Of a stretch of DNA of 64,000 nucleotides, positions 1-64,000 are shown piece by piece. Source of the stretch: Gemmatimonadota bacterium (lineage in GTDB: Bacteria; Gemmatimonadota; Gemmatimonadetes; JACCXV01; JAHWKZ01); assembly GCA_035513155.1 (NCBI GenBank), contig DATKCO010000003.1:543-64542 (forward strand), given 5' to 3'. A program made the position numbers and the translations under genes. The notes beneath the pieces are model-generated. The model saw only the letters and a program-made list of their open reading frames with translations, had not been told where the DNA came from and did not search any database. How positions within the stretch are numbered: position 1 is the stretch's first letter; each line of letters opens with the position of its first letter.

Positions 1-5
1 TGACC

Positions 6-677
6 TTGCTCGTTTCCCCCGACTCGATCGCCACGGACGAGATCCTCCTTCCTCTCCATCCCCTGGACAGCCTCGCCGTGGCCATCCCCATGTCCGTTCG
101 GGACACTGTTCCGTCGGGGGCCGCCGACCGGCCCGATGTGCGCGCCGCAAGATCGGAAGTCGAGGCCGCGCGTGACAGGCTCGCTCTTGCGGGCCGCGAG
201 CGCATACCCGACATCACGGTTACAGGCGGATACAAGGACCAGGTGGATGGTCCCAAGGGCGGGGTAATCGGGTTGTCCGTCCCGATTCCGTTGCTGGATC
301 GTAACGCCGGCCGGATCGCGGAAGCGCAGGCGGACCTGGCGAACGCCCAGGCGCGGGCTGATCTGGTATCTCGTCGCGCCGAGACAGACATCCAACGGAC
401 CTGGGAGAACTACCGCTCTCTCGCTCGCCGCATCGAGCAGATCGACCTGGACCTTCTGGCTGGAACGGTCGGCCTGCTGGAAACGGCCCGGATCGCCTAC
501 GGGGAGGGCGAGATGAGCCTGGTGGAGCTCCTTGACGCCGCGGAGGCCTACCGTGCCAGCCGTGAGCTCGCGGCCGATCTCCATGCCCGGTACCTGATCG
601 CGATGTATGACCTCGATCGCGCCACCGGCGCGTCGACGACCATCCGAACCACTTCCCCGACAGAGGATCAGCCATGA
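6..677 (+). CDS. Outer-membrane efflux protein (TolC/CzcC family), C-terminal part; 5' end cut by window edge
   Basis: The translation has typical OEP coiled-coil repeats ('AQADLANAQARADLVSRR...IQRTWENYRSL', 'LVELLDAAEAYRASRELAADLHARYLIAMYDLDRATG'). Its stop overlaps the ATG of the next gene (ATGA). It sits first in a CBA efflux order. Confidence 0.8.
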   Translation: MLVSPDSIATDEILLPLHPLDSLAVAIPMSVRDTVPSGAADRPDVRAARSEVEAARDRLALAGRERIPDITVTGGYKDQVDGPKGGVIGLSVPIPLLDRNAGRIAEAQADLANAQARADLVSRRAETDIQRTWENYRSLARRIEQIDLDLLAGTVGLLETARIAYGEGEMSLVELLDAAEAYRASRELAADLHARYLIAMYDLDRATGASTTIRTTSPTEDQP

Positions 678-2149
678 ATCGTCATCTCCAACTCATGCCT
701 CTCCTTCTCGCCTGCATGGCCCCGGTGTCCGCATGTGGGTCGCGTGAAGCAACCGAAGAGCGCGAGCACCCGAGCGTGGTGATCACGCAGTGGAACGATT
801 CGACCGAGCTCTTCCTGGAGTACCCACATCTACTTGCGGGGGAGGCGACGGGTAACTGGGCGATCCACCTCAGCGATATGGAGACATTCAAGCCGATCAC
901 CGAGGGGACACTGACGGTCGCATTCCGGAGAGCAGGCCGCGAAACGAAGTCGTTCACCTTGAACGCCCCGGCCCGCGACGGGATATACCTGCTCGATCCG
1001 GTGATCGAGGAGTCCGGCACCTACGAGGTCCGGCTCTCACTCGACGGCCCACAGGCACGGAGCGTTCACACGCTGCCAGCTGTCGAAGTCTTTCCGGACG
1101 TGAGCGCGCTGCCTGACGAGGAAGAGGAAGAGGGGGGCGCGATCGCGTTCCTCAAAGAGCAGCAATGGAAGATCCCGTTCGCGGTTCGACCCGCCGCAGA
1201 GATGGATGTAGCCCGCACCGTTGTGGTTCCGGGCGAAATCATCGCCAGGGACGGTGGCCTGGCCGAGGTGAGTGCTCCGGCCGCCGGCATCGCTCTGGCA
1301 GGGCCGAATCGTGGTGCGCCCTCTGTCGGTGAACCGGTTCAAGCGGGACAAGAGCTGATTGTGCTCTCCCCGATCGCCGATGAGGGAGGGTACGCGCGTG
1401 CGCGCGGCGAGATGGAGCGACTCGGTCGGGAGGCCGCGCGTGCTGAACGGCTGTACGCGGCCGGCGCCATTCCAGAGAAACGACTCCAGGAATCCCGCCA
1501 CGCGCTGGAGATCGCCCGCGCCGAACTCGCGGCCCTGGGTGGGCGAGTAGACGGCGACTTTCGCCTCCACGTGCGGGCGCCGATCTCCGGAGTCGTCGCG
1601 GAGCGGAGCTTCGTCCCCGGCGGCCGTGTCGATGCCGGGGAGTCTCTCTTTCTCATCGTCGACCCCCGTACCCTCTGGCTCCGCGTCCGAGTACCTCCCG
1701 ACAACGCCGCGTTGGCACGCCGGGTAGGCGCCACGTTTCGGGCGGAGGGCATCGACCGAGTGTTTACGGCCTCGTCGCTGGTCTCAATCGGCAGCGTGCT
1801 CGACGAACAGACCCGCACCGTCCCGGCGATTTTCGCCGTCGACAATCCAGACGGCGTTCTCAAGGTAGGTCAGTTCGTGCAAGCGGTGGTCCAGGTAGGC
1901 GGGTCGGTTCGCGGCGTGGCAGTTCCGAATGAGTCGATCCTGGACGATGCCGGTACGCCCGTCGCCTACGTACAGGTAGGAGGGGAGTCCTTCGAACGAC
2001 GGGTTCTCACGCTGGGCGTGCGCGACGGAACTCATGCGGTGGTACTCGACGGGATCCAGCGCGGCGACATGGTCGTGATAGATGGTGCGTACCAGGTGCG
2101 CCTCGCGTCGATGTCCGGCGAGTCGTTCTCCGGTGGCCACGCTCACTAA
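674..2149 (+). CDS. RND efflux periplasmic adaptor subunit (CzcB/CusB-like MFP)
   Basis: Lipoprotein-like N-terminus 'LLLACMAPVSACGS'. An alpha-hairpin segment ('ARGEMERLGREAARAERLYAAGAIPEKRLQESRHALEIARAELAAL') is followed by beta-barrel-like motifs. The gene lies between OMP and RND pump genes. Confidence 0.85.
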   Translation: MNRHLQLMPLLLACMAPVSACGSREATEEREHPSVVITQWNDSTELFLEYPHLLAGEATGNWAIHLSDMETFKPITEGTLTVAFRRAGRETKSFTLNAPARDGIYLLDPVIEESGTYEVRLSLDGPQARSVHTLPAVEVFPDVSALPDEEEEEGGAIAFLKEQQWKIPFAVRPAAEMDVARTVVVPGEIIARDGGLAEVSAPAAGIALAGPNRGAPSVGEPVQAGQELIVLSPIADEGGYARARGEMERLGREAARAERLYAAGAIPEKRLQESRHALEIARAELAALGGRVDGDFRLHVRAPISGVVAERSFVPGGRVDAGESLFLIVDPRTLWLRVRVPPDNAALARRVGATFRAEGIDRVFTASSLVSIGSVLDEQTRTVPAIFAVDNPDGVLKVGQFVQAVVQVGGSVRGVAVPNESILDDAGTPVAYVQVGGESFERRVLTLGVRDGTHAVVLDGIQRGDMVVIDGAYQVRLASMSGESFSGGHAH

Positions 2150-2163
2150 GGGGAGGCGACCAC

Positions 2164-5100
2164 ATGCTGGACAGAGTCATTCGCTGGTCTCTCGACAATC
2201 GCCTCCTGGTCGTGGTCGTCTCAGCGGTCTTGCTCGTCGCGGGAGCCTATACGGCGGCTCGCATGCCAGTGGACGTATTCCCCGACCTGACTGCCCCGAC
2301 AGTGACAGTGTTGACCGAGGCGCATGGCATGGCTCCGGAGGAGATCGAGACGTTGGTCACGTTTCCGATAGAGAGCGCGGTGAACGGCGCAACCGGCGTC
2401 CGCCGCGTTCGCTCCGCCACTTCGCAGGGCATCTCGATCGTGTGGGTGGAGTTCGACTGGGGGACCGACATCTTCCAGGCCCGCCAGATCGTCACAGAGA
2501 AGCTCCAGCTCGTCGCGGCAGCCCTGCCCGAGGGCGTTCCTCCGCCCCTCCTCGCTCCCATCTCCTCGATCATGGGAGAGATCATGCTGATCGGGATCAC
2601 CGGTGATGCGCGGGTGACGCCGATGGAGATCCGATCGGTGGCTGACTGGACGCTGCGCCGGCGGATCCTCGCGGTGCCCGGCGTCTCGCAGGTAATCCCG
2701 ATCGGCGGCGAGGTCAAGCAGTACCAGGTGCTGGTCTCGCCGGCCAAGCTGGAGGCCTTCGACGTCACGCTACTCGATGTCATCCGTGCGGCGGAAGGAT
2801 CGAGCGTCAATGTCTCCGGTGGTGTGTTCATGGACCGCGGTCAGGAGTACCTGATTCGTGGCGTGGGCAGGGTGAGGGACGCGGCCGATATCGCGGCGAC
2901 CGTGATCGTCACGCGCGACGGCGTGCCGGTTTTGATCGGAGACGTGGCGGAAGTCGGCATCGGGGCCGCCACCCGGCTCGGGGAAGGCTCGGTCAACGCT
3001 TCGCCCGCGGTGGTGATGTCGATTCAGAAGCAGCCCGCGACGAACACGCTGGAGCTCACCGAACGGATCGACGAAACGCTGGCTGAGATCCAGACCACAC
3101 TCCCCGACGGAATGACGATCAACCCCGGAGTCTTTCGGCAAGCAGAGTTTATCGAAACATCGATAGAAAACGTCGTCGAGGCACTACGGGATGGTGCCAT
3201 CCTGGTCGTCGTCATCCTGTTCCTATTCCTGTGGAACTTCCGCACGACCTTCATCTCGGTTCTCGCCATTCCGCTCTCGCTCGTGGTGGCCGTGTTCGCG
3301 CTCAAGGGGCTCGGCATAACGATCAATACCATGACGCTGGGTGGAATGGCGATCGCGATCGGGGCTTTGGTCGACGACGCTGTGATCGACGTAGAGAACG
3401 TATTCCGCCGATTGCGGGAGAACCGGCACCTGCCCGACAAAAGGCGGCGCAATTCGTTGCAGGTCGTCTTTCTGGCTTCGAAGGAAATCCGCTCAAGCAT
3501 CGTCACGGCGACCCTGATCATCTGCATCGTTTTCGTCCCGCTCTTCTTTCTTTCCGGGATCGAGGGGCGCATGCTACGGCCGCTGGGGATCGCCTACATC
3601 GTTTCGATCATGGCGTCCCTGCTCGTCGCGCTCACCCTCACGCCCGCCCTCTGCGCGTACCTCCTTCCCCGGGCGAAGGTGATGGAGACGGAGGAGGAGA
3701 GTTGGCTGGTTCGTAGACTCAAGTCGGCCTACGCTCGAGTGCTACAGCCGGCCATGCGGCATCCGCACCGGGTCATCGGGGGGGCCGCCGGGGTGGTGGT
3801 CATCGCGCTGGCAGCCGTGCCGTTCCTGGGACGAGCATTTCTCCCCGAGTTCAACGAAGGAACGCTTGTGATCAGCGCTCTCACGCTGCCCGGTACGTCG
3901 CTCGCCGAGTCCGATGCGATGGGACGCCGGCTGGAGGAGATCCTGCTAGCGCATCCGGCTGTGGAAGAGACCGCGCGGCGGACAGGGCGCGCCGAGCTGG
4001 ACGAGCACGCGCAGGGAGTGAACGCCGCCGAGATCGACGTGCGGTTGAACCTGGAGGGGCACGAAATGGAGGACGTGCTGGAGGAGCTGCGAGCGGAGCT
4101 GACTGCGATCCCTGGGACTCAAATCACGATCGGTCAGCCGATTGGCCACCGAATCGACCATATGCTCTCCGGCACACGGGCCAGCATCGCGATGAAGCTC
4201 TTCGGACCCGACCTCTACGAGTTGCGGCGTCTGGCCGAGCAGATCCGCGCGGTTGCGGACGACGTTCCGGGAACGGTGGACCTCGCCGTCGAGCAGCAGG
4301 CCGACGTGCCGCAGATCCGAATCTCGATGGACCGGAACGCGATGGCGCGGTACGGGGTGACCCCGGCATACCTCGCGGAGATGATCGACGTAGCCTTTGC
4401 AGGCGAAGCGGTCTCGCAGGTCCTGGAAGGCCAGGAGAGCTACGACCTCGTCGTCCGCTTCGAGACTGCTTCACGCGGCAGCGAGGAGCGGATCGCCGGC
4501 GCGCGCATTGACACTCCCTTGGGATCCCAGGTCCCGCTCTCCGCCTTGGCGGATGTGCGGAACGACCGCGGACCCAACACCATCTCGCGTGAAAACGTGC
4601 AGCGTAAGATCGTAATCCAGTCCAACGTGAGCGGGCGTGACGTGGGCAGCGTGGTGGGGGAGATCCGGGAGCAAGTCGCAGAGCGGGTGGATCTGCCGGA
4701 TGGCTACTACCTGGAATACGGCGGTCAGTTTGAATCGGCGGGGGAAGCGACCCGCACTATCGGGCTCCTCTCGCTTGTCTCGCTGGCCGCGATCTTTCTC
4801 CTTCTCTTCATGGAGTTCGGCTCGACGAAGCAGGCCCTGCTCGTGATGGTGAACCTGCCGTTGGCCCTGGTGGGAGGAGTCTTCGCCGTGGTTCTGAGCG
4901 GTGGGGTCCTCAACATCGCAACGCTGGTCGGGTTCATCACGCTGTTCGGAATCGCCGTCCGCAATGGTATCCTCCTGGTGTCCCATTACAACCACCTCCT
5001 AGCCGAGGGAGAACCGATCGAAGAGGCAGTGCGTCGCGGTTCGATGGAGCGGCTCAATCCGGTGCTGATGACCGCTCTTGCCGCCGGACTGGCCCTCATC

Positions 5101-5304
5101 CCACTTGCGATCGCGGGAGACCATCCGGGCAACGAGATTCAGAGCCCGCTGGCGATCGTGGTGCTGGGGGGTCTGCTGAGCGCTGTGGCACTCAACATGG
5201 TAGTAGTGCCGGCCCTTTATCTGCGCTACGGGGCAGGCTCCCGCGCACCCCGTTCTCCCGACGCCGAGGACGCCATGGCGGCGCTGGAGCTGGACGAGGC
5301 TTGA
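2164..5304 (+). CDS. czcA: CusA/CzcA-family heavy-metal efflux RND transporter
   Basis: 1046 aa with an N-terminus typical of the HME-RND family: 'MLDRVIRWSLDNRLLVVVVSAVLLVAGAYTAARMPVDVFPDLTAPTVTVLTEAHGMAPEEIETLVTFPIE'. It shows a 12-TM pattern and conserved 'AIGALVDDAVIDVENVFRRL'. Confidence 0.95.
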   Translation: MLDRVIRWSLDNRLLVVVVSAVLLVAGAYTAARMPVDVFPDLTAPTVTVLTEAHGMAPEEIETLVTFPIESAVNGATGVRRVRSATSQGISIVWVEFDWGTDIFQARQIVTEKLQLVAAALPEGVPPPLLAPISSIMGEIMLIGITGDARVTPMEIRSVADWTLRRRILAVPGVSQVIPIGGEVKQYQVLVSPAKLEAFDVTLLDVIRAAEGSSVNVSGGVFMDRGQEYLIRGVGRVRDAADIAATVIVTRDGVPVLIGDVAEVGIGAATRLGEGSVNASPAVVMSIQKQPATNTLELTERIDETLAEIQTTLPDGMTINPGVFRQAEFIETSIENVVEALRDGAILVVVILFLFLWNFRTTFISVLAIPLSLVVAVFALKGLGITINTMTLGGMAIAIGALVDDAVIDVENVFRRLRENRHLPDKRRRNSLQVVFLASKEIRSSIVTATLIICIVFVPLFFLSGIEGRMLRPLGIAYIVSIMASLLVALTLTPALCAYLLPRAKVMETEEESWLVRRLKSAYARVLQPAMRHPHRVIGGAAGVVVIALAAVPFLGRAFLPEFNEGTLVISALTLPGTSLAESDAMGRRLEEILLAHPAVEETARRTGRAELDEHAQGVNAAEIDVRLNLEGHEMEDVLEELRAELTAIPGTQITIGQPIGHRIDHMLSGTRASIAMKLFGPDLYELRRLAEQIRAVADDVPGTVDLAVEQQADVPQIRISMDRNAMARYGVTPAYLAEMIDVAFAGEAVSQVLEGQESYDLVVRFETASRGSEERIAGARIDTPLGSQVPLSALADVRNDRGPNTISRENVQRKIVIQSNVSGRDVGSVVGEIREQVAERVDLPDGYYLEYGGQFESAGEATRTIGLLSLVSLAAIFLLLFMEFGSTKQALLVMVNLPLALVGGVFAVVLSGGVLNIATLVGFITLFGIAVRNGILLVSHYNHLLAEGEPIEEAVRRGSMERLNPVLMTALAAGLALIPLAIAGDHPGNEIQSPLAIVVLGGLLSAVALNMVVVPALYLRYGAGSRAPRSPDAEDAMAALELDEA

Positions 5305-6605
5305 GATCGGAACAGGAAGGGACCGAAGATCACGGTGCCACGGGCGAGAGCCTGTTCGGGAACCGGGACTTTCGCCGCCTATTCGCCGCCCAGCTGACAT
5401 CGCTCGTCGGCAGCGGTGTAACCAGTATTGCACTAGCCGCGTTCGCGTACGAGCTCGTCGGGAGCGACGCCACCGTTGTGGTCGGCACCGCACTCATGCT
5501 GCGGATCCTCGCCTTCGTCGTCATTTCCCCCATTGCGGGCGTGACTGCGGACCGGGTCGATCGCAAGAGAGTGCTCGTCGCCGCTGATCTGATCCGGGTA
5601 GCGCTCATGGGCGTGTTCCCTTTCATCACCTCGGTAAGCCAGATCTACGTCCTGATCTTCGCCATCAACGCGGTGACGGCATTTTTCACGCCGACCTTCG
5701 AGGCAATTCTGCCCCAGGTAGTAGGGCTCCGGCAGTACACGAAGGCCGTATCTTTGTCGCGCATCGCACTCGCCCTTGAGGCTACGCTGGGCCCGATACT
5801 GGCAGGGCTCCTGATCGCGACCGTGGGTGTCCGTTGGACCTTCTGGGTCGATGGTGGAACCTATCTCGTCTCCGCCCTCTTCGTTCTTGGTGCGACGGTT
5901 CCGCGCGCGCGTCGACCAACGAGCCCCTTTCATTGGAGAAACCTCGTGTCTCAGGTCACGCATGGAACAAGGATCCTGTTGCGTGAGCCGGCCCTTCGGA
6001 AAGCACTCGTGCTCCATTTCGCGGAGGCGGTGGCGGGCGCGATCGCGATTGTCACCACCATCGTGTATGTCCGAGACATCCTGGAGCGCGGGAACGTCGC
6101 CTTCGCCGTCGTAATGGCTGCCGTAGGGGCCGGCTCGGCGGTCGTGGCGCTCCTGCTGCCATGGCGTTCCGAGCGGGCGCGAGTAGGCGCGAGCGGGCGG
6201 CTCGAAGAGCACCTGCAGTATCACCGGTGGGCCGAGCGCTCGATGGTCGTGGGGGGCGCCGTTCTGGCGTTTGCACTCCTGCCCGGACTGCTCGTTCCGG
6301 GAGTCTTCGTTCTGGCTGTCCTCTGGGGGCTGAACGGGGCCGGTCAGGCACTGATCGCGATCCCGTCGGTGGGACTCCTCGCGGAGCATACCGCTCCCGA
6401 CGAGCGGGGGCGCGCATACGCCGCTCACTTCGCCCTCACCCATCTCTTCTGGCTCGGGACCTATCCTCTGTCGGGATACCTGGCGCGGGGAGCCGGCACG
6501 CCGATGACCTTTACAGCGGGAGGCGTGGCCTGCGCCCTCCTGACTCTCGCCGCGTTGATGATCCGGGGACCGCATCGTCGTCACAGGCTGGAACGTGTTG
6601 GATGA
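5301..6605 (+). CDS. MFS transporter
   Basis: 434 aa, multi-TM. Contains 'GVTADRVDRKRVLVAADLIR', an MFS loop 2-3-like motif. The TTG start overlaps the czcA stop. Confidence 0.75.
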   Translation: MRSEQEGTEDHGATGESLFGNRDFRRLFAAQLTSLVGSGVTSIALAAFAYELVGSDATVVVGTALMLRILAFVVISPIAGVTADRVDRKRVLVAADLIRVALMGVFPFITSVSQIYVLIFAINAVTAFFTPTFEAILPQVVGLRQYTKAVSLSRIALALEATLGPILAGLLIATVGVRWTFWVDGGTYLVSALFVLGATVPRARRPTSPFHWRNLVSQVTHGTRILLREPALRKALVLHFAEAVAGAIAIVTTIVYVRDILERGNVAFAVVMAAVGAGSAVVALLLPWRSERARVGASGRLEEHLQYHRWAERSMVVGGAVLAFALLPGLLVPGVFVLAVLWGLNGAGQALIAIPSVGLLAEHTAPDERGRAYAAHFALTHLFWLGTYPLSGYLARGAGTPMTFTAGGVACALLTLAALMIRGPHRRHRLERVG

Positions 6606-6676
6606 AGGGGGATGAAAGTTACCGCGAGAGGGGGAGCCCGGGGCCCGAGAAACGCCATCCGCAGGGTTTAGAGGAC

Positions 6677-6698
6677 TGTGCGACATAGTGTGCGACAT
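6677..6698. repeat. Tandem direct repeat TGTGCGACAT-ag-TGTGCGACAT (12-bp period) in the intergenic region upstream of the SixA-like gene
   Basis: Read directly: 'ctgtgcgacatagtgtgcgacatcg'. It lies in a locally lower-GC spacer. Confidence 0.6.
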
Positions 6699-6940
6699 CG
6701 ACCCCCCATATTGCATGAAAAGGGAGGTGGGGGATTCGCCAGAACGTGGAGAAATCCCAGAGAAGGTATGTATCGCTGACTCTGGAAGTAGTTAACGCGT
6801 GGCCCAGCCCCGCCCTCTACCTTGGCTGACCGGGCCTCTTCCTTTGTCGCGATGGGCGCATCCACTATGACGGCGAGGTCGCTTTGCGTGAAATGGAGGA
6901 TCGGGCGCGCGAACCCGCGCTGGAAGCCGGACATCCGGCG

Positions 6941-7444
6941 ATGAGGACGCTCGTTCTCGTGCGCCACGCGAAGTCGAGCTGGAAAGACGCGGAACTCGCG
7001 GACCGGGACCGGCCGCTCAACCCGCGCGGCCGGCGGGACGCCCCCGAGATGGGGAGGCGGCTGGCGGTGAGGGGGGCAACGCCAGATCGGATCGTCACGA
7101 GCCCGGCCTTGCGGGCCGCGACCACCGCCAGCGTCATCGCGGAGGCAGTCGGCTACCCGGAGCGCGAGATCATCCAGGACGAGCGGCTTTACGGTGCGGG
7201 CTCTGAGGAGATCCTGGAGGTGATCCGGGGGATCGAGAACCGCTTCGATCGTGTACTCCTTTTTGGCCACAACCCAGGCCTGACCGATCTCGTCAACAAG
7301 CTCTCGGAAGAACCGATCCCCAACGTGCCGACCTGCGGCGTCGTGGAGTTCCGGATCGCGGGTGAATCGTGGAGAGATGTTCGGCGCGACACCGCCATGC
7401 GTGTGGACTTCGACTATCCGAAACGCTCTCGTGGAGTTCTTTGA
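6941..7444 (+). CDS. Histidine phosphatase family protein (SixA-like phosphohistidine phosphatase)
   Basis: 'MRTLVLVRHAKSSW...DRDRPLNPRGRRDAPEMGRRL' carries the RHG/RHA catalytic motif. A second His motif follows in 'LLFGHNPGL'. I chose the internal ATG at 6941 rather than the ORF-track start at 6884. Confidence 0.8.
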   Translation: MRTLVLVRHAKSSWKDAELADRDRPLNPRGRRDAPEMGRRLAVRGATPDRIVTSPALRAATTASVIAEAVGYPEREIIQDERLYGAGSEEILEVIRGIENRFDRVLLFGHNPGLTDLVNKLSEEPIPNVPTCGVVEFRIAGESWRDVRRDTAMRVDFDYPKRSRGVL

Positions 7445-7917
7445 AAACGCAGCCTGTACGGGGCGAGTGCATTCGTCGCTACCCCGCGCCGCTCTTGCTC
7501 TCCCACTCACGCTTCGTTAGGTAGGAGCAAGTGAGACGAAGCTGGCCTCGCTCGAGCTCCACCTCGTTAGCGGGAACGTGAAACGATACTCAGCGGTCCT
7601 CCTCCTGGTGGGGGTACGTTCAACGCGCTTCCGGGCATGGGCAGCTGGTATCTACTGATACCGGCTTCGCCGACGTACGGCATCCAATCCGCGCAGAGTG
7701 GCGAAGCGGCCAGCTGAGACGGGCAGGACCCATCGAATACCTGGCCGGCCCCGGCGAGAAAGTGCCGTCGACCGGACCGGGAACCTGATCGATCCCGTGC
7801 GCGTCTGGTTCTATGTCGTCAGGGTGACGGACACGGATACGAGTCGGATCATCGGGCGGGCTGGGCCGATCGAATACCGGACGGGGTCGAAGAGCAGTCG
7901 CTGAGGAACTGGCCAGG

Positions 7918-10449
7918 CTACGAAGGCTCCTCGTTAGAGGCGACGCGCTGGGAGAGGCGGCGGAGACGTCCGGCGAGCGTGACGAGCAAGGGTTGCGTAA
8001 CCCGCGGTCGGTGGAGCAGGCGGCTCCGGAACATGTTTCCCGGTATGCGGAGAACCCGCAGGGGACCGTCCTTGGGCCGCACGGTGGCCATCCGTGGGCT
8101 GCCATCGAGCAGTGACAGCTCGCCTACGACCTCGCCGGCGCCGAGAACGGCGACCTCGCGGTCCGACCCCTCCCCGGCGGTGGTCCGCGCGCGCAGGACG
8201 ACGGATGCGAGGCCGTCGACGATGATGTACACGGCATCGTCGTCCATGTCGCCTTCCTCGCAGAGAACCTGGGGCGCCGCGACGGTCTCGTCCTCGGTCA
8301 GCCTGCCCAGGTCCTCCAGATCCTCGGGGTCCAGGTGGGCGAACAGAGGGACTCCTCGCAGGAATTGCATCTTTTCGATCGTAGCCAGGCTGGAGAAACC
8401 GGCCGTCGAGCTCTCGCTCTGATCGCTGGCGGGTTTCCCGCAAAGGACGGCGGTTTCCCGGACCAGGGGATGGGAGTCCACCAGGCCACGCGCGACGATC
8501 GTGGGGGCGAGGCTTCCCTCGGTCCCGGCGGTCCAGACAGCGGCCGCGCGGATGTAGGGATCCGTGGCCCCGGCCAGGCGCTCCAGAGCCACTGACCGAT
8601 CGTCCAGGTTCATCTCCTCTACAGGGGGAGCATCGAGGATCAAGGGCGCCAGATCTCCAAGCAGCCCCTCGGTCCCAGGACAGGCCTCCTCGAGTTGTCG
8701 CAGGGCCGCCTTGCGGGTGTCGATCTCCTCAGCCAAGAGACCCGGTCGCAGGGCCTGCACCCGCTCGGCGTCGCCGGCGATCTCCAGGAACTCCAGCACG
8801 CGGCTGATGGCCGCTTCCAGCTCACGGTGCAGGAGATACGCCAGCAGCCCTGCCGCACCCGGTTGGCCGGGGAGGCCCAGGGTCGCGAGATCGCGACGGA
8901 CGGCCAGCGCGTGCTCCACCTGGCCGCGCGCCCGGACGAGCAGCGCGCCGGACTCCCCTCGCATCTGCTCGAGCACGCGGGCGTGGGCCTCGGAGCTGAT
9001 GCCGAACGCGCGCTGGAGCTCGGTCACCTCGCTCGCGGACGCGCGCCGCAGGAGCGCCGCCGCGAGAGCGGTCTGGTAGCCCTCCAACTGCGCGCGCTCC
9101 TCGACGCTACCGACCTCGCCCTGCTCGAACAGCCGACGCTCCTCCTCAGAAAGACGCTCGATCACTTTCTCGTGCTCCCGCGGCGTGATGCCGAGCTGGA
9201 CACGGATCTCGTCGAGGAATCGAAGCTCCCCGCGCCCGACGAGGCCATCGGTGATGATCTCCCGGATCGTGTTGGTGTACGCGGTCAGGTACTGCTCGCG
9301 CGCGTGTTCGCCCGCCTTGATCCATGCATACACCTCACCGGGATCCTGTGGCGGCGGATCCTCGAATGGCCAGTTGCGCAGGAGCTTGACGGCTCCCCTC
9401 TCCTGGATGTAGCGCTCGCGGGTGCGGCGCGATCGCTTGAGGACGAAGAGGGTCGCGATCAGCGGCGCCGCAAAGGCGACCGTCCGGGTAGCGCCAGGCA
9501 GCTGGCGCAAGGAGGGAGCGCCGGCGAAGAAGTAGAAGATGCTGAAGGCCGCGAAGGCGGCGATGGCCAGAGTCAGGTGGCGACGACGCTCCACTTCGGC
9601 GACGGAACGCCCGATGACGGCCTCGATCCCCAGGAAGACCCCGTAGCTGACGGCGGAGAAGACGAGGAGCGTCGCGAGCGCCGCCCCGAATGCCGGGACC
9701 TGCGGGGCGAAGAAGAAGCCGGCACCGGCGACCAGGTCCGCGGTGACCGGGAGCTGGGTCCAGCGACCGTCGAAGTACGCCTCCCAGTCGCCGTGCCGCA
9801 GCCAGTAATAGGTGTAGAAGGCCAGGACGAGACCGGGGAACGCGAACATCGCGACGCGCCGTCCCGTGGACGACACGTCCTGCCAGTAGGCGTTCTCCTG
9901 ATCGATGTCCGGACAATGCTTTTTGCACGCCGTGCACCGGACGCACTGGGAGTTGGAGACCTTGGGTAGAGAGTTGGGCTCGGTGTAGACGCGTTCCACC
10001 AGGCCGACGGGGCAGAGGAAGTTGCACCACGTTTTACCGGTGAAGATCCGGTTCGTGACGGCCGCGGCCGCGGCCAGGCCGATCAGCAGGCCTGCGAGCC
10101 ACAGGCCGTCGCCGTTCGTGGCAATCAGCCGGAAAACCAGCATGGCGAGCAGCAGCCCGAAGGTCACGAGGAAGAACCATCGCTCCAGCCACTTCGGCAC
10201 GCGTCGCTGCGTGCCTCGATTGAGCTTCCGACCCAGCTCGCCGAAGAACGCCAGCGGACAGATCTGGCGCCAGCGGGGGAACCCCATCAGGACGATGGAC
10301 ACGGGCAGCAGCGGGAGGAGCATTGTCCAGAAGTAGCGTGGCAGCGAGTCCGTCGTCAGGCCCACGATGATCGCCGCCCCGTATCCCGCGACGAGCACGG
10401 CACGGGTTCGTCGCTGCCAAACGGTGGGTCCGACCGCTCTACCGGCCAA
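7918..10449 (-). CDS. Multidomain membrane protein: N-terminal polytopic 4Fe-4S-binding (NapH/Fer4_5-like) module, helical/HEAT-like middle region, C-terminal cyclic-nucleotide-binding domain
   Basis: Cys motifs 'CNFLCPVGLVERVY' and 'CVRCTACKKHCPDID' lie between TM segments. HEAT-like 'DPYIRAAAVWTAG...VDSHPLVRETAVLC'. The cNMP domain reads 'FLRGVPLFAHLDPEDLEDL...GAGEVVGELSLLDGSPRMATVRP'. The start is an apparent TTG at 10449 and is uncertain. Confidence 0.8.
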   Translation of the reverse strand: MAGRAVGPTVWQRRTRAVLVAGYGAAIIVGLTTDSLPRYFWTMLLPLLPVSIVLMGFPRWRQICPLAFFGELGRKLNRGTQRRVPKWLERWFFLVTFGLLLAMLVFRLIATNGDGLWLAGLLIGLAAAAAVTNRIFTGKTWCNFLCPVGLVERVYTEPNSLPKVSNSQCVRCTACKKHCPDIDQENAYWQDVSSTGRRVAMFAFPGLVLAFYTYYWLRHGDWEAYFDGRWTQLPVTADLVAGAGFFFAPQVPAFGAALATLLVFSAVSYGVFLGIEAVIGRSVAEVERRRHLTLAIAAFAAFSIFYFFAGAPSLRQLPGATRTVAFAAPLIATLFVLKRSRRTRERYIQERGAVKLLRNWPFEDPPPQDPGEVYAWIKAGEHAREQYLTAYTNTIREIITDGLVGRGELRFLDEIRVQLGITPREHEKVIERLSEEERRLFEQGEVGSVEERAQLEGYQTALAAALLRRASASEVTELQRAFGISSEAHARVLEQMRGESGALLVRARGQVEHALAVRRDLATLGLPGQPGAAGLLAYLLHRELEAAISRVLEFLEIAGDAERVQALRPGLLAEEIDTRKAALRQLEEACPGTEGLLGDLAPLILDAPPVEEMNLDDRSVALERLAGATDPYIRAAAVWTAGTEGSLAPTIVARGLVDSHPLVRETAVLCGKPASDQSESSTAGFSSLATIEKMQFLRGVPLFAHLDPEDLEDLGRLTEDETVAAPQVLCEEGDMDDDAVYIIVDGLASVVLRARTTAGEGSDREVAVLGAGEVVGELSLLDGSPRMATVRPKDGPLRVLRIPGNMFRSRLLHRPRVTQPLLVTLAGRLRRLSQRVASNEEPS

Positions 10450-10469
10450 AGCGCGCTACCTCGAGTCCT

Positions 10470-12065
10470 TCAATCGTCCTCTGGCGAGAAGGTGCGCAGG
10501 CTGAGCAGGAAGATCACGAGCGAATGGCGGTCCTGGGCCGGAAGGGCCACGAAGGCGTCGCGCGAATCCTGAGCCTCGCTGCGACCCGGGTCGTCAGTCG
10601 GGGGCGGGTCGTCCTCGCCATGCAGCAGGATCGCTTCCTCCAGGGTTCCCGCGCGGCCGTCATGCAGCCAGGGCCCGGTGTTCCCGACGCCCCAGAGTTC
10701 CGGGGTCAGAAACGCCGTGGCGGCGATCAGCACGTTCTCTCCGTCCACCTGCAGCGGGACGAAGTTCGCGGTGAAGGTAGGCTGCGGACCCGCGGGATCC
10801 GCGAGATGGCGTCCCATGTGATGGCGCCTGAGATCCCCGTACATCCGGATGATCGCTCCACCGTCGGGATGGGCTTCCGCGCGGGGCGGCTGAGAGTCCA
10901 GCAGGATGTCGAAGCGAAACGGGCGCGCGGGGTCGTACCCCGGATCCCGCTCCGCCAGGCGCTGGTTGTAGTAATTGCCGTTGCCGCGGAGCGTCGGCTC
11001 TTCGAACACCGTATTCTCGAGTCTGATCTCCGGGATGTGGCAGGCCGCACAGCCGACCTCCTCGAAGACCGTTCGCCCCCTGCGGACCTCGGCGAGCGTG
11101 GATTCCTCCGGGGCGGCGACCATCCCGAGCTCCGCGAGCCTCTCGAGGGATTGAGGAGTCTCCTGGGCGGCCGTGTAGATCGTAATCGCCGTGACGTCTC
11201 CCACCGACAGCTCGCGAGTCACGCCGTCACCGTCGGGATCGGGGTCGTACTCGCGCCCGGGCGGAGGGAACCAGAGGAGCTCTTCGGCCAGCATCCCCAT
11301 GAGGCCCGCGGCGGCGCCCACGGTCGGGCCGCGCACGGTCGCCACATCCCCCTTCCACCCGATCGGCCGTACCACGAGGTCCGGATCGACGCCGCGAGTC
11401 CCCGTGAGGTCGAAGCTCACCGCATGTCCCGCATCGGCGGTCGCGATGAGGGTCCCGTAGTCGATGCCCTTCGAGGTCAAGCGTCGCCGGACCGGCGTAC
11501 CAGGGTGTTCGCCCGCCTCCCGCTCCGCGTCCGCTCGGATGGAATGCAGATCCTCGGTGATCTCCTGCGCCAGGAGCTGCACGATGCCATCGCCGAAAAG
11601 GGATGTCGTCGAACGGGTATTGAACGGGGGCATGCCGTCCCCATCGGGATCGCCCACCCGATTGGTCGAGGCCAGACCGGCCGCGGCGCCGGAGGGCGAA
11701 TTGTGGCATTCGCCGCAGGACTGGGACGAGATCATCCCACCCGCTCCACCGCCGGCGGGCATCACGCCGAAGCGGGGAAATGCCGAGCCGTCCGGCAACC
11801 GCGAGCGTCCGACACCGTCGAGGCCGTTGAACGGAGTGTGGAAGAGAGCGGCCCCGGCCTCGAAGAGCTGCTCGAAGCTCATCTCACCCGCGGCGATCGA
11901 GCTGGACTCGAGATGGCCGCCCTCCAGGGGGAAAGCCGGTCCGGCCGACAAATTGATGACGGGAAGTTCCGGCACGACCTCGTCTGCCCGGGAGGTGCAG
12001 CGAGTTACGGCGAGAATCCCGAGGGCGAGAGAAAGACCAGACGACAGGATCCGGCGCTGCTTCAC
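10470..12065 (-). CDS. DUF1111-family di-haem cytochrome c protein (putative peroxidase/thiol oxidoreductase)
   Basis: Two CxxCH motifs ('CGECHNSP', 'CAACHIPE') and a signal/lipobox-like 'LSLALGILAVTRCTS'. GTG start at 12065 with upstream 'GGAAGGAAGAG'. The Arg/Pro-rich 5' extension of the track ORF (to 12707) was discarded. Confidence 0.8.
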   Translation of the reverse strand: MKQRRILSSGLSLALGILAVTRCTSRADEVVPELPVINLSAGPAFPLEGGHLESSSIAAGEMSFEQLFEAGAALFHTPFNGLDGVGRSRLPDGSAFPRFGVMPAGGGAGGMISSQSCGECHNSPSGAAAGLASTNRVGDPDGDGMPPFNTRSTTSLFGDGIVQLLAQEITEDLHSIRADAEREAGEHPGTPVRRRLTSKGIDYGTLIATADAGHAVSFDLTGTRGVDPDLVVRPIGWKGDVATVRGPTVGAAAGLMGMLAEELLWFPPPGREYDPDPDGDGVTRELSVGDVTAITIYTAAQETPQSLERLAELGMVAAPEESTLAEVRRGRTVFEEVGCAACHIPEIRLENTVFEEPTLRGNGNYYNQRLAERDPGYDPARPFRFDILLDSQPPRAEAHPDGGAIIRMYGDLRRHHMGRHLADPAGPQPTFTANFVPLQVDGENVLIAATAFLTPELWGVGNTGPWLHDGRAGTLEEAILLHGEDDPPPTDDPGRSEAQDSRDAFVALPAQDRHSLVIFLLSLRTFSPEDD

Positions 12066-12217
12066 GGTCAAATCGCTCTTCCTTCCTGTAAGGAGGGGTG
12101 GAAAGGCGCTGATGAGACGCGCCGATCTACTATCTCCACGGTAGGACGGCAACCGGTGTCGTGTCAACGCCAAGCAGCGCGCGTTCACTCTTCGGTTCGA
12201 GCGTATCCACGCCAGGC

Positions 12218-13696
12218 TCAGGCCGCCGCGCTCGACTTCTCCAGTTTCTCCGTGATCTCGGGTCGCTGCCCGGCCTCGATCGCGCGGTGCTCGCGGACGA
12301 TAAGGGCCACCAGGCCCAGCCACAGCAGGATGAAACCGAGATTCACCGCCGCGAACCCTCCGGGGCCGAAGGCGAAGACCACGGTCCCCAGGAACACGAC
12401 GCACGCCGAGAAGACATCCCCGATTCGCTGGAAGAAGCTGTCGACTACCTGCTTGGCCTTGTACTTGATGTCTCTCGAAGTGGGGAGGAACAGCATCTGG
12501 AGCGTGGTCTTGTTGATGGAATAGTCGGATGCGTTCTCGAAGGTCTTTCCGAGCCGGATGTAGCGGATCACGGGTAGGAAGAAGACCAGCGCGTAGGTGC
12601 CGAGCGCTATGAGAGGAAGCCAGAGGAGTCCCGCTCTCACACCCCCGTACTTGACCAGACGCCCGACTACGAAGAGCTGGAGCCCCATCGCGAGCAGGTT
12701 CATCCACGTGAGGAAGCCGGCATAGAAGCTCCCGATCACGGAGGCTCGGTACTGCTCCTGATTCCTGGAGTCGCTCGGGTCACCGAATTCTCGGCTCTCG
12801 AACGTCAGGGGCGAACTCGTCGCCAGGGCGAGCTCCACCGCTTCCTCGGTCTGGGTGATCCCGTAGTTCACGACCAGGCTCCCGAGGATGTACTCCCCGT
12901 TCGTGTTGACCAGGTTCAGGAGCAGCACGAGAAGCGCGATGGCCCCGATGTACTTGTGGCGAAAGAGGAGATCGAATCCGAGACTCTCCTTCTCCCGTCG
13001 TCCCGGCGATTCCTGCCGCGCCTTAACCGCGGCCGACAGCTCGCGCTGGCGCGCCTCCATGGCTGCCTTTCCCCATACCCTGCGGCTGATCATGTTTGTC
13101 AGTGCCATGCAGCCGGCCAGGAGCGCGGCTGCCCACAGCAGCATCTCCATCACGCTGAAGTAGTCGAGCAGCCGATCGGCGATCCACGAACCGACGAAGG
13201 CGCCGAACGAGCCGCCGAACGCAACGAGGGGGAAGAGACGTTTTCCGGAGTCGTTACTGTAGACATCGTTGGCGTAGGACCAGAACTGGGCCACGACCAT
13301 TACGCTGAAGATCCCGACCCAGAGGAAGAAGGCGTACCCCAGATACGGCATTCCCGCCCGTCCCATCGCCCAGAACGCGATCAGACAGCCGATGAAAATC
13401 CCGGTGACGACCGTGATCAGGCGGGTCCGCTCGTATCGCGAGACCAGCTTGGCATATCCGCCGACCAGAAAGAAGAGGAGCACCGCCATGCCAGCCGCCA
13501 GATAGCTTTTGGCTTCCGCACCACCACTCGAGAGGATGAGGGCTTCCCGAACCGGCCGGATTAGGTAGTAGCTCGTCAGGAGCAGGAAGATGTTGAGCGC
13601 CATGAGCAGGGTGAGGATCCCTTCGCCCGCTCGGACATCGGTGAACAGGGTCAGGAACCTCTCGAGGACGCTCTTTTCGACCGCGGCTTGTGACAT
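12218..13696 (-). CDS. TLC/Npt-type nucleotide (ATP/ADP-translocase-like) transporter family protein
   Basis: The N-terminus is characteristic of the PF03219-like family: 'LERFLTLFTDVRAGEGILTLLMALNIFLLLTSYYLIRPVREALILS'. About 12 TM segments. Confidence 0.8.
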   Translation of the reverse strand: MSQAAVEKSVLERFLTLFTDVRAGEGILTLLMALNIFLLLTSYYLIRPVREALILSSGGAEAKSYLAAGMAVLLFFLVGGYAKLVSRYERTRLITVVTGIFIGCLIAFWAMGRAGMPYLGYAFFLWVGIFSVMVVAQFWSYANDVYSNDSGKRLFPLVAFGGSFGAFVGSWIADRLLDYFSVMEMLLWAAALLAGCMALTNMISRRVWGKAAMEARQRELSAAVKARQESPGRREKESLGFDLLFRHKYIGAIALLVLLLNLVNTNGEYILGSLVVNYGITQTEEAVELALATSSPLTFESREFGDPSDSRNQEQYRASVIGSFYAGFLTWMNLLAMGLQLFVVGRLVKYGGVRAGLLWLPLIALGTYALVFFLPVIRYIRLGKTFENASDYSINKTTLQMLFLPTSRDIKYKAKQVVDSFFQRIGDVFSACVVFLGTVVFAFGPGGFAAVNLGFILLWLGLVALIVREHRAIEAGQRPEITEKLEKSSAAA

Positions 13697-13721
13697 CGAA
13701 GTCCTCCAGTACCGGACGAGG

Positions 13722-14261
13722 TCAGTAGTTGTCCTTCAGGAAGTCTCGAACCGCCTTGACGACCCCTTTCGCGGCGCCATCCGAGGAGCCGCCGAACAGC
13801 CCTCCGGACAGTTCGCCGTCGAAGCTCGCGATCGCGATCTGCCGCCCGGACGCCTTGTCGGTGAAGACACACTCGACGGTCACCGTGGCCTTCCCGGCAC
13901 CGAGCCCTATGAGGTAGCGCTGGGCTCGGCTGCCTTCCTCGTAGCTGAGGATCCTTCCGCTGACGGTCAGCACCCCTCCGGTCTGCTCCGTGGAGCGCGT
14001 GACCACCGGGAACAACCTGTCCTTCGAGCCCTTCCGGGTGGCGTCCGCCAGAACCTCGACAAGCGCGTCGGGAAGCTCATCGGCTGCGCTGCGCGCGGAT
14101 TTCGTGCCGATGGTAGACGTGAAGGGGAGGACCTCGATCGTGTCGAAGGCCCCGAATCGTTTCTCAACGGGTTCCTGGACGGAATAGCGGTGCGAGGCGC
14201 ACGCGCTGCTCGCGATCAGAGCGGCCGAGAGGATCAGCCAGGGACGCTTCAGGGAGTTCAT
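13722..14261 (-). CDS. DUF4410-like lipoprotein
   Basis: The internal ATG at 14261 gives 'MNSLKRPWLILSAALIASSACASH' (lipobox). The body 'LTVSGRILSYEEGSRAQRYLIGLGAGKATVTVECVFTD...' resembles DUF4410. Confidence 0.65.
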   Translation of the reverse strand: MNSLKRPWLILSAALIASSACASHRYSVQEPVEKRFGAFDTIEVLPFTSTIGTKSARSAADELPDALVEVLADATRKGSKDRLFPVVTRSTEQTGGVLTVSGRILSYEEGSRAQRYLIGLGAGKATVTVECVFTDKASGRQIAIASFDGELSGGLFGGSSDGAAKGVVKAVRDFLKDNY

Positions 14262-14487
14262 GGTGAGTCCCTTCCCCGACGACCGGGCTACGCCGCGGCG
14301 TCGGTTGAAATGAGTGGTGGTCGAACCGGGCTGCCTACAGGCCGAGCATACGAGGCCCCGCTTCCTCAGCGATGCCCCGCCGGTTCCCTGGAGCGCTCGT
14401 TCGACGGATCCCGGCCTTGTGCGCGGGTCCGCCGGCGGTAGCTTCGCCCTTTTCGGGACGCGGTCTTCCCCTATCGGAGGTCTCGAG

Positions 14488-14718
14488 ATGCAGCAGAAGC
14501 ACTCCGTGCGCGCCGAGCTCACCGTCCAGGAGCTCACGCGGGCGGGCACCAGTCTCGACCTGATGATCTACGCCGGGAACGAGAAGATCGGGACGCTGAT
14601 CATCGGTCAGGGCTCCCTGTTCTGGCGCGGCGGCAAGCGCGTGAAGAGCGAGCGGATCGACTGGACGAGCTTCGCCGAGATGATGAACGAGAAGGTCTAC
14701 GGCGAGAAGCGCGTTTGA
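14488..14718 (+). CDS. Small hypothetical protein (76 aa)
   Basis: ATG preceded by GGAGG (14476-14480). 'MQQKHSVRAELTVQELTRAGTSLDLMIYAGNEKIGTLIIGQGSLFWRGGKR...'. The stop overlaps the psuG start. Confidence 0.4.
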   Translation: MQQKHSVRAELTVQELTRAGTSLDLMIYAGNEKIGTLIIGQGSLFWRGGKRVKSERIDWTSFAEMMNEKVYGEKRV

Positions 14719-15569
14719 GGCGAGTGGCGCTCGAAACCGCTTTTCTGACGAGCGGTCTTCCCGAAGATGCGCGTATCCCGACCGCAGACGCGATGTCCCG
14801 CGCGGTCCGCGACCATGGGGCGGAGCCGGCCTTCGTGGGCGTGATCGGTGGGGAGCCGGTGGTGGGGATCGACGCCGCCGGGCTCGCGCGATTGTCACAG
14901 TCGGGCCGGAAGGCCTCGACCCGCGATCTGCCGCTGGCCGGCGCGCGCGGCGAGGACGCCGGCACGACCGTGGCGGCCACCCTCTTTCTCGCCCATCGGG
15001 CAGGGGTGCGGGTCGCGGCAACGGGCGGGATCGGCGGCGTCCATCCGGGAGAGGGGCGGATCGACGAGTCGGCGGACCTGCTCGAGCTGGCGCGGAGCCC
15101 CGTCGTTCTCGTCTGCTCCGGCGCCAAGGCGATCCTCGATCTTCCCGCCACGCTCGAGCGGCTGGAGACCCTCGGGGTGACGGTCGTGGGGTACGGGACG
15201 AGCGAGCTTCCCGCCTTCTGGTGGGTGGGGAGCGGCCTCAGGCTCCCCCACCGGGTCGAGGGCGCGGAGGAGGCGGCCGCTGTCGCGCGGTCGGCGCGCG
15301 AGCTCGGGCTCCCGGGGGCCGTCCTGGTCTGCGTGCCGCCGCCCGCCGACGCCGCGCTCGACCCGGGCGAGGGGGAGCGGGCGATCGACCGGGCGCTCGC
15401 CGACGCGGGAGAGCGTGGCGTCCGAGGCGCGGAGCTGACGCCCTATCTCCTCGCCCGCGTCGCCGAGCTGACCGAGGGCCGGTCGCTCCGCGCGAACCGC
15501 GCGCTCCTCGCGCACAACGCCGGCGTGGCCGGAGAGATCGCGGCGGCTCTGGCCGCGGGCACGCCGTGA
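14715..15569 (+). CDS. psuG: Pseudouridine-5'-phosphate glycosidase
   Basis: 'VALETAFLTSGLP', 'TVAATLFLAHRAGVRVAATGGIGGVH' and 'PVVLVCSGAKAILDLPATLERLETLGVTVVGY' match the YeiN/PsuG family pattern. The apparent TTG start gives an N-terminus shorter than usual. Confidence 0.85.
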   Translation: MRRVALETAFLTSGLPEDARIPTADAMSRAVRDHGAEPAFVGVIGGEPVVGIDAAGLARLSQSGRKASTRDLPLAGARGEDAGTTVAATLFLAHRAGVRVAATGGIGGVHPGEGRIDESADLLELARSPVVLVCSGAKAILDLPATLERLETLGVTVVGYGTSELPAFWWVGSGLRLPHRVEGAEEAAAVARSARELGLPGAVLVCVPPPADAALDPGEGERAIDRALADAGERGVRGAELTPYLLARVAELTEGRSLRANRALLAHNAGVAGEIAAALAAGTP

Positions 15570-16747
15570 GACGGGGCCCGCTGGCGGTGGCGCTCGCGAT
15601 CGCCGTCCTGCACGGCCTGAACGACGCCTACACGGCCTTCCTCCCGCCGCTTCTGCCCCGGATCATGGGCGAGCTCGGCCTCTCGATCACGCTCGCGGCG
15701 GGCCTCATGACCGCGCTTTCGCTCGGCTCGTCGCTCGCCCAGCCGCTCATGGGGCGGCTGGCCGACCGCCGCGGACGACGCGCGCTCGTCGTCCTGGGAC
15801 CGGTGACGACCGGAGTGCTCCTGTCCTTGATGGGTCTCGCGCCGGGCTTCTGGTGGCTGATCGCCCTCCTCACGATCGGCGGCCTCGGAAGCGCCGCGTT
15901 CCACCCGCCGGGAGCGTCCCTGGCCGCGCGCGTGGGGGAGGGCGGCCGGAGCGGGATGCGGCACGCGGTCTTCTCGTTCGGCGGGGCGACCGGCTACGCG
16001 CTGGGGCCGCTGGTGGCGGTCTGGCTCGTTTCCCGCGTCGGTCTCGACGGGATGTGGGTCGCGATGGCGCCGGTCGTCGTGCTCGCCGCCGTGCTCTGGT
16101 TCGTGCTGCCGCCGGGAGCGTCCGATCGCGTCGTCGCGCCACCGCCATCGGTCGGGGAGATCGCCCGGCTCCTGCGCGGGCCGCTGGGCCTGATCTTCGG
16201 GATCAGCGCCGTGGCGGCCTTCCTGCAACGGCTCGTCCTCACCCTGCAGCCGATCGTGATGGCGGCGGCGGGAGAGAGTGAGGCGCGCGGGGCGGTCGTC
16301 CTGAGCGTCTATCTCGCGGGCCAGGCGTCGGGCACCCTGCTGGGTGGCTTCCTCGCCGACCGGATCGACCGCCGGCGGCTCCTGGCGGTCCTGACCGCGG
16401 TGTCGTGCCCGCTCCACGTGGCGTTGTTCCTCATGCCCGGCGGGGAACCCATGGCGTTGGCGGTGGCGGTCCTGGCGGGGGCCAGCAACATGGCGATCCT
16501 GCCGGCCATCGTCGTGATCGCCCTCGAGCTCGCGCCGTCGTTCGGATCGACCAGCTCGGGGATCGTCATGGGGCTGGCGTGGGCGGTCGGCTCGCTGGGG
16601 GTGCTGGGCGCGGGAGCGGTGGGGGACTGGCTCGGCCCGCAGCCGGCGGCGATCCTCCTGTCGCCCATCGTCCTGGTCGGATCGTGGCTCGCGCTCCGGC
16701 CATCCCTGAGGAGGCACGGGCGTCCCCTGGTGGTGGAGGCAGGATGA
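15566..16747 (+). CDS. MFS transporter
   Basis: The GTG at 15566 overlaps the psuG stop. 'LAVALAIAVLHGLNDAYTAFLPPLLP...GRLADRRGRRALVVLG'. The upstream 115 codons of the track ORF are Arg/Gly-rich shadow sequence. Confidence 0.75.
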   Translation: MRRGPLAVALAIAVLHGLNDAYTAFLPPLLPRIMGELGLSITLAAGLMTALSLGSSLAQPLMGRLADRRGRRALVVLGPVTTGVLLSLMGLAPGFWWLIALLTIGGLGSAAFHPPGASLAARVGEGGRSGMRHAVFSFGGATGYALGPLVAVWLVSRVGLDGMWVAMAPVVVLAAVLWFVLPPGASDRVVAPPPSVGEIARLLRGPLGLIFGISAVAAFLQRLVLTLQPIVMAAAGESEARGAVVLSVYLAGQASGTLLGGFLADRIDRRRLLAVLTAVSCPLHVALFLMPGGEPMALAVAVLAGASNMAILPAIVVIALELAPSFGSTSSGIVMGLAWAVGSLGVLGAGAVGDWLGPQPAAILLSPIVLVGSWLALRPSLRRHGRPLVVEAG

Positions 16748-17427
16748 TCACGCGCGTCAAGGTGTGCTGCATCGCCAGTCTCGAGGAGGCGCGGATGGCG
16801 GTCCGCGCGGGCGCCTCGGCGCTCGGGCTCGTGTCCGAGATGCCGAGCGGCCCGGGGGTGATCCCGGAGGATCGGATCGCCGAGATCGCGTCCGCGGCGC
16901 CGCCCGGAGTCGCCACGTTCCTGCTGACCTGTCGACCCGACGCGGAGGCGATCGCGGCCCAGCAGCGGCGCACGGGCGTTGGGGTCCTCCAGCTCTGCGA
17001 CGAGACGGCGCCGGGCACCCGCGCGGAGCTCCGGCGGCTCGCTCCGGGCGTCAAGCTGGTCCAGGTGATCCACGTCCAGGGACCGGAGTCCGTCGACGCC
17101 GCGCGGGCCGCGGCCGCGGAGGTCGACGCCCTCCTCCTCGACTCCGGCCGTCCCGACCTGGCGGTCAAGGAGCTCGGCGGGACCGGCCGTGTGCACGACT
17201 GGGAGACGAGCCGGGCGATCCGCGAGGCCGTCGAGGTGCCGGTCTTCCTGGCCGGCGGTCTCCGGCCCGAGAACGTCGCCCGCGCGATCGCCATCGTACG
17301 ACCCTACGGCGTCGACCTCTGCAGCGGGATCCGTGTGGACGGCCGGCTGGACGAGCGCCGCCTGTCCGCGTTCATGCGCGCGGTCGCCTCCGCGAGGCAG
17401 AACTGTAAGGACCCCGACACCGGCTAG
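16744..17427 (+). CDS. trpF: Phosphoribosylanthranilate isomerase
   Basis: 'MITRVKVCCIASLEEARMAVRAGASALGLV', 'GGTGRVHDWE' and 'FLAGGLRPENV'. ATGA overlap with the preceding MFS gene. Confidence 0.8.
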   Translation: MITRVKVCCIASLEEARMAVRAGASALGLVSEMPSGPGVIPEDRIAEIASAAPPGVATFLLTCRPDAEAIAAQQRRTGVGVLQLCDETAPGTRAELRRLAPGVKLVQVIHVQGPESVDAARAAAAEVDALLLDSGRPDLAVKELGGTGRVHDWETSRAIREAVEVPVFLAGGLRPENVARAIAIVRPYGVDLCSGIRVDGRLDERRLSAFMRAVASARQNCKDPDTG

Positions 17428-17449
17428 ACTCCGGGGCGAGTAGCTTGAT

Positions 17450-18739
17450 GTGATGACCTGGTCCCGAAACGCCATCCTGTATCCGCTGGCGGGTGTCGGC
17501 GCCGTCGCGTCGCTGTATGCGATCTATGCGCTGGCGACCGCCGAGCCCACCGACGTGCTGCCGCGCAAGCTGAGCAGTGGGGACGACCGCGGCAGGATGG
17601 ATCTCGCGACCACCCTCGCCGCCAACCTCGACGCCCCTCTCCTGGAAGGGAATCGCGTCGAGCTGCTGGAGAACGGGGATGAGATCTTCCCGCCCATGCT
17701 GGAGGCGATCGGGGACGCGCGGCAGTCGATCAACTTCCTCACCTACGTCTACTGGGAGGGCGACATCGCCCGCCGGTTCGCCGCCGAGCTCTCCGCCGCG
17801 TGCCGCCGCGGGGTCGAGGTCCGGGTGCTCCTCGATGCGGTCGGGTCGGTCAAGATGGACGACGCGCTGATCGAGGAGATGGAGGGGGCGGGTTGCCGGG
17901 TCGCGCGCTTCCGTCCGCCACGCTGGAACGAGCTCCGCCGCCTGAACGGCCGCACCCATCGCAAGGTGCTGGTGGTCGATGGCACTCGCGGGTTCACCGG
18001 TGGCGTGGGGATCGCGGAGGAGTGGAGCGGGGACGCCCGCGGTCCCGGGCAATGGCGCGACGACCACTTCCGGGTCGAGGGCCCGGTCGTGCGCTACCTG
18101 CAGGGGGCCTTCGCCGATAACTGGCGGGAGGCGACCGGCGAGGTGCTGGCCGACGAGCGCTTCTATCCTTTGATTGAGCCCGCCGGCGACGCGCGCGCGA
18201 TCCCGCTCCTCGGCGGGCCCGGTGGCACGGTCTCGCCGATCGCGTTCCTCTACTGGATCGCGCTCCAGGGGGCACGGGAGCGGGTGTGGATCTCGACCCC
18301 GTACTACGTGCCCGACCCCGACCTCCAGGAGGCGATCGAGGCGACCGCCCGCCGGGGCGTCGAAGTCGTCCTCATCGTGCCGGGCGAGCGGAACGACTCG
18401 CGGGTGGTGCGCTGGGCGAGCCGGACGCAATACGGGGCGCTGCTCGAGGCGGGGGTCCGAATCTACGAGTTCGAGCCCACGATGTTCCACGTCAAGGCCC
18501 TGACGGTCGACCGGGAGTGGGCGATCGTCGGCTCGGCGAACTTCGACAACCGCTCGTTCGAGCTGAACTACGAGACCGTCCTGGCGGTGGAGGACCCCGC
18601 GCTGGTCGAGGCCCTCGACGCTTCCATGCGGCGGGACATCGAGCGGTCGCGGGAGATCACGCGGGAAGACGTGGCTGGGTGGTCGGCGCTCGAGCGCGCC
18701 CGGGATCACCTCGCCCTGTCCCTGCGCGAGCAGATCTGA
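17450..18739 (+). CDS. cls: Cardiolipin synthase (PLD superfamily)
   Basis: Two HKD motifs: 'HRKVLVVDGTRGFTGGVGI' and 'HVKALTVDREWAIVGSANFDNRS'. Confidence 0.9.
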   Translation: MMTWSRNAILYPLAGVGAVASLYAIYALATAEPTDVLPRKLSSGDDRGRMDLATTLAANLDAPLLEGNRVELLENGDEIFPPMLEAIGDARQSINFLTYVYWEGDIARRFAAELSAACRRGVEVRVLLDAVGSVKMDDALIEEMEGAGCRVARFRPPRWNELRRLNGRTHRKVLVVDGTRGFTGGVGIAEEWSGDARGPGQWRDDHFRVEGPVVRYLQGAFADNWREATGEVLADERFYPLIEPAGDARAIPLLGGPGGTVSPIAFLYWIALQGARERVWISTPYYVPDPDLQEAIEATARRGVEVVLIVPGERNDSRVVRWASRTQYGALLEAGVRIYEFEPTMFHVKALTVDREWAIVGSANFDNRSFELNYETVLAVEDPALVEALDASMRRDIERSREITREDVAGWSALERARDHLALSLREQI

Positions 18740-18751
18740 GGCCACCCCGGG

Positions 18752-19156
18752 TCACTCGGGCCACGGGTCCCGCAGCCGGTCGAGCTCGCGGCGCTCCTTC
18801 TTCGTGGGCCGTCCCTTCCCACGGAACGTGGTCTGGGGCATCAACCGAAGCTGGGATTCCCGCTCGCGGCGGAGCGTCCGGCTCTCGGCGGTCTCCTCGA
18901 ACAGGGCGGCCGCCTCCGCGGCCGTTCCGCGTCGCTCCGCGAGACCCGAGACGACCAGCGTGCGCTCGATCGGCCCGTGCCGGACGCGGACGACATCCCC
19001 GACCCTGACGGGGGTGCCCGTCTTGGGCCGGGTGTCGTTGAGCCGGACCTTGCCGCCCTCGATCGCCTTGGCGGCCCGGGAACGGGTCTTGAACATCCGC
19101 GCCGCCCAGAGCCAGCGGTCGACCCGCACGCTCTCGTCGACGTGACCCTCGGTCAC
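18752..19156 (-). CDS. RNA-binding S4 domain protein (heat-shock protein 15/HslR-like)
   Basis: The GTG at 19156 gives 'VRVDRWLWAARMFKTRSRAAKAIEGGKVRLNDTRPKTGTPVRVGDVV'. GTGA overlap with the upstream DUF309 gene. Confidence 0.8.
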   Translation of the reverse strand: MTEGHVDESVRVDRWLWAARMFKTRSRAAKAIEGGKVRLNDTRPKTGTPVRVGDVVRVRHGPIERTLVVSGLAERRGTAAEAAALFEETAESRTLRRERESQLRLMPQTTFRGKGRPTKKERRELDRLRDPWPE

Positions 19157-19674
19157 GAGGGCTCCTCTGCGAGCGTGATGCGGGGAGGGGGTCCGGATCC
19201 GGAGAACGCGGAGCGCACGTCGTCGGCGAGCCGCTCGAGATCGACACCCATGACCACGGGCCCGAGCGTCCGCGCGGCTCGGAGCCCGCGGAGCGCGCGC
19301 GCCGCCTGGCGCCGCGACGCCGCGTCGTGTTTGCGGCGGCGGTTGAGGAGCGCCGCGGACAGGTGGACGAGCGACTGGGCGAAGCGGGCGTGCGGGGTGG
19401 TCCGCCCCGAGGCGTGCCAGAGCCCCTCCAGCGCCTCGTGACACTCCCACCAGTATTCGCGGTTGAACAGGTCGACGGCCCAGCGCCACTCGTCCAGGGT
19501 CCGCCAATCGTCGGGGATCCAGGAAGCGGGGGGCGCGGAGATCTCGTCGCGGGAGTGCCCCCCGGGGTCGCGCGTCGGATGTGGGGTCTCGCCGGGGAGG
19601 AACGCGTAGGGAGGAAGGGGGCGCGTCGAGTATCGCGGGGGTGTTCTCAGGGGATTCCGGGGTCGATCTCTCAC
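19153..19674 (-). CDS. DUF309 domain protein
   Basis: 'AVDLFNREYWWECHEALEGLWH...ARFAQSLVHLSAALLNRRRKH' is the DUF309 signature pattern. Confidence 0.7.
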   Translation of the reverse strand: MRDRPRNPLRTPPRYSTRPLPPYAFLPGETPHPTRDPGGHSRDEISAPPASWIPDDWRTLDEWRWAVDLFNREYWWECHEALEGLWHASGRTTPHARFAQSLVHLSAALLNRRRKHDAASRRQAARALRGLRAARTLGPVVMGVDLERLADDVRSAFSGSGPPPRITLAEEPS

Positions 19675-19791
19675 GGGTCGAGGATACCGCCAGCCGCCGC
19701 GGGAGAACCAGCCAGCGGAAATAAGGATTGACCGCGACCGACCTGGTTCCCATCATTGATCCCTGGGATCTTTCTACAACTTCAAGGGTGC

Positions 19792-22700
19792 ATGACCACG
19801 CCCGCATCCCCAGCGTCCACCCGACGTCTCGCCGCGATCTGGTTCGCCGACATCGTCGGGTTCACGGGGATCTCGGCCAAGGACGAGCGGATAGCCATGT
19901 CGCTCGTCTCTCTGCTGCAGCTGTGCGCCCGCCGAGCGGTCGGCCACCACGGGGGGCGTCTCGTCAAGTTCATCGGTGACGAGGCGATGGCCGAGTTCGG
20001 CAGCACGGATTCTGCCGTTCTGGCCGCGCTCGAGCTCCGCTTGGACTTCACTGGACTCTCCGCCAAGCACTCCACGCCGGCCCTTCTGAGGATCGGCGTA
20101 CACCTGGGTGATGTCGTCACCTCCGAGGGGGACATCTACGGCGACGGCGTGAACACGACGAGCAGGATCGAGCGCGAGGCGCGACCCGGTGAGATCCTGG
20201 TCAGCGAAGAGGTGTGGCGCCAACTCCGGAAGCGTACCGAGTTCGTCTTGGAAGACCGGGGAGAGCGTGAGCTGCGCGGTCTCGACGGGTCCCTTCGACT
20301 CTACTCCGTGACGCTGGGGGAGGCGCCGGAGCACGCGCAGTCGCCCGGGGAGCCGCTGTTGCCGGATTCGTGGGCCATCGCCGTGCTCCCCTTCATCGAC
20401 ATCAGTCCGGCGCACGACAACGAATACTTCAGCGACGGAATGACCGAGGAGCTGATCCATTCTCTGTCGAGGGTCGACGGTCTGCGAGTGGCCTCGCGCA
20501 CGTCATCCTACGCGTTCAAGGGTAGGAGCCTGGGGATCAAGGAGATTGCCCAAGCGCTGCGGGTGAACGTCGTCCTCGAGGGCAGCGTCCGGAAAGTCGG
20601 CACCCGGGTTCGCGTCACGCCCCTTCTCATCGACGCGACGAATGGATATCAGCTCTGGACCGAGACCTTCGAGCGTGAGCTCGAGAACGTATTCGACCTC
20701 CAGGAGACGATCTCAGGAGCGATCGTGGACGCTCTGCAGATCAAGCTGGGCCCGGAGCAGATCGTGCGCGAGCACACCCGGGACACCCTGGCCTACGACG
20801 AGTACCTCAAGGGACGGTTCCATTGGAACCGACATTCGCCGGCCGACTTCCAGAAGAGCATCGGACACTACGAGCGGGCGATCGCCGCCGACCCGGGATA
20901 CGCGCTCGCCTGGGCAGGTCTGGCGGATACGTATTGCACGATGGGGGCCGTATTCCTGGCCAGGCCGGGCGACGTCTATCCGCGCGCGAAGGAAGCGGCG
21001 CGCAAGGCGATCGATCTCGACCCCCGGCTGGCGCCGGCCCACGCGGCGCTGGCGGAGGTTCAGGTCCGTTACGAGTGGGACTGGGAGGAAGCCGAGCGTG
21101 GCTTCCGACGGGCCCTGGCGCTGGATCCCGAGTACGCCGATGCCCGCTACAGGTACGCGAACCTGCTGCGCGACCTGGGTCGCTTCGACGAGGCGATCGT
21201 GGAGGTGAGACGGGCCCAAGGGGCGGATCCCTACTCGCTCCCGATCTCGGCGGCCGTGGCCGGCGTTTTCTATCACGCGAGGCGCTACGACGAAGCGATC
21301 GCGGAATCGAGGCGGGCGGTCGAACAGGCGCCCACTTTCTACAACGCGAGCTACTACCTCGCCGTCTCCTACCTCATGAAGGGAATGCCCGAGGAGGCGG
21401 TGCGACACTTTCAGCGCGTCCATGAGCTGTCATCCGTGCCGGCCTCGATCGCGGGAATCATCGTGGCGTACGCCGCGGCCGGAAGACGCGAGGAGGCGAT
21501 CGCACTGCAGACCGAGCTGCTGGAGATGGCAGAAGGAGGGGCCCCCTTCGCGTATCCGGTGGCATCCGCGTGTGTGGCACTCGGAGATCGGGAACAAGCC
21601 TTTCGCTGGTTCGACCGGGCCGTCGAAGAGCGGACGAGCTGGCTTACGAGCCTCCGCGTCGAGCCACGCTTCGAGCACCTCCACGGAGATCCACGCTTTC
21701 GGCGGCTGCTTGAGCGCGTCGGCCTGGTCCCCAGGGAGGCGCGGAGCAAGCACAATCTGCCCGCACAGCAGACCTCCATGCTGGGACGAGAGCGTGATCT
21801 GAGAGAAGTGGAGCGACTCCTTCACGACTCGGCGGTCCGCATCGTGACCTTGGTCGGTCCGGGTGGCGTCGGGAAGACCAGGCTCGCGCTCGAGAGCGCT
21901 TCCCGCGGGCTGGATGGATTCCCGGACGGAGTCTGGTTCGTCCCGTTATCGGCCGTGGATCACCCCGAGCTTCTCCTTTCCACCATCGCGCGCGCCCTGG
22001 GGTTGAGGGAAGCAGCGCCCGATCCACAAGAGGCGCTGGTCGCAGAACTGCGGGACGCCCGGACCCTGCTCGTCTTGGACGGCTTTGAACATCTCCTCCC
22101 TGCGGCCTCCGCTCTGGTCGACCTTCTCGCCGAGCTTCCGGACCTCCGCGTTATCGTCACGAGCCAGGCCGTGCTTCGTGTCCGGGGAGAGCGAGTCTTC
22201 CTGGTTCAGCCGCTCGGTTTTCCGGAGGCCGGGAGCGAGTTGAACGCCTCACAACTGGAAGGGTACGGGGCAGTCGCCTTGTTCATGGACCGTATGGAAG
22301 CCGTCAAGCCTGCCTACCGCCCGAACGCGACCGACCTGGAGGCCATCGTGGAAATCTGTCGGCAACTCGACGGGCTCCCGCTGGCGATCGAACTGGCGGC
22401 AGCCAGGCTGCGCCTCATGCCACCGCCGGCCCTTCTGGGGCGTCTCGAGAATCGCTTCGTGTTCCTGGTCGAGGGGCCGAGGGACCTCCCCCAGCGACAC
22501 CAGACCCTGGAGGCGGTATGCGATTGGAGCTACGGGCTCCTCGATCCTCGCGAGCAGGCGACGTTCCGTGACCTCGCTCCCTTCTCGGGTGGCTGCAGCC
22601 TGGAAGCCGCGGAGTGGATGGAGCGCGGCAGAACGGCAGGAGGGCAGACCCCCCAGGGCGGGGATCGACGCGAGGTGCTGGATCTGCTGGCCTCGCTCGT

Positions 22701-23988
22701 CGAAAAGAGCCTGCTGCGACAGGTGGAGACCGGCGAGGGTGAACCTCGCTTCCAGATGCTGGAGACGATCCGGCAGTATGGACTCCGTCTCATCGAGTCG
22801 TTGGGCGAGTCCGCGGCGGTCCGTGGGCGTCAGCTCGACTACCTCCTGGACCTGGGATTGCGAGCCGAGTCCGCGCTCACGGGGCCCGACCAGGCCGAGT
22901 GGCTCGACCGCCTGGAGCGGGACTACGAGAACATGGTCGCGGTCATGGACTGGGGGTTGGAAGCAGGGGAAGTGGAGAAGGCCGTCCGACTGGGTAGCGC
23001 GATGTGGTGGTTCTTCTGGCTTCGCGGGCACTTCGGAGAGATGCGGAAGCGGCTCGACCTGGCGCTCCAGCGGGGGGGAGGTCTGCCTGGCTCGCTGCGG
23101 GCCAATCTCCACGTGGCGAGCGGAGCCATGGCTACGCTGGATGGTGAGGATGATCTCGCCGCCCGGCACTTCGAACAGGCGGTCGCGCTCGAAAGGGAGC
23201 GTGACGATCCACGCGGGATGCCGCGCGCCCTGAGGGGCTTCGCCTCTGCGCTCGCAAATCTGGGTCAGTACGAGGCGGCCGTTCCCTTCTACGAGGAGGC
23301 GCTGCGGATCGATCGCGACCTCGGGAACCGCGCGGGGGAGTCCGCCGCGCTGCGGGGGATGGGAAAGATGGCTCTCTCCCTGGGAGATCTCGACGGAGCA
23401 CGCGATCATTTCGACAAGGCGCTCGTCATCGCGCGCTCGATGGGGGGGCCGCAGTACATGGCGTACGCGCTGGCCGGGTTGGGAGACGTCGCGCGGGAAC
23501 AGGGCCGGTTGGCCGAGGCCACTCGTCTGTACGAGGAGGGACTGCGACACTGTCGAGAGATCGGCAGCCGACCGGGAGTCCTCTCCGCGTTGCAGAATCT
23601 GGCCCTGATGGAGTTGGCCTCGCACGACCTGGAGTCCGCGGAGGCTCGTTTCACCGAGGCCCTCCAGATGGCTCGATCGCTGGGGGATCGAGGACGCCTG
23701 GCGATCTCATTGCTCGGGCTGGGGCGGATCTCTGTTGCCCGGGAGAACCCAGAGCGGGGGGTTCGACTCATCGGGGCGGCCCGGCACGTAAAGGGATCCA
23801 GGCCCACCGAAGAGCTCGATCGGAGACATGGGGAATCGGAGCGATCGCTGGCGACCGCCAGGGAAGCACTGGGCGTCGAGGGGGTCGAGCGACTGCTGGA
23901 GGAAGCTCGTTCGATGCCGCTCGCGACTACGGTCGAGTGGGCGCTGGGGCAGAGCCCGAAGCCGGTCCAGCCGGGAGGAGCCGCCTAA
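19792..23988 (+). CDS. Multidomain signalling protein: class III adenylate/guanylate cyclase, TolB-N-like domain, TPR, NB-ARC/AAA (STAND) NTPase, TPR
   Basis: Cyclase: 'AAIWFADIVGFTG...FIGDEAMAEF...GVHLGDVV...GDGVNTTSRIE'. TolB-like: 'IAVLPFIDISPAHDNEYFSDGMTEELIHSLSRVDGLRVASRTS'. P-loop 'LVGPGGVGKTRLA' and Walker B 'LLVLDGFEHL'. Many TPR-like repeats lie before and after the NTPase. Confidence 0.85.
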   Translation: MTTPASPASTRRLAAIWFADIVGFTGISAKDERIAMSLVSLLQLCARRAVGHHGGRLVKFIGDEAMAEFGSTDSAVLAALELRLDFTGLSAKHSTPALLRIGVHLGDVVTSEGDIYGDGVNTTSRIEREARPGEILVSEEVWRQLRKRTEFVLEDRGERELRGLDGSLRLYSVTLGEAPEHAQSPGEPLLPDSWAIAVLPFIDISPAHDNEYFSDGMTEELIHSLSRVDGLRVASRTSSYAFKGRSLGIKEIAQALRVNVVLEGSVRKVGTRVRVTPLLIDATNGYQLWTETFERELENVFDLQETISGAIVDALQIKLGPEQIVREHTRDTLAYDEYLKGRFHWNRHSPADFQKSIGHYERAIAADPGYALAWAGLADTYCTMGAVFLARPGDVYPRAKEAARKAIDLDPRLAPAHAALAEVQVRYEWDWEEAERGFRRALALDPEYADARYRYANLLRDLGRFDEAIVEVRRAQGADPYSLPISAAVAGVFYHARRYDEAIAESRRAVEQAPTFYNASYYLAVSYLMKGMPEEAVRHFQRVHELSSVPASIAGIIVAYAAAGRREEAIALQTELLEMAEGGAPFAYPVASACVALGDREQAFRWFDRAVEERTSWLTSLRVEPRFEHLHGDPRFRRLLERVGLVPREARSKHNLPAQQTSMLGRERDLREVERLLHDSAVRIVTLVGPGGVGKTRLALESASRGLDGFPDGVWFVPLSAVDHPELLLSTIARALGLREAAPDPQEALVAELRDARTLLVLDGFEHLLPAASALVDLLAELPDLRVIVTSQAVLRVRGERVFLVQPLGFPEAGSELNASQLEGYGAVALFMDRMEAVKPAYRPNATDLEAIVEICRQLDGLPLAIELAAARLRLMPPPALLGRLENRFVFLVEGPRDLPQRHQTLEAVCDWSYGLLDPREQATFRDLAPFSGGCSLEAAEWMERGRTAGGQTPQGGDRREVLDLLASLVEKSLLRQVETGEGEPRFQMLETIRQYGLRLIESLGESAAVRGRQLDYLLDLGLRAESALTGPDQAEWLDRLERDYENMVAVMDWGLEAGEVEKAVRLGSAMWWFFWLRGHFGEMRKRLDLALQRGGGLPGSLRANLHVASGAMATLDGEDDLAARHFEQAVALERERDDPRGMPRALRGFASALANLGQYEAAVPFYEEALRIDRDLGNRAGESAALRGMGKMALSLGDLDGARDHFDKALVIARSMGGPQYMAYALAGLGDVAREQGRLAEATRLYEEGLRHCREIGSRPGVLSALQNLALMELASHDLESAEARFTEALQMARSLGDRGRLAISLLGLGRISVARENPERGVRLIGAARHVKGSRPTEELDRRHGESERSLATAREALGVEGVERLLEEARSMPLATTVEWALGQSPKPVQPGGAA

Positions 23989-24095
23989 CGCGGGGAGCGA
24001 TGCAGGCGGCTAGGCGCGAATACGCGCTCCTGTCCCGGCGTGGGCTTGAGCGCCGCCAGGACCGCGATTCCGATCATCATCGCGAGGATCTCCAT
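23985..24095 (-). CDS. Candidate 36-aa hydrophobic micro-protein
   Basis: The reverse strand reads GGAGGAAGACG-ATG and encodes 'MEILAMMIGIAVLAALKPTPGQERVFAPSRLHRSPR*'. GC3-rich codons. Its 3' end overlaps the stop region of the convergent cyclase gene by 4 nt. Not in the ORF track (<60 aa). Confidence 0.3.
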   Translation of the reverse strand: MEILAMMIGIAVLAALKPTPGQERVFAPSRLHRSPR

Positions 24096-24206
24096 CGTCT
24101 TCCTCCTTCCGGGTTCGCGTTGCCTTTCGACCCGTCCTACGTGAGCTTTCACCGGTGGGTTTCAAGCCGCAGGCTCTGTCTCCACTCCCCAGCCGAGAGG
24201 TGCCCC

Positions 24207-24809
24207 ATGACCGCCGAAGCCAGCACGAGCGCCCCGAGTTCCGCCCGACCGTTCTACATCGCGATCGGGGTCCTCGTACTCCTTTTGATCGCCACCTACG
24301 CGTGGAAGGTCGTAAGCGTCAACCGTGCCGAGGAGCGGATGGCCGAGGCCGAGAGGACGTGGGAGGAGGGCGCGCGCCACGCGGTCCTCGAGAACACGCG
24401 CTCGATGCTGGCGCTGGCGGCGGTTCCGCTCGGCCTCTCGGCGCGGGAGGAGGCGATGTCGCGGAACTACGGCCTCCTCGAGGAGCGGTTCGAGCGGCTG
24501 GTCCGGGAGCCCGGGGTGGAGCGCGTGCTCTACGCGACCGCCGGGGACTCGATCGCGGTCTCGACCGACCGCTCGCTGATCGGGCGTTCGCTGGACAGCG
24601 CGGTCCCCGCGCAGTACGCGCGCCCGATCGCGACCAACGTGATCGTGGAGGACGGGGCCTTCCACGCGATCGTCCCGATCACGGGACTCAACGAGCGGCT
24701 CGGCGTCGTCGTCCTCACGTACCGGCCACCGGCCGTCCCGGTGGAGGGCGCGTCGACCCCGGGGGACACGACGGCTCCGGTGGACGGGGGAGCTGACCCC
24801 GCTCCTTGA
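24207..24809 (+). CDS. Hypothetical membrane-anchored protein
   Basis: The internal ATG gives 'MTAEASTSAPSSARPFYIAIGVLVLLLIATYAWKV' (one TM helix) followed by a soluble domain. No family recognised. Confidence 0.45.
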   Translation: MTAEASTSAPSSARPFYIAIGVLVLLLIATYAWKVVSVNRAEERMAEAERTWEEGARHAVLENTRSMLALAAVPLGLSAREEAMSRNYGLLEERFERLVREPGVERVLYATAGDSIAVSTDRSLIGRSLDSAVPAQYARPIATNVIVEDGAFHAIVPITGLNERLGVVVLTYRPPAVPVEGASTPGDTTAPVDGGADPAP

Positions 24810-24853
24810 CATGGAAGGCAGCGATAGCTATTCCTGTTCAGGAATGATTCCTG
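24806..24853 (+). promoter_or_regulatory. Candidate ferritin promoter/operator: TTGACA followed by ATTCCTG-tt-CAGGAAT-g-ATTCCTG
   Basis: TTGACA at 24806-24811. A perfect 7-bp inverted repeat at 24830-24845 is followed by a third direct half-site at 24847-24853. It lies about 30 nt upstream of the ferritin ATG. Confidence 0.35.
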
Positions 24854-24883
24854 ATCGCCGCTGACCATCATCCCGGGGGAGAC

Positions 24884-25381
24884 ATGCTGAGCGACAAGCT
24901 CCAGAAGGCGCTGAACGAGCAGATCAACGACGAGCTGTTCGCTGCGTACCAGTACCTGGCCATGGCCGAGTACCTCCACTCCAAAAACCTCGACGGCTTC
25001 GCGCACTGGATGCGGCTCCAGCGCGAGGAGGAGATCGGCCACGCGATGAAGATCTTCGACTTCGTGCTCGACCGGGACGGCCGGGTCAAGCTGGGGGCGA
25101 TCGCGGCGCCGGCCACGAAGTTCAGCTCGACCATTGACGTCGCGAAGAAGGCGCTCGAGCACGAGCGCAAAGTCACGCAGGGGATCAACGAGCTCTACGA
25201 GGCGGCGAAGAAGGAGCAGGACTACCCGACCGAGGCGCTGATGCAGTGGTTCGTCCTCGAGCAGGTCGAGGAGGAGGCGAGCGCGCTCAAGATCGTCGAG
25301 CGGCTCGAGATGGCGGGCGACGACAGCGCCGCGCTGTTGATGATCGATCGGGAAATGGGCCAGCGCACGTCGACCGACTAG
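24884..25381 (+). CDS. ftn: Ferritin (non-haem, Ftn-type)
   Basis: 'LNEQINDELFAAYQYLAMAEYLHSKNLDGFAHWMRLQREEEIGHAMKIFDFV' carries the ferroxidase-centre E/ExxH pattern. Confidence 0.9.
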   Translation: MLSDKLQKALNEQINDELFAAYQYLAMAEYLHSKNLDGFAHWMRLQREEEIGHAMKIFDFVLDRDGRVKLGAIAAPATKFSSTIDVAKKALEHERKVTQGINELYEAAKKEQDYPTEALMQWFVLEQVEEEASALKIVERLEMAGDDSAALLMIDREMGQRTSTD

Positions 25382-25393
25382 ACGCCGCGGGGC

Positions 25394-25822
25394 CTATTCC
25401 TCGTCGTCCTCTTCGCCCGACTCCGACAGCAGCTCCTCGGAGAGCCCGGCGGGGGGGTTCCGATCGAGGAGCAGGATCGCCCCCTGGGGGACGATGAGGT
25501 AGGTCCGCCCCTCGAACTTGATCTCCACCGACGCCTTCCGCAGGAAGATCGCGTAATCCCCGACATGGGCCTGCATGGGGACGTGGCGCGTCGAGGATTC
25601 GAGGGTCTTCCAGGGCTCCTCTTCCATCGCGCCCGGGTCCGGGAGCGGGATGCCGGGCCCCGCCGCTACGATCCGCCCCGCCTGGACCGCCTCCTTCTCG
25701 ACCGCCCAGCGCGGCAGGTATAGCCCGACCTCGGTCCGGTGCTCGCCTTCGTCGGGCTGGATCAGCACCCGGTCGCCGATGACGACCAGCCGGTCCTCGA
25801 TGGGCATGGAATCGTCGGGCAT
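25394..25822 (-). CDS. GroES/Cpn10-family co-chaperonin-like protein with an insert and acidic tail
   Basis: 'IEDRLVVIGDRVLIQPDEGEHRTEVGLYLP...AGRIVAAGPG...HVGDYAIFLRKASVEIKFEGRTYLIVPQGAILLL', ending 'SGEEDDEE'. Only the 3' 143 codons of the 575-aa track ORF look coding. Confidence 0.6.
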   Translation of the reverse strand: MPDDSMPIEDRLVVIGDRVLIQPDEGEHRTEVGLYLPRWAVEKEAVQAGRIVAAGPGIPLPDPGAMEEEPWKTLESSTRHVPMQAHVGDYAIFLRKASVEIKFEGRTYLIVPQGAILLLDRNPPAGLSEELLSESGEEDDEE

Positions 25823-25906
25823 GAGAGGAAGGTGGTCCGGTCGTGACGAGGCGGCAACCCACCGCCCTCGTTCCGCTCCCCGGCGAATCCGCATAGGTTT
25901 CTGTCC

Positions 25907-27289
25907 ATGGACATGGTCGTCCGCAGCCGAAGGGTCGTCCTCCCCGACGAGGTGCGCCCCGCAACCGTCGGGATCGCGAAGGGGAGGATCGTCGCCGTGA
26001 CGTCCAAGGAAGCGTCCTTTCCGGGCGTCCCGGAGATTGACGCAGGGGAGTCCGTCGTGATGGCGGGCCTCGTCGACTCGCATGTTCACGTCGACGACCC
26101 CGGGCGCGCCGAGTGGGAGGGGTTCGAGACGGCGGGGCGCGCGGCCGCCGCCGGCGGCACGACGACGATCGTCGACATGCCGCTGAACTCCATCCCCGCG
26201 ACGACGACGGTGGCCGCGCTCGACGCGAAGGTGGCGGCGGCCACGGGCGTCTGCCGGGTGGACTTCGGGATGTGGGGCGGGATCGTGCCGGGGAACGGCG
26301 CCGAGCTGGCCGCGCTCCTGGCGCACGGAGCGCTCGGGCTCAAGGCGTTCCTCGTGCCCTCCGGAGTCGAGGAGTTCCCGCCCGTCGAAGACGAGGAGCT
26401 GGGAGCGGCGATGGCCCGGGTGGCGGGCTCCGGCGCGCCCGTGCTCGTTCACGCCGAGGACGCCGGCGAGCTCGCCCGGGCCGGCACCGACGCCCTCGCG
26501 GCGCGCCCTGCTTCCTACGCGGCGTGGCTCGCCTCGCGACCCGGCGTAGCGGAGGCACGCGCGGTGGCACGCGTCGCGGCGCTCGCCGGCCGAACGGGAG
26601 CCCGGGCCCACGTCGTCCACGTGGCCGGAGCCGAGGCGCTCGCCGAGGTGGCGCGCGCACGCGCGGCCGGCATTCCCCTGACGGCCGAGACGTGCCCGCA
26701 CTACCTCGACTTCATCGCCGCCGACGTCCCCGACGGCGACACGCGCTTCAAGTGCGCGCCTCCGATCCGCGGGGCGGCCGACCGGGAAGCCCTCTGGCGC
26801 GGCCTCCTCGATCGAACGCTCGACCTGATCGCCTCCGATCACTCCCCGTGCCCTCCCGGTCTCAAGGTCCCCCGCGACTTCGCCCGTTCGTGGGGCGGGA
26901 TCGCGGGGCTGGAGCTCAGGCTGCCGGCGGTGTGGACCGAGGCGCGGACGCGGGGCGCGACGCTGGTCGATCTGGCGCGCTGGCTCGCGGCCGGCCCCGC
27001 GCGGCTGGCCGGGGTCGCGGCGCGGAAGGGCCGGATCGCTCCCGGGTTCGACGCGGACCTCGTCGTCTGGGATCCCGAGCGGGAGCGGACCGTCGACGGA
27101 CCCTCCCTCCACCAGCGCCACGGGTCGACGCCGTGGGAGGGCCGGACGCTCGCCGGCGTCGTCGAGGCGACGATCCTCCGGGGCCGGCTCGTCTACGAGC
27201 GGGGGGCGTTCCCGGGAAGCCCGGCGGGCCGCTGGATCCGACGGAGCCGCGCGGCGCGCGGGCTGATCGCGGCGAGGGTCGGCCGCTGA
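25907..27289 (+). CDS. allB: Allantoinase
   Basis: 'GLVDSHVHVDDPGRAEWEGFETAGRAAAAGGTTTIVDMPLNSIPATT...GLKAFL...HAED...HVVHV' shows the cyclic amidohydrolase metal ligands. The purine-catabolic context supports the call. Confidence 0.9.
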   Translation: MDMVVRSRRVVLPDEVRPATVGIAKGRIVAVTSKEASFPGVPEIDAGESVVMAGLVDSHVHVDDPGRAEWEGFETAGRAAAAGGTTTIVDMPLNSIPATTTVAALDAKVAAATGVCRVDFGMWGGIVPGNGAELAALLAHGALGLKAFLVPSGVEEFPPVEDEELGAAMARVAGSGAPVLVHAEDAGELARAGTDALAARPASYAAWLASRPGVAEARAVARVAALAGRTGARAHVVHVAGAEALAEVARARAAGIPLTAETCPHYLDFIAADVPDGDTRFKCAPPIRGAADREALWRGLLDRTLDLIASDHSPCPPGLKVPRDFARSWGGIAGLELRLPAVWTEARTRGATLVDLARWLAAGPARLAGVAARKGRIAPGFDADLVVWDPERERTVDGPSLHQRHGSTPWEGRTLAGVVEATILRGRLVYERGAFPGSPAGRWIRRSRAARGLIAARVGR

Positions 27290-28308
27290 GCGAGTTCCTC
27301 CATCTGCCCGATCTCGCCGCGCGGCGGCTCGGTGGCCGGGCTCTCCTCGCGAACGACGAGTTCTTCGCGCCCAAGGAATGCCTGGTGGCGGACGAGCCGC
27401 CGATGTATGACCCCGCCCGCTACACGGATCACGGCAAGTGGATGGACGGCTGGGAGACCCGTCGGCGGCGGGAGCCCGGGGAGGACTGGTGCATCGTCGG
27501 ACTCGGCCTGGCGGGCGACGTGCGGGGGGTCGTCATCGACACCCGCCACTTCCGGGGCAACCACCCGGAGCGCGCGGCCGTCGACGCCTGCGCGACCGCC
27601 TCGGATCCGCGGGACCCCGGCGCGGCCGAAGCGCTGGCCTGGACTCGGATCGTGCCCGAGGTGCCGCTCGAGGCCGATGCGCTGAACGTGTTCCCGGTCG
27701 AGACGGCGGGGCGGTGGACGCACGTCCGGCTCGTCATCGTGCCGGACGGCGGGGTGGCGCGGCTCCGGGTCCACGGGGTCGCGATCCCGGAGGAGGGCGG
27801 AGGGGTGTCCGGGACCACCGATCTCGCGTCCGTGGACGTCGGTGGAGCGGTCCTGGCGTGCAGCGACGCCTTCTTCTGCGCTCCCGGGAACCTCCTCCTG
27901 GCGGGCCCGCCGGCGGGCATGCACGACGGCTGGGAGACGCGGCGGCGGCGCGGGCCCGGCCACGACTGGGTCGTCGTCCACCTCGGCCGTCGCGGGATCC
28001 TCGAGCGGGTCGAGGTCGATACCCGGTTCTTCAAGGGGAATCACCCCGGGAGCTGCGATCTCGAGGCACACGACGCGGGACCGGGGGGAGAGGCGCCGGG
28101 GGAGGCCCGCCGGCGAGACCGCGCCGTCCTGGTCGAGCCGGCGACGTGGGCGCCCGCGCTCGCGGACCGCCCGCTGGGGCCCGACCGCGTCCACGTGTTC
28201 GAGCCGCCGGACCTGGCGGAGCTCCCCGCCACCCACGTCCGGCTGCGGATCCACCCCGACGGCGGCGTGGCGCGCCTTCGGGTGCACGGCCGGCCGACCG
28301 CCGGATGA
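27286..28308 (+). CDS. alc: Allantoicase (start codon uncertain; the only candidate near the conserved N-terminus is CTG at 27286)
   Basis: 'LPDLAARRLGGRALLANDEFFAPKECL...YTDHGKWMDGWETRRRR...DTRHFRGNHP', with the second repeat 'MHDGWETRRRRGPGHDW...DTRFFKGNHP' (two allantoicase repeats). Confidence 0.85.
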   Translation: MSEFLHLPDLAARRLGGRALLANDEFFAPKECLVADEPPMYDPARYTDHGKWMDGWETRRRREPGEDWCIVGLGLAGDVRGVVIDTRHFRGNHPERAAVDACATASDPRDPGAAEALAWTRIVPEVPLEADALNVFPVETAGRWTHVRLVIVPDGGVARLRVHGVAIPEEGGGVSGTTDLASVDVGGAVLACSDAFFCAPGNLLLAGPPAGMHDGWETRRRRGPGHDWVVVHLGRRGILERVEVDTRFFKGNHPGSCDLEAHDAGPGGEAPGEARRRDRAVLVEPATWAPALADRPLGPDRVHVFEPPDLAELPATHVRLRIHPDGGVARLRVHGRPTAG

Positions 28309-28826
28309 CTGCCGAGCCCGGCCTCGCCCGCCTCAACGCGCTGCCGGAAGCCGCCGCCCGTGCCGAGCTCCTCGCGTGCTGCGGGTCGGAGCGCTGGGCG
28401 TTACGGGTCGCCGCGGCGCGGCCCTTCGCGTCGGTCGCCGCTCTGCGCGAGATGGCGCGTGAAGCGTGGTACGATCTCGATCCGGACGACCGCCGGGAGG
28501 CGTTCGCCGCCCATCCGGAGATCGGCGGCGAGCGGGAGGGATCCGATCCCACCCGGGCGTGGTCCCGTCGGGAGCAGTCGTCGATGGAGGAGGCCGAAGG
28601 CGAGACCCGCGCCCAGCTGGCCGCGGGACAGCGCGCCTACCGCGAGCGTTTCGGCTATATCTTCCTGATCCGCGCGACCGGACGGAGCCCCGAGGAGATG
28701 CTGTCCGCGCTCCGCCGCCGGCTCGGCCACGACCCCGAGGAAGAGCTCGCGGTGGCCTCCGACGAGCAGTGGGAGATCACCGAGATCCGTCTCGCGCGTC
28801 TTCTCGAGCAGGAGGGAGTCTCGTGA
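28305..28826 (+). CDS. uraD: 2-oxo-4-hydroxy-4-carboxy-5-ureidoimidazoline (OHCU) decarboxylase
   Basis: 'LNALPEAAARAELLACCGSERWA...AFAAHPEIGG...YRERFGYIFLIRATGRSPEEML'. ATGA overlap with alc. Confidence 0.9.
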   Translation: MTAEPGLARLNALPEAAARAELLACCGSERWALRVAAARPFASVAALREMAREAWYDLDPDDRREAFAAHPEIGGEREGSDPTRAWSRREQSSMEEAEGETRAQLAAGQRAYRERFGYIFLIRATGRSPEEMLSALRRRLGHDPEEELAVASDEQWEITEIRLARLLEQEGVS

Positions 28827-29158
28827 GCATCACGACCCACGTCCTGGACGTGGCCGCCGGGCGGCCGGCCGCCGGCATCGAAGTCAAGCTCTTCGAGCGG
28901 AACCGCCATGGGGAGTGGCGGGACCGGGGGCGGGGGGTCACGAACGACGACGGGCGCGCCGACGGCCTCCTCCCGAACGGCCTGGAGCCGTCCACCTACC
29001 GGTTGCGGTTCGAGGTTTCCGAGTACTTCGAGCGCCAGGGGACTTCCACCTTCTTCCCGTTCGTCGACGTCGTCTTCCAGGTGGCCGACCCGGAAGGCCG
29101 GTATCACGTGCCACTGCTCCTCTCGCCCTGGGGATACTCGACCTACCGGGGGAGCTGA
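28823..29158 (+). CDS. uraH: 5-hydroxyisourate hydrolase (transthyretin-like)
   Basis: 'ITTHVLDVAAGRPAAGIEV...YHVPLLLSPWGYSTYRGS' carries the C-terminal YRGS signature. GTGA overlap with uraD. Confidence 0.9.
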   Translation: MSITTHVLDVAAGRPAAGIEVKLFERNRHGEWRDRGRGVTNDDGRADGLLPNGLEPSTYRLRFEVSEYFERQGTSTFFPFVDVVFQVADPEGRYHVPLLLSPWGYSTYRGS

Positions 29159-29162
29159 GTCG

Positions 29163-30338
29163 ATGATGGGGTGGGCGGAGCTCGCCGCGCGCTGGCTCCA
29201 CGTGATCGCCGGCATCGCGTGGATCGGCACGTCGTTCTACTTCATCCGGCTGAACGCCGTCCTCAGGCCCGCGGGCGAGCCTGAGGCGGGCGTCGAGGGC
29301 GAGGCGTGGGAGGTCCACGGCGGCGGGTTCTACCGGGTGGCGAAGTACCGGGGCGCCCCGGGCGCGATGCCGAACGAGCTCCACTGGTTCAAGTGGGAGG
29401 CGTACGCGACGTGGCTCTCGGGCGCGTGCCTCCTCGTCCTCGTGTACTACCTGGGCGCCGACGCGTACCTGCTGAACCTGGCGGCCCGGGACATCGGCGC
29501 GGGGACGGGGATCGCGATCGGGGTCGGCTCGGTCGCCGCCGGGTGGCTCGTCTACGAGGCGCTCTGCCGGAGCCCGCTGATCCGGTGGCCGGGGTGGTTC
29601 GCCGGGCTCGGGCTGGCGCTCGCGACCGGGGCCGCGTGGGCGCTCTCCCAGTGGCTGAGCGCCCGGGCCTCCTACATGCACGTCGGGGCCGCCGTGGGCA
29701 CGATCATGGCGGCGAACGTCTTCCTCGTCATCATCCCCGCCCACCGCCACCTCGTGGCCGCCGTCAAGGCCGGGCGGGAGCCCGACGCCAGCCTGGGGAG
29801 GGCCGCGGCCCAACGCTCCCTCCACAACAACTACCTCACCCTGCCGGTCGTCTTCGTCATGATCTCGAACCACTATCCGATGACGTATGCACATCCACAG
29901 GGGTGGCTGATCCTCGGCGCGCTGGGATGGGTGGGCGGATACATCCGCCACTACTACAACCTGCGCCACGCGGGCCGCGACCGGCCGTGGATGCTGGCCG
30001 TCGCGGCGGCGGCGTTCGCCGCCGTCGCGCTGCTCGCGACCGTCGGCGCGCCCGGATCGCGGGAGGCGGGAGCCGACGAAGCGACGGTCGGGCTGGCGGA
30101 GGTGCGGGAGGTGATCGCGGTCCGCTGCGCGCCATGCCATTCCGCCGATCCCGTCCACGAGCTCTTCGACGCCCCGCCGGCGGGGATCGCCTTCGACACC
30201 GAGGAGGAGATCCGGGCCCGCGCGGCCGAGATCCACGCGGTCACGGTCGAGACCCGGATCATGCCGCTCGGGAACCTGACCGGAATGACCGAAGAAGAGC
30301 GCGCGCTGGTGGGGCGCTGGGCGCGACAGACGAGATGA
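29163..30338 (+). CDS. puuD: Membrane cytochrome-c urate hydroxylase (PuuD-like)
   Basis: The polytopic N-terminus 'WLHVIAGIAWIGTSFYFIRLN' is followed by a C-terminal haem-c motif 'VRCAPCHS'. It lies immediately after uraH. Confidence 0.8.
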   Translation: MMGWAELAARWLHVIAGIAWIGTSFYFIRLNAVLRPAGEPEAGVEGEAWEVHGGGFYRVAKYRGAPGAMPNELHWFKWEAYATWLSGACLLVLVYYLGADAYLLNLAARDIGAGTGIAIGVGSVAAGWLVYEALCRSPLIRWPGWFAGLGLALATGAAWALSQWLSARASYMHVGAAVGTIMAANVFLVIIPAHRHLVAAVKAGREPDASLGRAAAQRSLHNNYLTLPVVFVMISNHYPMTYAHPQGWLILGALGWVGGYIRHYYNLRHAGRDRPWMLAVAAAAFAAVALLATVGAPGSREAGADEATVGLAEVREVIAVRCAPCHSADPVHELFDAPPAGIAFDTEEEIRARAAEIHAVTVETRIMPLGNLTGMTEEERALVGRWARQTR

Positions 30339-30398
30339 GAGAAAGGTAGTACACTCCAGGTGCAGCCAATCTCCGCAACTCGAGACGAGGAGTGGCTC

Positions 30399-30749
30399 GT
30401 GCAGATTCAAGTCAACACGGACAGAACGATCAAGGGTGACGAGGATTTGACGCAGCAGGTCCGGGCTGAGGTAGAGGCGAGACTGGGACGTTTCGGTGAC
30501 CGAATCACGCGCATCGAGGTTCATCTCGGTGATGAGAATAGTCACAAGTCACGCGGGGACGACAAGAGGTGCCTGATAGAGGTCCGGCCTGCAGGGCTCA
30601 AACCCGTCGTTGCGACGCACCGAGCCCCGAGTGTCGCTCTGGCCCTCGAAGGGGCGGCGGATAAGGTGGAAAGGCTCCTCGATGGAGCCCTCGAGAGGCT
30701 GTTCGATCCCAAGGGGAGGACCCCCTACGGAGGGGATCCGGAAGCGTGA
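30399..30749 (+). CDS. HPF/RaiA-family ribosome-associated protein (short form)
   Basis: The GTG at 30399 is preceded by GAGGAG. 'VQIQVNTDRTIKGDEDLTQQVRAEVEARLGRFGDRITRIEVHLGDENSHKSRGDDKRCLIEVR'. Confidence 0.7.
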   Translation: MQIQVNTDRTIKGDEDLTQQVRAEVEARLGRFGDRITRIEVHLGDENSHKSRGDDKRCLIEVRPAGLKPVVATHRAPSVALALEGAADKVERLLDGALERLFDPKGRTPYGGDPEA

Positions 30750-30773
30750 GAGACTCTCTCGAGGAGAATACCC

Positions 30774-31943
30774 ATGCCTCAATATGCCGAAACCAGTCAT
30801 ATCTCCCAGTTGCTGGCGGATCATCAGCCGCCCTGCCTCTCGCTGTATCAACCCACTCACCGACATCACCCCGATAATCGCCAGGACCTGATTCGCTATC
30901 GGAACCTCGTTCGAGAGCTCGAGGACTCCCTGAACCGGAAGTATCCGGCGCGAGATGTGTCCTCGCTCATGAAGGAGTTTCAGGGGCTGGCCACAGACGG
31001 CGAATTCTGGAACCATCGCACGGATGGACTGGCGATCCTGGCTGCGCCCGGCGCGTTCCAGGTCTTCGAGCTCCAGCGTGCCGTGCCGGAGCTTGTCGTC
31101 GTGGCGGACAGCTTTCATCTCAAACCCCTCATTCGGATCGTCCAGTCGGCCGACCGATACCAAATCCTGTGCCTGAACCGACACGCCGCCCGACTCTATG
31201 AAGGCAACCGTGACACCCTGGACCCGGTGGATCTTACGAACCTGCCCGCGACCATCACGGAGGCGCTCGGGGAGGAATTGACCGAGCCACACCAGACCGT
31301 AGCCTCGTACGGGGAGGTCAGAAGCATGCCCGGTGGCTCGCGAGGTCAGCAGGCCATGCACCATGGACATGGGGCGAAGAAGGACGAAGTCGATATCGAC
31401 ATCAAGCGCTTTTTCCGGGTCATCGACCGAGGAATCCTCGAACACCATTCGCGCCCATCGGGTCTGCCGCTGATGCTCGCGGCCTTGGCCGAGCATCACG
31501 GGCCATTCCGCGCAATCAGCCAGAATCCTCACTTGTTGCCCGACGGAATCACGACGAACCCCGATGCGCTTTCAGTGGATCAGCTACGGGTCGAAGCATG
31601 GCGGAAGATCGAGCCCATCTATCTCGACCGACTCGCTCGTCTGGTGGACGCTTATCAGGTGGCGAAATCCCGCCGCCTCGGGTCGGATGACGTGCTGGAG
31701 GTCGCAGTCGCGGCAAGCGCAGGGCGGATCGACACGCTGCTGGTCGAAGCCGATCGGCAGGTTCCCGGTCGGATGCAACCGGAAACCGGCGAGATCGAGT
31801 TCGGCGATCTGGCCGATCCCGACACCGACGATGTCCTCGATGACGTCGCGGAGCTCACCCTTCGCATGAAAGGCCGGGTCGTCGTGGTTCCCGGGGAGCG
31901 AATGCCCAGCACGACCGGCCTGGCGGCAACCTACCGGTCGTAG
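30774..31943 (+). CDS. Bacterial archaeo-eukaryotic release-factor-like (baeRF/eRF1-fold) protein
   Basis: The N-terminal pattern 'ISQLLADHQPPCLSLYQPTHRHHPDNRQDLIRYRNLVRELEDSL' resembles baeRF-family proteins as I remember them. It has a Gln-containing loop 'PGGSRGQQ' (aa 186-193). GAGGAG RBS. Function is assigned from recalled family resemblance only. Confidence 0.55.
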   Translation: MPQYAETSHISQLLADHQPPCLSLYQPTHRHHPDNRQDLIRYRNLVRELEDSLNRKYPARDVSSLMKEFQGLATDGEFWNHRTDGLAILAAPGAFQVFELQRAVPELVVVADSFHLKPLIRIVQSADRYQILCLNRHAARLYEGNRDTLDPVDLTNLPATITEALGEELTEPHQTVASYGEVRSMPGGSRGQQAMHHGHGAKKDEVDIDIKRFFRVIDRGILEHHSRPSGLPLMLAALAEHHGPFRAISQNPHLLPDGITTNPDALSVDQLRVEAWRKIEPIYLDRLARLVDAYQVAKSRRLGSDDVLEVAVAASAGRIDTLLVEADRQVPGRMQPETGEIEFGDLADPDTDDVLDDVAELTLRMKGRVVVVPGERMPSTTGLAATYRS

Positions 31944-31955
31944 GGGAGAGCTAGC

Positions 31956-33215
31956 CTAGTCGCTCTCGGCGCGACCCTGTAGGATGGCGAGGAACGACCG
32001 CGTCCGGAGCTCCTCCAGCGAGAGGCCGGTCGCCAGCGCCTCCTCCTCCGTGATCGCCCCGCAGCCGGTTCCCCGCAGGAAGAAGTTCAGCAGCGCCTGG
32101 CCGGTGGCGGCGTCGTCGAACACATCGCCGGTCAGGGTCGCCCGCGCGGCCCGCTCGACGAAGCGGGAAAGCCGCTCGGTCGCGGCTTCGAGCGCCTCGA
32201 GGAAGAACGCGTACACGGCGGCGTAGCGGGTCGGGAGCTGGGCGGGGTGGAGGTCCCATCCCTGGTAAAAGCCGTGGCGCAGGGAGTGGCGAACGTGCCG
32301 GTAGTGGAGCGCCCAGCCGCGGTGGACGGCGGCGCGGTTCTCGGCTTCCTCCTCGGAGGTCAGAGAGCGACCCTCCGCGGCCCGATGGGGCGGCGCCGGC
32401 ATGACGTTCGTCGCCCCGTCGGACAGCCATACGCCGGAGTCGGATAGCGAGACTTGCATCATGTGACGCGCGAAGTCACAGGCCGGGTGGTCGAGATCCT
32501 GGTGGAGCGCGGTGATCCCGAGCGAAGCCGTGTAGTCGTAGATGCCGAAGTGGGCGGCCGCGCAGCGGCCGCGTCCCGCCGCCACCAGCGCGGGCAGGGG
32601 ACACGACCCGTCGGGCCCGAGGATCGACTGCGGGGTCTCGACCATGATCTCGAGCCGGATCGCGCCGGGGGCGAGGCCGGCCCGCTCCTCGAGCGCGTCC
32701 AGCAGGTCGGCGAGGACCGCGACCTGTTCGGGGACGACAACCTTGGGGTCGGTGACGAAGAGTGGCTCGGGGAGCACGCCACCGCTGGTCTCCAGGAGCG
32801 CGTCGAGGAAGATCTCGAGCGTCCGCCCGGCCCGCCCCGCGAGCTGCTCGGTGAAGGGCTTGACGCGGATCCCGAGGAACGGCGGAAGCGTCCCCTCGGC
32901 CAGCCCGCGCGCGACCTCGCGACCCGCGGCCCCGGCGGCGGCGTCCTCCTCGGCGTCGGGGCGGTTCCCGAAGCCGTCCTCGAAGTCGATCCGGAAATCC
33001 TCGACGGGCTCGATCTCGAGCTTTCGCACGATCCGCTCCCGCACCGGGTCCGCGAGCCGGGCGTCCATCCCCAGGACGTCGGCGAGTGTTTCGGCGTCGG
33101 GCGCCCACGCGTCGAGCGCCCGCAGCGCGAGGTCGCCGAGCCGTCGGGCGGTGTCGGCGCGGAAGAGATCCGCCCCTCCGTAGACGGTATGGACGGGCTG
33201 GCGGGACTCGGGCAT
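31956..33215 (-). CDS. HpcH/HpaI-aldolase / citrate-lyase-beta / malate-synthase-like TIM-barrel protein
   Basis: The internal ATG at 33215 gives 'MPESRQPVHTVYGGADLF'. Motifs 'FRIDFEDGFG' and 'IRLEIMVETPQ' resemble the CitE/HpcH metal-binding pattern. The exact family is not resolved. Confidence 0.5.
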   Translation of the reverse strand: MPESRQPVHTVYGGADLFRADTARRLGDLALRALDAWAPDAETLADVLGMDARLADPVRERIVRKLEIEPVEDFRIDFEDGFGNRPDAEEDAAAGAAGREVARGLAEGTLPPFLGIRVKPFTEQLAGRAGRTLEIFLDALLETSGGVLPEPLFVTDPKVVVPEQVAVLADLLDALEERAGLAPGAIRLEIMVETPQSILGPDGSCPLPALVAAGRGRCAAAHFGIYDYTASLGITALHQDLDHPACDFARHMMQVSLSDSGVWLSDGATNVMPAPPHRAAEGRSLTSEEEAENRAAVHRGWALHYRHVRHSLRHGFYQGWDLHPAQLPTRYAAVYAFFLEALEAATERLSRFVERAARATLTGDVFDDAATGQALLNFFLRGTGCGAITEEEALATGLSLEELRTRSFLAILQGRAESD

Positions 33216-33225
33216 GCGCCGGGGT

Positions 33226-34068
33226 CTACCGGCCGCCCGCGGAAGCCGGCAGGACGGCGTCGTAGAGGACGCGCGCCAGGACTCGGGATCGGTACCGGGC
33301 GCTCGACCGCACGTCGTCGATGGGGGAGACGTCGGCGCGGAGCGCCTCATCGAGGTCCTCGGGGTCGCGCGGGGGAGGTCCCGCCTCGAGTCGGGCCTCG
33401 ACGGTGGGGCAGCGACGCACGGTCGGGGCCACGCTGGCGGCGACGACGCGCCAGCCGGCGTCGTCGGAGCGGGTCACCGCGAGCCCGACCTTGGCGATCG
33501 CCTGCGCCCGCCGCGGCCCGACCTTGACGAACCGCTGGAGGGCGTAGCGCCGGAGGGGGAGGCGGATCGCGACCACGAGCTCGTCCGCGCGCCGGACGCT
33601 CTCCCGGTACCCGGTGTAGAAGGCGTCGAGCGGCACCTCCCGGCGCCCGTCGCGCGCGGCCAGCACGACCGTGGCGTCGTACGCCATGAGGACCGGCACC
33701 CCGTCGGCGGCGGGCGAGCCGTTCACGATGTTGCCGGCCCAGGTGCCCCGGGACTGGATCTGGATCGCCCCCACCTGGCGGGCGGCCTCGACGAGGAGCG
33801 GGAACACAGCGGGAACGCGGGGATTCACGATCACGTCCCAGTAGCTCGCGAGGGCCCCCAGCTCCAGCCCGTCGGCGCTCCAACGGAGCCCGCGGAGGGC
33901 ATCGATCCTCACGAGGTCGAGGAGGTCCCGCCCGTGCTGATCGACCTTCTGCGGCCAGTGGACGAAGAGGTCGGTGCCGCCGGCGACGGGAAGGAGGGAG
34001 TCGCCGTCCGGGCGGTCGGCCAGGAGATCCAAGGCCGCCCCCAGCCCGGTCGGCCGCCGGACGGTCAC
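33226..34068 (-). CDS. Molybdenum hydroxylase FAD-binding (medium) subunit, system 1
   Basis: The GTG at 34068 directly abuts the upstream stop. 'LLPVAGGTDLFVHWPQ...GTWAGNIVNGSPAADGVPVLMAYDATVVL' is the CO-dehydrogenase-flavoprotein/XdhB pattern. Confidence 0.85.
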   Translation of the reverse strand: MTVRRPTGLGAALDLLADRPDGDSLLPVAGGTDLFVHWPQKVDQHGRDLLDLVRIDALRGLRWSADGLELGALASYWDVIVNPRVPAVFPLLVEAARQVGAIQIQSRGTWAGNIVNGSPAADGVPVLMAYDATVVLAARDGRREVPLDAFYTGYRESVRRADELVVAIRLPLRRYALQRFVKVGPRRAQAIAKVGLAVTRSDDAGWRVVAASVAPTVRRCPTVEARLEAGPPPRDPEDLDEALRADVSPIDDVRSSARYRSRVLARVLYDAVLPASAGGR

Positions 34069-34535
34069 GCGGACCCCGGCGGGGAACCGAACCGCCCTGC
34101 GAGCGCGGCCTCGACGCCCTCTATGATCCCATCGTAACCCGTGCACCGGCAGATATTTCCCGCCATGAGCTCACGTATGGTATGAGATCGGAGGAGATCG
34201 GGGTTCTCGACGATCCAGAGCGCCGTCATGACGACCCCGGGGGTGCAGGCGCCGCACTGGGTCGCCCCGCTCGCGAGGAACGGTCGGAGGCGGTCCGGAT
34301 CAATCGACTCGATCGTCCGGACGTCGCGGCCGGCGACCTGGAACGCCGGGACGAGACAGGCGTCGGTGGGGAGCCCGTCGAGCCAGACCGTGCACGCCCC
34401 GCATTCGCCCTCGCTGCATCCGTCCTTGGTGCCGGTGAGGCCCAGGTCGTACCGCAGGACGTCGAGGAGGCGGGCGACGGGGTCGACGCGCAGCGCGGCG
34501 GGCCGCCCGTTCAGGGTGAAGTCGAGCTCAAGCAC
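34065..34535 (-). CDS. Molybdenum hydroxylase [2Fe-2S] (small) subunit, system 1
   Basis: 'GTKDGCSEGECGACTV' and 'QCGACTPGVVM...GNICRCTGY' are the two canonical 2Fe-2S motifs. Confidence 0.9.
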   Translation of the reverse strand: MLELDFTLNGRPAALRVDPVARLLDVLRYDLGLTGTKDGCSEGECGACTVWLDGLPTDACLVPAFQVAGRDVRTIESIDPDRLRPFLASGATQCGACTPGVVMTALWIVENPDLLRSHTIRELMAGNICRCTGYDGIIEGVEAALAGRFGSPPGSA

Positions 34536-36777
34536 TGCGAGGCCGACTCGCCGCGGCGTCGTCGACGAGGTCCATCAGGCGCTCGGCGGTGAGCGGGATC
34601 TCGCGGGGCTCGACGCCGAGCGCGCGCGCCACCGCGTTGACGACGGCCGGAGCCGGCCCGTCGATCGGCAGCTCGCCCAGGCCCTTCGCCCCCCGCGGCC
34701 CACCGGCCCAGGGGGTCTCGCGGAAATGGACCCGGATCGGCGGCAGGTCGTCCGAGGTGGGGATGATGTAGTTCGTGAGCTGGGCGTTCGTCATCGCGCC
34801 GTCCTCCCAGTGGCACTCCTCCATCAGCGCCCAGCCGACGCCCTGGGCGACGCCACCCTGCACCTGGCCCCGGGCGAGCGTCTCGTGAAGGAGGGTGCCG
34901 ACGTCTTGCAGGGCCACGAAGTCGATCACGCGCACCCCGAACGTGCGGAGGTCGACCTCCACCTCGGCGACGTAGGTCGCCCAGCCGAAGGCGGCGTACG
35001 CGTCCCCCTGGTACGTGGCCTCGTCCCAGCGGACGTTCGGCGGCGGCGCGTACTCCGCGCGGCCGACCAGGTCGGCGCCGGGATGGTCGTCGTGCCAGGC
35101 GAGAAGCGCCCGTCGGAGGTCGTCGCCGCGGACCTCCGAACCGAGCCCCAGCTCGGCGCGGAGATCGTCGCACGCCGCCTCGACGAGCCCGCCCACCACC
35201 ATCGCCGTGCGGGAGGCGACGGTGGGGCCGCTGTTCGGCACCCGCCCGGTGTCGGCCTCGGCGATCACGACCGCGTCCGGGTCCACGCCAAGCCGCTCGG
35301 CGGCGAGCTGAGTGAAGATCGTGAGTGTTCCCTGGCCCATCTCGATGTTCGCGCTCCGCACCTCGATCCGGCCGTCCGGGAGCCCCGCCACGTCGAGTCG
35401 CGAGGCGAGCGCCACCTCACCGCCGCCGGTGAAGCCGGCGCCGTGATGGAAAGAGGCGAGCCCCAGGCCACGGCGAAGCCAGGGATCGGAGCGCGCGAGG
35501 CGGCGGTGCTCGACCTCCTTCTCTCGCCACCCCGACAGCTCGACGGCCCGATCCAGGATCCCGACCCGGTCCACGCCGTCGCGGATCCGCTGGCCCGTCG
35601 CGGTCTCGCCGCCGTCGACGATCAGGTTGCGTCGCCTCAGCTCGATCGGGTCCATCCCGATCGCGTCGGCGACGACGTCCATGTGACGCTCGTTCGCGAA
35701 ATGGGTCTGGGGGGCGCCGAAGCCGCGGAAGGCTCCGTGCGGCGGGCTGTTCGTCAAGATGGCGCGTCCCACGATCCGCACGTGGTCGCACTGGTAGGGC
35801 CCTGCCGCGTGGATGATGCCGCGGGAGAGGACGACCGGCGAGAGGGTGACGTAGGCGCCCCCGTCCAGGACCACGTCGATGTCCTGGGCGACCAGCCGTC
35901 CGTCGGAGTCGACCCCGGTCCGGTGACGGACGATCGACGGGTGGCGCTTCGTCGTCGCCGCCATGTCCTCGCCGCGGTCGTAGACGACCTTGACCGGCCG
36001 GCCCGCCTTGAGCGCGAGCAGCGCCGCGTGGAGCGCGATGACCGACGGGTACTCCTCCTTGCCGCCGAAGCCACCGCCCGTGGGGGCGTGCACGATCCGG
36101 ACCCGGTCGGCTTCGCGGGCCAGCGCCCGCACGGCGGCCTTGTGGACGTAGAAGGGGCACTGCAGGCTGCCCTTGACGAACAGCACGCCACCCTCCTCCC
36201 ACGCCAGCATCCCCTGGGTCTCGATGTAGACGTGCTCCTGGGCGCCGGTGCGATACTCGCCCTCGACGACCCGCCAGGCCGCGTCCAGCGCCGCCTCGAC
36301 ATCGCCCTTCTCGATGCGGAGCCGCTTGAGGACGTTGTCGTCGCCGCGCTGGACCTGGTCGGAACGGGGTGAAATCGATACGTCGAGATAGGCAGGGTCG
36401 GGATCGACCACGACCTCGACGCCGCGGACGGCGCGCCGCAGCGCGGACCGCGACGGGTGGGCAAGGAGGACGACCGGCTCGTGGACGTGGCGGACGTAGT
36501 CGGCGGCGAGCACCGGCTGGTCGGGCTCGATCAGCAGGACCTCGTTGGCGCCGGGAACGTCCCGATGGTCGACGACGACGAACCCGGACCAATCGACCGC
36601 GGGATCGAAGCGGACCTCCCGGATCCGGCCGCGAGGCGCCGGGCTCCGCACCGTCATGCCCCACCAGGCGCCTTCGACGGCGAGGTCGTCGACGTAGCGC
36701 TCCGCGCCGCTCAGCTTGGCGAGTCCTTCGAGCCGTTCCATCGACGGAAGTTCGCGTCGGGCGGCGGGAGGCCGCAA
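34528..36777 (-). CDS. Molybdopterin-binding (large) subunit of a xanthine-dehydrogenase-family enzyme, system 1
   Basis: 'GGGFGGKEEY' and 'RGAKGLGELPIDGPAPAVVNAV' (Glu retained in the GE motif). Typical a/b hammerhead N-terminus. An alternative start lies at 36741 (MERLEG). Confidence 0.9.
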   Translation of the reverse strand: MRPPAARRELPSMERLEGLAKLSGAERYVDDLAVEGAWWGMTVRSPAPRGRIREVRFDPAVDWSGFVVVDHRDVPGANEVLLIEPDQPVLAADYVRHVHEPVVLLAHPSRSALRRAVRGVEVVVDPDPAYLDVSISPRSDQVQRGDDNVLKRLRIEKGDVEAALDAAWRVVEGEYRTGAQEHVYIETQGMLAWEEGGVLFVKGSLQCPFYVHKAAVRALAREADRVRIVHAPTGGGFGGKEEYPSVIALHAALLALKAGRPVKVVYDRGEDMAATTKRHPSIVRHRTGVDSDGRLVAQDIDVVLDGGAYVTLSPVVLSRGIIHAAGPYQCDHVRIVGRAILTNSPPHGAFRGFGAPQTHFANERHMDVVADAIGMDPIELRRRNLIVDGGETATGQRIRDGVDRVGILDRAVELSGWREKEVEHRRLARSDPWLRRGLGLASFHHGAGFTGGGEVALASRLDVAGLPDGRIEVRSANIEMGQGTLTIFTQLAAERLGVDPDAVVIAEADTGRVPNSGPTVASRTAMVVGGLVEAACDDLRAELGLGSEVRGDDLRRALLAWHDDHPGADLVGRAEYAPPPNVRWDEATYQGDAYAAFGWATYVAEVEVDLRTFGVRVIDFVALQDVGTLLHETLARGQVQGGVAQGVGWALMEECHWEDGAMTNAQLTNYIIPTSDDLPPIRVHFRETPWAGGPRGAKGLGELPIDGPAPAVVNAVARALGVEPREIPLTAERLMDLVDDAAASRPRSA

Positions 36778-36837
36778 GCGGGCCCGGCTCAGGGGGAGCG
36801 GCCGAGTGAGATGGCGAGGGCCGCGAGCACCCTCCCC

Positions 36838-38154
36838 TCACGGGACCGGGGCGGGCACCCCGTTCGCGCCCGCCAGGGAGGAGAGCGCGTCCAGCAGCTC
36901 GGTCGCGCGGGACCTCGTCCCGGCCAGGCACGCGACCCCGATCTTCCCGGCCTCGAGCGCGCTTGGCGACCAGGGGACGATCCCCTCTCCGCGTCGGGGA
37001 TCGTAGAGCCTGTCCCCGAGATGCCGCTCCAGCTCCGCGTAGTCGCGCGTCGCGACCGGGACGGTCCGGCTGAGGAATGCCTTCGGAGCGGGTCCGCCGA
37101 GGCGGCCCGCGAGCCGAACGAGGCGGGCGGTCAAGGCGTGGGGATACGACGCGCCGTTGACGCGGGGATTGATCTCCGCCAGGAAGTGACGCACCCGACC
37201 GTGGTGCTCGTGCTCGACGAAATCGAACCCGACCCGGCCGCGGAAGGCCTTCCGGCGCATCCAGGCCGCCATCGTGCGCGCGTCCTCGAGCATGCGGTCC
37301 TGTCGGCGGGCGCGGCTGGGATGGACGCTCCCCAGGTAGGCGAGGTCCCGATCGAGGAGCTGATCGGTGATCCCCAGTCGCAGCCCCCCGGGGTCGCCCC
37401 GCTCGACGACGACCTCCACGTTGGGGGAGACGAGCGACTCGTAGAGCGGCTCCACGAGCCAGAGCCGGTCGCCGGGCCTGCCGACGACGGCCTCGAGGAC
37501 CTCATCCAGGCGGTCGGGCTCGACGACGAACGTCGAGCTGCCGGACGCTCCCGAGGAGCCGCGGAGGACGGCGCGCCCGGTCGGTCGGGAGCGGTGCAGG
37601 ACGGCCCGCCGGAGACCCGCGAGATCCGCGCGCCCCGCGCCGCGCGGGATCCGCACGACGTCGCCCGGTGCCACCGGGACGCCGAGCGACCGGGCGAGCG
37701 CGCGTCCCGCGGACTTCTCATGAAGTCGCCGGACGAGGGACGCCGGACCGCCCGCGACCCGCACAGGCCGGCCGAGCCGGGATCGGAGGAAACGGCCGAG
37801 CGTCGCGGTCGCCGGGGTCGCGAAGAACGGGACGAGCTCGAGGGCCTCGGTCTTCCGGAGCCGGCAGGCGAGCCGGTCGAGGGACGGGCCGTCGGTCGCG
37901 ATGCGCGCAGAGAGCCCCGTCCCGGGCCGGATGCCGTCGAAGACGAGGATGTCCTCGGGTCGCGGGCCGATCCCGAGGCTCCGGAGGAACGCGACGTGCC
38001 GCGCGTCGACGGGGCGCGCGAGACACACGACGTCGCCCGGTCGTGCGAGCAGGAGGGCCCGCTCTCCGAGGCATTCGAACTCCGGCATGCGGACCGCGAT
38101 GTCGAGGGCGTTGGGGGCCTCGGAGGGACTGTGGAGGAAGATCCGGGTCGTCAC
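36838..38154 (-). CDS. ATP-grasp family protein with pre-ATP-grasp N-domain (PGM1-like peptide/amide ligase type)
   Basis: The GTG at 38154 overlaps the upstream stop (GTGA). 'VRHFLAEINPRVNGASYP' is the ATP-grasp C-terminal motif pattern. The upstream 209 codons of the track ORF overlap the ligase gene out of frame and were discarded. Confidence 0.6.
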   Translation of the reverse strand: MTTRIFLHSPSEAPNALDIAVRMPEFECLGERALLLARPGDVVCLARPVDARHVAFLRSLGIGPRPEDILVFDGIRPGTGLSARIATDGPSLDRLACRLRKTEALELVPFFATPATATLGRFLRSRLGRPVRVAGGPASLVRRLHEKSAGRALARSLGVPVAPGDVVRIPRGAGRADLAGLRRAVLHRSRPTGRAVLRGSSGASGSSTFVVEPDRLDEVLEAVVGRPGDRLWLVEPLYESLVSPNVEVVVERGDPGGLRLGITDQLLDRDLAYLGSVHPSRARRQDRMLEDARTMAAWMRRKAFRGRVGFDFVEHEHHGRVRHFLAEINPRVNGASYPHALTARLVRLAGRLGGPAPKAFLSRTVPVATRDYAELERHLGDRLYDPRRGEGIVPWSPSALEAGKIGVACLAGTRSRATELLDALSSLAGANGVPAPVP

Positions 38155-39386
38155 GCCCGGACGATCGGGCGCGGCTTCCCGCCTTCCGCGGTCCCGATCC
38201 GCGGGACCGCCTCGATCTCGAATCGGACGTCCGGGCCGAGCATGGCGGCGGCGGCCTCGCGCAGCTCCTGCCCCGAAGGCGGCCCCGCCCCCTCCAGGGG
38301 AACGTGGCGCAGGACGATCCGGTCCGGCGCCTCCTGGACGAGCTGGTACTGCCGGATCCAGGGCGCGGCGCCCAGAAGAGGCGCCAGGATCCGGTACGGA
38401 TGGATCGCGCGGCCGTCGGGCAGTTCGAAGTAGTCGATCGTCCGGCCCTCGATCCGGGCGAGCGTGGCTCCGGGATGGCCACACGGGCAGCCGTACGGCC
38501 CCGGGGTCACCGAGTCGGTCAGCCGGTAGCGGATGAAGGGGGCCGTGGAGAAGCTGAGCGCGGTGACGACGATCTCGCCGGTGTCCGGGGCGGTCGGGAC
38601 GGCGCCCGCCACCACCTCGACGATCAGGTCCGGCCGGCCGAGATGCTTGAGCCCGGCGGCTCGGCAGTCGGAGGCGATGAGCCCCACCTCGTGGGTACCG
38701 TAAGCGTCGTGGACCGGGGCCCCGAACGCGGACTCGATCCGCGCGCGCGCCATCGGCGTGACGACCTCGCCCGAGAGCCATACGACGCGCGGCCGGAGTC
38801 GCGGCCGGTCGTGGTCCGTCACGAGGCCGGCGACGCGCTCGATGACGCTGGGCAGCCCGCGCAGGAAGGTCGGTGGCGTCCGTCGGAGCTCCGCCAGGAT
38901 CTCAACGGGATCGAGGCAGCAGTCGATCATCCGCTCGTCGACGAGTCCCAGCCCGTTCAGGAGCGCGATCCCGTCGGGCCGGCCCTCGCGGTGGACGAAC
39001 ACCGAAGCCACGCGATCCCCCCGACGCAGCCCCGCCGCGAGGAGGTCGCGCAGCCAGCTCCGCGCCCAGAGCGCCTGCTCCGCCCGGCTCCGATGGACGA
39101 CGAGCGGCTCGCCCGAGTACCCCGAGGTCATCGTAGAGACCAGGGTCGAGGGGCGGGTGCCGCGGGCGACGATCTCCTCGATCGGGCGGTCGAGGAGATC
39201 CGCCTTCTCCATCACCGGGAGACGGGCGAGGTCGGCGATCCCGCGGACGTCTGCCGGGCGCAAGCCGGCCCGATCGAAGCGCTCGCGGTGGAACGGGACC
39301 CGCTCGTAGGCGTGAGCCACCAGCCCCCGGAGACGCCGGTCCCGGGTCTCCGCGTCGTTCCGCTCCGTTCCGGATGCGCGCGTCAT
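38151..39386 (-). CDS. Phenylacetate-CoA-ligase-family (PaaK / F390-synthetase-like) adenylate-forming enzyme
   Basis: 'LRGLVAHAYERVPFHRERFDRAGLRPADVRGIADLARLPVMEKADL...TMTSGYSGEPLVV' carries a TSG(S/T)TG-like P-loop variant. 'YGTHEVG'. Confidence 0.8.
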   Translation of the reverse strand: MTRASGTERNDAETRDRRLRGLVAHAYERVPFHRERFDRAGLRPADVRGIADLARLPVMEKADLLDRPIEEIVARGTRPSTLVSTMTSGYSGEPLVVHRSRAEQALWARSWLRDLLAAGLRRGDRVASVFVHREGRPDGIALLNGLGLVDERMIDCCLDPVEILAELRRTPPTFLRGLPSVIERVAGLVTDHDRPRLRPRVVWLSGEVVTPMARARIESAFGAPVHDAYGTHEVGLIASDCRAAGLKHLGRPDLIVEVVAGAVPTAPDTGEIVVTALSFSTAPFIRYRLTDSVTPGPYGCPCGHPGATLARIEGRTIDYFELPDGRAIHPYRILAPLLGAAPWIRQYQLVQEAPDRIVLRHVPLEGAGPPSGQELREAAAAMLGPDVRFEIEAVPRIGTAEGGKPRPIVRA

Positions 39387-39480
39387 GGCCGAAGGGTGTC
39401 CCGACGCGATGCCGGGGTGCAAGGGAGTCGCGGCTGGTCCTTCCTGTGCGGATCGGCCGGGCCGCATTTACCTTGTCCCC

Positions 39481-40014
39481 ATGCGGACGATGAGTCCCGC
39501 CGAGCCCGTTCAGCTGCGCCTCACGGTCAACGGGGAGCCGCGGGTCGTCTCGGCCCCGCTCCACCACACCCTGCTCGAAGTCCTGCGCGAGGAGCTCGGC
39601 CTGACCGGGACCAAGCACGGCTGCGAGCTGGGGGAGTGCGGGACGTGCACGGTCCTGGTCGACGGCGCGCCGGTCCTCTCCTGCCTCGCGGTCCCCGCCG
39701 CCCTTGAGGGACGGGAGGTCACGACGGTCGAGGGGATGGAGACCGCCGCCGGCCTTCACCCCCTCCAGCAGGCGTTCGTCGAGCTGGGGGCGGCCCAGTG
39801 CGGGTACTGCACGCCCGGGTTCCTGCTCGCCGCGATGGCGCTCCTCGACGAGTCGCCGCGGCCCGCGCGGGACGAGATCGTCGACGCGCTGGGCGGCAAC
39901 CTCTGCCGCTGCACCGGCTACCTGAAGATCTACGAAGCCGTCGAGCTCGCTGCCGCGCGGATGGAGGGCGAGGACGCCGAGCCCGCGGAGGAGACCCTGT
40001 ATGGCGAGGCGTGA
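39481..40014 (+). CDS. [2Fe-2S] small subunit, system 2 (HcrC-like)
   Basis: 'GTKHGCELGECGTCTV' and 'QCGYCTPGFLL...GNLCRCTGY'. Internal ATG at 39481. Confidence 0.9.
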   Translation: MRTMSPAEPVQLRLTVNGEPRVVSAPLHHTLLEVLREELGLTGTKHGCELGECGTCTVLVDGAPVLSCLAVPAALEGREVTTVEGMETAAGLHPLQQAFVELGAAQCGYCTPGFLLAAMALLDESPRPARDEIVDALGGNLCRCTGYLKIYEAVELAAARMEGEDAEPAEETLYGEA

Positions 40015-42475
40015 CGGAGGATCCGGCCTCAGGGTCGTCGGCCGCGCGCTGCCGAAGGTGGACGCGGTCGCGAAGGTGACCGGTCGAACGCGGTTCGCCG
40101 ACGACCTGTTCCTGCCCCGGATGCTCCACTGCCGCATGCTCCGCTCGACCGTGCCGCATGCCGAGATCCGCGCGGTCGACACGAGCGCGGCGGAGGCGAT
40201 GGAGGGGGTCGTCGCGGTCCTGACCGGGAAGGACCTGCCGACTCCGTACGGGATCCTTCCCGTCAGCCAGGACGAGCACGCGCTGTGCCTCGACAAGGTG
40301 CGGTTCATCGGCGACCCGGTCGCCGCGGTGGCCGCGATCGACGAGGAGTCGGCCGAGGCGGCGTGCCGCGCGATCGCGGTGGAGTACGCGGAGCTCGACG
40401 CGGTCGCGTCGATCGAGGACGCGCTCGACGGCGAGGACCCCGGAATCCATCTCTACGGCGACGGCCACAACGTCCACAAGGCGGTGGCGCTCGAGTTCGG
40501 CGATGTGGAGGCCGCGCTGGGCGAGGCCGACGTCGTGCTCGAGGACACGTTCTTCTACGAAGGGAATACCCACCTCCCGATGGAGCAGCACGCCGCGCTG
40601 GCGGACTGGCGCCCCGACGGGAAGCTGACCCTCTGGTCCTCGACCCAGACTCCGCACTATGTCCACCGCGCGCTGGCGCGCGTGCTGGAGACGCCGGCGA
40701 GCCGGATCCGTGTCATCGCCACGCCCAACGGGGGCGGCTTCGGCGGCAAGAGCGACCCGTTCAACCACGAGATCGTGGTGGCCGAGCTGTCCCGGCGGAC
40801 CGGCCGGCCGGTGAAGATCTGCTTGACCCGCGAGGAGGTCTTCTACTGCCACCGCGGCCGCCACCCGGTGCTGATGTGGGTGAAGACCGGGTTCCGGAAC
40901 GATGGCGCGATCACCGGCATGCACTTCCGCTCGTTCCTCGACGGCGGGGCCTATGGCAGCTACGGGGTCGCGTCGACCTACTACACGGGCGCGCTCCAGA
41001 CCGTGACGTATCCGGTGCCCGCGTACCGGTTCGAGGGTCTGCGCGCGTTCACGAACAAGCCCCCGTGCGGGCCCAAGCGCGGCCACGGCACCCCGCAGCC
41101 CCGCTTCGCTCTCGAGGTGCAGATCGACAAGGCGGCCCATCGGCTGGGCCTCGATCCCGCCCGCATGCGACTCGACCACCTGGTCCCGCCGGATTCGGTG
41201 ACGGCGAACTGGCTCCGGATCGGGTCGATGGGCCTCGGCGCGTGCATCGAGAAGGTCGTCGCGGCGTCCGGCTGGGAGGAGAAGCACGGCCGCCTGCCCG
41301 AGGGCCGGGGCGTGGGCCTGGCGTGCGGGAGCTACATCTCGGGCGCCGGCCTGCCGATCTACTGGAACGCGATGCCCCATTCGGGCGTCCAGCTCAAGCT
41401 GGACCGCGGCGGCGGCGTGACCGTCTTCTGCGGCTCGACGGACATCGGACAGGGATCGGACTCGATCCTGGCCTATGTCGTCGCCGAGGTTCTGGGCGTC
41501 GACCCGTTCGCGATCGAGGTCGTCACCGCCGACACGAGCCTGACCCCGGTCGACCTGGGATCGTACTCGAGCCGGGTCACGCTGATGAGCGGCAACGCCG
41601 CGCTCCAGGCCGCCGAGCGGGCGCGCGAGCTGCTCGTCCAGGCGCTGGCCGAGAAGTGGGAGATCCCCGGATCCCGCATCGCCCTGGCCGAGGGGCGCGC
41701 CTTCGACGTCGAAGACCCGGACCGGTCGATCCCGTTCGCCGACGCGGTCGTCGCGGCCGAGGCGAAGTTCGGGACGATCGGCACGGTGGGCTCCTACACG
41801 CCGCCCGCGTCGCCCGGGCGATACAAGGGCGCGGGGGTGGGACCCAGCCCGGCGTACTCGTACGCGGCCGCGGTGGCCGAGGTGACGGTCGACCCCGAGA
41901 CCGGCGAGACCCGGGTCGACGAGGTGTGGATCGCCCATGACATCGGGCGGGCGATCAATCCCGTCGTCGCGATCGGCCAGGTCGAGGGATCGGTGTACAT
42001 GGGCCTGGGAGAGGCGCTGATGGAGGAGATGACCTACCGCGGGAACCGCAACGTCGTCCACCGCCATCCGTCGCTGCTCGAGTACAAGAGCCCGACGACC
42101 CACGAGATGTGCCGGATCCACACGTTCCTGATCGAGGATCCGGATCCCAACGGGCCGTTCGGCGCCAAGGAGGTGGGGCAGGGACCGCTGCTCCCGATCC
42201 CGCCGGCGATCGTCAACGCGATCCACGACGCCGTCGGCGTCCGAGTGGACGAGGTGCCGGTGACGCCGCAGAAGGTGCTCGCCGCGCTCAAGCGGAAGGC
42301 GAAGGGGGAGGAGGCCCGCGAGGGACCGGCCGGCATCCCGGAATTCCCGTGGCCGGAGCCCGTGCGGGTGCCGCCGCCCTCGTCCGGCGGGGACGGCCGC
42401 GCGATCGACGACCCGCGCCACATCGGGGCCGGCGGCGTGCGGGACGGGGGCGTGACGGGAGGGGTGCCGGCATGA
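40001..42475 (+). CDS. Molybdopterin-binding large subunit, system 2 (4-hydroxybenzoyl-CoA-reductase-alpha/aldehyde-oxidoreductase-like)
   Basis: 'GRALPKVDAVAKVTGRTRFADD' and 'GGGFGGKSDP'. The C-terminal active-site loop reads 'GAKEVGQGPLLP', with Gln where the family normally has Glu. It has a low-complexity tail of about 50 aa. Confidence 0.85.
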   Translation: MARRDGGSGLRVVGRALPKVDAVAKVTGRTRFADDLFLPRMLHCRMLRSTVPHAEIRAVDTSAAEAMEGVVAVLTGKDLPTPYGILPVSQDEHALCLDKVRFIGDPVAAVAAIDEESAEAACRAIAVEYAELDAVASIEDALDGEDPGIHLYGDGHNVHKAVALEFGDVEAALGEADVVLEDTFFYEGNTHLPMEQHAALADWRPDGKLTLWSSTQTPHYVHRALARVLETPASRIRVIATPNGGGFGGKSDPFNHEIVVAELSRRTGRPVKICLTREEVFYCHRGRHPVLMWVKTGFRNDGAITGMHFRSFLDGGAYGSYGVASTYYTGALQTVTYPVPAYRFEGLRAFTNKPPCGPKRGHGTPQPRFALEVQIDKAAHRLGLDPARMRLDHLVPPDSVTANWLRIGSMGLGACIEKVVAASGWEEKHGRLPEGRGVGLACGSYISGAGLPIYWNAMPHSGVQLKLDRGGGVTVFCGSTDIGQGSDSILAYVVAEVLGVDPFAIEVVTADTSLTPVDLGSYSSRVTLMSGNAALQAAERARELLVQALAEKWEIPGSRIALAEGRAFDVEDPDRSIPFADAVVAAEAKFGTIGTVGSYTPPASPGRYKGAGVGPSPAYSYAAAVAEVTVDPETGETRVDEVWIAHDIGRAINPVVAIGQVEGSVYMGLGEALMEEMTYRGNRNVVHRHPSLLEYKSPTTHEMCRIHTFLIEDPDPNGPFGAKEVGQGPLLPIPPAIVNAIHDAVGVRVDEVPVTPQKVLAALKRKAKGEEAREGPAGIPEFPWPEPVRVPPPSSGGDGRAIDDPRHIGAGGVRDGGVTGGVPA

Positions 42476-43461
42476 TGCGGCTGCCCCGCTTCGAGTACCG
42501 CGTCCCGCGCTCGATCGACGAGGCGGTGGCGGCGAAGGGGGACGCGCCGCCGGACGCCGCGTACGTCGCGGGCGGCACCGATCTCTATCCGAACATGAAG
42601 CGCCGCCATCAGGAGCCCGGCACCCTGATCGCCCTCCACGCGGTCGAGGAGCTGAGGCGGATCGAGCCGCGGGAAGGAGGCGGCCTCGCGATCGGCGCGA
42701 CCGCGACCCTGACCGAGGTCCGGCGGCACCCCCGGGTGCGGGCGGACCATCCGGCGCTCGCCGAGGCGTGCCGGCTCATCTCCACCCCGATCCTCCAGAA
42801 CATGGGGACGCTGGGCGGGAACCTCCTGCTGGACACGCGCTGCAACTACTACGACCAGAACTACGACTGGCGGAAGTCGATCGACTTCTGCATGAAGAAG
42901 GACGGGACGATCTGCTGGGTGGCACCCGCCTCGCCGCGCTGCTGGGCGGTGCAGTCTGCGGACAGCGTGCCGCTCCTGGTGGCCCTGGGGGCCGAGGTCG
43001 ATCTCGCGGGACCGGGTGGGGAGCGGCGGGTGCCGGTCAGCGCGCTCTATCGCGACGACGGGATCCTCTATCTCGCCAAGCAGCGGGACGAGCTCCTGAC
43101 CCGCGTGCTCCTGCCGGCGCCCGACGGCTGGCGCGCGGTCTACCGCAAGGTGCGCCGCCGTGGCGCGTTCGACTTCCCGGTCCTCGGCGTCGGCGCGTGG
43201 GCGCGGTTCGAGGACGGCGGAACGGTGGCCGAGGCGCGGGTCGTCATGGGCGGGGTCGGCTCCGCCCCCGAGGCCGTCGAGGGGGCGGCCGCCGCGCTGG
43301 TCGGCGGGACGCTCGACGACGCGTCGATCGAGGCCGCCGCGAGCGCCGCGTGGAAGGCCGGCCGTCCGCTCGACAACACCGATTTCTCGATCTCCTGGCG
43401 CAAGGAGATGATCCGCCCCACCGTCGCCCGCGCGCTGAGAGACCTGCGGGACGGCCCATGA
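42472..43461 (+). CDS. FAD-binding medium subunit, system 2, with a four-Cys insertion (HcrB-like extra [4Fe-4S] loop)
   Basis: 'YVAGGTDLYPNMK' (FAD). The insertion 'CNYYDQNYDWRKSIDFCMKKDGTICWVAPASPRC' has spacing C-x15-C-x7-C-x8-C at residues 124/140/148/157. ATG overlaps the upstream stop. Confidence 0.8.
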   Translation: MMRLPRFEYRVPRSIDEAVAAKGDAPPDAAYVAGGTDLYPNMKRRHQEPGTLIALHAVEELRRIEPREGGGLAIGATATLTEVRRHPRVRADHPALAEACRLISTPILQNMGTLGGNLLLDTRCNYYDQNYDWRKSIDFCMKKDGTICWVAPASPRCWAVQSADSVPLLVALGAEVDLAGPGGERRVPVSALYRDDGILYLAKQRDELLTRVLLPAPDGWRAVYRKVRRRGAFDFPVLGVGAWARFEDGGTVAEARVVMGGVGSAPEAVEGAAAALVGGTLDDASIEAAASAAWKAGRPLDNTDFSISWRKEMIRPTVARALRDLRDGP

Positions 43462-44048
43462 GGGTCGGAGGGATCGTCCTCGCCGCCGGTCGCTCGTCCC
43501 GCATGGGGAGCGCCAAGGCGCTGCTCGAGATCGAGGGCCGGACGTTCCTCGAGCGCGCCCTCGGCATCCTTGCCGGGGGAGGCTGCGAGCCGCTCGTCGT
43601 CGTGCTGCCCGACGGCGCCTCCGCCGGTCGGGCGGGAGAGCTGGCCAGGGCCGGCGGGGCCGAGGCCGTGGAGAACCCGCTCGCCGGAGCCGAGCAGATC
43701 GACAGCCTCCGGGTCGGTCTCGCCGCCCTTCCGGACGACCTCGACGCGGCGGTCGTCCTGCCCGTCGACCATCCCCTGGCGCGCGCGGAGACGGTCCGGG
43801 CGCTCGTCGGGGCCTTCGGGGCGAGCGGAGCCCCGATCGTCCGACCCGTCTACCGCGACCGGCCCGGCCACCCCGTCCTGTTCGCCCGGGCCGTCTGGGG
43901 AGAGCTCGCGGACCCGACCCTCGACCGGGGCGCGCGCGACGTCGTCCACCGGCACGCCGGGGAGCTCCTCGACGTGCCGCTCGACGATCGCGGGGTCCAC
44001 GTCGACGTCGACACGCCGGACGACTATCGCCGGGAGGTCAAGCCGTGA
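43458..44048 (+). CDS. mocA: Molybdenum cofactor cytidylyltransferase-like nucleotidyltransferase
   Basis: 'GIVLAAGRSSRMGSAKALLEIEGRTFLERAL' is the MobA/MocA-type N-terminal motif. ATGA overlap. It follows a Mo-hydroxylase operon. Confidence 0.75.
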   Translation: MRVGGIVLAAGRSSRMGSAKALLEIEGRTFLERALGILAGGGCEPLVVVLPDGASAGRAGELARAGGAEAVENPLAGAEQIDSLRVGLAALPDDLDAAVVLPVDHPLARAETVRALVGAFGASGAPIVRPVYRDRPGHPVLFARAVWGELADPTLDRGARDVVHRHAGELLDVPLDDRGVHVDVDTPDDYRREVKP

Positions 44049-44863
44049 CGCGCCTCGACGTAGCGCGCGCCCTGGCGCTCGTCCAGGCCGCGGTCGCGGA
44101 GGGGCGGGACGCCGCGACGGCCGTGGTCGTGGCCGCCCCCGATCCGGCCCTGGTGGGACGCCGGGTCGTGTGGGACGGCGAGCGGCATCACGGAGGGCTG
44201 GGGGAGCGGTCGGCGGACGCGCGAATCCGGCGGCTCCTCAAGACGGCGACCGGGTCCGCGGGGTGCCACACGATCGCGGAAGGGCTCGAGCTCTACGTGG
44301 AGTGGTGGTCGCCCGCTTCGGAGCTCGTGATCGTGGGCGCCGGACACATCGCGCGCCCGCTCGCCGCCATCGGGCGACTCCTCGACTTCCGGGTCCTCGT
44401 GCTCGACGATCGAGCGGAGCTGACGACTCCCGAGCGCTTTCCGGGGGCCGACGTGCGGATCGTCGACTTCGCCGACCCGTTCTCGGGCCTCGAGATCGGG
44501 CCCCGGACGAGCCTCGTCCTGGTGACACGCGGCCACCGCTACGACTACGACTGCCTGCGCGCGCTCGTCCGGAGCGGGGCCCTCCCCGCCTACCTGGGTG
44601 TGATCGGGAGCCGCCGCCGGGTCCGCGCCGCCTTCGAGCAGCTGGCGGAGGAGGGGGTCGACGCCGCCTGGCTGGCGCGGATCCGCGCCCCCATCGGGCT
44701 CGACATCGGTTCCGAGACGCCGGCCGAGATCGCGGTGGCGATCGCCGCGGAGATCGTTCACGCCGTCCGCGGCGGGACGGGGCGGCCTCTCTCGGAGGCG
44801 GCCGACGTGCTGCGGCACGTGCGCGCGCTGAGCCGGTCGGCGACCGCCGGAGAGGGATCGTGA
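44045..44863 (+). CDS. xdhC: XdhC/CoxI-family Mo-hydroxylase maturation protein (with Rossmann domain)
   Basis: 'LVIVGAGHIARPLAAIGRLLDFRVLVLDDR...LVTRGHRYDYDCL...IGSRRR...PIGLDIGSETPAEIAVAIAAEI'. Confidence 0.8.
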   Translation: MTRLDVARALALVQAAVAEGRDAATAVVVAAPDPALVGRRVVWDGERHHGGLGERSADARIRRLLKTATGSAGCHTIAEGLELYVEWWSPASELVIVGAGHIARPLAAIGRLLDFRVLVLDDRAELTTPERFPGADVRIVDFADPFSGLEIGPRTSLVLVTRGHRYDYDCLRALVRSGALPAYLGVIGSRRRVRAAFEQLAEEGVDAAWLARIRAPIGLDIGSETPAEIAVAIAAEIVHAVRGGTGRPLSEAADVLRHVRALSRSATAGEGS

Positions 44864-45225
44864 GCGAGACGCTGGACGTCCTCGCGGCGTTCACCGACGC
44901 CGTGAGATCGGGACGGCCGGTCGTGCTGGCGACGATCGTGCGCGCGAAGGGCTCGACGCCCCGGGGGGTTGGGAGCCGGATGGCGATCGAGCCGGACGGC
45001 GAGGCGGTGGGCACGGTCGGCGGGGGATGCGGCGAGGCCCAGGTCCTGGAGGAGGCGCGAGCCGCGCTCGGAGCGGGCCGGGCACGACTGGTCCGCGTCG
45101 ACCTGACCGAAGACCTCTACTCGTGGAGCCCCGCCATCTGTGGCGGCGTCTTCGACGTCCTGCTCGAGCCGTGGTCGCCCGCGCGGACCCCGGGGACCCG
45201 CGGACCTCGATTCGAGGTAGAATAG
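44860..45225 (+). CDS. XdhC N-terminal-domain-only protein
   Basis: GTGA overlap start. 'VVLATIVRAKGSTPRGVGSRMAIEPDGEAVGTVGGGCGEAQV'. Confidence 0.7.
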   Translation: MSETLDVLAAFTDAVRSGRPVVLATIVRAKGSTPRGVGSRMAIEPDGEAVGTVGGGCGEAQVLEEARAALGAGRARLVRVDLTEDLYSWSPAICGGVFDVLLEPWSPARTPGTRGPRFEVE

Positions 45226-45285
45226 GGATCCCACCCGCGGGCTTCGTCCGCGGCGCGTCTCGAACCCTTCGCTCCTGGAGATCCG

Positions 45286-45993
45286 ATGGCCGTCCGTGCC
45301 GCCCTCGTCCTCGGCGTGGCGGGAATCCTCGCCGCCACCGTCTTCGGGCTCTTCCTGCGCTCCACGCGCGCCCAGCGGGACACCGTCCAGGTGACCGGCG
45401 CGGCGACCGAGCGGTTCGAGTCCGACGTCGTGAAGTGGTCGATCACGATCAGCCGCCACGTCCCCAGCGATGGCGTGGCCACGGGGTACGGCGGGTTGCG
45501 CGCGGACCGGTCGCGGGTCATCGAGCTGCTCGGCGCCGCGGGAATTCCGGAGGAGTCCGTGATCGTCCAGCCGGTTTCCGCGAACCCGCGGTGGGATCAG
45601 TTCGGGAGCCAGACCGGGTTCAGCCTCGATCAGGGGCTCACGGTGGTGGCCGAGGGCGGAGGCCGGGAGCTGGAGGCGATCGCGCTCGATCCCGGGCCGC
45701 TGCTCGAGAGCGGCGTGGTCCTCCAGTACGCGCGCCTGGAGTACTTCTTCTCGGGGATCGACGAGCTCAAGCACTCGCTCCTCGGCCAGGCGACCGAGGA
45801 CGCGCGGCGTCGCGCCGAGGAGATCGCCGGCGGCTCCGGCCTCGCCATCGACAGGATCGTCGCCGCGCGCGCGGGGGTGTTCCAGATCACGGAGCCCTTC
45901 TCGACCGAAGTCAGCGACTACGGTGTCCACAACACGTCGACCCGCACCAAGGAGATCACGGTCACCGTCCACGCGACCTTCCTGCTACCTTAG
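45286..45993 (+). CDS. SIMPL (DUF541) domain protein
   Basis: A signal-anchor is followed by 'VQVTGAATERFESDVVKWSITI...'. The C-terminus 'ITVTVHATFLL' is typical of SIMPL. Confidence 0.75.
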   Translation: MAVRAALVLGVAGILAATVFGLFLRSTRAQRDTVQVTGAATERFESDVVKWSITISRHVPSDGVATGYGGLRADRSRVIELLGAAGIPEESVIVQPVSANPRWDQFGSQTGFSLDQGLTVVAEGGGRELEAIALDPGPLLESGVVLQYARLEYFFSGIDELKHSLLGQATEDARRRAEEIAGGSGLAIDRIVAARAGVFQITEPFSTEVSDYGVHNTSTRTKEITVTVHATFLLP

Positions 45994-45997
45994 CGGC

Positions 45998-46771
45998 GTG
46001 CTGTTCCTCGTCACCAATGACGACGGTTACCTGGCGCCGGGCATCGGCGTCCTGTCCCGGGCGCTGGCGGAGCTGGGGGACGTCGTGGTCGTGGCGCCCG
46101 ATCGCGAGCAGTCGGCGACCAGCCATTCCCTCACCCTCCACCATCCGCTGCGGGTGCGGAAGACGGCGGCGGACCGCTATCACGTCGACGGCACCCCCAC
46201 CGATTGCGTGATGCTGGCGGTCAACGCGCTGCTGGACAGGCGGCCGGACTACGTCTTCAGCGGCATCAACCACGGCGGGAACATGGGGGAGGACGTGTCC
46301 TACTCCGGGACCGTGTCGGCCGCCATGGAAGGTACGCTGCTCGGCATCCCCTCGGTGGCGATCTCGCTGGTCCATGGAGACGAGCAGTGGCTGGCGGGAT
46401 ACGAGCAGGTGGTGCGTCGAATCGCGCGGATGATCGTGAACGAGCCGCTGCAGAAGCTCTTCCCCTCGGACACCCTGCTCAACATCAACCTCCCCGACCG
46501 CGACACCGATTCGCTGCGGGGGGTCCGCATCACCACCCTCGGCAAGCGGGTCTACGCCGACCCCGTCGTGACCGACAAGGATCCGCACGGGAAGACCTAC
46601 TACTGGATCGGGGGAGGAGAGGCGACGTGGGAGGGTCCCGAGAGCGCGGACTATCTGGCGGTCGAGAGCGGCTACATCTCGATCACCCCCGTCCACCTGG
46701 ACCTCACGAACCATCGCGTCATCCCCGATCTCCAGCCGTGGGAGGATCTGTCCCTGCGGGACGACGGATGA
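45998..46771 (+). CDS. surE: 5'/3'-nucleotidase SurE
   Basis: The GTG at 45998 gives 'VLFLVTNDDGYLAPGIGVLSRAL...GINHGGNMGEDVSYSGTVSAAMEG'. Confidence 0.9.
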   Translation: MLFLVTNDDGYLAPGIGVLSRALAELGDVVVVAPDREQSATSHSLTLHHPLRVRKTAADRYHVDGTPTDCVMLAVNALLDRRPDYVFSGINHGGNMGEDVSYSGTVSAAMEGTLLGIPSVAISLVHGDEQWLAGYEQVVRRIARMIVNEPLQKLFPSDTLLNINLPDRDTDSLRGVRITTLGKRVYADPVVTDKDPHGKTYYWIGGGEATWEGPESADYLAVESGYISITPVHLDLTNHRVIPDLQPWEDLSLRDDG

Positions 46772-47355
46772 ATTGGCACCGTCGGCTGTATCACTGGGTG
46801 CTCTCGTGGGCCGATCACCCGCAGGGGACCTGGGCGCTTTTCCTGCTGGCTTTCGCGGAGTCGTCGTTCTTCCCGATTCCCCCCGACGTCCTGCTCATCG
46901 CTCTCTGTCTCGGCCGCCCGCGGCGCGCCGCCTGGTACGCCCTCGTCTGCACGACTGGCAGCGTGCTCGGGGGCCTGGGTGGCTACGCGATCGGGATGAG
47001 CCTCTACGACGCGGTGGGAAGGCCGATCCTCGAGTTCTACGGCCTGATGGAGAAGTACGGCGAGGTCCAGGACCTCTATCGGCGCTACGACGTGTGGGCG
47101 GTGGGCATCGCCGGCCTGACGCCGATCCCGTACAAGGTCTTCACGGTTACCGCGGGGGCCTTCGGCATCTCGGTCCCGGGATTCGTGGGCGCCAGCATCG
47201 TGGGTCGCGGCCTGCGGTTCGGAATCGTGGCCGCGCTCCTGCGGCTTTGGGGAGAGCCCGCGCGCGGGTTCATCGACCGGCACCTGGGGATCCTGTCGAT
47301 CCTGTTCGTCATCCTCCTCGTCGGCGGCTTCGTCCTCGTCCGCGTCGTCCTCTGA
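46768..47355 (+). CDS. YqaA/DedA-related (SNARE-associated) membrane protein
   Basis: 'LFLLAFAESSFFPIPPDVLLIAL...GLTPIPYKVFTVTAGAFG'. ATGA overlap with surE. Confidence 0.75.
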   Translation: MNWHRRLYHWVLSWADHPQGTWALFLLAFAESSFFPIPPDVLLIALCLGRPRRAAWYALVCTTGSVLGGLGGYAIGMSLYDAVGRPILEFYGLMEKYGEVQDLYRRYDVWAVGIAGLTPIPYKVFTVTAGAFGISVPGFVGASIVGRGLRFGIVAALLRLWGEPARGFIDRHLGILSILFVILLVGGFVLVRVVL

Positions 47356-47383
47356 CCTTCCGGCTGTCGTTCGACAGAAAACA

Positions 47384-47411
47384 TTTACAAATGGAAGGAA
47401 AGCCTTATAAT
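47384..47411 (+). promoter_or_regulatory. Sigma-70-like promoter (TTTACA-16 nt-TATAAT) upstream of the Lys-rich micro-ORF
   Basis: Read directly in an unusually AT-rich spacer: 'catTTTACAaatggaaggaaagccTTATAATcg'. Confidence 0.5.
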
Positions 47412-47459
47412 CGTTTCAATTCACCGTCTTTGACCGGGACCTGAACCCACGGAGGAACG

Positions 47460-47540
47460 ATGGCCATGAAGAAGACGGCCAAGAAGGCGGCCAAGGCGAA
47501 GAAGCCGGCCAAGAAGGCGAAGAAGAGTAAGAAGAAGTAG
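47460..47540 (+). CDS. Candidate 26-aa Lys/Ala-rich basic micro-protein (histone-H1-tail/AlgP-like repeat)
   Basis: GGAGGAACG-ATG, encoding 'MAMKKTAKKAAKAKKPAKKAKKSKKK*'. It has its own promoter-like element upstream and a perfect 13-bp terminator stem downstream. Not in the ORF track (<60 aa). Confidence 0.45.
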   Translation: MAMKKTAKKAAKAKKPAKKAKKSKKK

Positions 47541-47563
47541 CTTCTCGATCCAATGCACGACGA

Positions 47564-47599
47564 CGAAGGGCCGCCCGCTGGGGCGGCCCTTCGCGTTTG
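47564..47599 (+). terminator. Intrinsic terminator-like hairpin after the micro-ORF
   Basis: 'cgaagggccgccc-gctg-gggcggcccttcg' forms a perfect 13-bp stem with a tetraloop, followed by 'cgTTTgcc'. Confidence 0.6.
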
Positions 47600-47647
47600 C
47601 CGCCGGGAGCCGGCCCGCGTACCTTGAAACTCTTTCAGGAGAATCGT

Positions 47648-47724
47648 CGGGGAGTAGCTCAGCCCGGTAGAGCACTACGTTCGGGACGTAGGGGTCGCAG
47701 GTTCAAATCCTGTCTCCCCGACCA
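47648..47724 (+). tRNA. tRNA-Pro (anticodon CGG), CCA encoded
   Basis: The cloverleaf was folded by hand: acceptor CGGGGAG/CTCCCCG, D stem GCTC/GAGC, anticodon stem CTACG/CGTAG with loop TT-CGG-GA, T loop TTCAAAT. Confidence 0.95.
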
Positions 47725-47730
47725 CGAAGA

Positions 47731-47766
47731 AGCGCGCGGAGGCCCTAGGGCCGCCGCGCGCTCTTT
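47731..47766. terminator. GC-rich hairpin between tRNA-Pro and the convergent TonB-receptor gene (possible bidirectional terminator)
   Basis: 'agcgcgcggaggccctagggccgccgcgcgct' has near-perfect arms with one mismatch. It is followed by CTTTG on the plus strand and TCTTC on the minus strand. Confidence 0.5.
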
Positions 47767-47793
47767 GCGTGGCGATCGATCTCCGGCTCGGGA

Positions 47794-50397
47794 TCAGAAC
47801 GTCAGCGTCACGCCTCCCAGCGCGCGGCTCCCGATCACCGACCCGCCGTACAGCTCGATGTGCTCCTTGTCCAGGACGTTGTTCCAGATCAGGTTCACGC
47901 GCGCCCACTCGTTGACCACGTAGCTGCCGTTGAGGTCGACGGTGGCGAACCCCGGCACGTGCCCGGCGAAGACCCCCGCCGCCCAGTCGAAGCCCTCCTG
48001 CAGGTGGACTCCCGCGCCCACGCTCCAGCGGTCGAGATTGTTGAAGGTTAACCCCAGGTTCCCCTTGTGCTGCGGGGTGTTGGGAACCAGCACGTCGCCG
48101 GGGAGCGTGCTCTCCTCGACGTTGAAGTCGAAGTACGTGTAGTTGCCGTACACCTCCCACTTCACCGCGGGCTGGAACGAGAGGCCGAGCTCGATCCCGT
48201 TCTCGGTGACCCGGCCCGCGTTGGCGTACGAGAGGACGTATTCGAGGCTCCCGTCCGGCTTGATGGAGAGCAGTGGGAAGACGGCCGCCAGCTGTCCGGT
48301 CGACAGCGCGTTCTGGATCGCCGGGACGAACGGCGCCAGCTGGGGCGCCGCGAAAGCCGGCTGGTACTGGACCAGGTCGAAGGGCATGGCGAAGGCGGGG
48401 TTCGTGATGGGGCCCGGGAGCAGGTCGGTGACGAAGTCCTCGATCTCGTTGAAATAGATGTCGGCCGTCGCGTACACCCGCCCGCCCGCCAGCGCGCCCT
48501 TCCAGCCGACCTCGTAGCCGGTGAGCTGCTCGGCCGTCAGGTCGGGGTTCCCGCGCGCGACCACCGGCGTGGGGGAGAAGTTCAGCGGCAGGTCGACCGG
48601 CATCCCCACCTGCTGGCTGATCGCGGCCTCCAGCCCGAGCTCGACCAGATGGAGGGGGATCACCGGACCCGCCGCGACCCGCAAGAACAGCTCCGAGTAG
48701 TTGGGCGTCTGGAACGCCCGATTGAAGGTGAAGCGGAGGGCGTGGTTGGCATTGGGGCTGATCACGACCGCCGCCTTCGGCGACACCTCGTTCTGGTCGG
48801 ACTCGAGCACCGAGAAGTGATCGAAGCGGGCCGCCGCCAGCAGGTTCACCATCGGATGGACCTGGAACTCGACCTGCCCGAACAGGCTCGAGATCGTGTC
48901 GTCGTGCTTGTCCTCCATGAGCGTGCCGTCCGTGTCGACCGAGACCCAGCGATTGGAACCCCCCGCCACCAGCCGGAAGCGATCGTCGGCCGTGCTCCAG
49001 TTGGCCTGCCCCTCGACGTGGAACAGGTCGGAGGACTCGAGCAGCACGGCGCCGGTCCCCAGCGCCGTCTGGTTGTTCCCCGCGCAGGTGTCACGGGGAA
49101 CGCAGAGGTCGGTGAACGCGTTCAGCGGCGGCGGCGCCGGGTTGCCTTCGCGATCGTTGGCGCGCCGGCCGCTGTACCAGCCGAAGACCGTGAAGCGATC
49201 ATCGGCGTACTGGGTGCGGGCCCAGGGCCGGTTGGAGCCGTTGATCTGCACCCGGCCGATCCCGGTGACGAAGATCTCGTTCTCGGTGAACGTGTTGCCG
49301 CCCTCGGCGGTCCAGACCGAGCCGTTGTCGAAGTTGTAGTCGAGCCGCGCGCTACCATAGAGGGAGCTGACCGGGTCGTCGATGAGGGGGATCAGCTCGA
49401 CCGGAAGCGGACCGTACTCGAGGTCGCCCTCCATGAACGTGCATGCGCGCGCGCCGGCGGGGCACTCGCCGACCGTCTCGGCCGATGTGCGGGAGGCCGA
49501 CCACGTGTCGCCGACCCGGACGTAGCCGGCGTTGGCCTTGTACCCGACTTTGCCGTCGGAGCCCACTCCCGCGTGGCGGACGTCCACGCGCGCGGTCGCT
49601 CGCTCCCCGCCGGACGCGGCGACCTTGGTGCCGACGATATCGGCGGGCGCGGGCGTGGAGATGTTGAGCACCCCGCTGAAGGCGTTGGCGCCGTAGAGGG
49701 CCGAGCCGGGGCCGCGCACCAGCTCCAGCCTGCCGAGGTCGTCAAGCGGCATCGAGAGCGCCGTCCATTCCTGGGCCTGGAGGAACCCGACGCTGCGATC
49801 GATGCCGTCCTGAAGCACCAGCACGCGCCGGTTCAGCGACGAGTTGAAGCCGCGCGCGTTGATGTTGAAGTCCTGCACACCGCTCTGGACCACGTCGATG
49901 CCCGGTTGATCGGTGAACAGTTTGGGAAGCTGGCCGTGAAGCGCCTCGCGCTGGAGCTGCTCGGGGGTCACCACGCTGACCGCGGCCGGGGCCTCGACGA
50001 TCCGCGTGGGCCGGCGCGAAGCGCCGATCACGGTGATCATCCCCATCTCCACGAATCCCGCCGGCAGGGCCGCGTCGAGGGTGACGGTCTGCCCGTCTCC
50101 CACCTCGACCTGCTCGCGGGCGGTCTCGAAGCCGAGCATCGAGAAGACCACGGTCCGGGAGCCCGTCGGAACGTTCGGCAGGCTGTACGTCCCACGCTGA
50201 CCGGTGACCGCTCCGATCCCGGTGCCGTCCACGAGGATCTGCGCGCCGGCGATGGGCCGGCCGTTGGCGGCTTCGGTCACGGTGCCGATGACGCGTCCTG
50301 TGCCCTGGCCCTGGGCCGGAACGGACGCGAGGAGCAGGATCGTCGCCGTCGCGATCGTCGACGGCAGCCAGGCGCGCATTTCGTGTGGGATCCGCAT
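47794..50397 (-). CDS. TonB-dependent receptor with N-terminal carboxypeptidase-regulatory-like domain
   Basis: Signal peptide, then 'GRVIGTVTEAANGRPIAGAQILVDGTGIGAVTGQRGTYSLPNVP' (CarboxypepD_reg). Plug region 'ITVIGASRR...'. The C-terminal beta-barrel ends '...ALGGVTLTF'. Confidence 0.9.
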   Translation of the reverse strand: MRIPHEMRAWLPSTIATATILLLASVPAQGQGTGRVIGTVTEAANGRPIAGAQILVDGTGIGAVTGQRGTYSLPNVPTGSRTVVFSMLGFETAREQVEVGDGQTVTLDAALPAGFVEMGMITVIGASRRPTRIVEAPAAVSVVTPEQLQREALHGQLPKLFTDQPGIDVVQSGVQDFNINARGFNSSLNRRVLVLQDGIDRSVGFLQAQEWTALSMPLDDLGRLELVRGPGSALYGANAFSGVLNISTPAPADIVGTKVAASGGERATARVDVRHAGVGSDGKVGYKANAGYVRVGDTWSASRTSAETVGECPAGARACTFMEGDLEYGPLPVELIPLIDDPVSSLYGSARLDYNFDNGSVWTAEGGNTFTENEIFVTGIGRVQINGSNRPWARTQYADDRFTVFGWYSGRRANDREGNPAPPPLNAFTDLCVPRDTCAGNNQTALGTGAVLLESSDLFHVEGQANWSTADDRFRLVAGGSNRWVSVDTDGTLMEDKHDDTISSLFGQVEFQVHPMVNLLAAARFDHFSVLESDQNEVSPKAAVVISPNANHALRFTFNRAFQTPNYSELFLRVAAGPVIPLHLVELGLEAAISQQVGMPVDLPLNFSPTPVVARGNPDLTAEQLTGYEVGWKGALAGGRVYATADIYFNEIEDFVTDLLPGPITNPAFAMPFDLVQYQPAFAAPQLAPFVPAIQNALSTGQLAAVFPLLSIKPDGSLEYVLSYANAGRVTENGIELGLSFQPAVKWEVYGNYTYFDFNVEESTLPGDVLVPNTPQHKGNLGLTFNNLDRWSVGAGVHLQEGFDWAAGVFAGHVPGFATVDLNGSYVVNEWARVNLIWNNVLDKEHIELYGGSVIGSRALGGVTLTF

Positions 50398-50482
50398 ACC
50401 TCTCCCCGGAAAGGTGTCTGGTCCAGAACAAGGTACGATGGATTTGGACGTATATACGCGCCGCTGAGGAGGAAGCGCAACC

Positions 50483-51256
50483 TCAATCGGAGGCGAGGAT
50501 CTCCAGGAATCGATAGGTCTCGTCGGGGGACCGGAGCCGGTATCGGGCGGCGGTCGGACCCCGGTCGTCGTCGCCCACGCGGACGGTGATCCCCTCCGGC
50601 AGCGCGATGAACGCGTCCTCGTCGGTCACATCGTCTCCGGCGTAGAGCGTGGTCCGGGCGCGGGCCCCCGGGACGCGGGCGATCAGCGCCCGTAGCGCGT
50701 CGCCTTTGTCGGGCGCCTCGGCGGGCCGGATCTCCCAGGAGGCCTTCCCCGGGCGCAGCCGGAAGCCGGCACGCTCCACCACGGGCGCGAGCCCGCGCCC
50801 GACGCGCTCGTGCAGGCCGTGGTCCTCACGCGGGCGGGTGTGGACCGTCGCAGTCAGGCGCTTGTCCTCGGCGAAGGTGCCCGCCGGCAGATCGAGATCG
50901 GAGAGGAGGGCGCGCACGCGGTCGGCGATCGCCGCCGACCCCGCGTCGTCCGCGGCGAGGCCGGGCCCTTCGATCTCGAGGCCGTGGTTCCCGACGTAGA
51001 GCGCGCTCTCGATCCCGACGCGGCTCCGCACGTCCGCGAGCGCCCGCCCGCTCACGATCGCGAGTCGCCGGGCGGGGGAGGGGATCCGCTCCAGGACGCG
51101 CAGCCGCTCGGCGGTCAGGCGCGGGGCGGCCGGATCGTCGACGATCTCGGTCAGCGTGCCGTCGAAGTCGAGCGCGACGAGCGCCGGGTCCCCCTCCGCC
51201 AGGCGCTTGCGGACGCGCGCGGCCACCGTCAGGAGCGGCCGGGGGGCTGGGCTCAC
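50483..51256 (-). CDS. otsB: Trehalose-6-phosphate phosphatase
   Basis: 'LVALDFDGTLTEIVDDP' is the HAD motif I. The GTG at 51256 overlaps the otsA stop (GTGA). Confidence 0.85.
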   Translation of the reverse strand: MSPAPRPLLTVAARVRKRLAEGDPALVALDFDGTLTEIVDDPAAPRLTAERLRVLERIPSPARRLAIVSGRALADVRSRVGIESALYVGNHGLEIEGPGLAADDAGSAAIADRVRALLSDLDLPAGTFAEDKRLTATVHTRPREDHGLHERVGRGLAPVVERAGFRLRPGKASWEIRPAEAPDKGDALRALIARVPGARARTTLYAGDDVTDEDAFIALPEGITVRVGDDDRGPTAARYRLRSPDETYRFLEILASD

Positions 51257-52764
51257 GACTCGAGGTCGAGCGAAGCGGCCTCGGCGCGCACCGAGCCGGC
51301 CGCCTCGAGGAAATCGGCCATCCACGTGTGGATCGTCTGGCGCCGAAGCTTCTGCTTCATCGCGTCCATGCGCTGTCGCCGTTCCGCGAGCGGCATGTCG
51401 AGGGCGCGCCGGAGGCTCTCGGCGAATCCCTCGGTGTCGAAGGGATTGATGGAGACCGAGCGGCCGATCTCGTCCGCGGCGCCGGCGAACTCGCTCAGAC
51501 AGACCGCGCCCGGGTCGTCGCCCTGGCTGGCGATGAATTCCTTGACCACGAGGTTCATGCCGTCCTGCACCGAGGAGATGACCGCGAGGTCCGCCATCCG
51601 GTAGAACGCCACCAGCTCGTCCTGGGGAAGCGGGTGGCGGATGTAGACGATCGGCTTCCAGTCGTCGGTCGAGAGCGCGGCGTTCAGCTCCTCGATCCGC
51701 TGGTCGACCTTGTCCTGAAGGTTCTGGTAGGCGGGAATCTCACCTCGGCTGGGCACCGCCACCTGGACGAAGGTGAAGCGTCCGGCGAGCTCGGGATGGT
51801 TCCGGAACAGGATGCGCAGGGCCTCGAGCCGCTGGAGGATCCCCTTCGAGTAGTCGAGCCGATCGACGCCGATGCCGATCTTCTGCTCCGCGAGCCCGTG
51901 CCGCTCCACGATGGCCTCGATCCGCCGCTCGGTCTCCTCGCTGGCCGCCATCTCCTCGAACCGGCCGACGTCGATCGAGATCGGGAACGCCTTGACGGCC
52001 GTCATGTGTCCCTTGTACACGACCGCCCGCTTCGTCCAGTCGACAAAGGCATCGAGCTCCCGAATGCAGCAGGTGATGAAGTTGGTGACGAAGCTGTCGA
52101 GGTGGAATCCCAGCAGGTCGTTCGCCAGGAGGCCCTCCAGGATCTGGATCTTCTGCGGGCACACCCGGAGCGTCTCCCATGCCGGCCAGGGGATGTGCCA
52201 GAAGTGGGAGAGGGTCAGGTCGGAGCGGACGTTGCGCAGCACGGCGGGCGCCATCGCGAGGTGGTAATCCTGGAACCAGACCAGCCCGCCTTCGTCGCCC
52301 GCCTCCTCGACCACGGCGTGGGCGAACCGCGTGTTGACGTCGCGATACGACCTCCAATAGCGAGAGCGGAACCGCACGTGCTCGAGGACGTTGTGGCACA
52401 GGGGCCACAACGCCTGGTTCGAATATCCCAGGTAGTAGTTGTCGATGTCGTCATCGGAAAGCCAGAGGCGTCGCAGCGTGTAACGCGGGTCCTCCGGCGG
52501 CACGCCGACGCGGTCGTGATCGTCGACGACGTCCCGGTCCGCGGACCCGTGGCCCCAGGCGATCCACGTGCCACCGACCGCCTGGAGGACGGGATCCAGC
52601 GCCAGCGAGAGGCCTCCGGCCGGGCGCTGCACGGTGACCTCGTCCTTTTCGGTGCGCATGTGGGCGTAAGGCTGCCGGTTCGAGACCAGGACCAGCCGTC
52701 CCTGGGGGAACGCCTTCCGGTAGCTGTCGCGGACGCGTGCCGGGGACCATCCCGATGTCGTCAC
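51253..52764 (-). CDS. otsA: Alpha,alpha-trehalose-phosphate synthase (UDP-forming)
   Basis: 'LVLVSNRQPY...YYLGYSNQALWPLCH...VWFQDYHL...' and the GT20 C-terminal pattern. I chose the GTG at 52764 with GAGAGGAG upstream. The track ORF extends to 52833. Confidence 0.9.
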   Translation of the reverse strand: MTTSGWSPARVRDSYRKAFPQGRLVLVSNRQPYAHMRTEKDEVTVQRPAGGLSLALDPVLQAVGGTWIAWGHGSADRDVVDDHDRVGVPPEDPRYTLRRLWLSDDDIDNYYLGYSNQALWPLCHNVLEHVRFRSRYWRSYRDVNTRFAHAVVEEAGDEGGLVWFQDYHLAMAPAVLRNVRSDLTLSHFWHIPWPAWETLRVCPQKIQILEGLLANDLLGFHLDSFVTNFITCCIRELDAFVDWTKRAVVYKGHMTAVKAFPISIDVGRFEEMAASEETERRIEAIVERHGLAEQKIGIGVDRLDYSKGILQRLEALRILFRNHPELAGRFTFVQVAVPSRGEIPAYQNLQDKVDQRIEELNAALSTDDWKPIVYIRHPLPQDELVAFYRMADLAVISSVQDGMNLVVKEFIASQGDDPGAVCLSEFAGAADEIGRSVSINPFDTEGFAESLRRALDMPLAERRQRMDAMKQKLRRQTIHTWMADFLEAAGSVRAEAASLDLES

Positions 52765-52915
52765 GGGGACTCCTCTCGGGGAGGGACGAGTGACTCGGTC
52801 GCCGAAGGTAACGCCCGCCGGGGGCTTTCCCAAAAGGCGGACTTGAGGATCGGGCCCCGAAAGTGCTTATCTTAAAGGCTGGAGCAGGAATCGCACCGAG
52901 CATCGGGAGGCAGAG

Positions 52916-53191
52916 ATGGAGACGCGGAAGTGCGTCGTTCGCGGGCGTGTCCAGGGAGTCGGGTTCCGCTGGTTCGTGACGCGGAACGCCAAGGACCTGG
53001 GTGTCCGCGGCACGGTGCGAAACCGCACGGACGGAGCCGTCGAGGCGGTGCTCCAGGCCGACGGGCCGGAGCCCGTGGAGAGCCTGATCGCGCGCATTCG
53101 CAGCGGCCCGCCCGCTTCCCGCGTGGAGGCCGTCGACTGCGCGCCGGTGGACGACGGCGCGCGCTTCGAGCGGTTCGAGGTCACCGGATGA
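52916..53191 (+). CDS. acyP: Acylphosphatase
   Basis: 'VRGRVQGVGFRWFVTRNAKDLGVRGTVRNRTDGAVEAV'. Confidence 0.85.
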   Translation: METRKCVVRGRVQGVGFRWFVTRNAKDLGVRGTVRNRTDGAVEAVLQADGPEPVESLIARIRSGPPASRVEAVDCAPVDDGARFERFEVTG

Positions 53192-53784
53192 AGCGGGACA
53201 GGAGGAGCATCGGGGCCACGGTGGGAGTCCTCGCGCTGGTCGGGACGCCGGCCTGCGCGCCGGTCTATTCGGAGACGGCGCCACCGCCCGCGCGGGTGCT
53301 GGTCGATCACCCCGCCAACTCATCGCCTCCCGCCGGAGAGGCGCCCGCGCTCGAGCGCGCACTGGGCGCGCTCGTATGGCCGCTCGCGGCCGACGGGGCC
53401 GCGCTCCTGAGCTCGAGCTACGGCGACCGGGTCCACCCGGGCTCCGGCGACCCGCGCTTCCACGGCGGTCTCGACCTGCGCGCCCCAGGGGGTACGCCGG
53501 TCTACGCCGCCGCCGCCGGTATGGTCGTCGAGAGCGGCTCTTCCGGGGCCTACGGCAACGTCGTGGTCGTCGATCACGGCGGCGGTCTCCGGACCCTCTA
53601 CGCCCATCACCAGCGGAACCTCGTGCGCGCCGGCGACCGCGTGCGCCGCGGACAGCCGATCGCCCTGGTCGGGCACACTGGCAACGCGACCGGGGATCAT
53701 CTCCACTTCGAGGTGCGCTGGAAGGACGGGACCGTCGACCCGCGTGTCGTGCTGCCCCGGCTTTCCGCGTCGGCGGCCCGATGA
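53188..53784 (+). CDS. M23-family metallopeptidase (lipoprotein)
   Basis: 'HGGLDLRAPGGTPVYAAAAGMVV...GNVVVVDHGGGLRTLYAH...GHTGNATGDHLHFEV'. Lipobox-like 'LVGTPACA'. Confidence 0.85.
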   Translation: MKRDRRSIGATVGVLALVGTPACAPVYSETAPPPARVLVDHPANSSPPAGEAPALERALGALVWPLAADGAALLSSSYGDRVHPGSGDPRFHGGLDLRAPGGTPVYAAAAGMVVESGSSGAYGNVVVVDHGGGLRTLYAHHQRNLVRAGDRVRRGQPIALVGHTGNATGDHLHFEVRWKDGTVDPRVVLPRLSASAAR

Positions 53785-54326
53785 GCGAGCTCGAACGAAG
53801 TTCGCTGGAACAGCGGCTGCGCGCGTCGATCCGCGACATCCCCGATTTTCCCAAGCCGGGGATCCTCTTCAAGGACATCACGCCCGCGCTTCTCGATCCG
53901 GCCCTGTTTCGTGAGACCGTGGGCGCGCTCGCCGACTGGACGCGGGAGAAGGCCGCCGCGAAGGTCATCGGTGTCGACGCCCGCGGGTTCCTGTTCGCCG
54001 GCGCGGTCGCCGACCGCCTGGGGATCGGCCTGGTGCCGGTCCGCAAGCCCGGGAAGCTCCCGTTCGAGACGGTGAGCGAGTCGTACGACCTGGAGTACGG
54101 GGTCAACACCCTCGAGCTTCACACCGACGCGATCGGCAGGGGCGAGAGGATCGTGGTCGTCGACGACCTGCTCGCCACGGGCGGGACCGTGGAGGCGGCC
54201 GTGCGGCTGGTGGAAGCCCTGGGCGGATCGATCGTCGGCCTGGCGTTCGTCGTCGAGCTCGGCTTCCTGAACGGTCGCGCTCGGCTCGACGGCTACGACA
54301 CGATGAGCCTTGTCGCGTTCGACTGA
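53781..54326 (+). CDS. apt: Adenine phosphoribosyltransferase
   Basis: 'IRDIPDFPKPGILFKDITP...RIVVVDDLLATGGT'. Confidence 0.9.
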   Translation: MSELERSSLEQRLRASIRDIPDFPKPGILFKDITPALLDPALFRETVGALADWTREKAAAKVIGVDARGFLFAGAVADRLGIGLVPVRKPGKLPFETVSESYDLEYGVNTLELHTDAIGRGERIVVVDDLLATGGTVEAAVRLVEALGGSIVGLAFVVELGFLNGRARLDGYDTMSLVAFD

Positions 54327-55335
54327 CGCAGGCTCCTCCCACGCCGGAAGGAGCGGACGAGCTCCGGTGCCCATCGGTTCGCTCGAGGAGAACGGGGGAG
54401 GGAGGGGGGACTTCGTCCCGGGCCCGGAGTGGCTGTCACGCGCGCTGCTGCTCGATCCCACCGTGCCCGATCCGGGCGTGGCCTGCTGGGCGGACGCCCG
54501 CTCGCTGGGGCTCGTTCGGCTGCCGATCCTCCTCGGGTGGCGCCGAAGCGGGGGCGCGGTCGTCGTGGGGACGAGCGAGCGCGTCGCCGAGGCCGGGCTC
54601 CTGACCGCCACGCTCGAGCTCGCCGAAAGGACCGCGGAGTGGACCCCCGGCCGGTGGGGCGATGCCTTCCGTTCCTTCTGGTCGAGCGCCGACGCCTCGC
54701 TCCGCGAGGCCCTGGCGACCCGGTTGCCGCTTCCCGCGACCGAGCCCTGGTCGCTGGTGAATTGGTCCGAGGCCGTCTGGGGGACCTACGCCGAGTCGGG
54801 ATCGACCGCCGTGGCGCTGGTCGCGCGGGAGCTGGGACCCGACGTGCTCTCGTCGCTGGAATGGCTGGGGCGCCGCACCGGATGGGTGGCCGGGTACTCC
54901 GCCGAGCCCCTGGACGAGGACGGTCGGCGGATCCGCTGCTTCCGCGTGGCCGGCAGCCTCGGCCCGGAGGCCGCGCGACCGTTGCCGGGAGAGGCCGGCC
55001 GCTCCCCGACGGAAGGATCGCCGGACCCCCTCGATACGGTGGAGCGCCTGGCGCTCGACGCGGGGGCGAGCGTTTCCTGGTCGCGCCGGGACTGGGTCCG
55101 GTTCCACGGCACCGGCGGCACGATCCGGGTCTTCCCGCGAGAGGACGCCGTCTGGCTGCAGCTCGTGGGAGCCGACGAGGGAACGCTGGCGGGGTTGCGC
55201 TTCCGCCATGGTGTGCCGTTGGAGCCGCCCGGGTCTCCCGACGCGCCTCCCGGCGCGCATCTCGCCCTCCGTTCGAACGCCGAGGTGACCGCGAAGGTCG
55301 AGGCCGTGATTCGGGAGTGGCTGCAGGGGGGTTAG
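54310..55335 (+). CDS. Hypothetical protein (no recognisable family; start uncertain)
   Basis: A long ORF in the gap between apt and mobA. Its composition is less Arg/Pro-skewed than the antisense alternative (54436..55524). Confidence 0.35.
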   Translation: MSRSTDAGSSHAGRSGRAPVPIGSLEENGGGRGDFVPGPEWLSRALLLDPTVPDPGVACWADARSLGLVRLPILLGWRRSGGAVVVGTSERVAEAGLLTATLELAERTAEWTPGRWGDAFRSFWSSADASLREALATRLPLPATEPWSLVNWSEAVWGTYAESGSTAVALVARELGPDVLSSLEWLGRRTGWVAGYSAEPLDEDGRRIRCFRVAGSLGPEAARPLPGEAGRSPTEGSPDPLDTVERLALDAGASVSWSRRDWVRFHGTGGTIRVFPREDAVWLQLVGADEGTLAGLRFRHGVPLEPPGSPDAPPGAHLALRSNAEVTAKVEAVIREWLQGG

Positions 55336-55937
55336 CGTCGCTCGCGGCGGGCGCGTTCGAGCGCCTGCGCGTCGTTGACGTTCAGGAGCGCGCGCCGGGG
55401 ATCGAGATCCTCTCTCCCGTCCAGGGCCACCTCCACGGCTCCGATCTCGTCGAGCACGGCCTGGACGCGCCGCGCGCCGCGGGCGAGGGAGCGCACGCAC
55501 GCACCCGCCGCGTCGGAGCGCCACACCGCCACGAGCGGGTGGCTCCGGCCCTCGAGGGTGGGAACGGCGGCGGCGGCCCCGGGGGCCGCGGCGAGGAGCG
55601 CGGTGTAGAGCGCCGGATCCACGAACGGATAGTCACACGCCGCCACCGCCACCGGGACGGCCCCGCCGCCGCCCGCGACCGTGAGGCCCTCGGCGAGACC
55701 GGCGAGCGGCCCTTCGCCGGGGCGACGGTCGTCGACCCGGAGGTAGTCGCCCGCGGGCAGCTCCTGTCCCGGGCGTGCCGACACGACGACGCCGGCGGCG
55801 AGCGGGGCGAGGCGCTCGATCACGTGGAGGAGGAGGGGCAGCTCGCCCCACGGGAGCCGCGCCTTGTCCTGACCCATGCGGCGACTGAACCCGCCGGCCA
55901 GGACGAGCAGCGGCAGACGTTCGGGAAGCTGCGGCAT
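55332..55937 (-). CDS. mobA: Molybdenum cofactor guanylyltransferase
   Basis: 'LLVLAGGFSRRMGQDKARLPWGELPLLLHVIERL...GEGPLAGLAEGL'. Confidence 0.75.
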   Translation of the reverse strand: MPQLPERLPLLVLAGGFSRRMGQDKARLPWGELPLLLHVIERLAPLAAGVVVSARPGQELPAGDYLRVDDRRPGEGPLAGLAEGLTVAGGGGAVPVAVAACDYPFVDPALYTALLAAAPGAAAAVPTLEGRSHPLVAVWRSDAAGACVRSLARGARRVQAVLDEIGAVEVALDGREDLDPRRALLNVNDAQALERARRERR

Positions 55938-56042
55938 GGGGCACAACTTACGCCCCTTACCCGATCCGGCGCCGACTGTTAAATTCCTCCGTTAACAGGC
56001 TTCGAGTCGCGCCGGGCGATGGCCCGCGCCGCTCCCGCATCC

Positions 56043-56119
56043 GCCCCCGTAGCTCAGGTGGATAGAGCAGCGGTTTCCTAAACCGCGTGTCGTGCGTTCG
56101 AATCGCGCCGGGGGCACCA
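56043..56119 (+). tRNA. tRNA-Arg (anticodon CCT), CCA encoded
   Basis: Hand fold: acceptor GCCCCCG/CGGGGGC, D stem GCTC/GAGC, anticodon stem GCGGT/ACCGC with loop TT-CCT-AA, T loop TTCGAAT. Confidence 0.95.
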
Positions 56120-56153
56120 CTCCCGCTCTCGAGTTCAAGGTGACTCTTATATC

Positions 56154-56885
56154 ATGAGTCGTAAACGATTGTCCAAAAAGCAGTTGCGACGTGACAAATT
56201 CGTCGAGCGGACGTTCGACTGGGCGCACTGGGCGGAGACCCATCGCCGGGAGATGATCGGCGGGGCCGTGGCGCTGGCGATCCTCGTGGCCGGCTTCTTC
56301 GTGTACCGGAACGTGTCGCGCGGGGCGGAGGAGGAAGCGGCCCGCGACTACCTGATGGCCCGCCAGGGGTACTTCGCCGGCAACTACCAGCTGGCCATCA
56401 GCGACCTCCAGCAGTTCGTCGACCGCCATGACGGGAGCTCCTACACCGGCGACGCCCTGCTCTTCCTGGGGGAGTCGCAGCTCGAGGCGGGTCTTCCGGA
56501 GGAGGCGGCGACCACCCTGGAGGAGCTCCTGAACGACCACGGGAGGTCCCCGCTCGCCGACAACGCCCGCCCGTTGCTGGCGGTGGCGTACGCGCAGGCG
56601 GGCCAGATGGACCGGGCGATCGAGACCTATCGGGCGGCGATCGAGGAGGCACCGTACGACGAGCTGAAGGCCCAGCTCCATCGCTCGCTCGCGCTCCTCT
56701 ACGAGTCGGAGTCGCGGATGGAGGAGGCGGCCGCCGAGTACCGGGCGATCATCGAGCTCAATCCCGAGGGACCGATGGCGAACGAGGCGCGACGCGAGAT
56801 CGCCGAGCTCACCGTGCAACCGCTGACCGGAGCCGGTTCGGTCGGGAACGCGGCCCCCGCGACGGCGGAGAGGTCGGCGCCCTGA
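56154..56885 (+). CDS. Membrane-anchored tetratricopeptide-repeat protein (YfgM/YbgF-like)
   Basis: Basic N-terminus plus one TM helix ('MIGGAVALAILVAGFFVY'). TPR-like repeats follow ('AAAEYRAIIELNPEGPMANEARREIAEL'). Confidence 0.7.
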   Translation: MSRKRLSKKQLRRDKFVERTFDWAHWAETHRREMIGGAVALAILVAGFFVYRNVSRGAEEEAARDYLMARQGYFAGNYQLAISDLQQFVDRHDGSSYTGDALLFLGESQLEAGLPEEAATTLEELLNDHGRSPLADNARPLLAVAYAQAGQMDRAIETYRAAIEEAPYDELKAQLHRSLALLYESESRMEEAAAEYRAIIELNPEGPMANEARREIAELTVQPLTGAGSVGNAAPATAERSAP

Positions 56886-57051
56886 GGGTGCTGGAGCGGA
56901 GCGGCTCGCAGGACGCGGAACCCCCCGTCAGGATGCAATGTCGCATAACGTATATTATGTAAAGCTACGGGTGATGGAGGTCAGCCGGGCCGTCTAGACC
57001 CACCCCTCCCCTCTCGCCTGCGGCCTCCTGGCTCTCCTGCTGGCCTCTGGC

Positions 57052-57963
57052 TTGCCAGCTAGATTCCCACCCGTGCCCGCCAGCCCACGCATCCTGATCC
57101 ATCTCGACCACAACCCGCACCCGCGGGTCTTCGACCAGATCATGTCGCTGGACGGCGGCGCGGATCAGATCCTCGCCCACGGCGACGTCGATCCCCAGGA
57201 CGTGCCCGTGCTCGTGTCGGGAGCTCTCTACTCGAGGCCGCGGGACGAGCTCCACCGGACCGCGCTCCTGATCACGGGCACCAACGACCACGTCATCGAC
57301 GAGATGGTGCGGCAGGCGCGGCGCGCCTTCTTCGGCCCGTACCGGATCTCGCTCATGTCGGAGTGCAAGGGCGGCAGCACGGTCGCCGGCGCGACCGTGG
57401 CGCGGGTGCGTCAGCTGGTGAACCTGACGAAGGCGCGCGTCGTCGTGATCGGCGGCGGCCCAGCGGGCGGCCGGGTCGCCGGCATCCTCGCCTCCGAGGG
57501 CGCACGCGTGCGCCTCTCCGTCTTCGACGAGGAGGAGGCCGACGAGCGGCGCTCGTTCGTCGAGGAGATGTTCGAGGAGGAGATCGAGGCCGTGGTCTGG
57601 AAGACCGGCGAGCCGCTGGAGGCGCTCGTCGACGGCGCGCGGGTCGTGATCACGGCGGGCCCGCCCGGGCTCCTCCTGCTGCCCCGCCGGGTCTGGTCGG
57701 CGATCGACGGTTTGGAGCTCCTCGTCGACATCAGCGGCGCCGAGCCCGCGGGGATCGAGGGGCTCTCCGGCGAGGAGGACGGCGATCCCCTCCCCAACGG
57801 ACACCACAACGTCCTCGCCGTCGGCGGGCTCGCCGTCTCCCGCTACAAGATCCGCGTCCACCGCGCGGCGGTGGCGGGCCTGTTCCATCGGGAGGCGGTC
57901 GTCCTCGGCCCCGTCGAGATCGCCAGGCTGGCGAGGGAGATCATCACCCCGTCCCTCGATTGA
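57052..57963 (+). CDS. NAD(P)-dependent methylene-tetrahydromethanopterin/methylene-H4F dehydrogenase (MtdA/MtdB)-family homologue
   Basis: It aligns by eye along its whole length to MtdA as I recall it: 'VFDQIMSLDGGADQILAHGDVDPQDV', 'FFGPYRISLMSECKGGSTVAGATVA', 'VVVIGGGPAGGRVAGILASEGARV', 'LAVGGLAVSRYKIRVHRAAVAGLF'. The start is either TTG at 57052 or GTG at 57073. Confidence 0.7.
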   Translation: MPARFPPVPASPRILIHLDHNPHPRVFDQIMSLDGGADQILAHGDVDPQDVPVLVSGALYSRPRDELHRTALLITGTNDHVIDEMVRQARRAFFGPYRISLMSECKGGSTVAGATVARVRQLVNLTKARVVVIGGGPAGGRVAGILASEGARVRLSVFDEEEADERRSFVEEMFEEEIEAVVWKTGEPLEALVDGARVVITAGPPGLLLLPRRVWSAIDGLELLVDISGAEPAGIEGLSGEEDGDPLPNGHHNVLAVGGLAVSRYKIRVHRAAVAGLFHREAVVLGPVEIARLAREIITPSLD

Positions 57964-58140
57964 CCCAGGCGGGTCCGCACGGGGTCCCCCCGAGAGCGGA
58001 TTTTCGGTGCCGGTCTCAATACCATAGTTCGACTTTCGGGTCTGCCGGAACGGCAGGTGCGGAATAAGCTGATGAGGGAACCCCGGATACCCCGAAACCG
58101 ATGCCAAGAACTCAGAAAGTTCCTCGGATGAAACGTCCAA

Positions 58141-58184
58141 GGCGCTGCCGTCCATGGCGTTGCGATGTCCGGCAGTCGAGCGCC
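58141..58184 (-). terminator. Imperfect hairpin just downstream of the aldehyde dehydrogenase stop (candidate end of the BMC operon)
   Basis: 'ggcgctgccg...cggcag(tcg)agcgcc' has 6+6 bp arms with a bulge. It is followed on the minus strand by 'TTGGACGTTTCATCC'. Confidence 0.35.
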
Positions 58185-58188
58185 TCGC

Positions 58189-59628
58189 CTATACGATCCG
58201 GAAGTAGTCGACCAGCACGCATCGCCGCCGGCGCACGAACGTCCGCGCCGACGTCGGGCCCTCTCCGGTGGGGGTCGAGATCGTCATCGCGGTCGGTCCT
58301 TCCCCGCCGAAGCCGAGCCCGGCCAGGCTGGGGCCGTTCTTGACGAAAATCGAGCAGTTCATCGCCACGGCCATGCGGTGGAGGGCGTCCAGGTCCTTCG
58401 AGTGCATGCAGGCCGTGTGCTTGAAGTCGTGCTCGAGCTCGACCGCCCAGTCGATCGCGGTGCGCACGTCGGGACAGCGGATGAGCGGCACGACCGGCGT
58501 CAGGAGCTCGAGGACCGCGAACGGGTGGTCCTTCGTCGTCTCGGCGACGAGAAGCCGGGTGGTTGCGGGAACGTCCTTGCCGATCAACCCCGCGAGCACG
58601 GCGGGGTCCTTCCCCACGAACTCCTTGTCCATTCGGGGCTCGGGGCCGGGATAGCCGGTCAGGATCGCGCGCGCCAGCGACTCGGCCTCGTCGGCGGAGA
58701 GGAGGACCGCGTCGTTCCGCTCGAGCTCGGCCAGGAGATCGTCGGCGATCGCGGCCTCGGCGAGGATCTCCTTCTCGCACGTGCAGACGACGTTGTTGTC
58801 GAACCCGGCGCCGGCCACGATGTCGCGCGCGGCCCGGGCGAGGTCCGCCGTCCGGTCGACGACGACCGGAGGGTTTCCCGGACCCGCCGCGATCACGCGC
58901 TTGTCGGACGCCTGCGCCGCCCGCACGACCCCGCCACCGCCGGTCACGACCAGCAGGTCGATCCCGGGGTGGTGGAACATCGCCTGCGCGGCCTCGATCG
59001 ACGGCTCGGCCACTGCGGTCAGGAGAGTCTCCGGTCCCCCCACCTCCGCGGACGCAGCGTTCATCAGGTGGATCGTGCGGTTGGTGACCGCGCGGGCCAG
59101 GGGGTGGGCGCCGAAGACGACCCCGTTGCCGGACGCGATCATCGAGATCCCGTTGTTGATGATCGTGGCGGCCGGATTGGTCGACGGGGTGACCGCCCCG
59201 ATGACCCCCCAGGGCGCCAGCTCGGTCAGCGTGAGGCCGTGGTCGCCGGAGAGGATCTCCGGCTGAAGGTCCTCGGTGCCGGGAGTCCGGTCGACGACGA
59301 GGCGGTTCTTGAGCGTCTTGCTGGGAACGTTGCCGAGGCGGGTCTCGGCGACTGCTTCCTCGGCCAGCGCGGCGGCTTCTTCTCCGAGGCGCTTCCGCTG
59401 GTTGGCGATGATCCGGTCGCGCAGCTCGAGCGTCCGGATCTCCCGCTGCGCGGCCCGGGCGGCGGCGACGGCCTGGTCGACGGTCTCGAAGATCCCCAGC
59501 GAGCCCGATCGTGGGGGCTCTCGCTCTCCGGCGCCAGCCGTCGGGGTGGGCGCGGCGCGGCGCCCACGGTCCAGCTCGGCCGTGATGCGGTCGACGATGG
59601 TGCGGATCTCGCGTTCGGTCAGCGACAC
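58189..59628 (-). CDS. CoA-acylating aldehyde dehydrogenase (EutE/PduP-type) with N-terminal encapsulation-peptide-like helix
   Basis: Catalytic region 'FDNNVVCTCEKEIL'. The C-terminus 'TISTPTGEGPTSARTFVRRRRCVLVDYFRIV' is typical of BMC AldDH. The N-terminal amphipathic 'EREIRTIVDRITAELDR' is followed by a Pro/Ala/Gly linker. Confidence 0.9.
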   Translation of the reverse strand: MSLTEREIRTIVDRITAELDRGRRAAPTPTAGAGEREPPRSGSLGIFETVDQAVAAARAAQREIRTLELRDRIIANQRKRLGEEAAALAEEAVAETRLGNVPSKTLKNRLVVDRTPGTEDLQPEILSGDHGLTLTELAPWGVIGAVTPSTNPAATIINNGISMIASGNGVVFGAHPLARAVTNRTIHLMNAASAEVGGPETLLTAVAEPSIEAAQAMFHHPGIDLLVVTGGGGVVRAAQASDKRVIAAGPGNPPVVVDRTADLARAARDIVAGAGFDNNVVCTCEKEILAEAAIADDLLAELERNDAVLLSADEAESLARAILTGYPGPEPRMDKEFVGKDPAVLAGLIGKDVPATTRLLVAETTKDHPFAVLELLTPVVPLIRCPDVRTAIDWAVELEHDFKHTACMHSKDLDALHRMAVAMNCSIFVKNGPSLAGLGFGGEGPTAMTISTPTGEGPTSARTFVRRRRCVLVDYFRIV

Positions 59629-59688
59629 GGATGGTGAGGCTCGGAGCGGCGGCGCGCGACCTCGGGCCGCGCGCCGGGCTCGGCGAGA

Positions 59689-59964
59689 CTACTCGGCGAC
59701 GATCGGGAAGTGTGCGTCCAGGTCCGAGTGCGGACGCGGGATCACGTGCACGGAGACGACCTCGCCCACCTTCTTCGCGGCGGCCGCGCCGGCGTCCACG
59801 GCGGCCTGGCAGGCAGCGACGTCGCCGCGGACCAGGGCCGTGACATAGCCAGCGCCGATCTTCTCGTACCCGACGAGCGTGACGCGCGCGGCCTTGACCA
59901 TCGCGTCGGCGGCCTCGATGAGCGCCACCAGCCCGCGCGTTTCGATCATCCCCAGTGCTTCCAT
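59689..59964 (-). CDS. BMC-H shell protein (single PF00936 domain)
   Basis: '[59 protein letters not shown]...VHVIPRPH'. Strong RBS GGGAGGAG. Confidence 0.95.
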
Positions 59965-60060
59965 TCGGGTTCTCCTCCCGGCCGAGGGGTCGTGCGGATG
60001 AGCGTCTCGCGCGCCGGCGAACGGCGCGTGTTCCTGGAATCAGGTCCTCGTGAAATCGAC

Positions 60061-60099
60061 CGGCCGGGGTCCTCCTGGTCGGTGCGGAGGAGCCGGCCG
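60061..60099 (-). other. Strong stem-loop inside the 167-nt gap between pta and the BMC-H gene
   Basis: 'cggccggggtcctcc-tggtcggtgc-ggaggagccggccg' forms a GC-rich stem of about 14 bp with one mismatch. No T-tract follows. Confidence 0.4.
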
Positions 60100-60131
60100 T
60101 TGAGCGAGTTTAAGCACGATGTTCCCGCTAT

Positions 60132-61145
60132 TCAAGTCGGTCCGCCCGATCGGGTCGCCTGGACGCAGCCGATGAGCGCCACGTTGACGAGGTCCTCGGC
60201 CGAGGCGCCGCGCGAGACGTCGTGCATCGGGGCGGCGAGTCCCTGGAGGAGGGGTCCCAGCGCGGTCATGCCCCCGAACCGCTGGGCGAGCTTGTAGCCG
60301 ATGTTGCCGCTGTCGAGATCGGGGAACACGAGCACGTTGGCCCGGCCCGCGAGCGGGCTGTCGGGCGCCTTGGCGGCGGCGACCTCGGGGACGATGGCGG
60401 CGTCGAGCTGGAGCTCGCCGTCGACGACGAGGTCGCCCCGCCGCGCGCGGACTTTCCGGGTCGCCTCGACGACTCGCTCCACCCGCGCGTGTCGGGCACT
60501 CCCCCGGGTCGAGAAGGAGAGCATGGCGATCCGCGGCTCCTCGCCGGTCAGGGCGCGGTGGGTCTCGGCGCTCGTGATCGCGATGTCGGCGAGCTGGTCG
60601 GCCGACGGAACGGGGACGACCCCGCAGTCGGCGAAGGTGTAGGCGGTCCCGTCTCCGGCCACCATGAGGAAGGCCGACGACACGGTGGCGATCCCGGGCG
60701 CGGTGCCGACGACGAGGATCGCCGCGCGGACGGTCTCCGCGGTGGTCGAGAGGTTCCCCGCCACGCAGACGTCGGCCTCCCCCCGCGCGACCAGGGACGC
60801 GCCAAAGCCCGGCCCGGTCTCGAGGAGGGCGCGGGCGTCGCGGGCGGAGGCCTCCCTTCCCCGCGCCCGCCAGCGCCCGGCGAGCTCGTCGGCGGAGGCG
60901 TCGAGCCGGGGCGAGCCGGAGGGATGGACGAGCTCGATTCCCTCGAGGCCGACGCCGGCGCGGTCGGCGGCCTCGCGGAGCGCAATCGGCCCGCCGAGGA
61001 GGACGACCCGAGCGAACCGTTCGTCGGTGAGGCGGCGGGCGGCGAGCGCGGCCCGCGGGTCCGCGCCATCGGCGAGCACGACCCGGCGCGGGCCGGCGCG
61101 CCGCGCCCGGTCCCGCAGCTCGGCGAGCAGATCGCGGCGGGTCAT
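60132..61145 (-). CDS. pta: Phosphate acetyl/acyl-transferase (PTA_PTB domain only)
   Basis: '[17 protein letters not shown]', '[20 protein letters not shown]' and '[23 protein letters not shown]'. ATGA overlap with the upstream small gene. Confidence 0.9.
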
Positions 61146-61456
61146 GGGCCGAGGCGCTCGAGCAGCCGGCGGGCGATCTCGCGGACCTGCGCGGGATCGG
61201 CGCCCGGCACCCGCGCGCGGACGCGCTCGACGATCCGCTCGGCGTCGTCGGGATCGCAGGTGGCGGACCGGCGCCCGGCGGGGGGCGTCGCGGCCGAGCG
61301 CTCGACGGTCGCCTCGACCAGCTCGACCGCGCGCCGGGACGCCTCGTCCCGCGCCAGCGGGGTGACGATCGCGTCCAGCGGCACGGCGAGCCGGGTTTGG
61401 CCCGCGCGTGCGGCCGCGCGGACGTCCTCGGCGGAGACGACCGGCCGGCTCACCAC
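61142..61456 (-). CDS. Small BMC-locus protein (104 aa) of unknown function downstream of ParA
   Basis: GTG-GTG start 7 nt after the parA stop. '[33 protein letters not shown]' recalls the short 'TP(L/S)ARD' N-terminal motif seen in some Eut/Pdu-associated proteins. A central low-complexity stretch is followed by a C-terminal amphipathic '[13 protein letters not shown]'. Confidence 0.5.
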
Positions 61457-61463
61457 CGCCCCC

Positions 61464-62261
61464 TCACGGCTTCGGCACTCCGTCGCGGGCGGCCCGCCAC
61501 CGGCCCACGATCTCCGCCGCGGCGGAGTAGTAGGCGGCGGCCCCCGCCGACTCGGGATCGACCTCGTACAGGAGACGGCCATCCCGCGCCGCCTCGGCCA
61601 GCGCGACGTTGGTCGGGATCGGGGCCTCGATCAGCAGGCTCCCCCACTCCTCGATCATGCGCGCCAGGCACTCCCGCGCCACCCGCGTCCGCCGGTCGTA
61701 GAGCGTCGCCAGGTAGCCGAGCACGACAAGCCGCGGGTTCAGGTGTCGGCGGACCCGATCGACCAGATCGATCGTCCGGGGGACGCTGGCCAGGGCGAAG
61801 GGATGGGTCTGGACCGGGATCACGACCCCGTCCGCGAGCCGGAACGCGTTCACGGTGTAGAGGGAGAGGGCCGGCGGCACGTCGAGCACGGCGAGCCGGA
61901 ACGGCAGGTCGTCCGACCATGCCTCCCACAACAGGCTCTCGCGGTCGGGCATGGACGCGAGCTCGGACTCCAGGGTCCCCAGGCTCTCGTGGGCGGGCAG
62001 GATCGAGAGGTTCTCGTAGGCGGTCGGCTGGACGGCCGGCGCGATCCCCTTCGAGGGGTCGATCAGCACATCGGTCAGCGTGGTCCGGAGGGCGGCCGGA
62101 TCGAGGCCGAGGTGCCGGGTGGCGGAAGCCTGGGGGTCGAGGTCGACGAGCAGGGTCGGGACGCCGATCTCGGCGAACGCGCCGGCCACGTGGACGGCCG
62201 AGGTCGTCTTCCCCACGCCGCCCTTGGCGTTGGCGAAGACGATCGAGAACGGCCGCGGCAC
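61464..62261 (-). CDS. ParA/MinD-family P-loop ATPase encoded inside the BMC operon (McdA-like by position)
   Basis: Deviant Walker A with signature Lys 'FANAKGGVGKTT'. 'LLVDLDPQASAT'. Walker B 'LAVLDVPPAL'. GTG start 4 nt after the shell gene stop. Confidence 0.9.
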   Translation of the reverse strand: MPRPFSIVFANAKGGVGKTTSAVHVAGAFAEIGVPTLLVDLDPQASATRHLGLDPAALRTTLTDVLIDPSKGIAPAVQPTAYENLSILPAHESLGTLESELASMPDRESLLWEAWSDDLPFRLAVLDVPPALSLYTVNAFRLADGVVIPVQTHPFALASVPRTIDLVDRVRRHLNPRLVVLGYLATLYDRRTRVARECLARMIEEWGSLLIEAPIPTNVALAEAARDGRLLYEVDPESAGAAAYYSAAAEIVGRWRAARDGVPKP

Positions 62262-62264
62262 CGC

Positions 62265-62852
62265 TCACCCGGCCGGGTAGTAGCGGCTCTCGACCTTCTC
62301 GATCACGCCCTCGTCGAGGAGCTCCTTGACGAGGACGATGAGCCGGCGCCACTCCGTGCCGAGCGCCTCGCCGAGCTCGGGGAGCGTGATCCCCTTCGCG
62401 CCGGCGCTCCGGACGGCCCCCAGGCTACGGGCGCGCAGATCGCCGTTGGCCGGCGGCGGCTCCCGCCGGCCGCGGCCTCCCGCGCCACGGGAGGCGTCCC
62501 CGCGGGCGGCTCCCTGCCCTCCGATCCGGCCGCCGAGCGTGTGCCGGACGGGATAGGTGCCGATCCGGCGGTCGCCCGGCAGGACCCCGACCAGGAGGTC
62601 GGTGGCGTCGTGGGGACGGGGGATCACGTGGACGGCCACCAGCTCGCCGACCCGGGCCGCCGCCACCGCGCCGGCGTCGGTGGCCGCCTTGACCGCGGCC
62701 ACGTCCCCCCGCACCAGGATCGTGACGAGTCCCCCCTCGGCGTACTCCCGCTTCTCGATCTCGACGGCGGCCGCCTTCACCATCGCGTCGGCGGCCTCGG
62801 TGGCGCCCACGAAGCCGCGGGTCTCGACCATTCCCAGCGCGCGCCCGGCCAC
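62265..62852 (-). CDS. BMC-H domain shell protein fused to an Arg/Gly-rich linker and a C-terminal winged-helix-like domain (EutK-like architecture)
   Basis: N-terminus '[56 protein letters not shown]...VHVIPRPH'. Linker '[28 protein letters not shown]'. C-terminus '[38 protein letters not shown]'. Confidence 0.85.
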
Positions 62853-62854
62853 CC

Positions 62855-63508
62855 TCAGTACCTCACCGGCTCACGGGCGACCTCGAGGACCGCCTTCTCG
62901 AACGCCTCGCACGCCGCCCGGCAATCCGCCTCGCTCCCGGTCACGAGGGCGCCGGCCATGTTCGTCGGCGTCGGCGCCGGCATCCACTCCGCCAGGTCGA
63001 CGGCCGCCTGCTTGAGCGCATGGTCGAGCGCCCAGGTCGCCTCGAGGGGGGCGGCCTTCAGGTAGGCGAGCGACTCCCCTGGCTCGATCCCGGCCCGCGC
63101 CGAGAGGTGGGTCCCGGTCCGGGCGACGAGGTGCGCGAAGTACCGCTGGAGCCCCCCGGCGCCGGCGGCCCGGTAGCTCACGCGCGACTCGAGATGAGAG
63201 ATCGCAGCATCAAGTCCCGCAGTGACTTCCGCGATCTTGTCGCTCGCCAGAATCGCGAGGGTCTCGCCGCTGGTCGGCCCCGACGGATGGGCGGCCCCGC
63301 CGTAGAACGAGCGGGCGGAGACGACCTCGACCCCCGCCTTCTTCGTCGCCTCGTCGATGGCGACGTAGGTGCAGTCGTCCTGGTCGACGGTGAGGAAGCC
63401 GACCGCGACCTGGCCCTCGTCGAGCCCCAGCGCCTCGGCCAGGGCGCCGGCCACGTTGGGGATCGTGCGGACCGCGAGCACGCGCGGCGTCAGCGTCGTG
63501 GTGGGCAT
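62855..63508 (-). CDS. BMC-T tandem-domain shell protein (EutL-like, permuted)
   Basis: It is colinear with EutL as recalled: '[25 protein letters not shown]...[17 protein letters not shown]...[46 protein letters not shown]...[24 protein letters not shown]'. Confidence 0.9.
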
Positions 63509-63641
63509 CCGGTCTCGGGAACGGGAGGAGAATCGTCGGGATCGCGGTCAGCGTATTCTACGGACCGGCCCCGGACGCGGTCAAGCGCTCTATATTCCCG
63601 GACGTCCGAGCTCCCCCCTTTCCCGCTTCCCGGAGACCGCG

Positions 63642-64000
63642 ATGCCGCGCCGCCCGGCGCCCCCGAAGCTCCTCCCTACCCTGCTCCCTGTGCTGGCGCT
63701 CGTCTGGGCGTCCGCCGCCTCCGCCCAGCAGGCACCCCGCGCGCGGGACCTGGGGATCCCGTTCGATGGCGAGACCGGCCCGGGGAACGCGATCACCGAC
63801 GTGGCCGGCGTCGAGGTCGGGCACGCCACCCTGATCTCGGGGGCGGGTCCGCGCGTCCGGGGAGAGGGTCCCGTCCGCACCGGGGTGACCGCGGTCTTCC
63901 CTCGCGGCCGGGACGGCCTGGGAGCGGCGGTCTTCGGAGGGTGGCATACTCTGAACGGCAACGGGGAGATGACGGGCACCACGTGGCTCGAGGAGTCCGG
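63642..64000 (+). CDS. DmpA/P1-family (peptidase S58) aminopeptidase, secreted; 3' end cut by window edge
   Basis: Not in the ORF track because it runs off the window. 'MPRRPAPPKLLPTLLPVLALVWASAASAQQ' is a signal peptide. It is followed by 'ARDLGIPFDGETGPGNAITDVAGVEVGHATL...VRTGVTAVFP...LNGNGEMTGTTWLEESG'. Confidence 0.75.
   Translation, partial: MPRRPAPPKLLPTLLPVLALVWASAASAQQAPRARDLGIPFDGETGPGNAITDVAGVEVGHATLISGAGPRVRGEGPVRTGVTAVFPRGRDGLGAAVFGGWHTLNGNGEMTGTTWLEES

Follow-up and report, generated by a model that had tools for sequence, protein, structure and literature searches.

An orphan Soj-type ParA and a stand-alone homologue of the EutQ N-terminal region within a conserved EUT-derived metabolosome operon of Gemmatimonadota

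Carboxysomes are positioned by McdAB systems of the alpha and beta types, in which a ParA-family ATPase with the signature lysine (McdA) is encoded in or beside the operon of its bacterial microcompartment (BMC), next to the gene of a small adaptor (McdB). McdB proteins are largely disordered (41-95%) and of low complexity with a charged N-terminus, and they possess an invariant C-terminal Trp or, in the McdB-like proteins of other BMCs, an aromatic residue among the last four. 'McdAB-like' genes have been described in the vicinity of other BMC operons (Axen 2014, PMC4207490; MacCready 2021, PMC8359340 section 2.9; PMC13052382). Reviews up to 2025-2026 report such genes near non-carboxysome BMC operons, with no characterised case (PMC13052382, PMC12866334). 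Proteins of catabolic microcompartments are also relevant here. PduK of Salmonella, a hexameric shell protein (BMC-H) with an outward-facing C-terminal extension, is needed for the non-polar distribution of Pdu BMCs (PMC9132943). Residues 1-99 of Salmonella EutQ are a demonstrated shell-to-cargo linker, in which the helices H1/H2 bind the shell and H3/H4 bind the encapsulation peptides of EutC and EutE, EutQ itself being encapsulated (PMC12487888). EutQ also affects how many compartments a cell contains (PMC4827028). The BMC catalogue of Sutter 2021 types Gemmatimonadetes loci as MUF2 and FRAG8, and ParA is unmentioned for these loci in the catalogue and its supplements.

The window analysed here is a stretch of 64,000 nt from a Gemmatimonadota genome. 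The region of interest within it represents the core of a compact metabolosome operon of EUT origin, and its cargo is aldehyde-oxidising, not that of a carboxysome. Seven genes follow each other in the order eutL-like, eutK-like, parA, eutQ(N)-like, pta (eutD), eutM-like and aldehyde dehydrogenase (eutE-like).

63555..63584, minus strand: promoter-like site TTGACC-18-TAGAAT, about 47 nt ahead of the first shell gene; one found against 0.1 expected in shuffles
62855..63508, minus strand: EutL-like trimeric shell protein (BMC-T), 217 aa, with two BMC domains; NCBIfam EutL NF011934 3.5e-76, 255 bits (cutoff 198)
62265..62852, minus strand: EutK-like hexameric shell protein, 195 aa; BMC domain, basic R/G-rich disordered linker and putative HTH-like C-terminal domain of about 60 aa ending SRYYPAG
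61464..62261, minus strand: orphan Soj-type ParA ATPase, 265 aa; deviant Walker A with signature lysine, NAKGGVGKTT; Pfam AAA_31 3e-36, CbiA 1e-18
61142..61456, minus strand: stand-alone homologue of the EutQ N-terminal region, 104 aa; predicted alpha/beta N domain 1-50, disordered linker 52-66, two-helix C-terminal hairpin 69-102
60132..61145, minus strand: phosphotransacetylase (Pta/EutD type), 337 aa; PTA_PTB 3e-104, NF007233 357 bits (cutoff 310)
59689..59964, minus strand: EutM-like BMC-H shell protein, 91 aa; NF012018 EutM 150 bits (cutoff 133)
58189..59628, minus strand: acylating aldehyde dehydrogenase (EutE/PduP type), 479 aa; NF011927 611 bits

The first five genes are tightly packed, with gaps of 2, 3, 7 and -4 nt, and downstream of pta lie a BMC-H gene and then the acylating aldehyde dehydrogenase gene. 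ParA begins 3 nt past the stop of the upstream BMC-domain gene and is separated from the next ORF by 7 nt; the TGA of this small ORF overlaps the ATG of pta (ATGA, a 4-nt overlap). A previous sequence-only reading of this DNA had regarded both genes as integral to the operon, and this spacing bears it out. The promoter-like site is likely to be the operon start. No gene was recognised upstream of it on the same strand, and in relatives the operon is preceded by unrelated genes such as leuS. The aldehyde dehydrogenase starts with an amphipathic helix and then a Pro/Gly-rich linker, reading MSLTEREIRTIVDRITAELDRG, and the N-terminus of its Caldithrix orthologue is MSLNSQEIANIVDAVLDRLDKK. Judged by its sequence, this N-terminus looks like a candidate encapsulation peptide.

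The ATPase belongs to the ParA/MinD family of deviant Walker A ATPases. It has the KGGxxK[ST] motif with the signature lysine, within NAKGGVGKTT as the sequence-only reading had stated (KGGVGKT), and the Walker A' and Walker B aspartates are present. DLDPQ and LDVPP are invariant in the alignment of its clade, where all ATPase motifs are intact. Its best match in the PDB was Soj of T. thermophilus (1WCV), aligned over the full length at 6.5e-40, whereas the solved McdA (6NOO) matched the N-terminal 165 residues only, at 9e-11. It is thus far closer to chromosomal Soj than to the characterised McdA. Members of the clade are at least 67% identical to each other and at most 45% identical to chromosomal ParAs accompanied by ParB, which is a sharp gap; the ParA of this operon shares 42-45% identity with the chromosomal ParAs. 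The Caldithrix ParA joined the Gemmatimonadota BMC clade in 199 of 200 neighbour-joining bootstraps, in a small tree that contains no chromosomal ParAs of Gemmatimonadota or Calditrichota. The protein is a Soj-derived orphan ParA, which forms a discrete clade and is fixed in the operon across Gemmatimonadota.

Compared with the chromosomal Soj/ParA-ParB-parS system, the ParA clade shares the fold, all ATPase motifs and the equivalent of Soj R189. It differs in the absence of ParB and parS, in its location within a BMC operon, in a basic C-terminal tail that is added relative to Soj, and at two arginine positions. The R215 equivalent is replaced by Thr, Ile or Val throughout the clade, and at the position of R218 all 11 aligned members have Ala. 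R218 of B. subtilis Soj is one of two arginines reported to be necessary for non-specific DNA binding (PMC3778016). Nucleoid binding by this ParA is therefore not assured.

The 104-aa ORF has a GTG start 7 nt past the ParA stop, with GAGGGGG in front; in the NCBI annotation of the contig it begins one codon later and has 103 aa (P0001). Its sequence indicates a real gene, because 170 homologues were found at E<=1e-3 and because pN is below pS in two conserved blocks, while pN is similar to pS in the linker between them. In the AlphaFold model, helices were predicted at residues 9-17, 33-42, 69-82 and 88-102, the N domain had a pLDDT of about 90, and values below 50 were confined to residues 52-66. 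The low-complexity centre noticed in the sequence-only reading is indeed variable, and it corresponds to this disordered segment. The C-terminal amphipathic helix proposed at the same time was right as to a helical end, but the model has two helices (69-82, 88-102) in place of one. The missing C-terminal Trp was also correctly noted: the protein ends in ...LLERLGP, with no other aromatic residue there. The last 10 residues lack an aromatic residue in 31 of 33 family members; the two others (P0107, P0117) have a Trp at the third-last position, an exception within the family.

The 104-aa protein is, by sequence, a stand-alone homologue of EutQ residues 1-99. Positions 4-84 of NCBIfam NF012001 matched it at E=2e-7 with 30.8 bits, against a cutoff of 193 bits. 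BLASTP aligned it with residues 2-97 of E. coli EutQ at 27% identity (E=5e-6), and a profile of the 104-aa family retrieved EutQ-cupin proteins (PF06249), which were matched at their N termini. The relation was revealed only by NCBIfam, since a Pfam search with the protein gave no match, PF06249 cupin included. A PDB sequence search with the family returned designed proteins only (E>=0.003), and a Foldseek search with the model yielded nothing at E<0.4; by these searches, the EutQ-N module has no solved structure in the PDB. The protein is not a full EutQ, as the C-terminal cupin/acetate kinase domain is missing and the score lies below the NF012001 cutoff. The module occurs on its own as well as in fusions with the cupin domain and with RpiB.

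The homology covers the whole region, and the domain plan of EutQ 1-99 (H1/H2, flexible linker, H3/H4) is matched by a folded N-terminal part, a disordered linker and two C-terminal helices in the model. The gene neighbourhood is also similar to that of eutQ: an NTPase gene is followed by eutQ and then by eutD, eutM and eutE. The differences are that the model has short strands besides helices in its N-terminal part and that the preceding NTPase is ParA, not EutP. By analogy with Salmonella EutQ 1-99, the 104-aa protein is most likely a luminal shell-cargo linker. In such a role, the alpha/beta domain at its N-terminus would attach to the shell and the hairpin at its C-terminus would hold the candidate encapsulation peptide with which the aldehyde dehydrogenase begins; the flexible linker would connect these two parts.

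ParA and the small ORF occur together widely. ParA stands before the small ORF in 17 of 18 Gemmatimonadota species loci, ParA is followed by the small ORF in all 16 metagenome loci with downstream DNA, and the pair is found in the same slot of one Caldithrix (Calditrichota) locus, with a 4-nt overlap. The co-occurrence on which the sequence-only reading had staked its proposal was thus confirmed. However, it is indistinguishable from conservation of the whole operon. The 104-aa family is carried without ParA by at least three other locus types. A stand-alone homologue directly follows the shell gene in five ParA-less loci (L070, L072, L073, L074 and L075), and one Gemmatimonadota locus (L019) has no parA: the shell-gene stop is followed after 7 nt by the GTG of the small gene, both neighbours are kept and the operon is otherwise intact. 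The small protein and the EutK-like tail of L019 are about as diverged as those of the ParA-bearing locus L021. From these loci we conclude that the function of the 104-aa protein is independent of ParA. In all ParA-less loci examined, the small gene comes directly after a shell gene, so that parA seems to have been inserted between them. The 104-aa gene nevertheless sits where a ParA partner typically does, immediately downstream and translationally coupled, across two phyla, which counts against a view of its product as a linker only.

The protein encoded upstream of ParA has a clear BMC-H domain, a flexible linker and a small C-terminal domain that is probably homologous to that of EutK, and its gene follows eutL as in E. 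coli. With hhalign, the profile of the tail domain matched the C-terminal domain of E. coli EutK with a probability of 76% (E=2.3e-5, 44 columns); searches of Pfam and the PDB gave weak winged-helix matches only. A single-sequence AlphaFold model of the tail was all-helical with no Foldseek match and was discarded, so the relation to EutK rests on hhalign. In contrast to EutK and PduK, the linker is long and strongly basic (about 20-60 aa, variable in length and basic in all relatives), and parA lies directly downstream. By analogy, this shell protein ranks at least level with the 104-aa protein as a candidate for contact with ParA. The support consists of adjacency, composition and the analogy to PduK. 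E. coli has EutK without ParA, which counts against the tail as a ParA contact.

Our reading of the whole locus is that of an EUT-derived operon with a EutQ-N linker of 104 aa and an orphan ParA dedicated to the BMC in an McdA-like role, and we hold it with slightly more confidence than doubt. ParA would most likely spread or segregate the microcompartments through the usual ParA ATP cycle. Such a role is plausible, and for BMC-linked ParAs in general it has been suggested before. The contact on the organelle that we favour, by analogy, would be the basic tail of the EutK-like protein together with its HTH-like domain, on the side facing the cytosol; the 104-aa protein is less likely to serve as this contact. 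The likeness to McdAB lies in a signature-lysine ATPase encoded in the operon of its BMC (here with gaps of 3 and 7 nt and in about 35 loci), in the small gene that comes next and in the expected distribution of the organelle. The cargo here is a metabolosome instead of a carboxysome, and no McdB-type protein is encoded in the operon.

The alternatives differ in what they make of ParA and its neighbour. That an ordinary chromosome or plasmid partition ParA has come to lie next to shell genes by chance can be given almost no weight. Its best relative in the structural database is a chromosomal Soj and its closest homologues outside the clade are chromosomal parA-parB pairs, and to this extent the clustering with partition ParAs that would have spoken against the sequence-only reading does exist. 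The protein nevertheless forms a separate clade, set off by the identity gap, and partition genes are missing. No ParB was found by tblastn in the 64-kb window or in any related BMC locus, no ParB domain among the ORFs scanned, and no parS-like 16-mer in the window at <=3 mismatches; the adjacent parB and centromere sites of a ParABS system are thus absent. The short gaps also put the gene inside the operon, and a position kept in about 35 independent loci effectively refutes chance by synteny. ParA might also not be a positioning motor at all, being instead a regulator, an ATPase for shell or cargo assembly or quality control, or a dispensable passenger between the shell and linker genes. Soj-type proteins can act on DNA-bound processes, L019 keeps its operon otherwise intact without parA, the gene looks inserted, no member of the clade retains the R218 equivalent, and in Salmonella the endogenous ParA and MinD have no role in Pdu positioning (PMC12866334). 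Still, the clade is strongly conserved with intact ATPase motifs across many species and keeps its slot in two phyla, and every characterised orphan ParA whose gene lies beside those of its cargo serves to position it (MacCready & Vecchiarelli review, PMC8262871). We consider a non-positioning ParA quite improbable.

The McdB-like adaptor of a different kind suggested by the sequence-only reading would tether the compartment to nucleoid-bound ParA and stimulate its ATPase, possibly besides a linker role. The position and coupling of the small gene, its conservation beside ParA in both phyla, the conserved basic residues R4 and R13 near the N-terminus, the eutP gene for a P-loop NTPase that overlaps eutQ in the same slot of classical eut operons (PMC12487888) and the effect of EutQ on compartments per cell (PMC4827028) are consistent with this idea. 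However, the corresponding part of EutQ is located inside the compartment, where it connects shell and cargo (PMC12487888), and a ParA in the cytosol is out of reach of a protein in the lumen. R4 and R13 are part of the folded N domain and are common to ParA-less homologues, and the family persists without ParA in other locus types and in L019. The McdB hallmarks are also absent: the protein has no C-terminal Trp or Tyr or other aromatic, is mostly folded and lacks a Q-rich or coiled-coil region. The adaptor is thus not borne out as proposed, and a pair of this type appears unlikely. We also regard as doubtful a broader scheme in which the EutK-like shell protein, ParA and the EutQ-N-like linker form an McdB-free partition module for metabolosomes, where ParA would engage the outward-facing tail of the shell hexamer or the shell-cargo linker. 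In its widest form, the recurrence of a P-loop NTPase gene immediately before eutQ(N), EutP classically and ParA here, would reflect a general coupling between an NTPase and EutQ-N.

The locus described here bears on the spacing and inheritance of catabolic microcompartments. It is a compact and conserved seven-gene system, in which ParA is flanked by homologues of factors with an experimentally shown role in distribution (PduK) and in shell-cargo coupling (EutQ-N). The different forms of the EutQ-N module can be of use in annotation and in the engineering of cargo loading. The locus makes it a testable question what a ParA grabs on a metabolosome without McdB. If the McdB-free partition module were true, organelle biogenesis would be coupled to segregation.

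The BMC operon occupies the minus strand of the window (G+C 70%) and comprises seven genes, running from 63508 to 58189:

62855-63508, minus strand, EutL-like BMC-T, 217 aa
62265-62852, minus strand, BMC-H with a C-terminal extension of ~100 aa (EutK-like), 195 aa
61464-62261, minus strand, ParA, 265 aa
61142-61456, minus strand, small ORF with GTG start, 104 aa
60132-61145, minus strand, Pta-type phosphotransacetylase, 337 aa
59689-59964, minus strand, EutM-like BMC-H, 91 aa
58189-59628, minus strand, acylating aldehyde dehydrogenase, 479 aa

The intergenic gaps, from the EutL-like gene to the aldehyde dehydrogenase gene, are 2, 3, 7, -4, 167 and 60 nt. When the sequence was re-read, the spacings and motifs given in the sequence-only reading were all correct, including KGGVGKT in ParA and the ATGA overlap with pta. 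A search of 6 kb around the operon gave a single sigma-70-like promoter match, 47 nt upstream of the EutL-like gene, and no terminator-like site. The operon encodes neither an acetate kinase nor a EutQ cupin domain, and no BMC-P gene or signature enzyme was found in the 64 kb. At its N-terminus the aldehyde dehydrogenase has a typical amphipathic helix and, after it, a Pro/Gly-rich linker; the same holds for its Caldithrix orthologue. In some related loci (L001, L005, L006, L010, L011 and L015) an insert of ~2.3 kb separates pta from the second BMC-H gene and in L001 codes for Peptidase_S9_N domain proteins; at this site (59965-60131) the window has a gap of 167 nt only.

Several other genes of the window were annotated. 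An acylphosphatase gene (52916-53191, plus strand; Pfam 8e-25) lies ~5 kb from this operon, which is expected to yield acetyl phosphate. A gene with methylene-tetrahydromethanopterin dehydrogenase N-terminal and NAD-binding domains (57052-57963, plus strand) is convergent with the aldehyde dehydrogenase 3' end, and a 341-aa ORF (54310-55335, plus strand) has strong coding-type GC3 and no Pfam match at E<=0.05. The purine/urate catabolism cluster at 25907-44863 is unrelated to the BMC operon; it encodes two sets of xanthine-dehydrogenase-type molybdoenzyme subunits, a urate oxidase N-terminal domain protein, an amidohydrolase, DUF6986 and XdhC.

The operon order reads eutL, eutK-like, parA, eutQ(N)-like, eutD, eutM, eutE-like. 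The corresponding stretch in E. coli is eutP, eutQ, eutT, eutD, eutM, eutN, eutE, and E. coli eutL is directly upstream of eutK, as it is for the EutK-like gene here. By this comparison ParA occupies the slot of EutP, which is likewise a P-loop NTPase.

The small ORF is a real gene. Its product has 170 homologues of ~100 aa each (E<=1e-3), all labelled Gemmatimonadota where the source is named. An N block (residues 1-48, including an 11-residue motif) and a C block (residues 66-104) are conserved, and the linker between them varies in length and composition; non-synonymous change is far below synonymous change in both blocks and about equal to it in the linker. Pfam gave no match to the protein. 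NCBIfam matched EutQ at its N-terminal part (NF012001, positions 4-84 of 233, E=2e-7) and gave weak matches to the C termini of TIGR02536 and PduM, and BLASTP aligned residues 4-102 to residues 2-97 of E. coli EutQ with 27% identity. In the AlphaFold model, for which the family alignment served as input (mean pLDDT 78), residues 1-50 fold into a small alpha/beta domain (pLDDT ~90), residues 52-66 are disordered, and the C-terminal part forms two helices (69-82 and 88-102). Residues 1-99 of Salmonella EutQ have the same plan, H1/H2, a long flexible linker and H3/H4; there, H1/H2 attach to the shell and H3/H4 to the EutC and EutE encapsulation peptides, and this region is enough for targeting of EutQ, which is encapsulated (PMC12487888). 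By homology, the small protein would be an internal shell-cargo linker. The proposal that it is an McdB-like component is not supported, as McdB-like features are absent and the protein is of the EutQ-N type.

An exhaustive profile search with this family returned 253 cluster representatives at E<=1e-3 in four groups: stand-alone proteins (100-138 aa) that match over the full profile, longer proteins (200-260 aa) with an N-terminal match and a EutQ cupin domain, RpiB fusions matching the N block only, and proteins matched at their C-terminal end. Among the six stand-alone genes examined outside Gemmatimonadota (L070-L075), five have no ParA and lie directly 3' of a shell gene: eutL in a eutABCL locus (L070), a CsoS1D-like BMC-T gene (L072, L073 and L075) or a PduT-like gene (L074). 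The module is thus widespread and not tied to ParA. In L022-L047 (Acidobacteriota and Methylomirabilota; match at ~7001-7130) residues 2-46 are fused to the N-terminus of RpiB sugar-phosphate isomerases; in those Acidobacteriota fusion loci with any tblastn match at E<=1e-4, no shell gene was found within 7 kb on either side. A planctomycetal fusion (L029, 2140-2853) is located among three BMC-P genes. The N block may serve more generally to target proteins to BMCs, including cargo whose genes lie apart from the shell genes.

ParA and the small gene do co-occur, so the refuting condition set in the sequence-only reading, a lack of co-occurrence, does not arise. In species-representative genomes scanned with the small-protein profile, ParA is directly upstream in 17 of 18 Gemmatimonadota loci; in a metagenome scan seeded with motifs specific to the ParA clade, 18 loci were recovered, 16 of them long enough to show what comes after ParA, and in each of the 16 it is the small gene. 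However, this does not single out a partnership, because the whole operon is syntenic. The sole natural parA-less case in the Gemmatimonadota scan retains the small gene (L019; JBHENR010000046.1, 4273-8552): the operon is otherwise the same, both flanking genes are intact, and the EutK-like stop is followed after 7 nt by the GTG of the small gene. The sixth of the stand-alone genes, in a Caldithrix sp. MAG (L071; WJIP01000023.1, 1139-8696; Calditrichota), lies in a locus with the Gemmatimonadota order: a BMC-H, ParA and, overlapping it by 4 nt, the small gene, with pta, two BMC-H genes and AldDH after it. Further on are an FtsA/EutJ-like actin-fold gene, a PduS-like flavoprotein and a PduT-like shell gene, so that this single BMC locus carries two different cytoskeletal/positioning-type NTPases.

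Among solved structures ParA is closest to T. thermophilus Soj (6.5e-40 over the full length), whereas solved McdA matches the N-terminal part only (9e-11). Its database homologues form a tight clade of 67-100% identity, Gemmatimonadota where the source is named, and then fall to <=45%; two of the nearest outside the clade are canonical origin-proximal parA-parB pairs. The Caldithrix ParA joined the clade in 199 of 200 bootstraps of a small neighbour-joining tree, sampled without chromosomal ParAs of Gemmatimonadota and Calditrichota, so that the grouping is only suggestive. In our alignment of the BMC-linked clade with chromosomal relatives, the ATPase motifs of the clade and its equivalent of Soj R189 are invariant. 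R189 and R218 of B. subtilis Soj are reported to be required for its non-specific binding of DNA (PMC3778016). The R218 equivalent is Ala in 11 of 11 clade members (Lys in Caldithrix), and Thr, Ile or Val takes the place of R215; both arginines are retained in the chromosomal relatives. A short basic tail at the C-terminus is a further acquisition of the clade. The Soj numbering agreed with the known K16, D40 and D125 positions.

The best explanation, which we consider somewhat probable, is a composite one: the small protein is the shell-cargo linker, ParA distributes the compartments, and the EutK-like tail is the favoured contact. The role of ParA is suggested by analogy, since every characterised orphan ParA encoded beside its cargo distributes that cargo (PMC8262871); that this ParA has no positioning role is quite unlikely. 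A conventional partition ParA is very improbable, as neither ParB nor a parS-like site occurs in the 64 kb; the window has no second ParA. It is also unlikely that ParA and the small protein form a true adaptor pair: the small gene does sit in the classical partner position, but its EutQ homologue is luminal and its family is independent of ParA.

The case for the EutK-like tail as candidate contact is circumstantial. In this protein the BMC domain is followed by a basic low-complexity linker (~20-60 aa across relatives; R/G-rich in the window, K-rich in Caldithrix) and a conserved 60-aa domain ending SRYYPAG; the Caldithrix BMC-H upstream of ParA has the same C-terminal domain. The profile of this domain matched the E. 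coli EutK C-terminal domain (hhalign probability 76%, E=2.3e-5) and, weakly, winged-helix domains. The tail, which would face the cytosol, is basic and disordered like known ParA-stimulating peptides. It also belongs to a shell-protein class already tied to positioning: Salmonella PduK, a BMC-H whose flexible C-terminal extension is on the outward-facing side, is needed to stop Pdu compartments clustering at the poles (PMC9132943).

The general idea that ParA positions BMCs has been proposed before. A 2014 paper noted the presence of ParA genes in BMC loci (PMC4207490), and one of 2021 'McdAB-like' genes near non-carboxysome operons, with McdB-like proteins there having a C-terminal Tyr (PMC8359340, section 2.9); in the literature since then, the positioning of metabolosomes is still called uncharacterised (PMC13052382, PMC12866334). 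The text and supplements of the 2021 BMC catalogue do not mention ParA for Gemmatimonadetes locus types, and we found no literature description of the EutK-like/ParA/small-gene trio or of stand-alone EutQ-N proteins as a family. The new point is that the proposed 'B' component is a different module, already partly understood. L019 offers a natural parA-less variant that could be compared with its relatives phenotypically or genomically.
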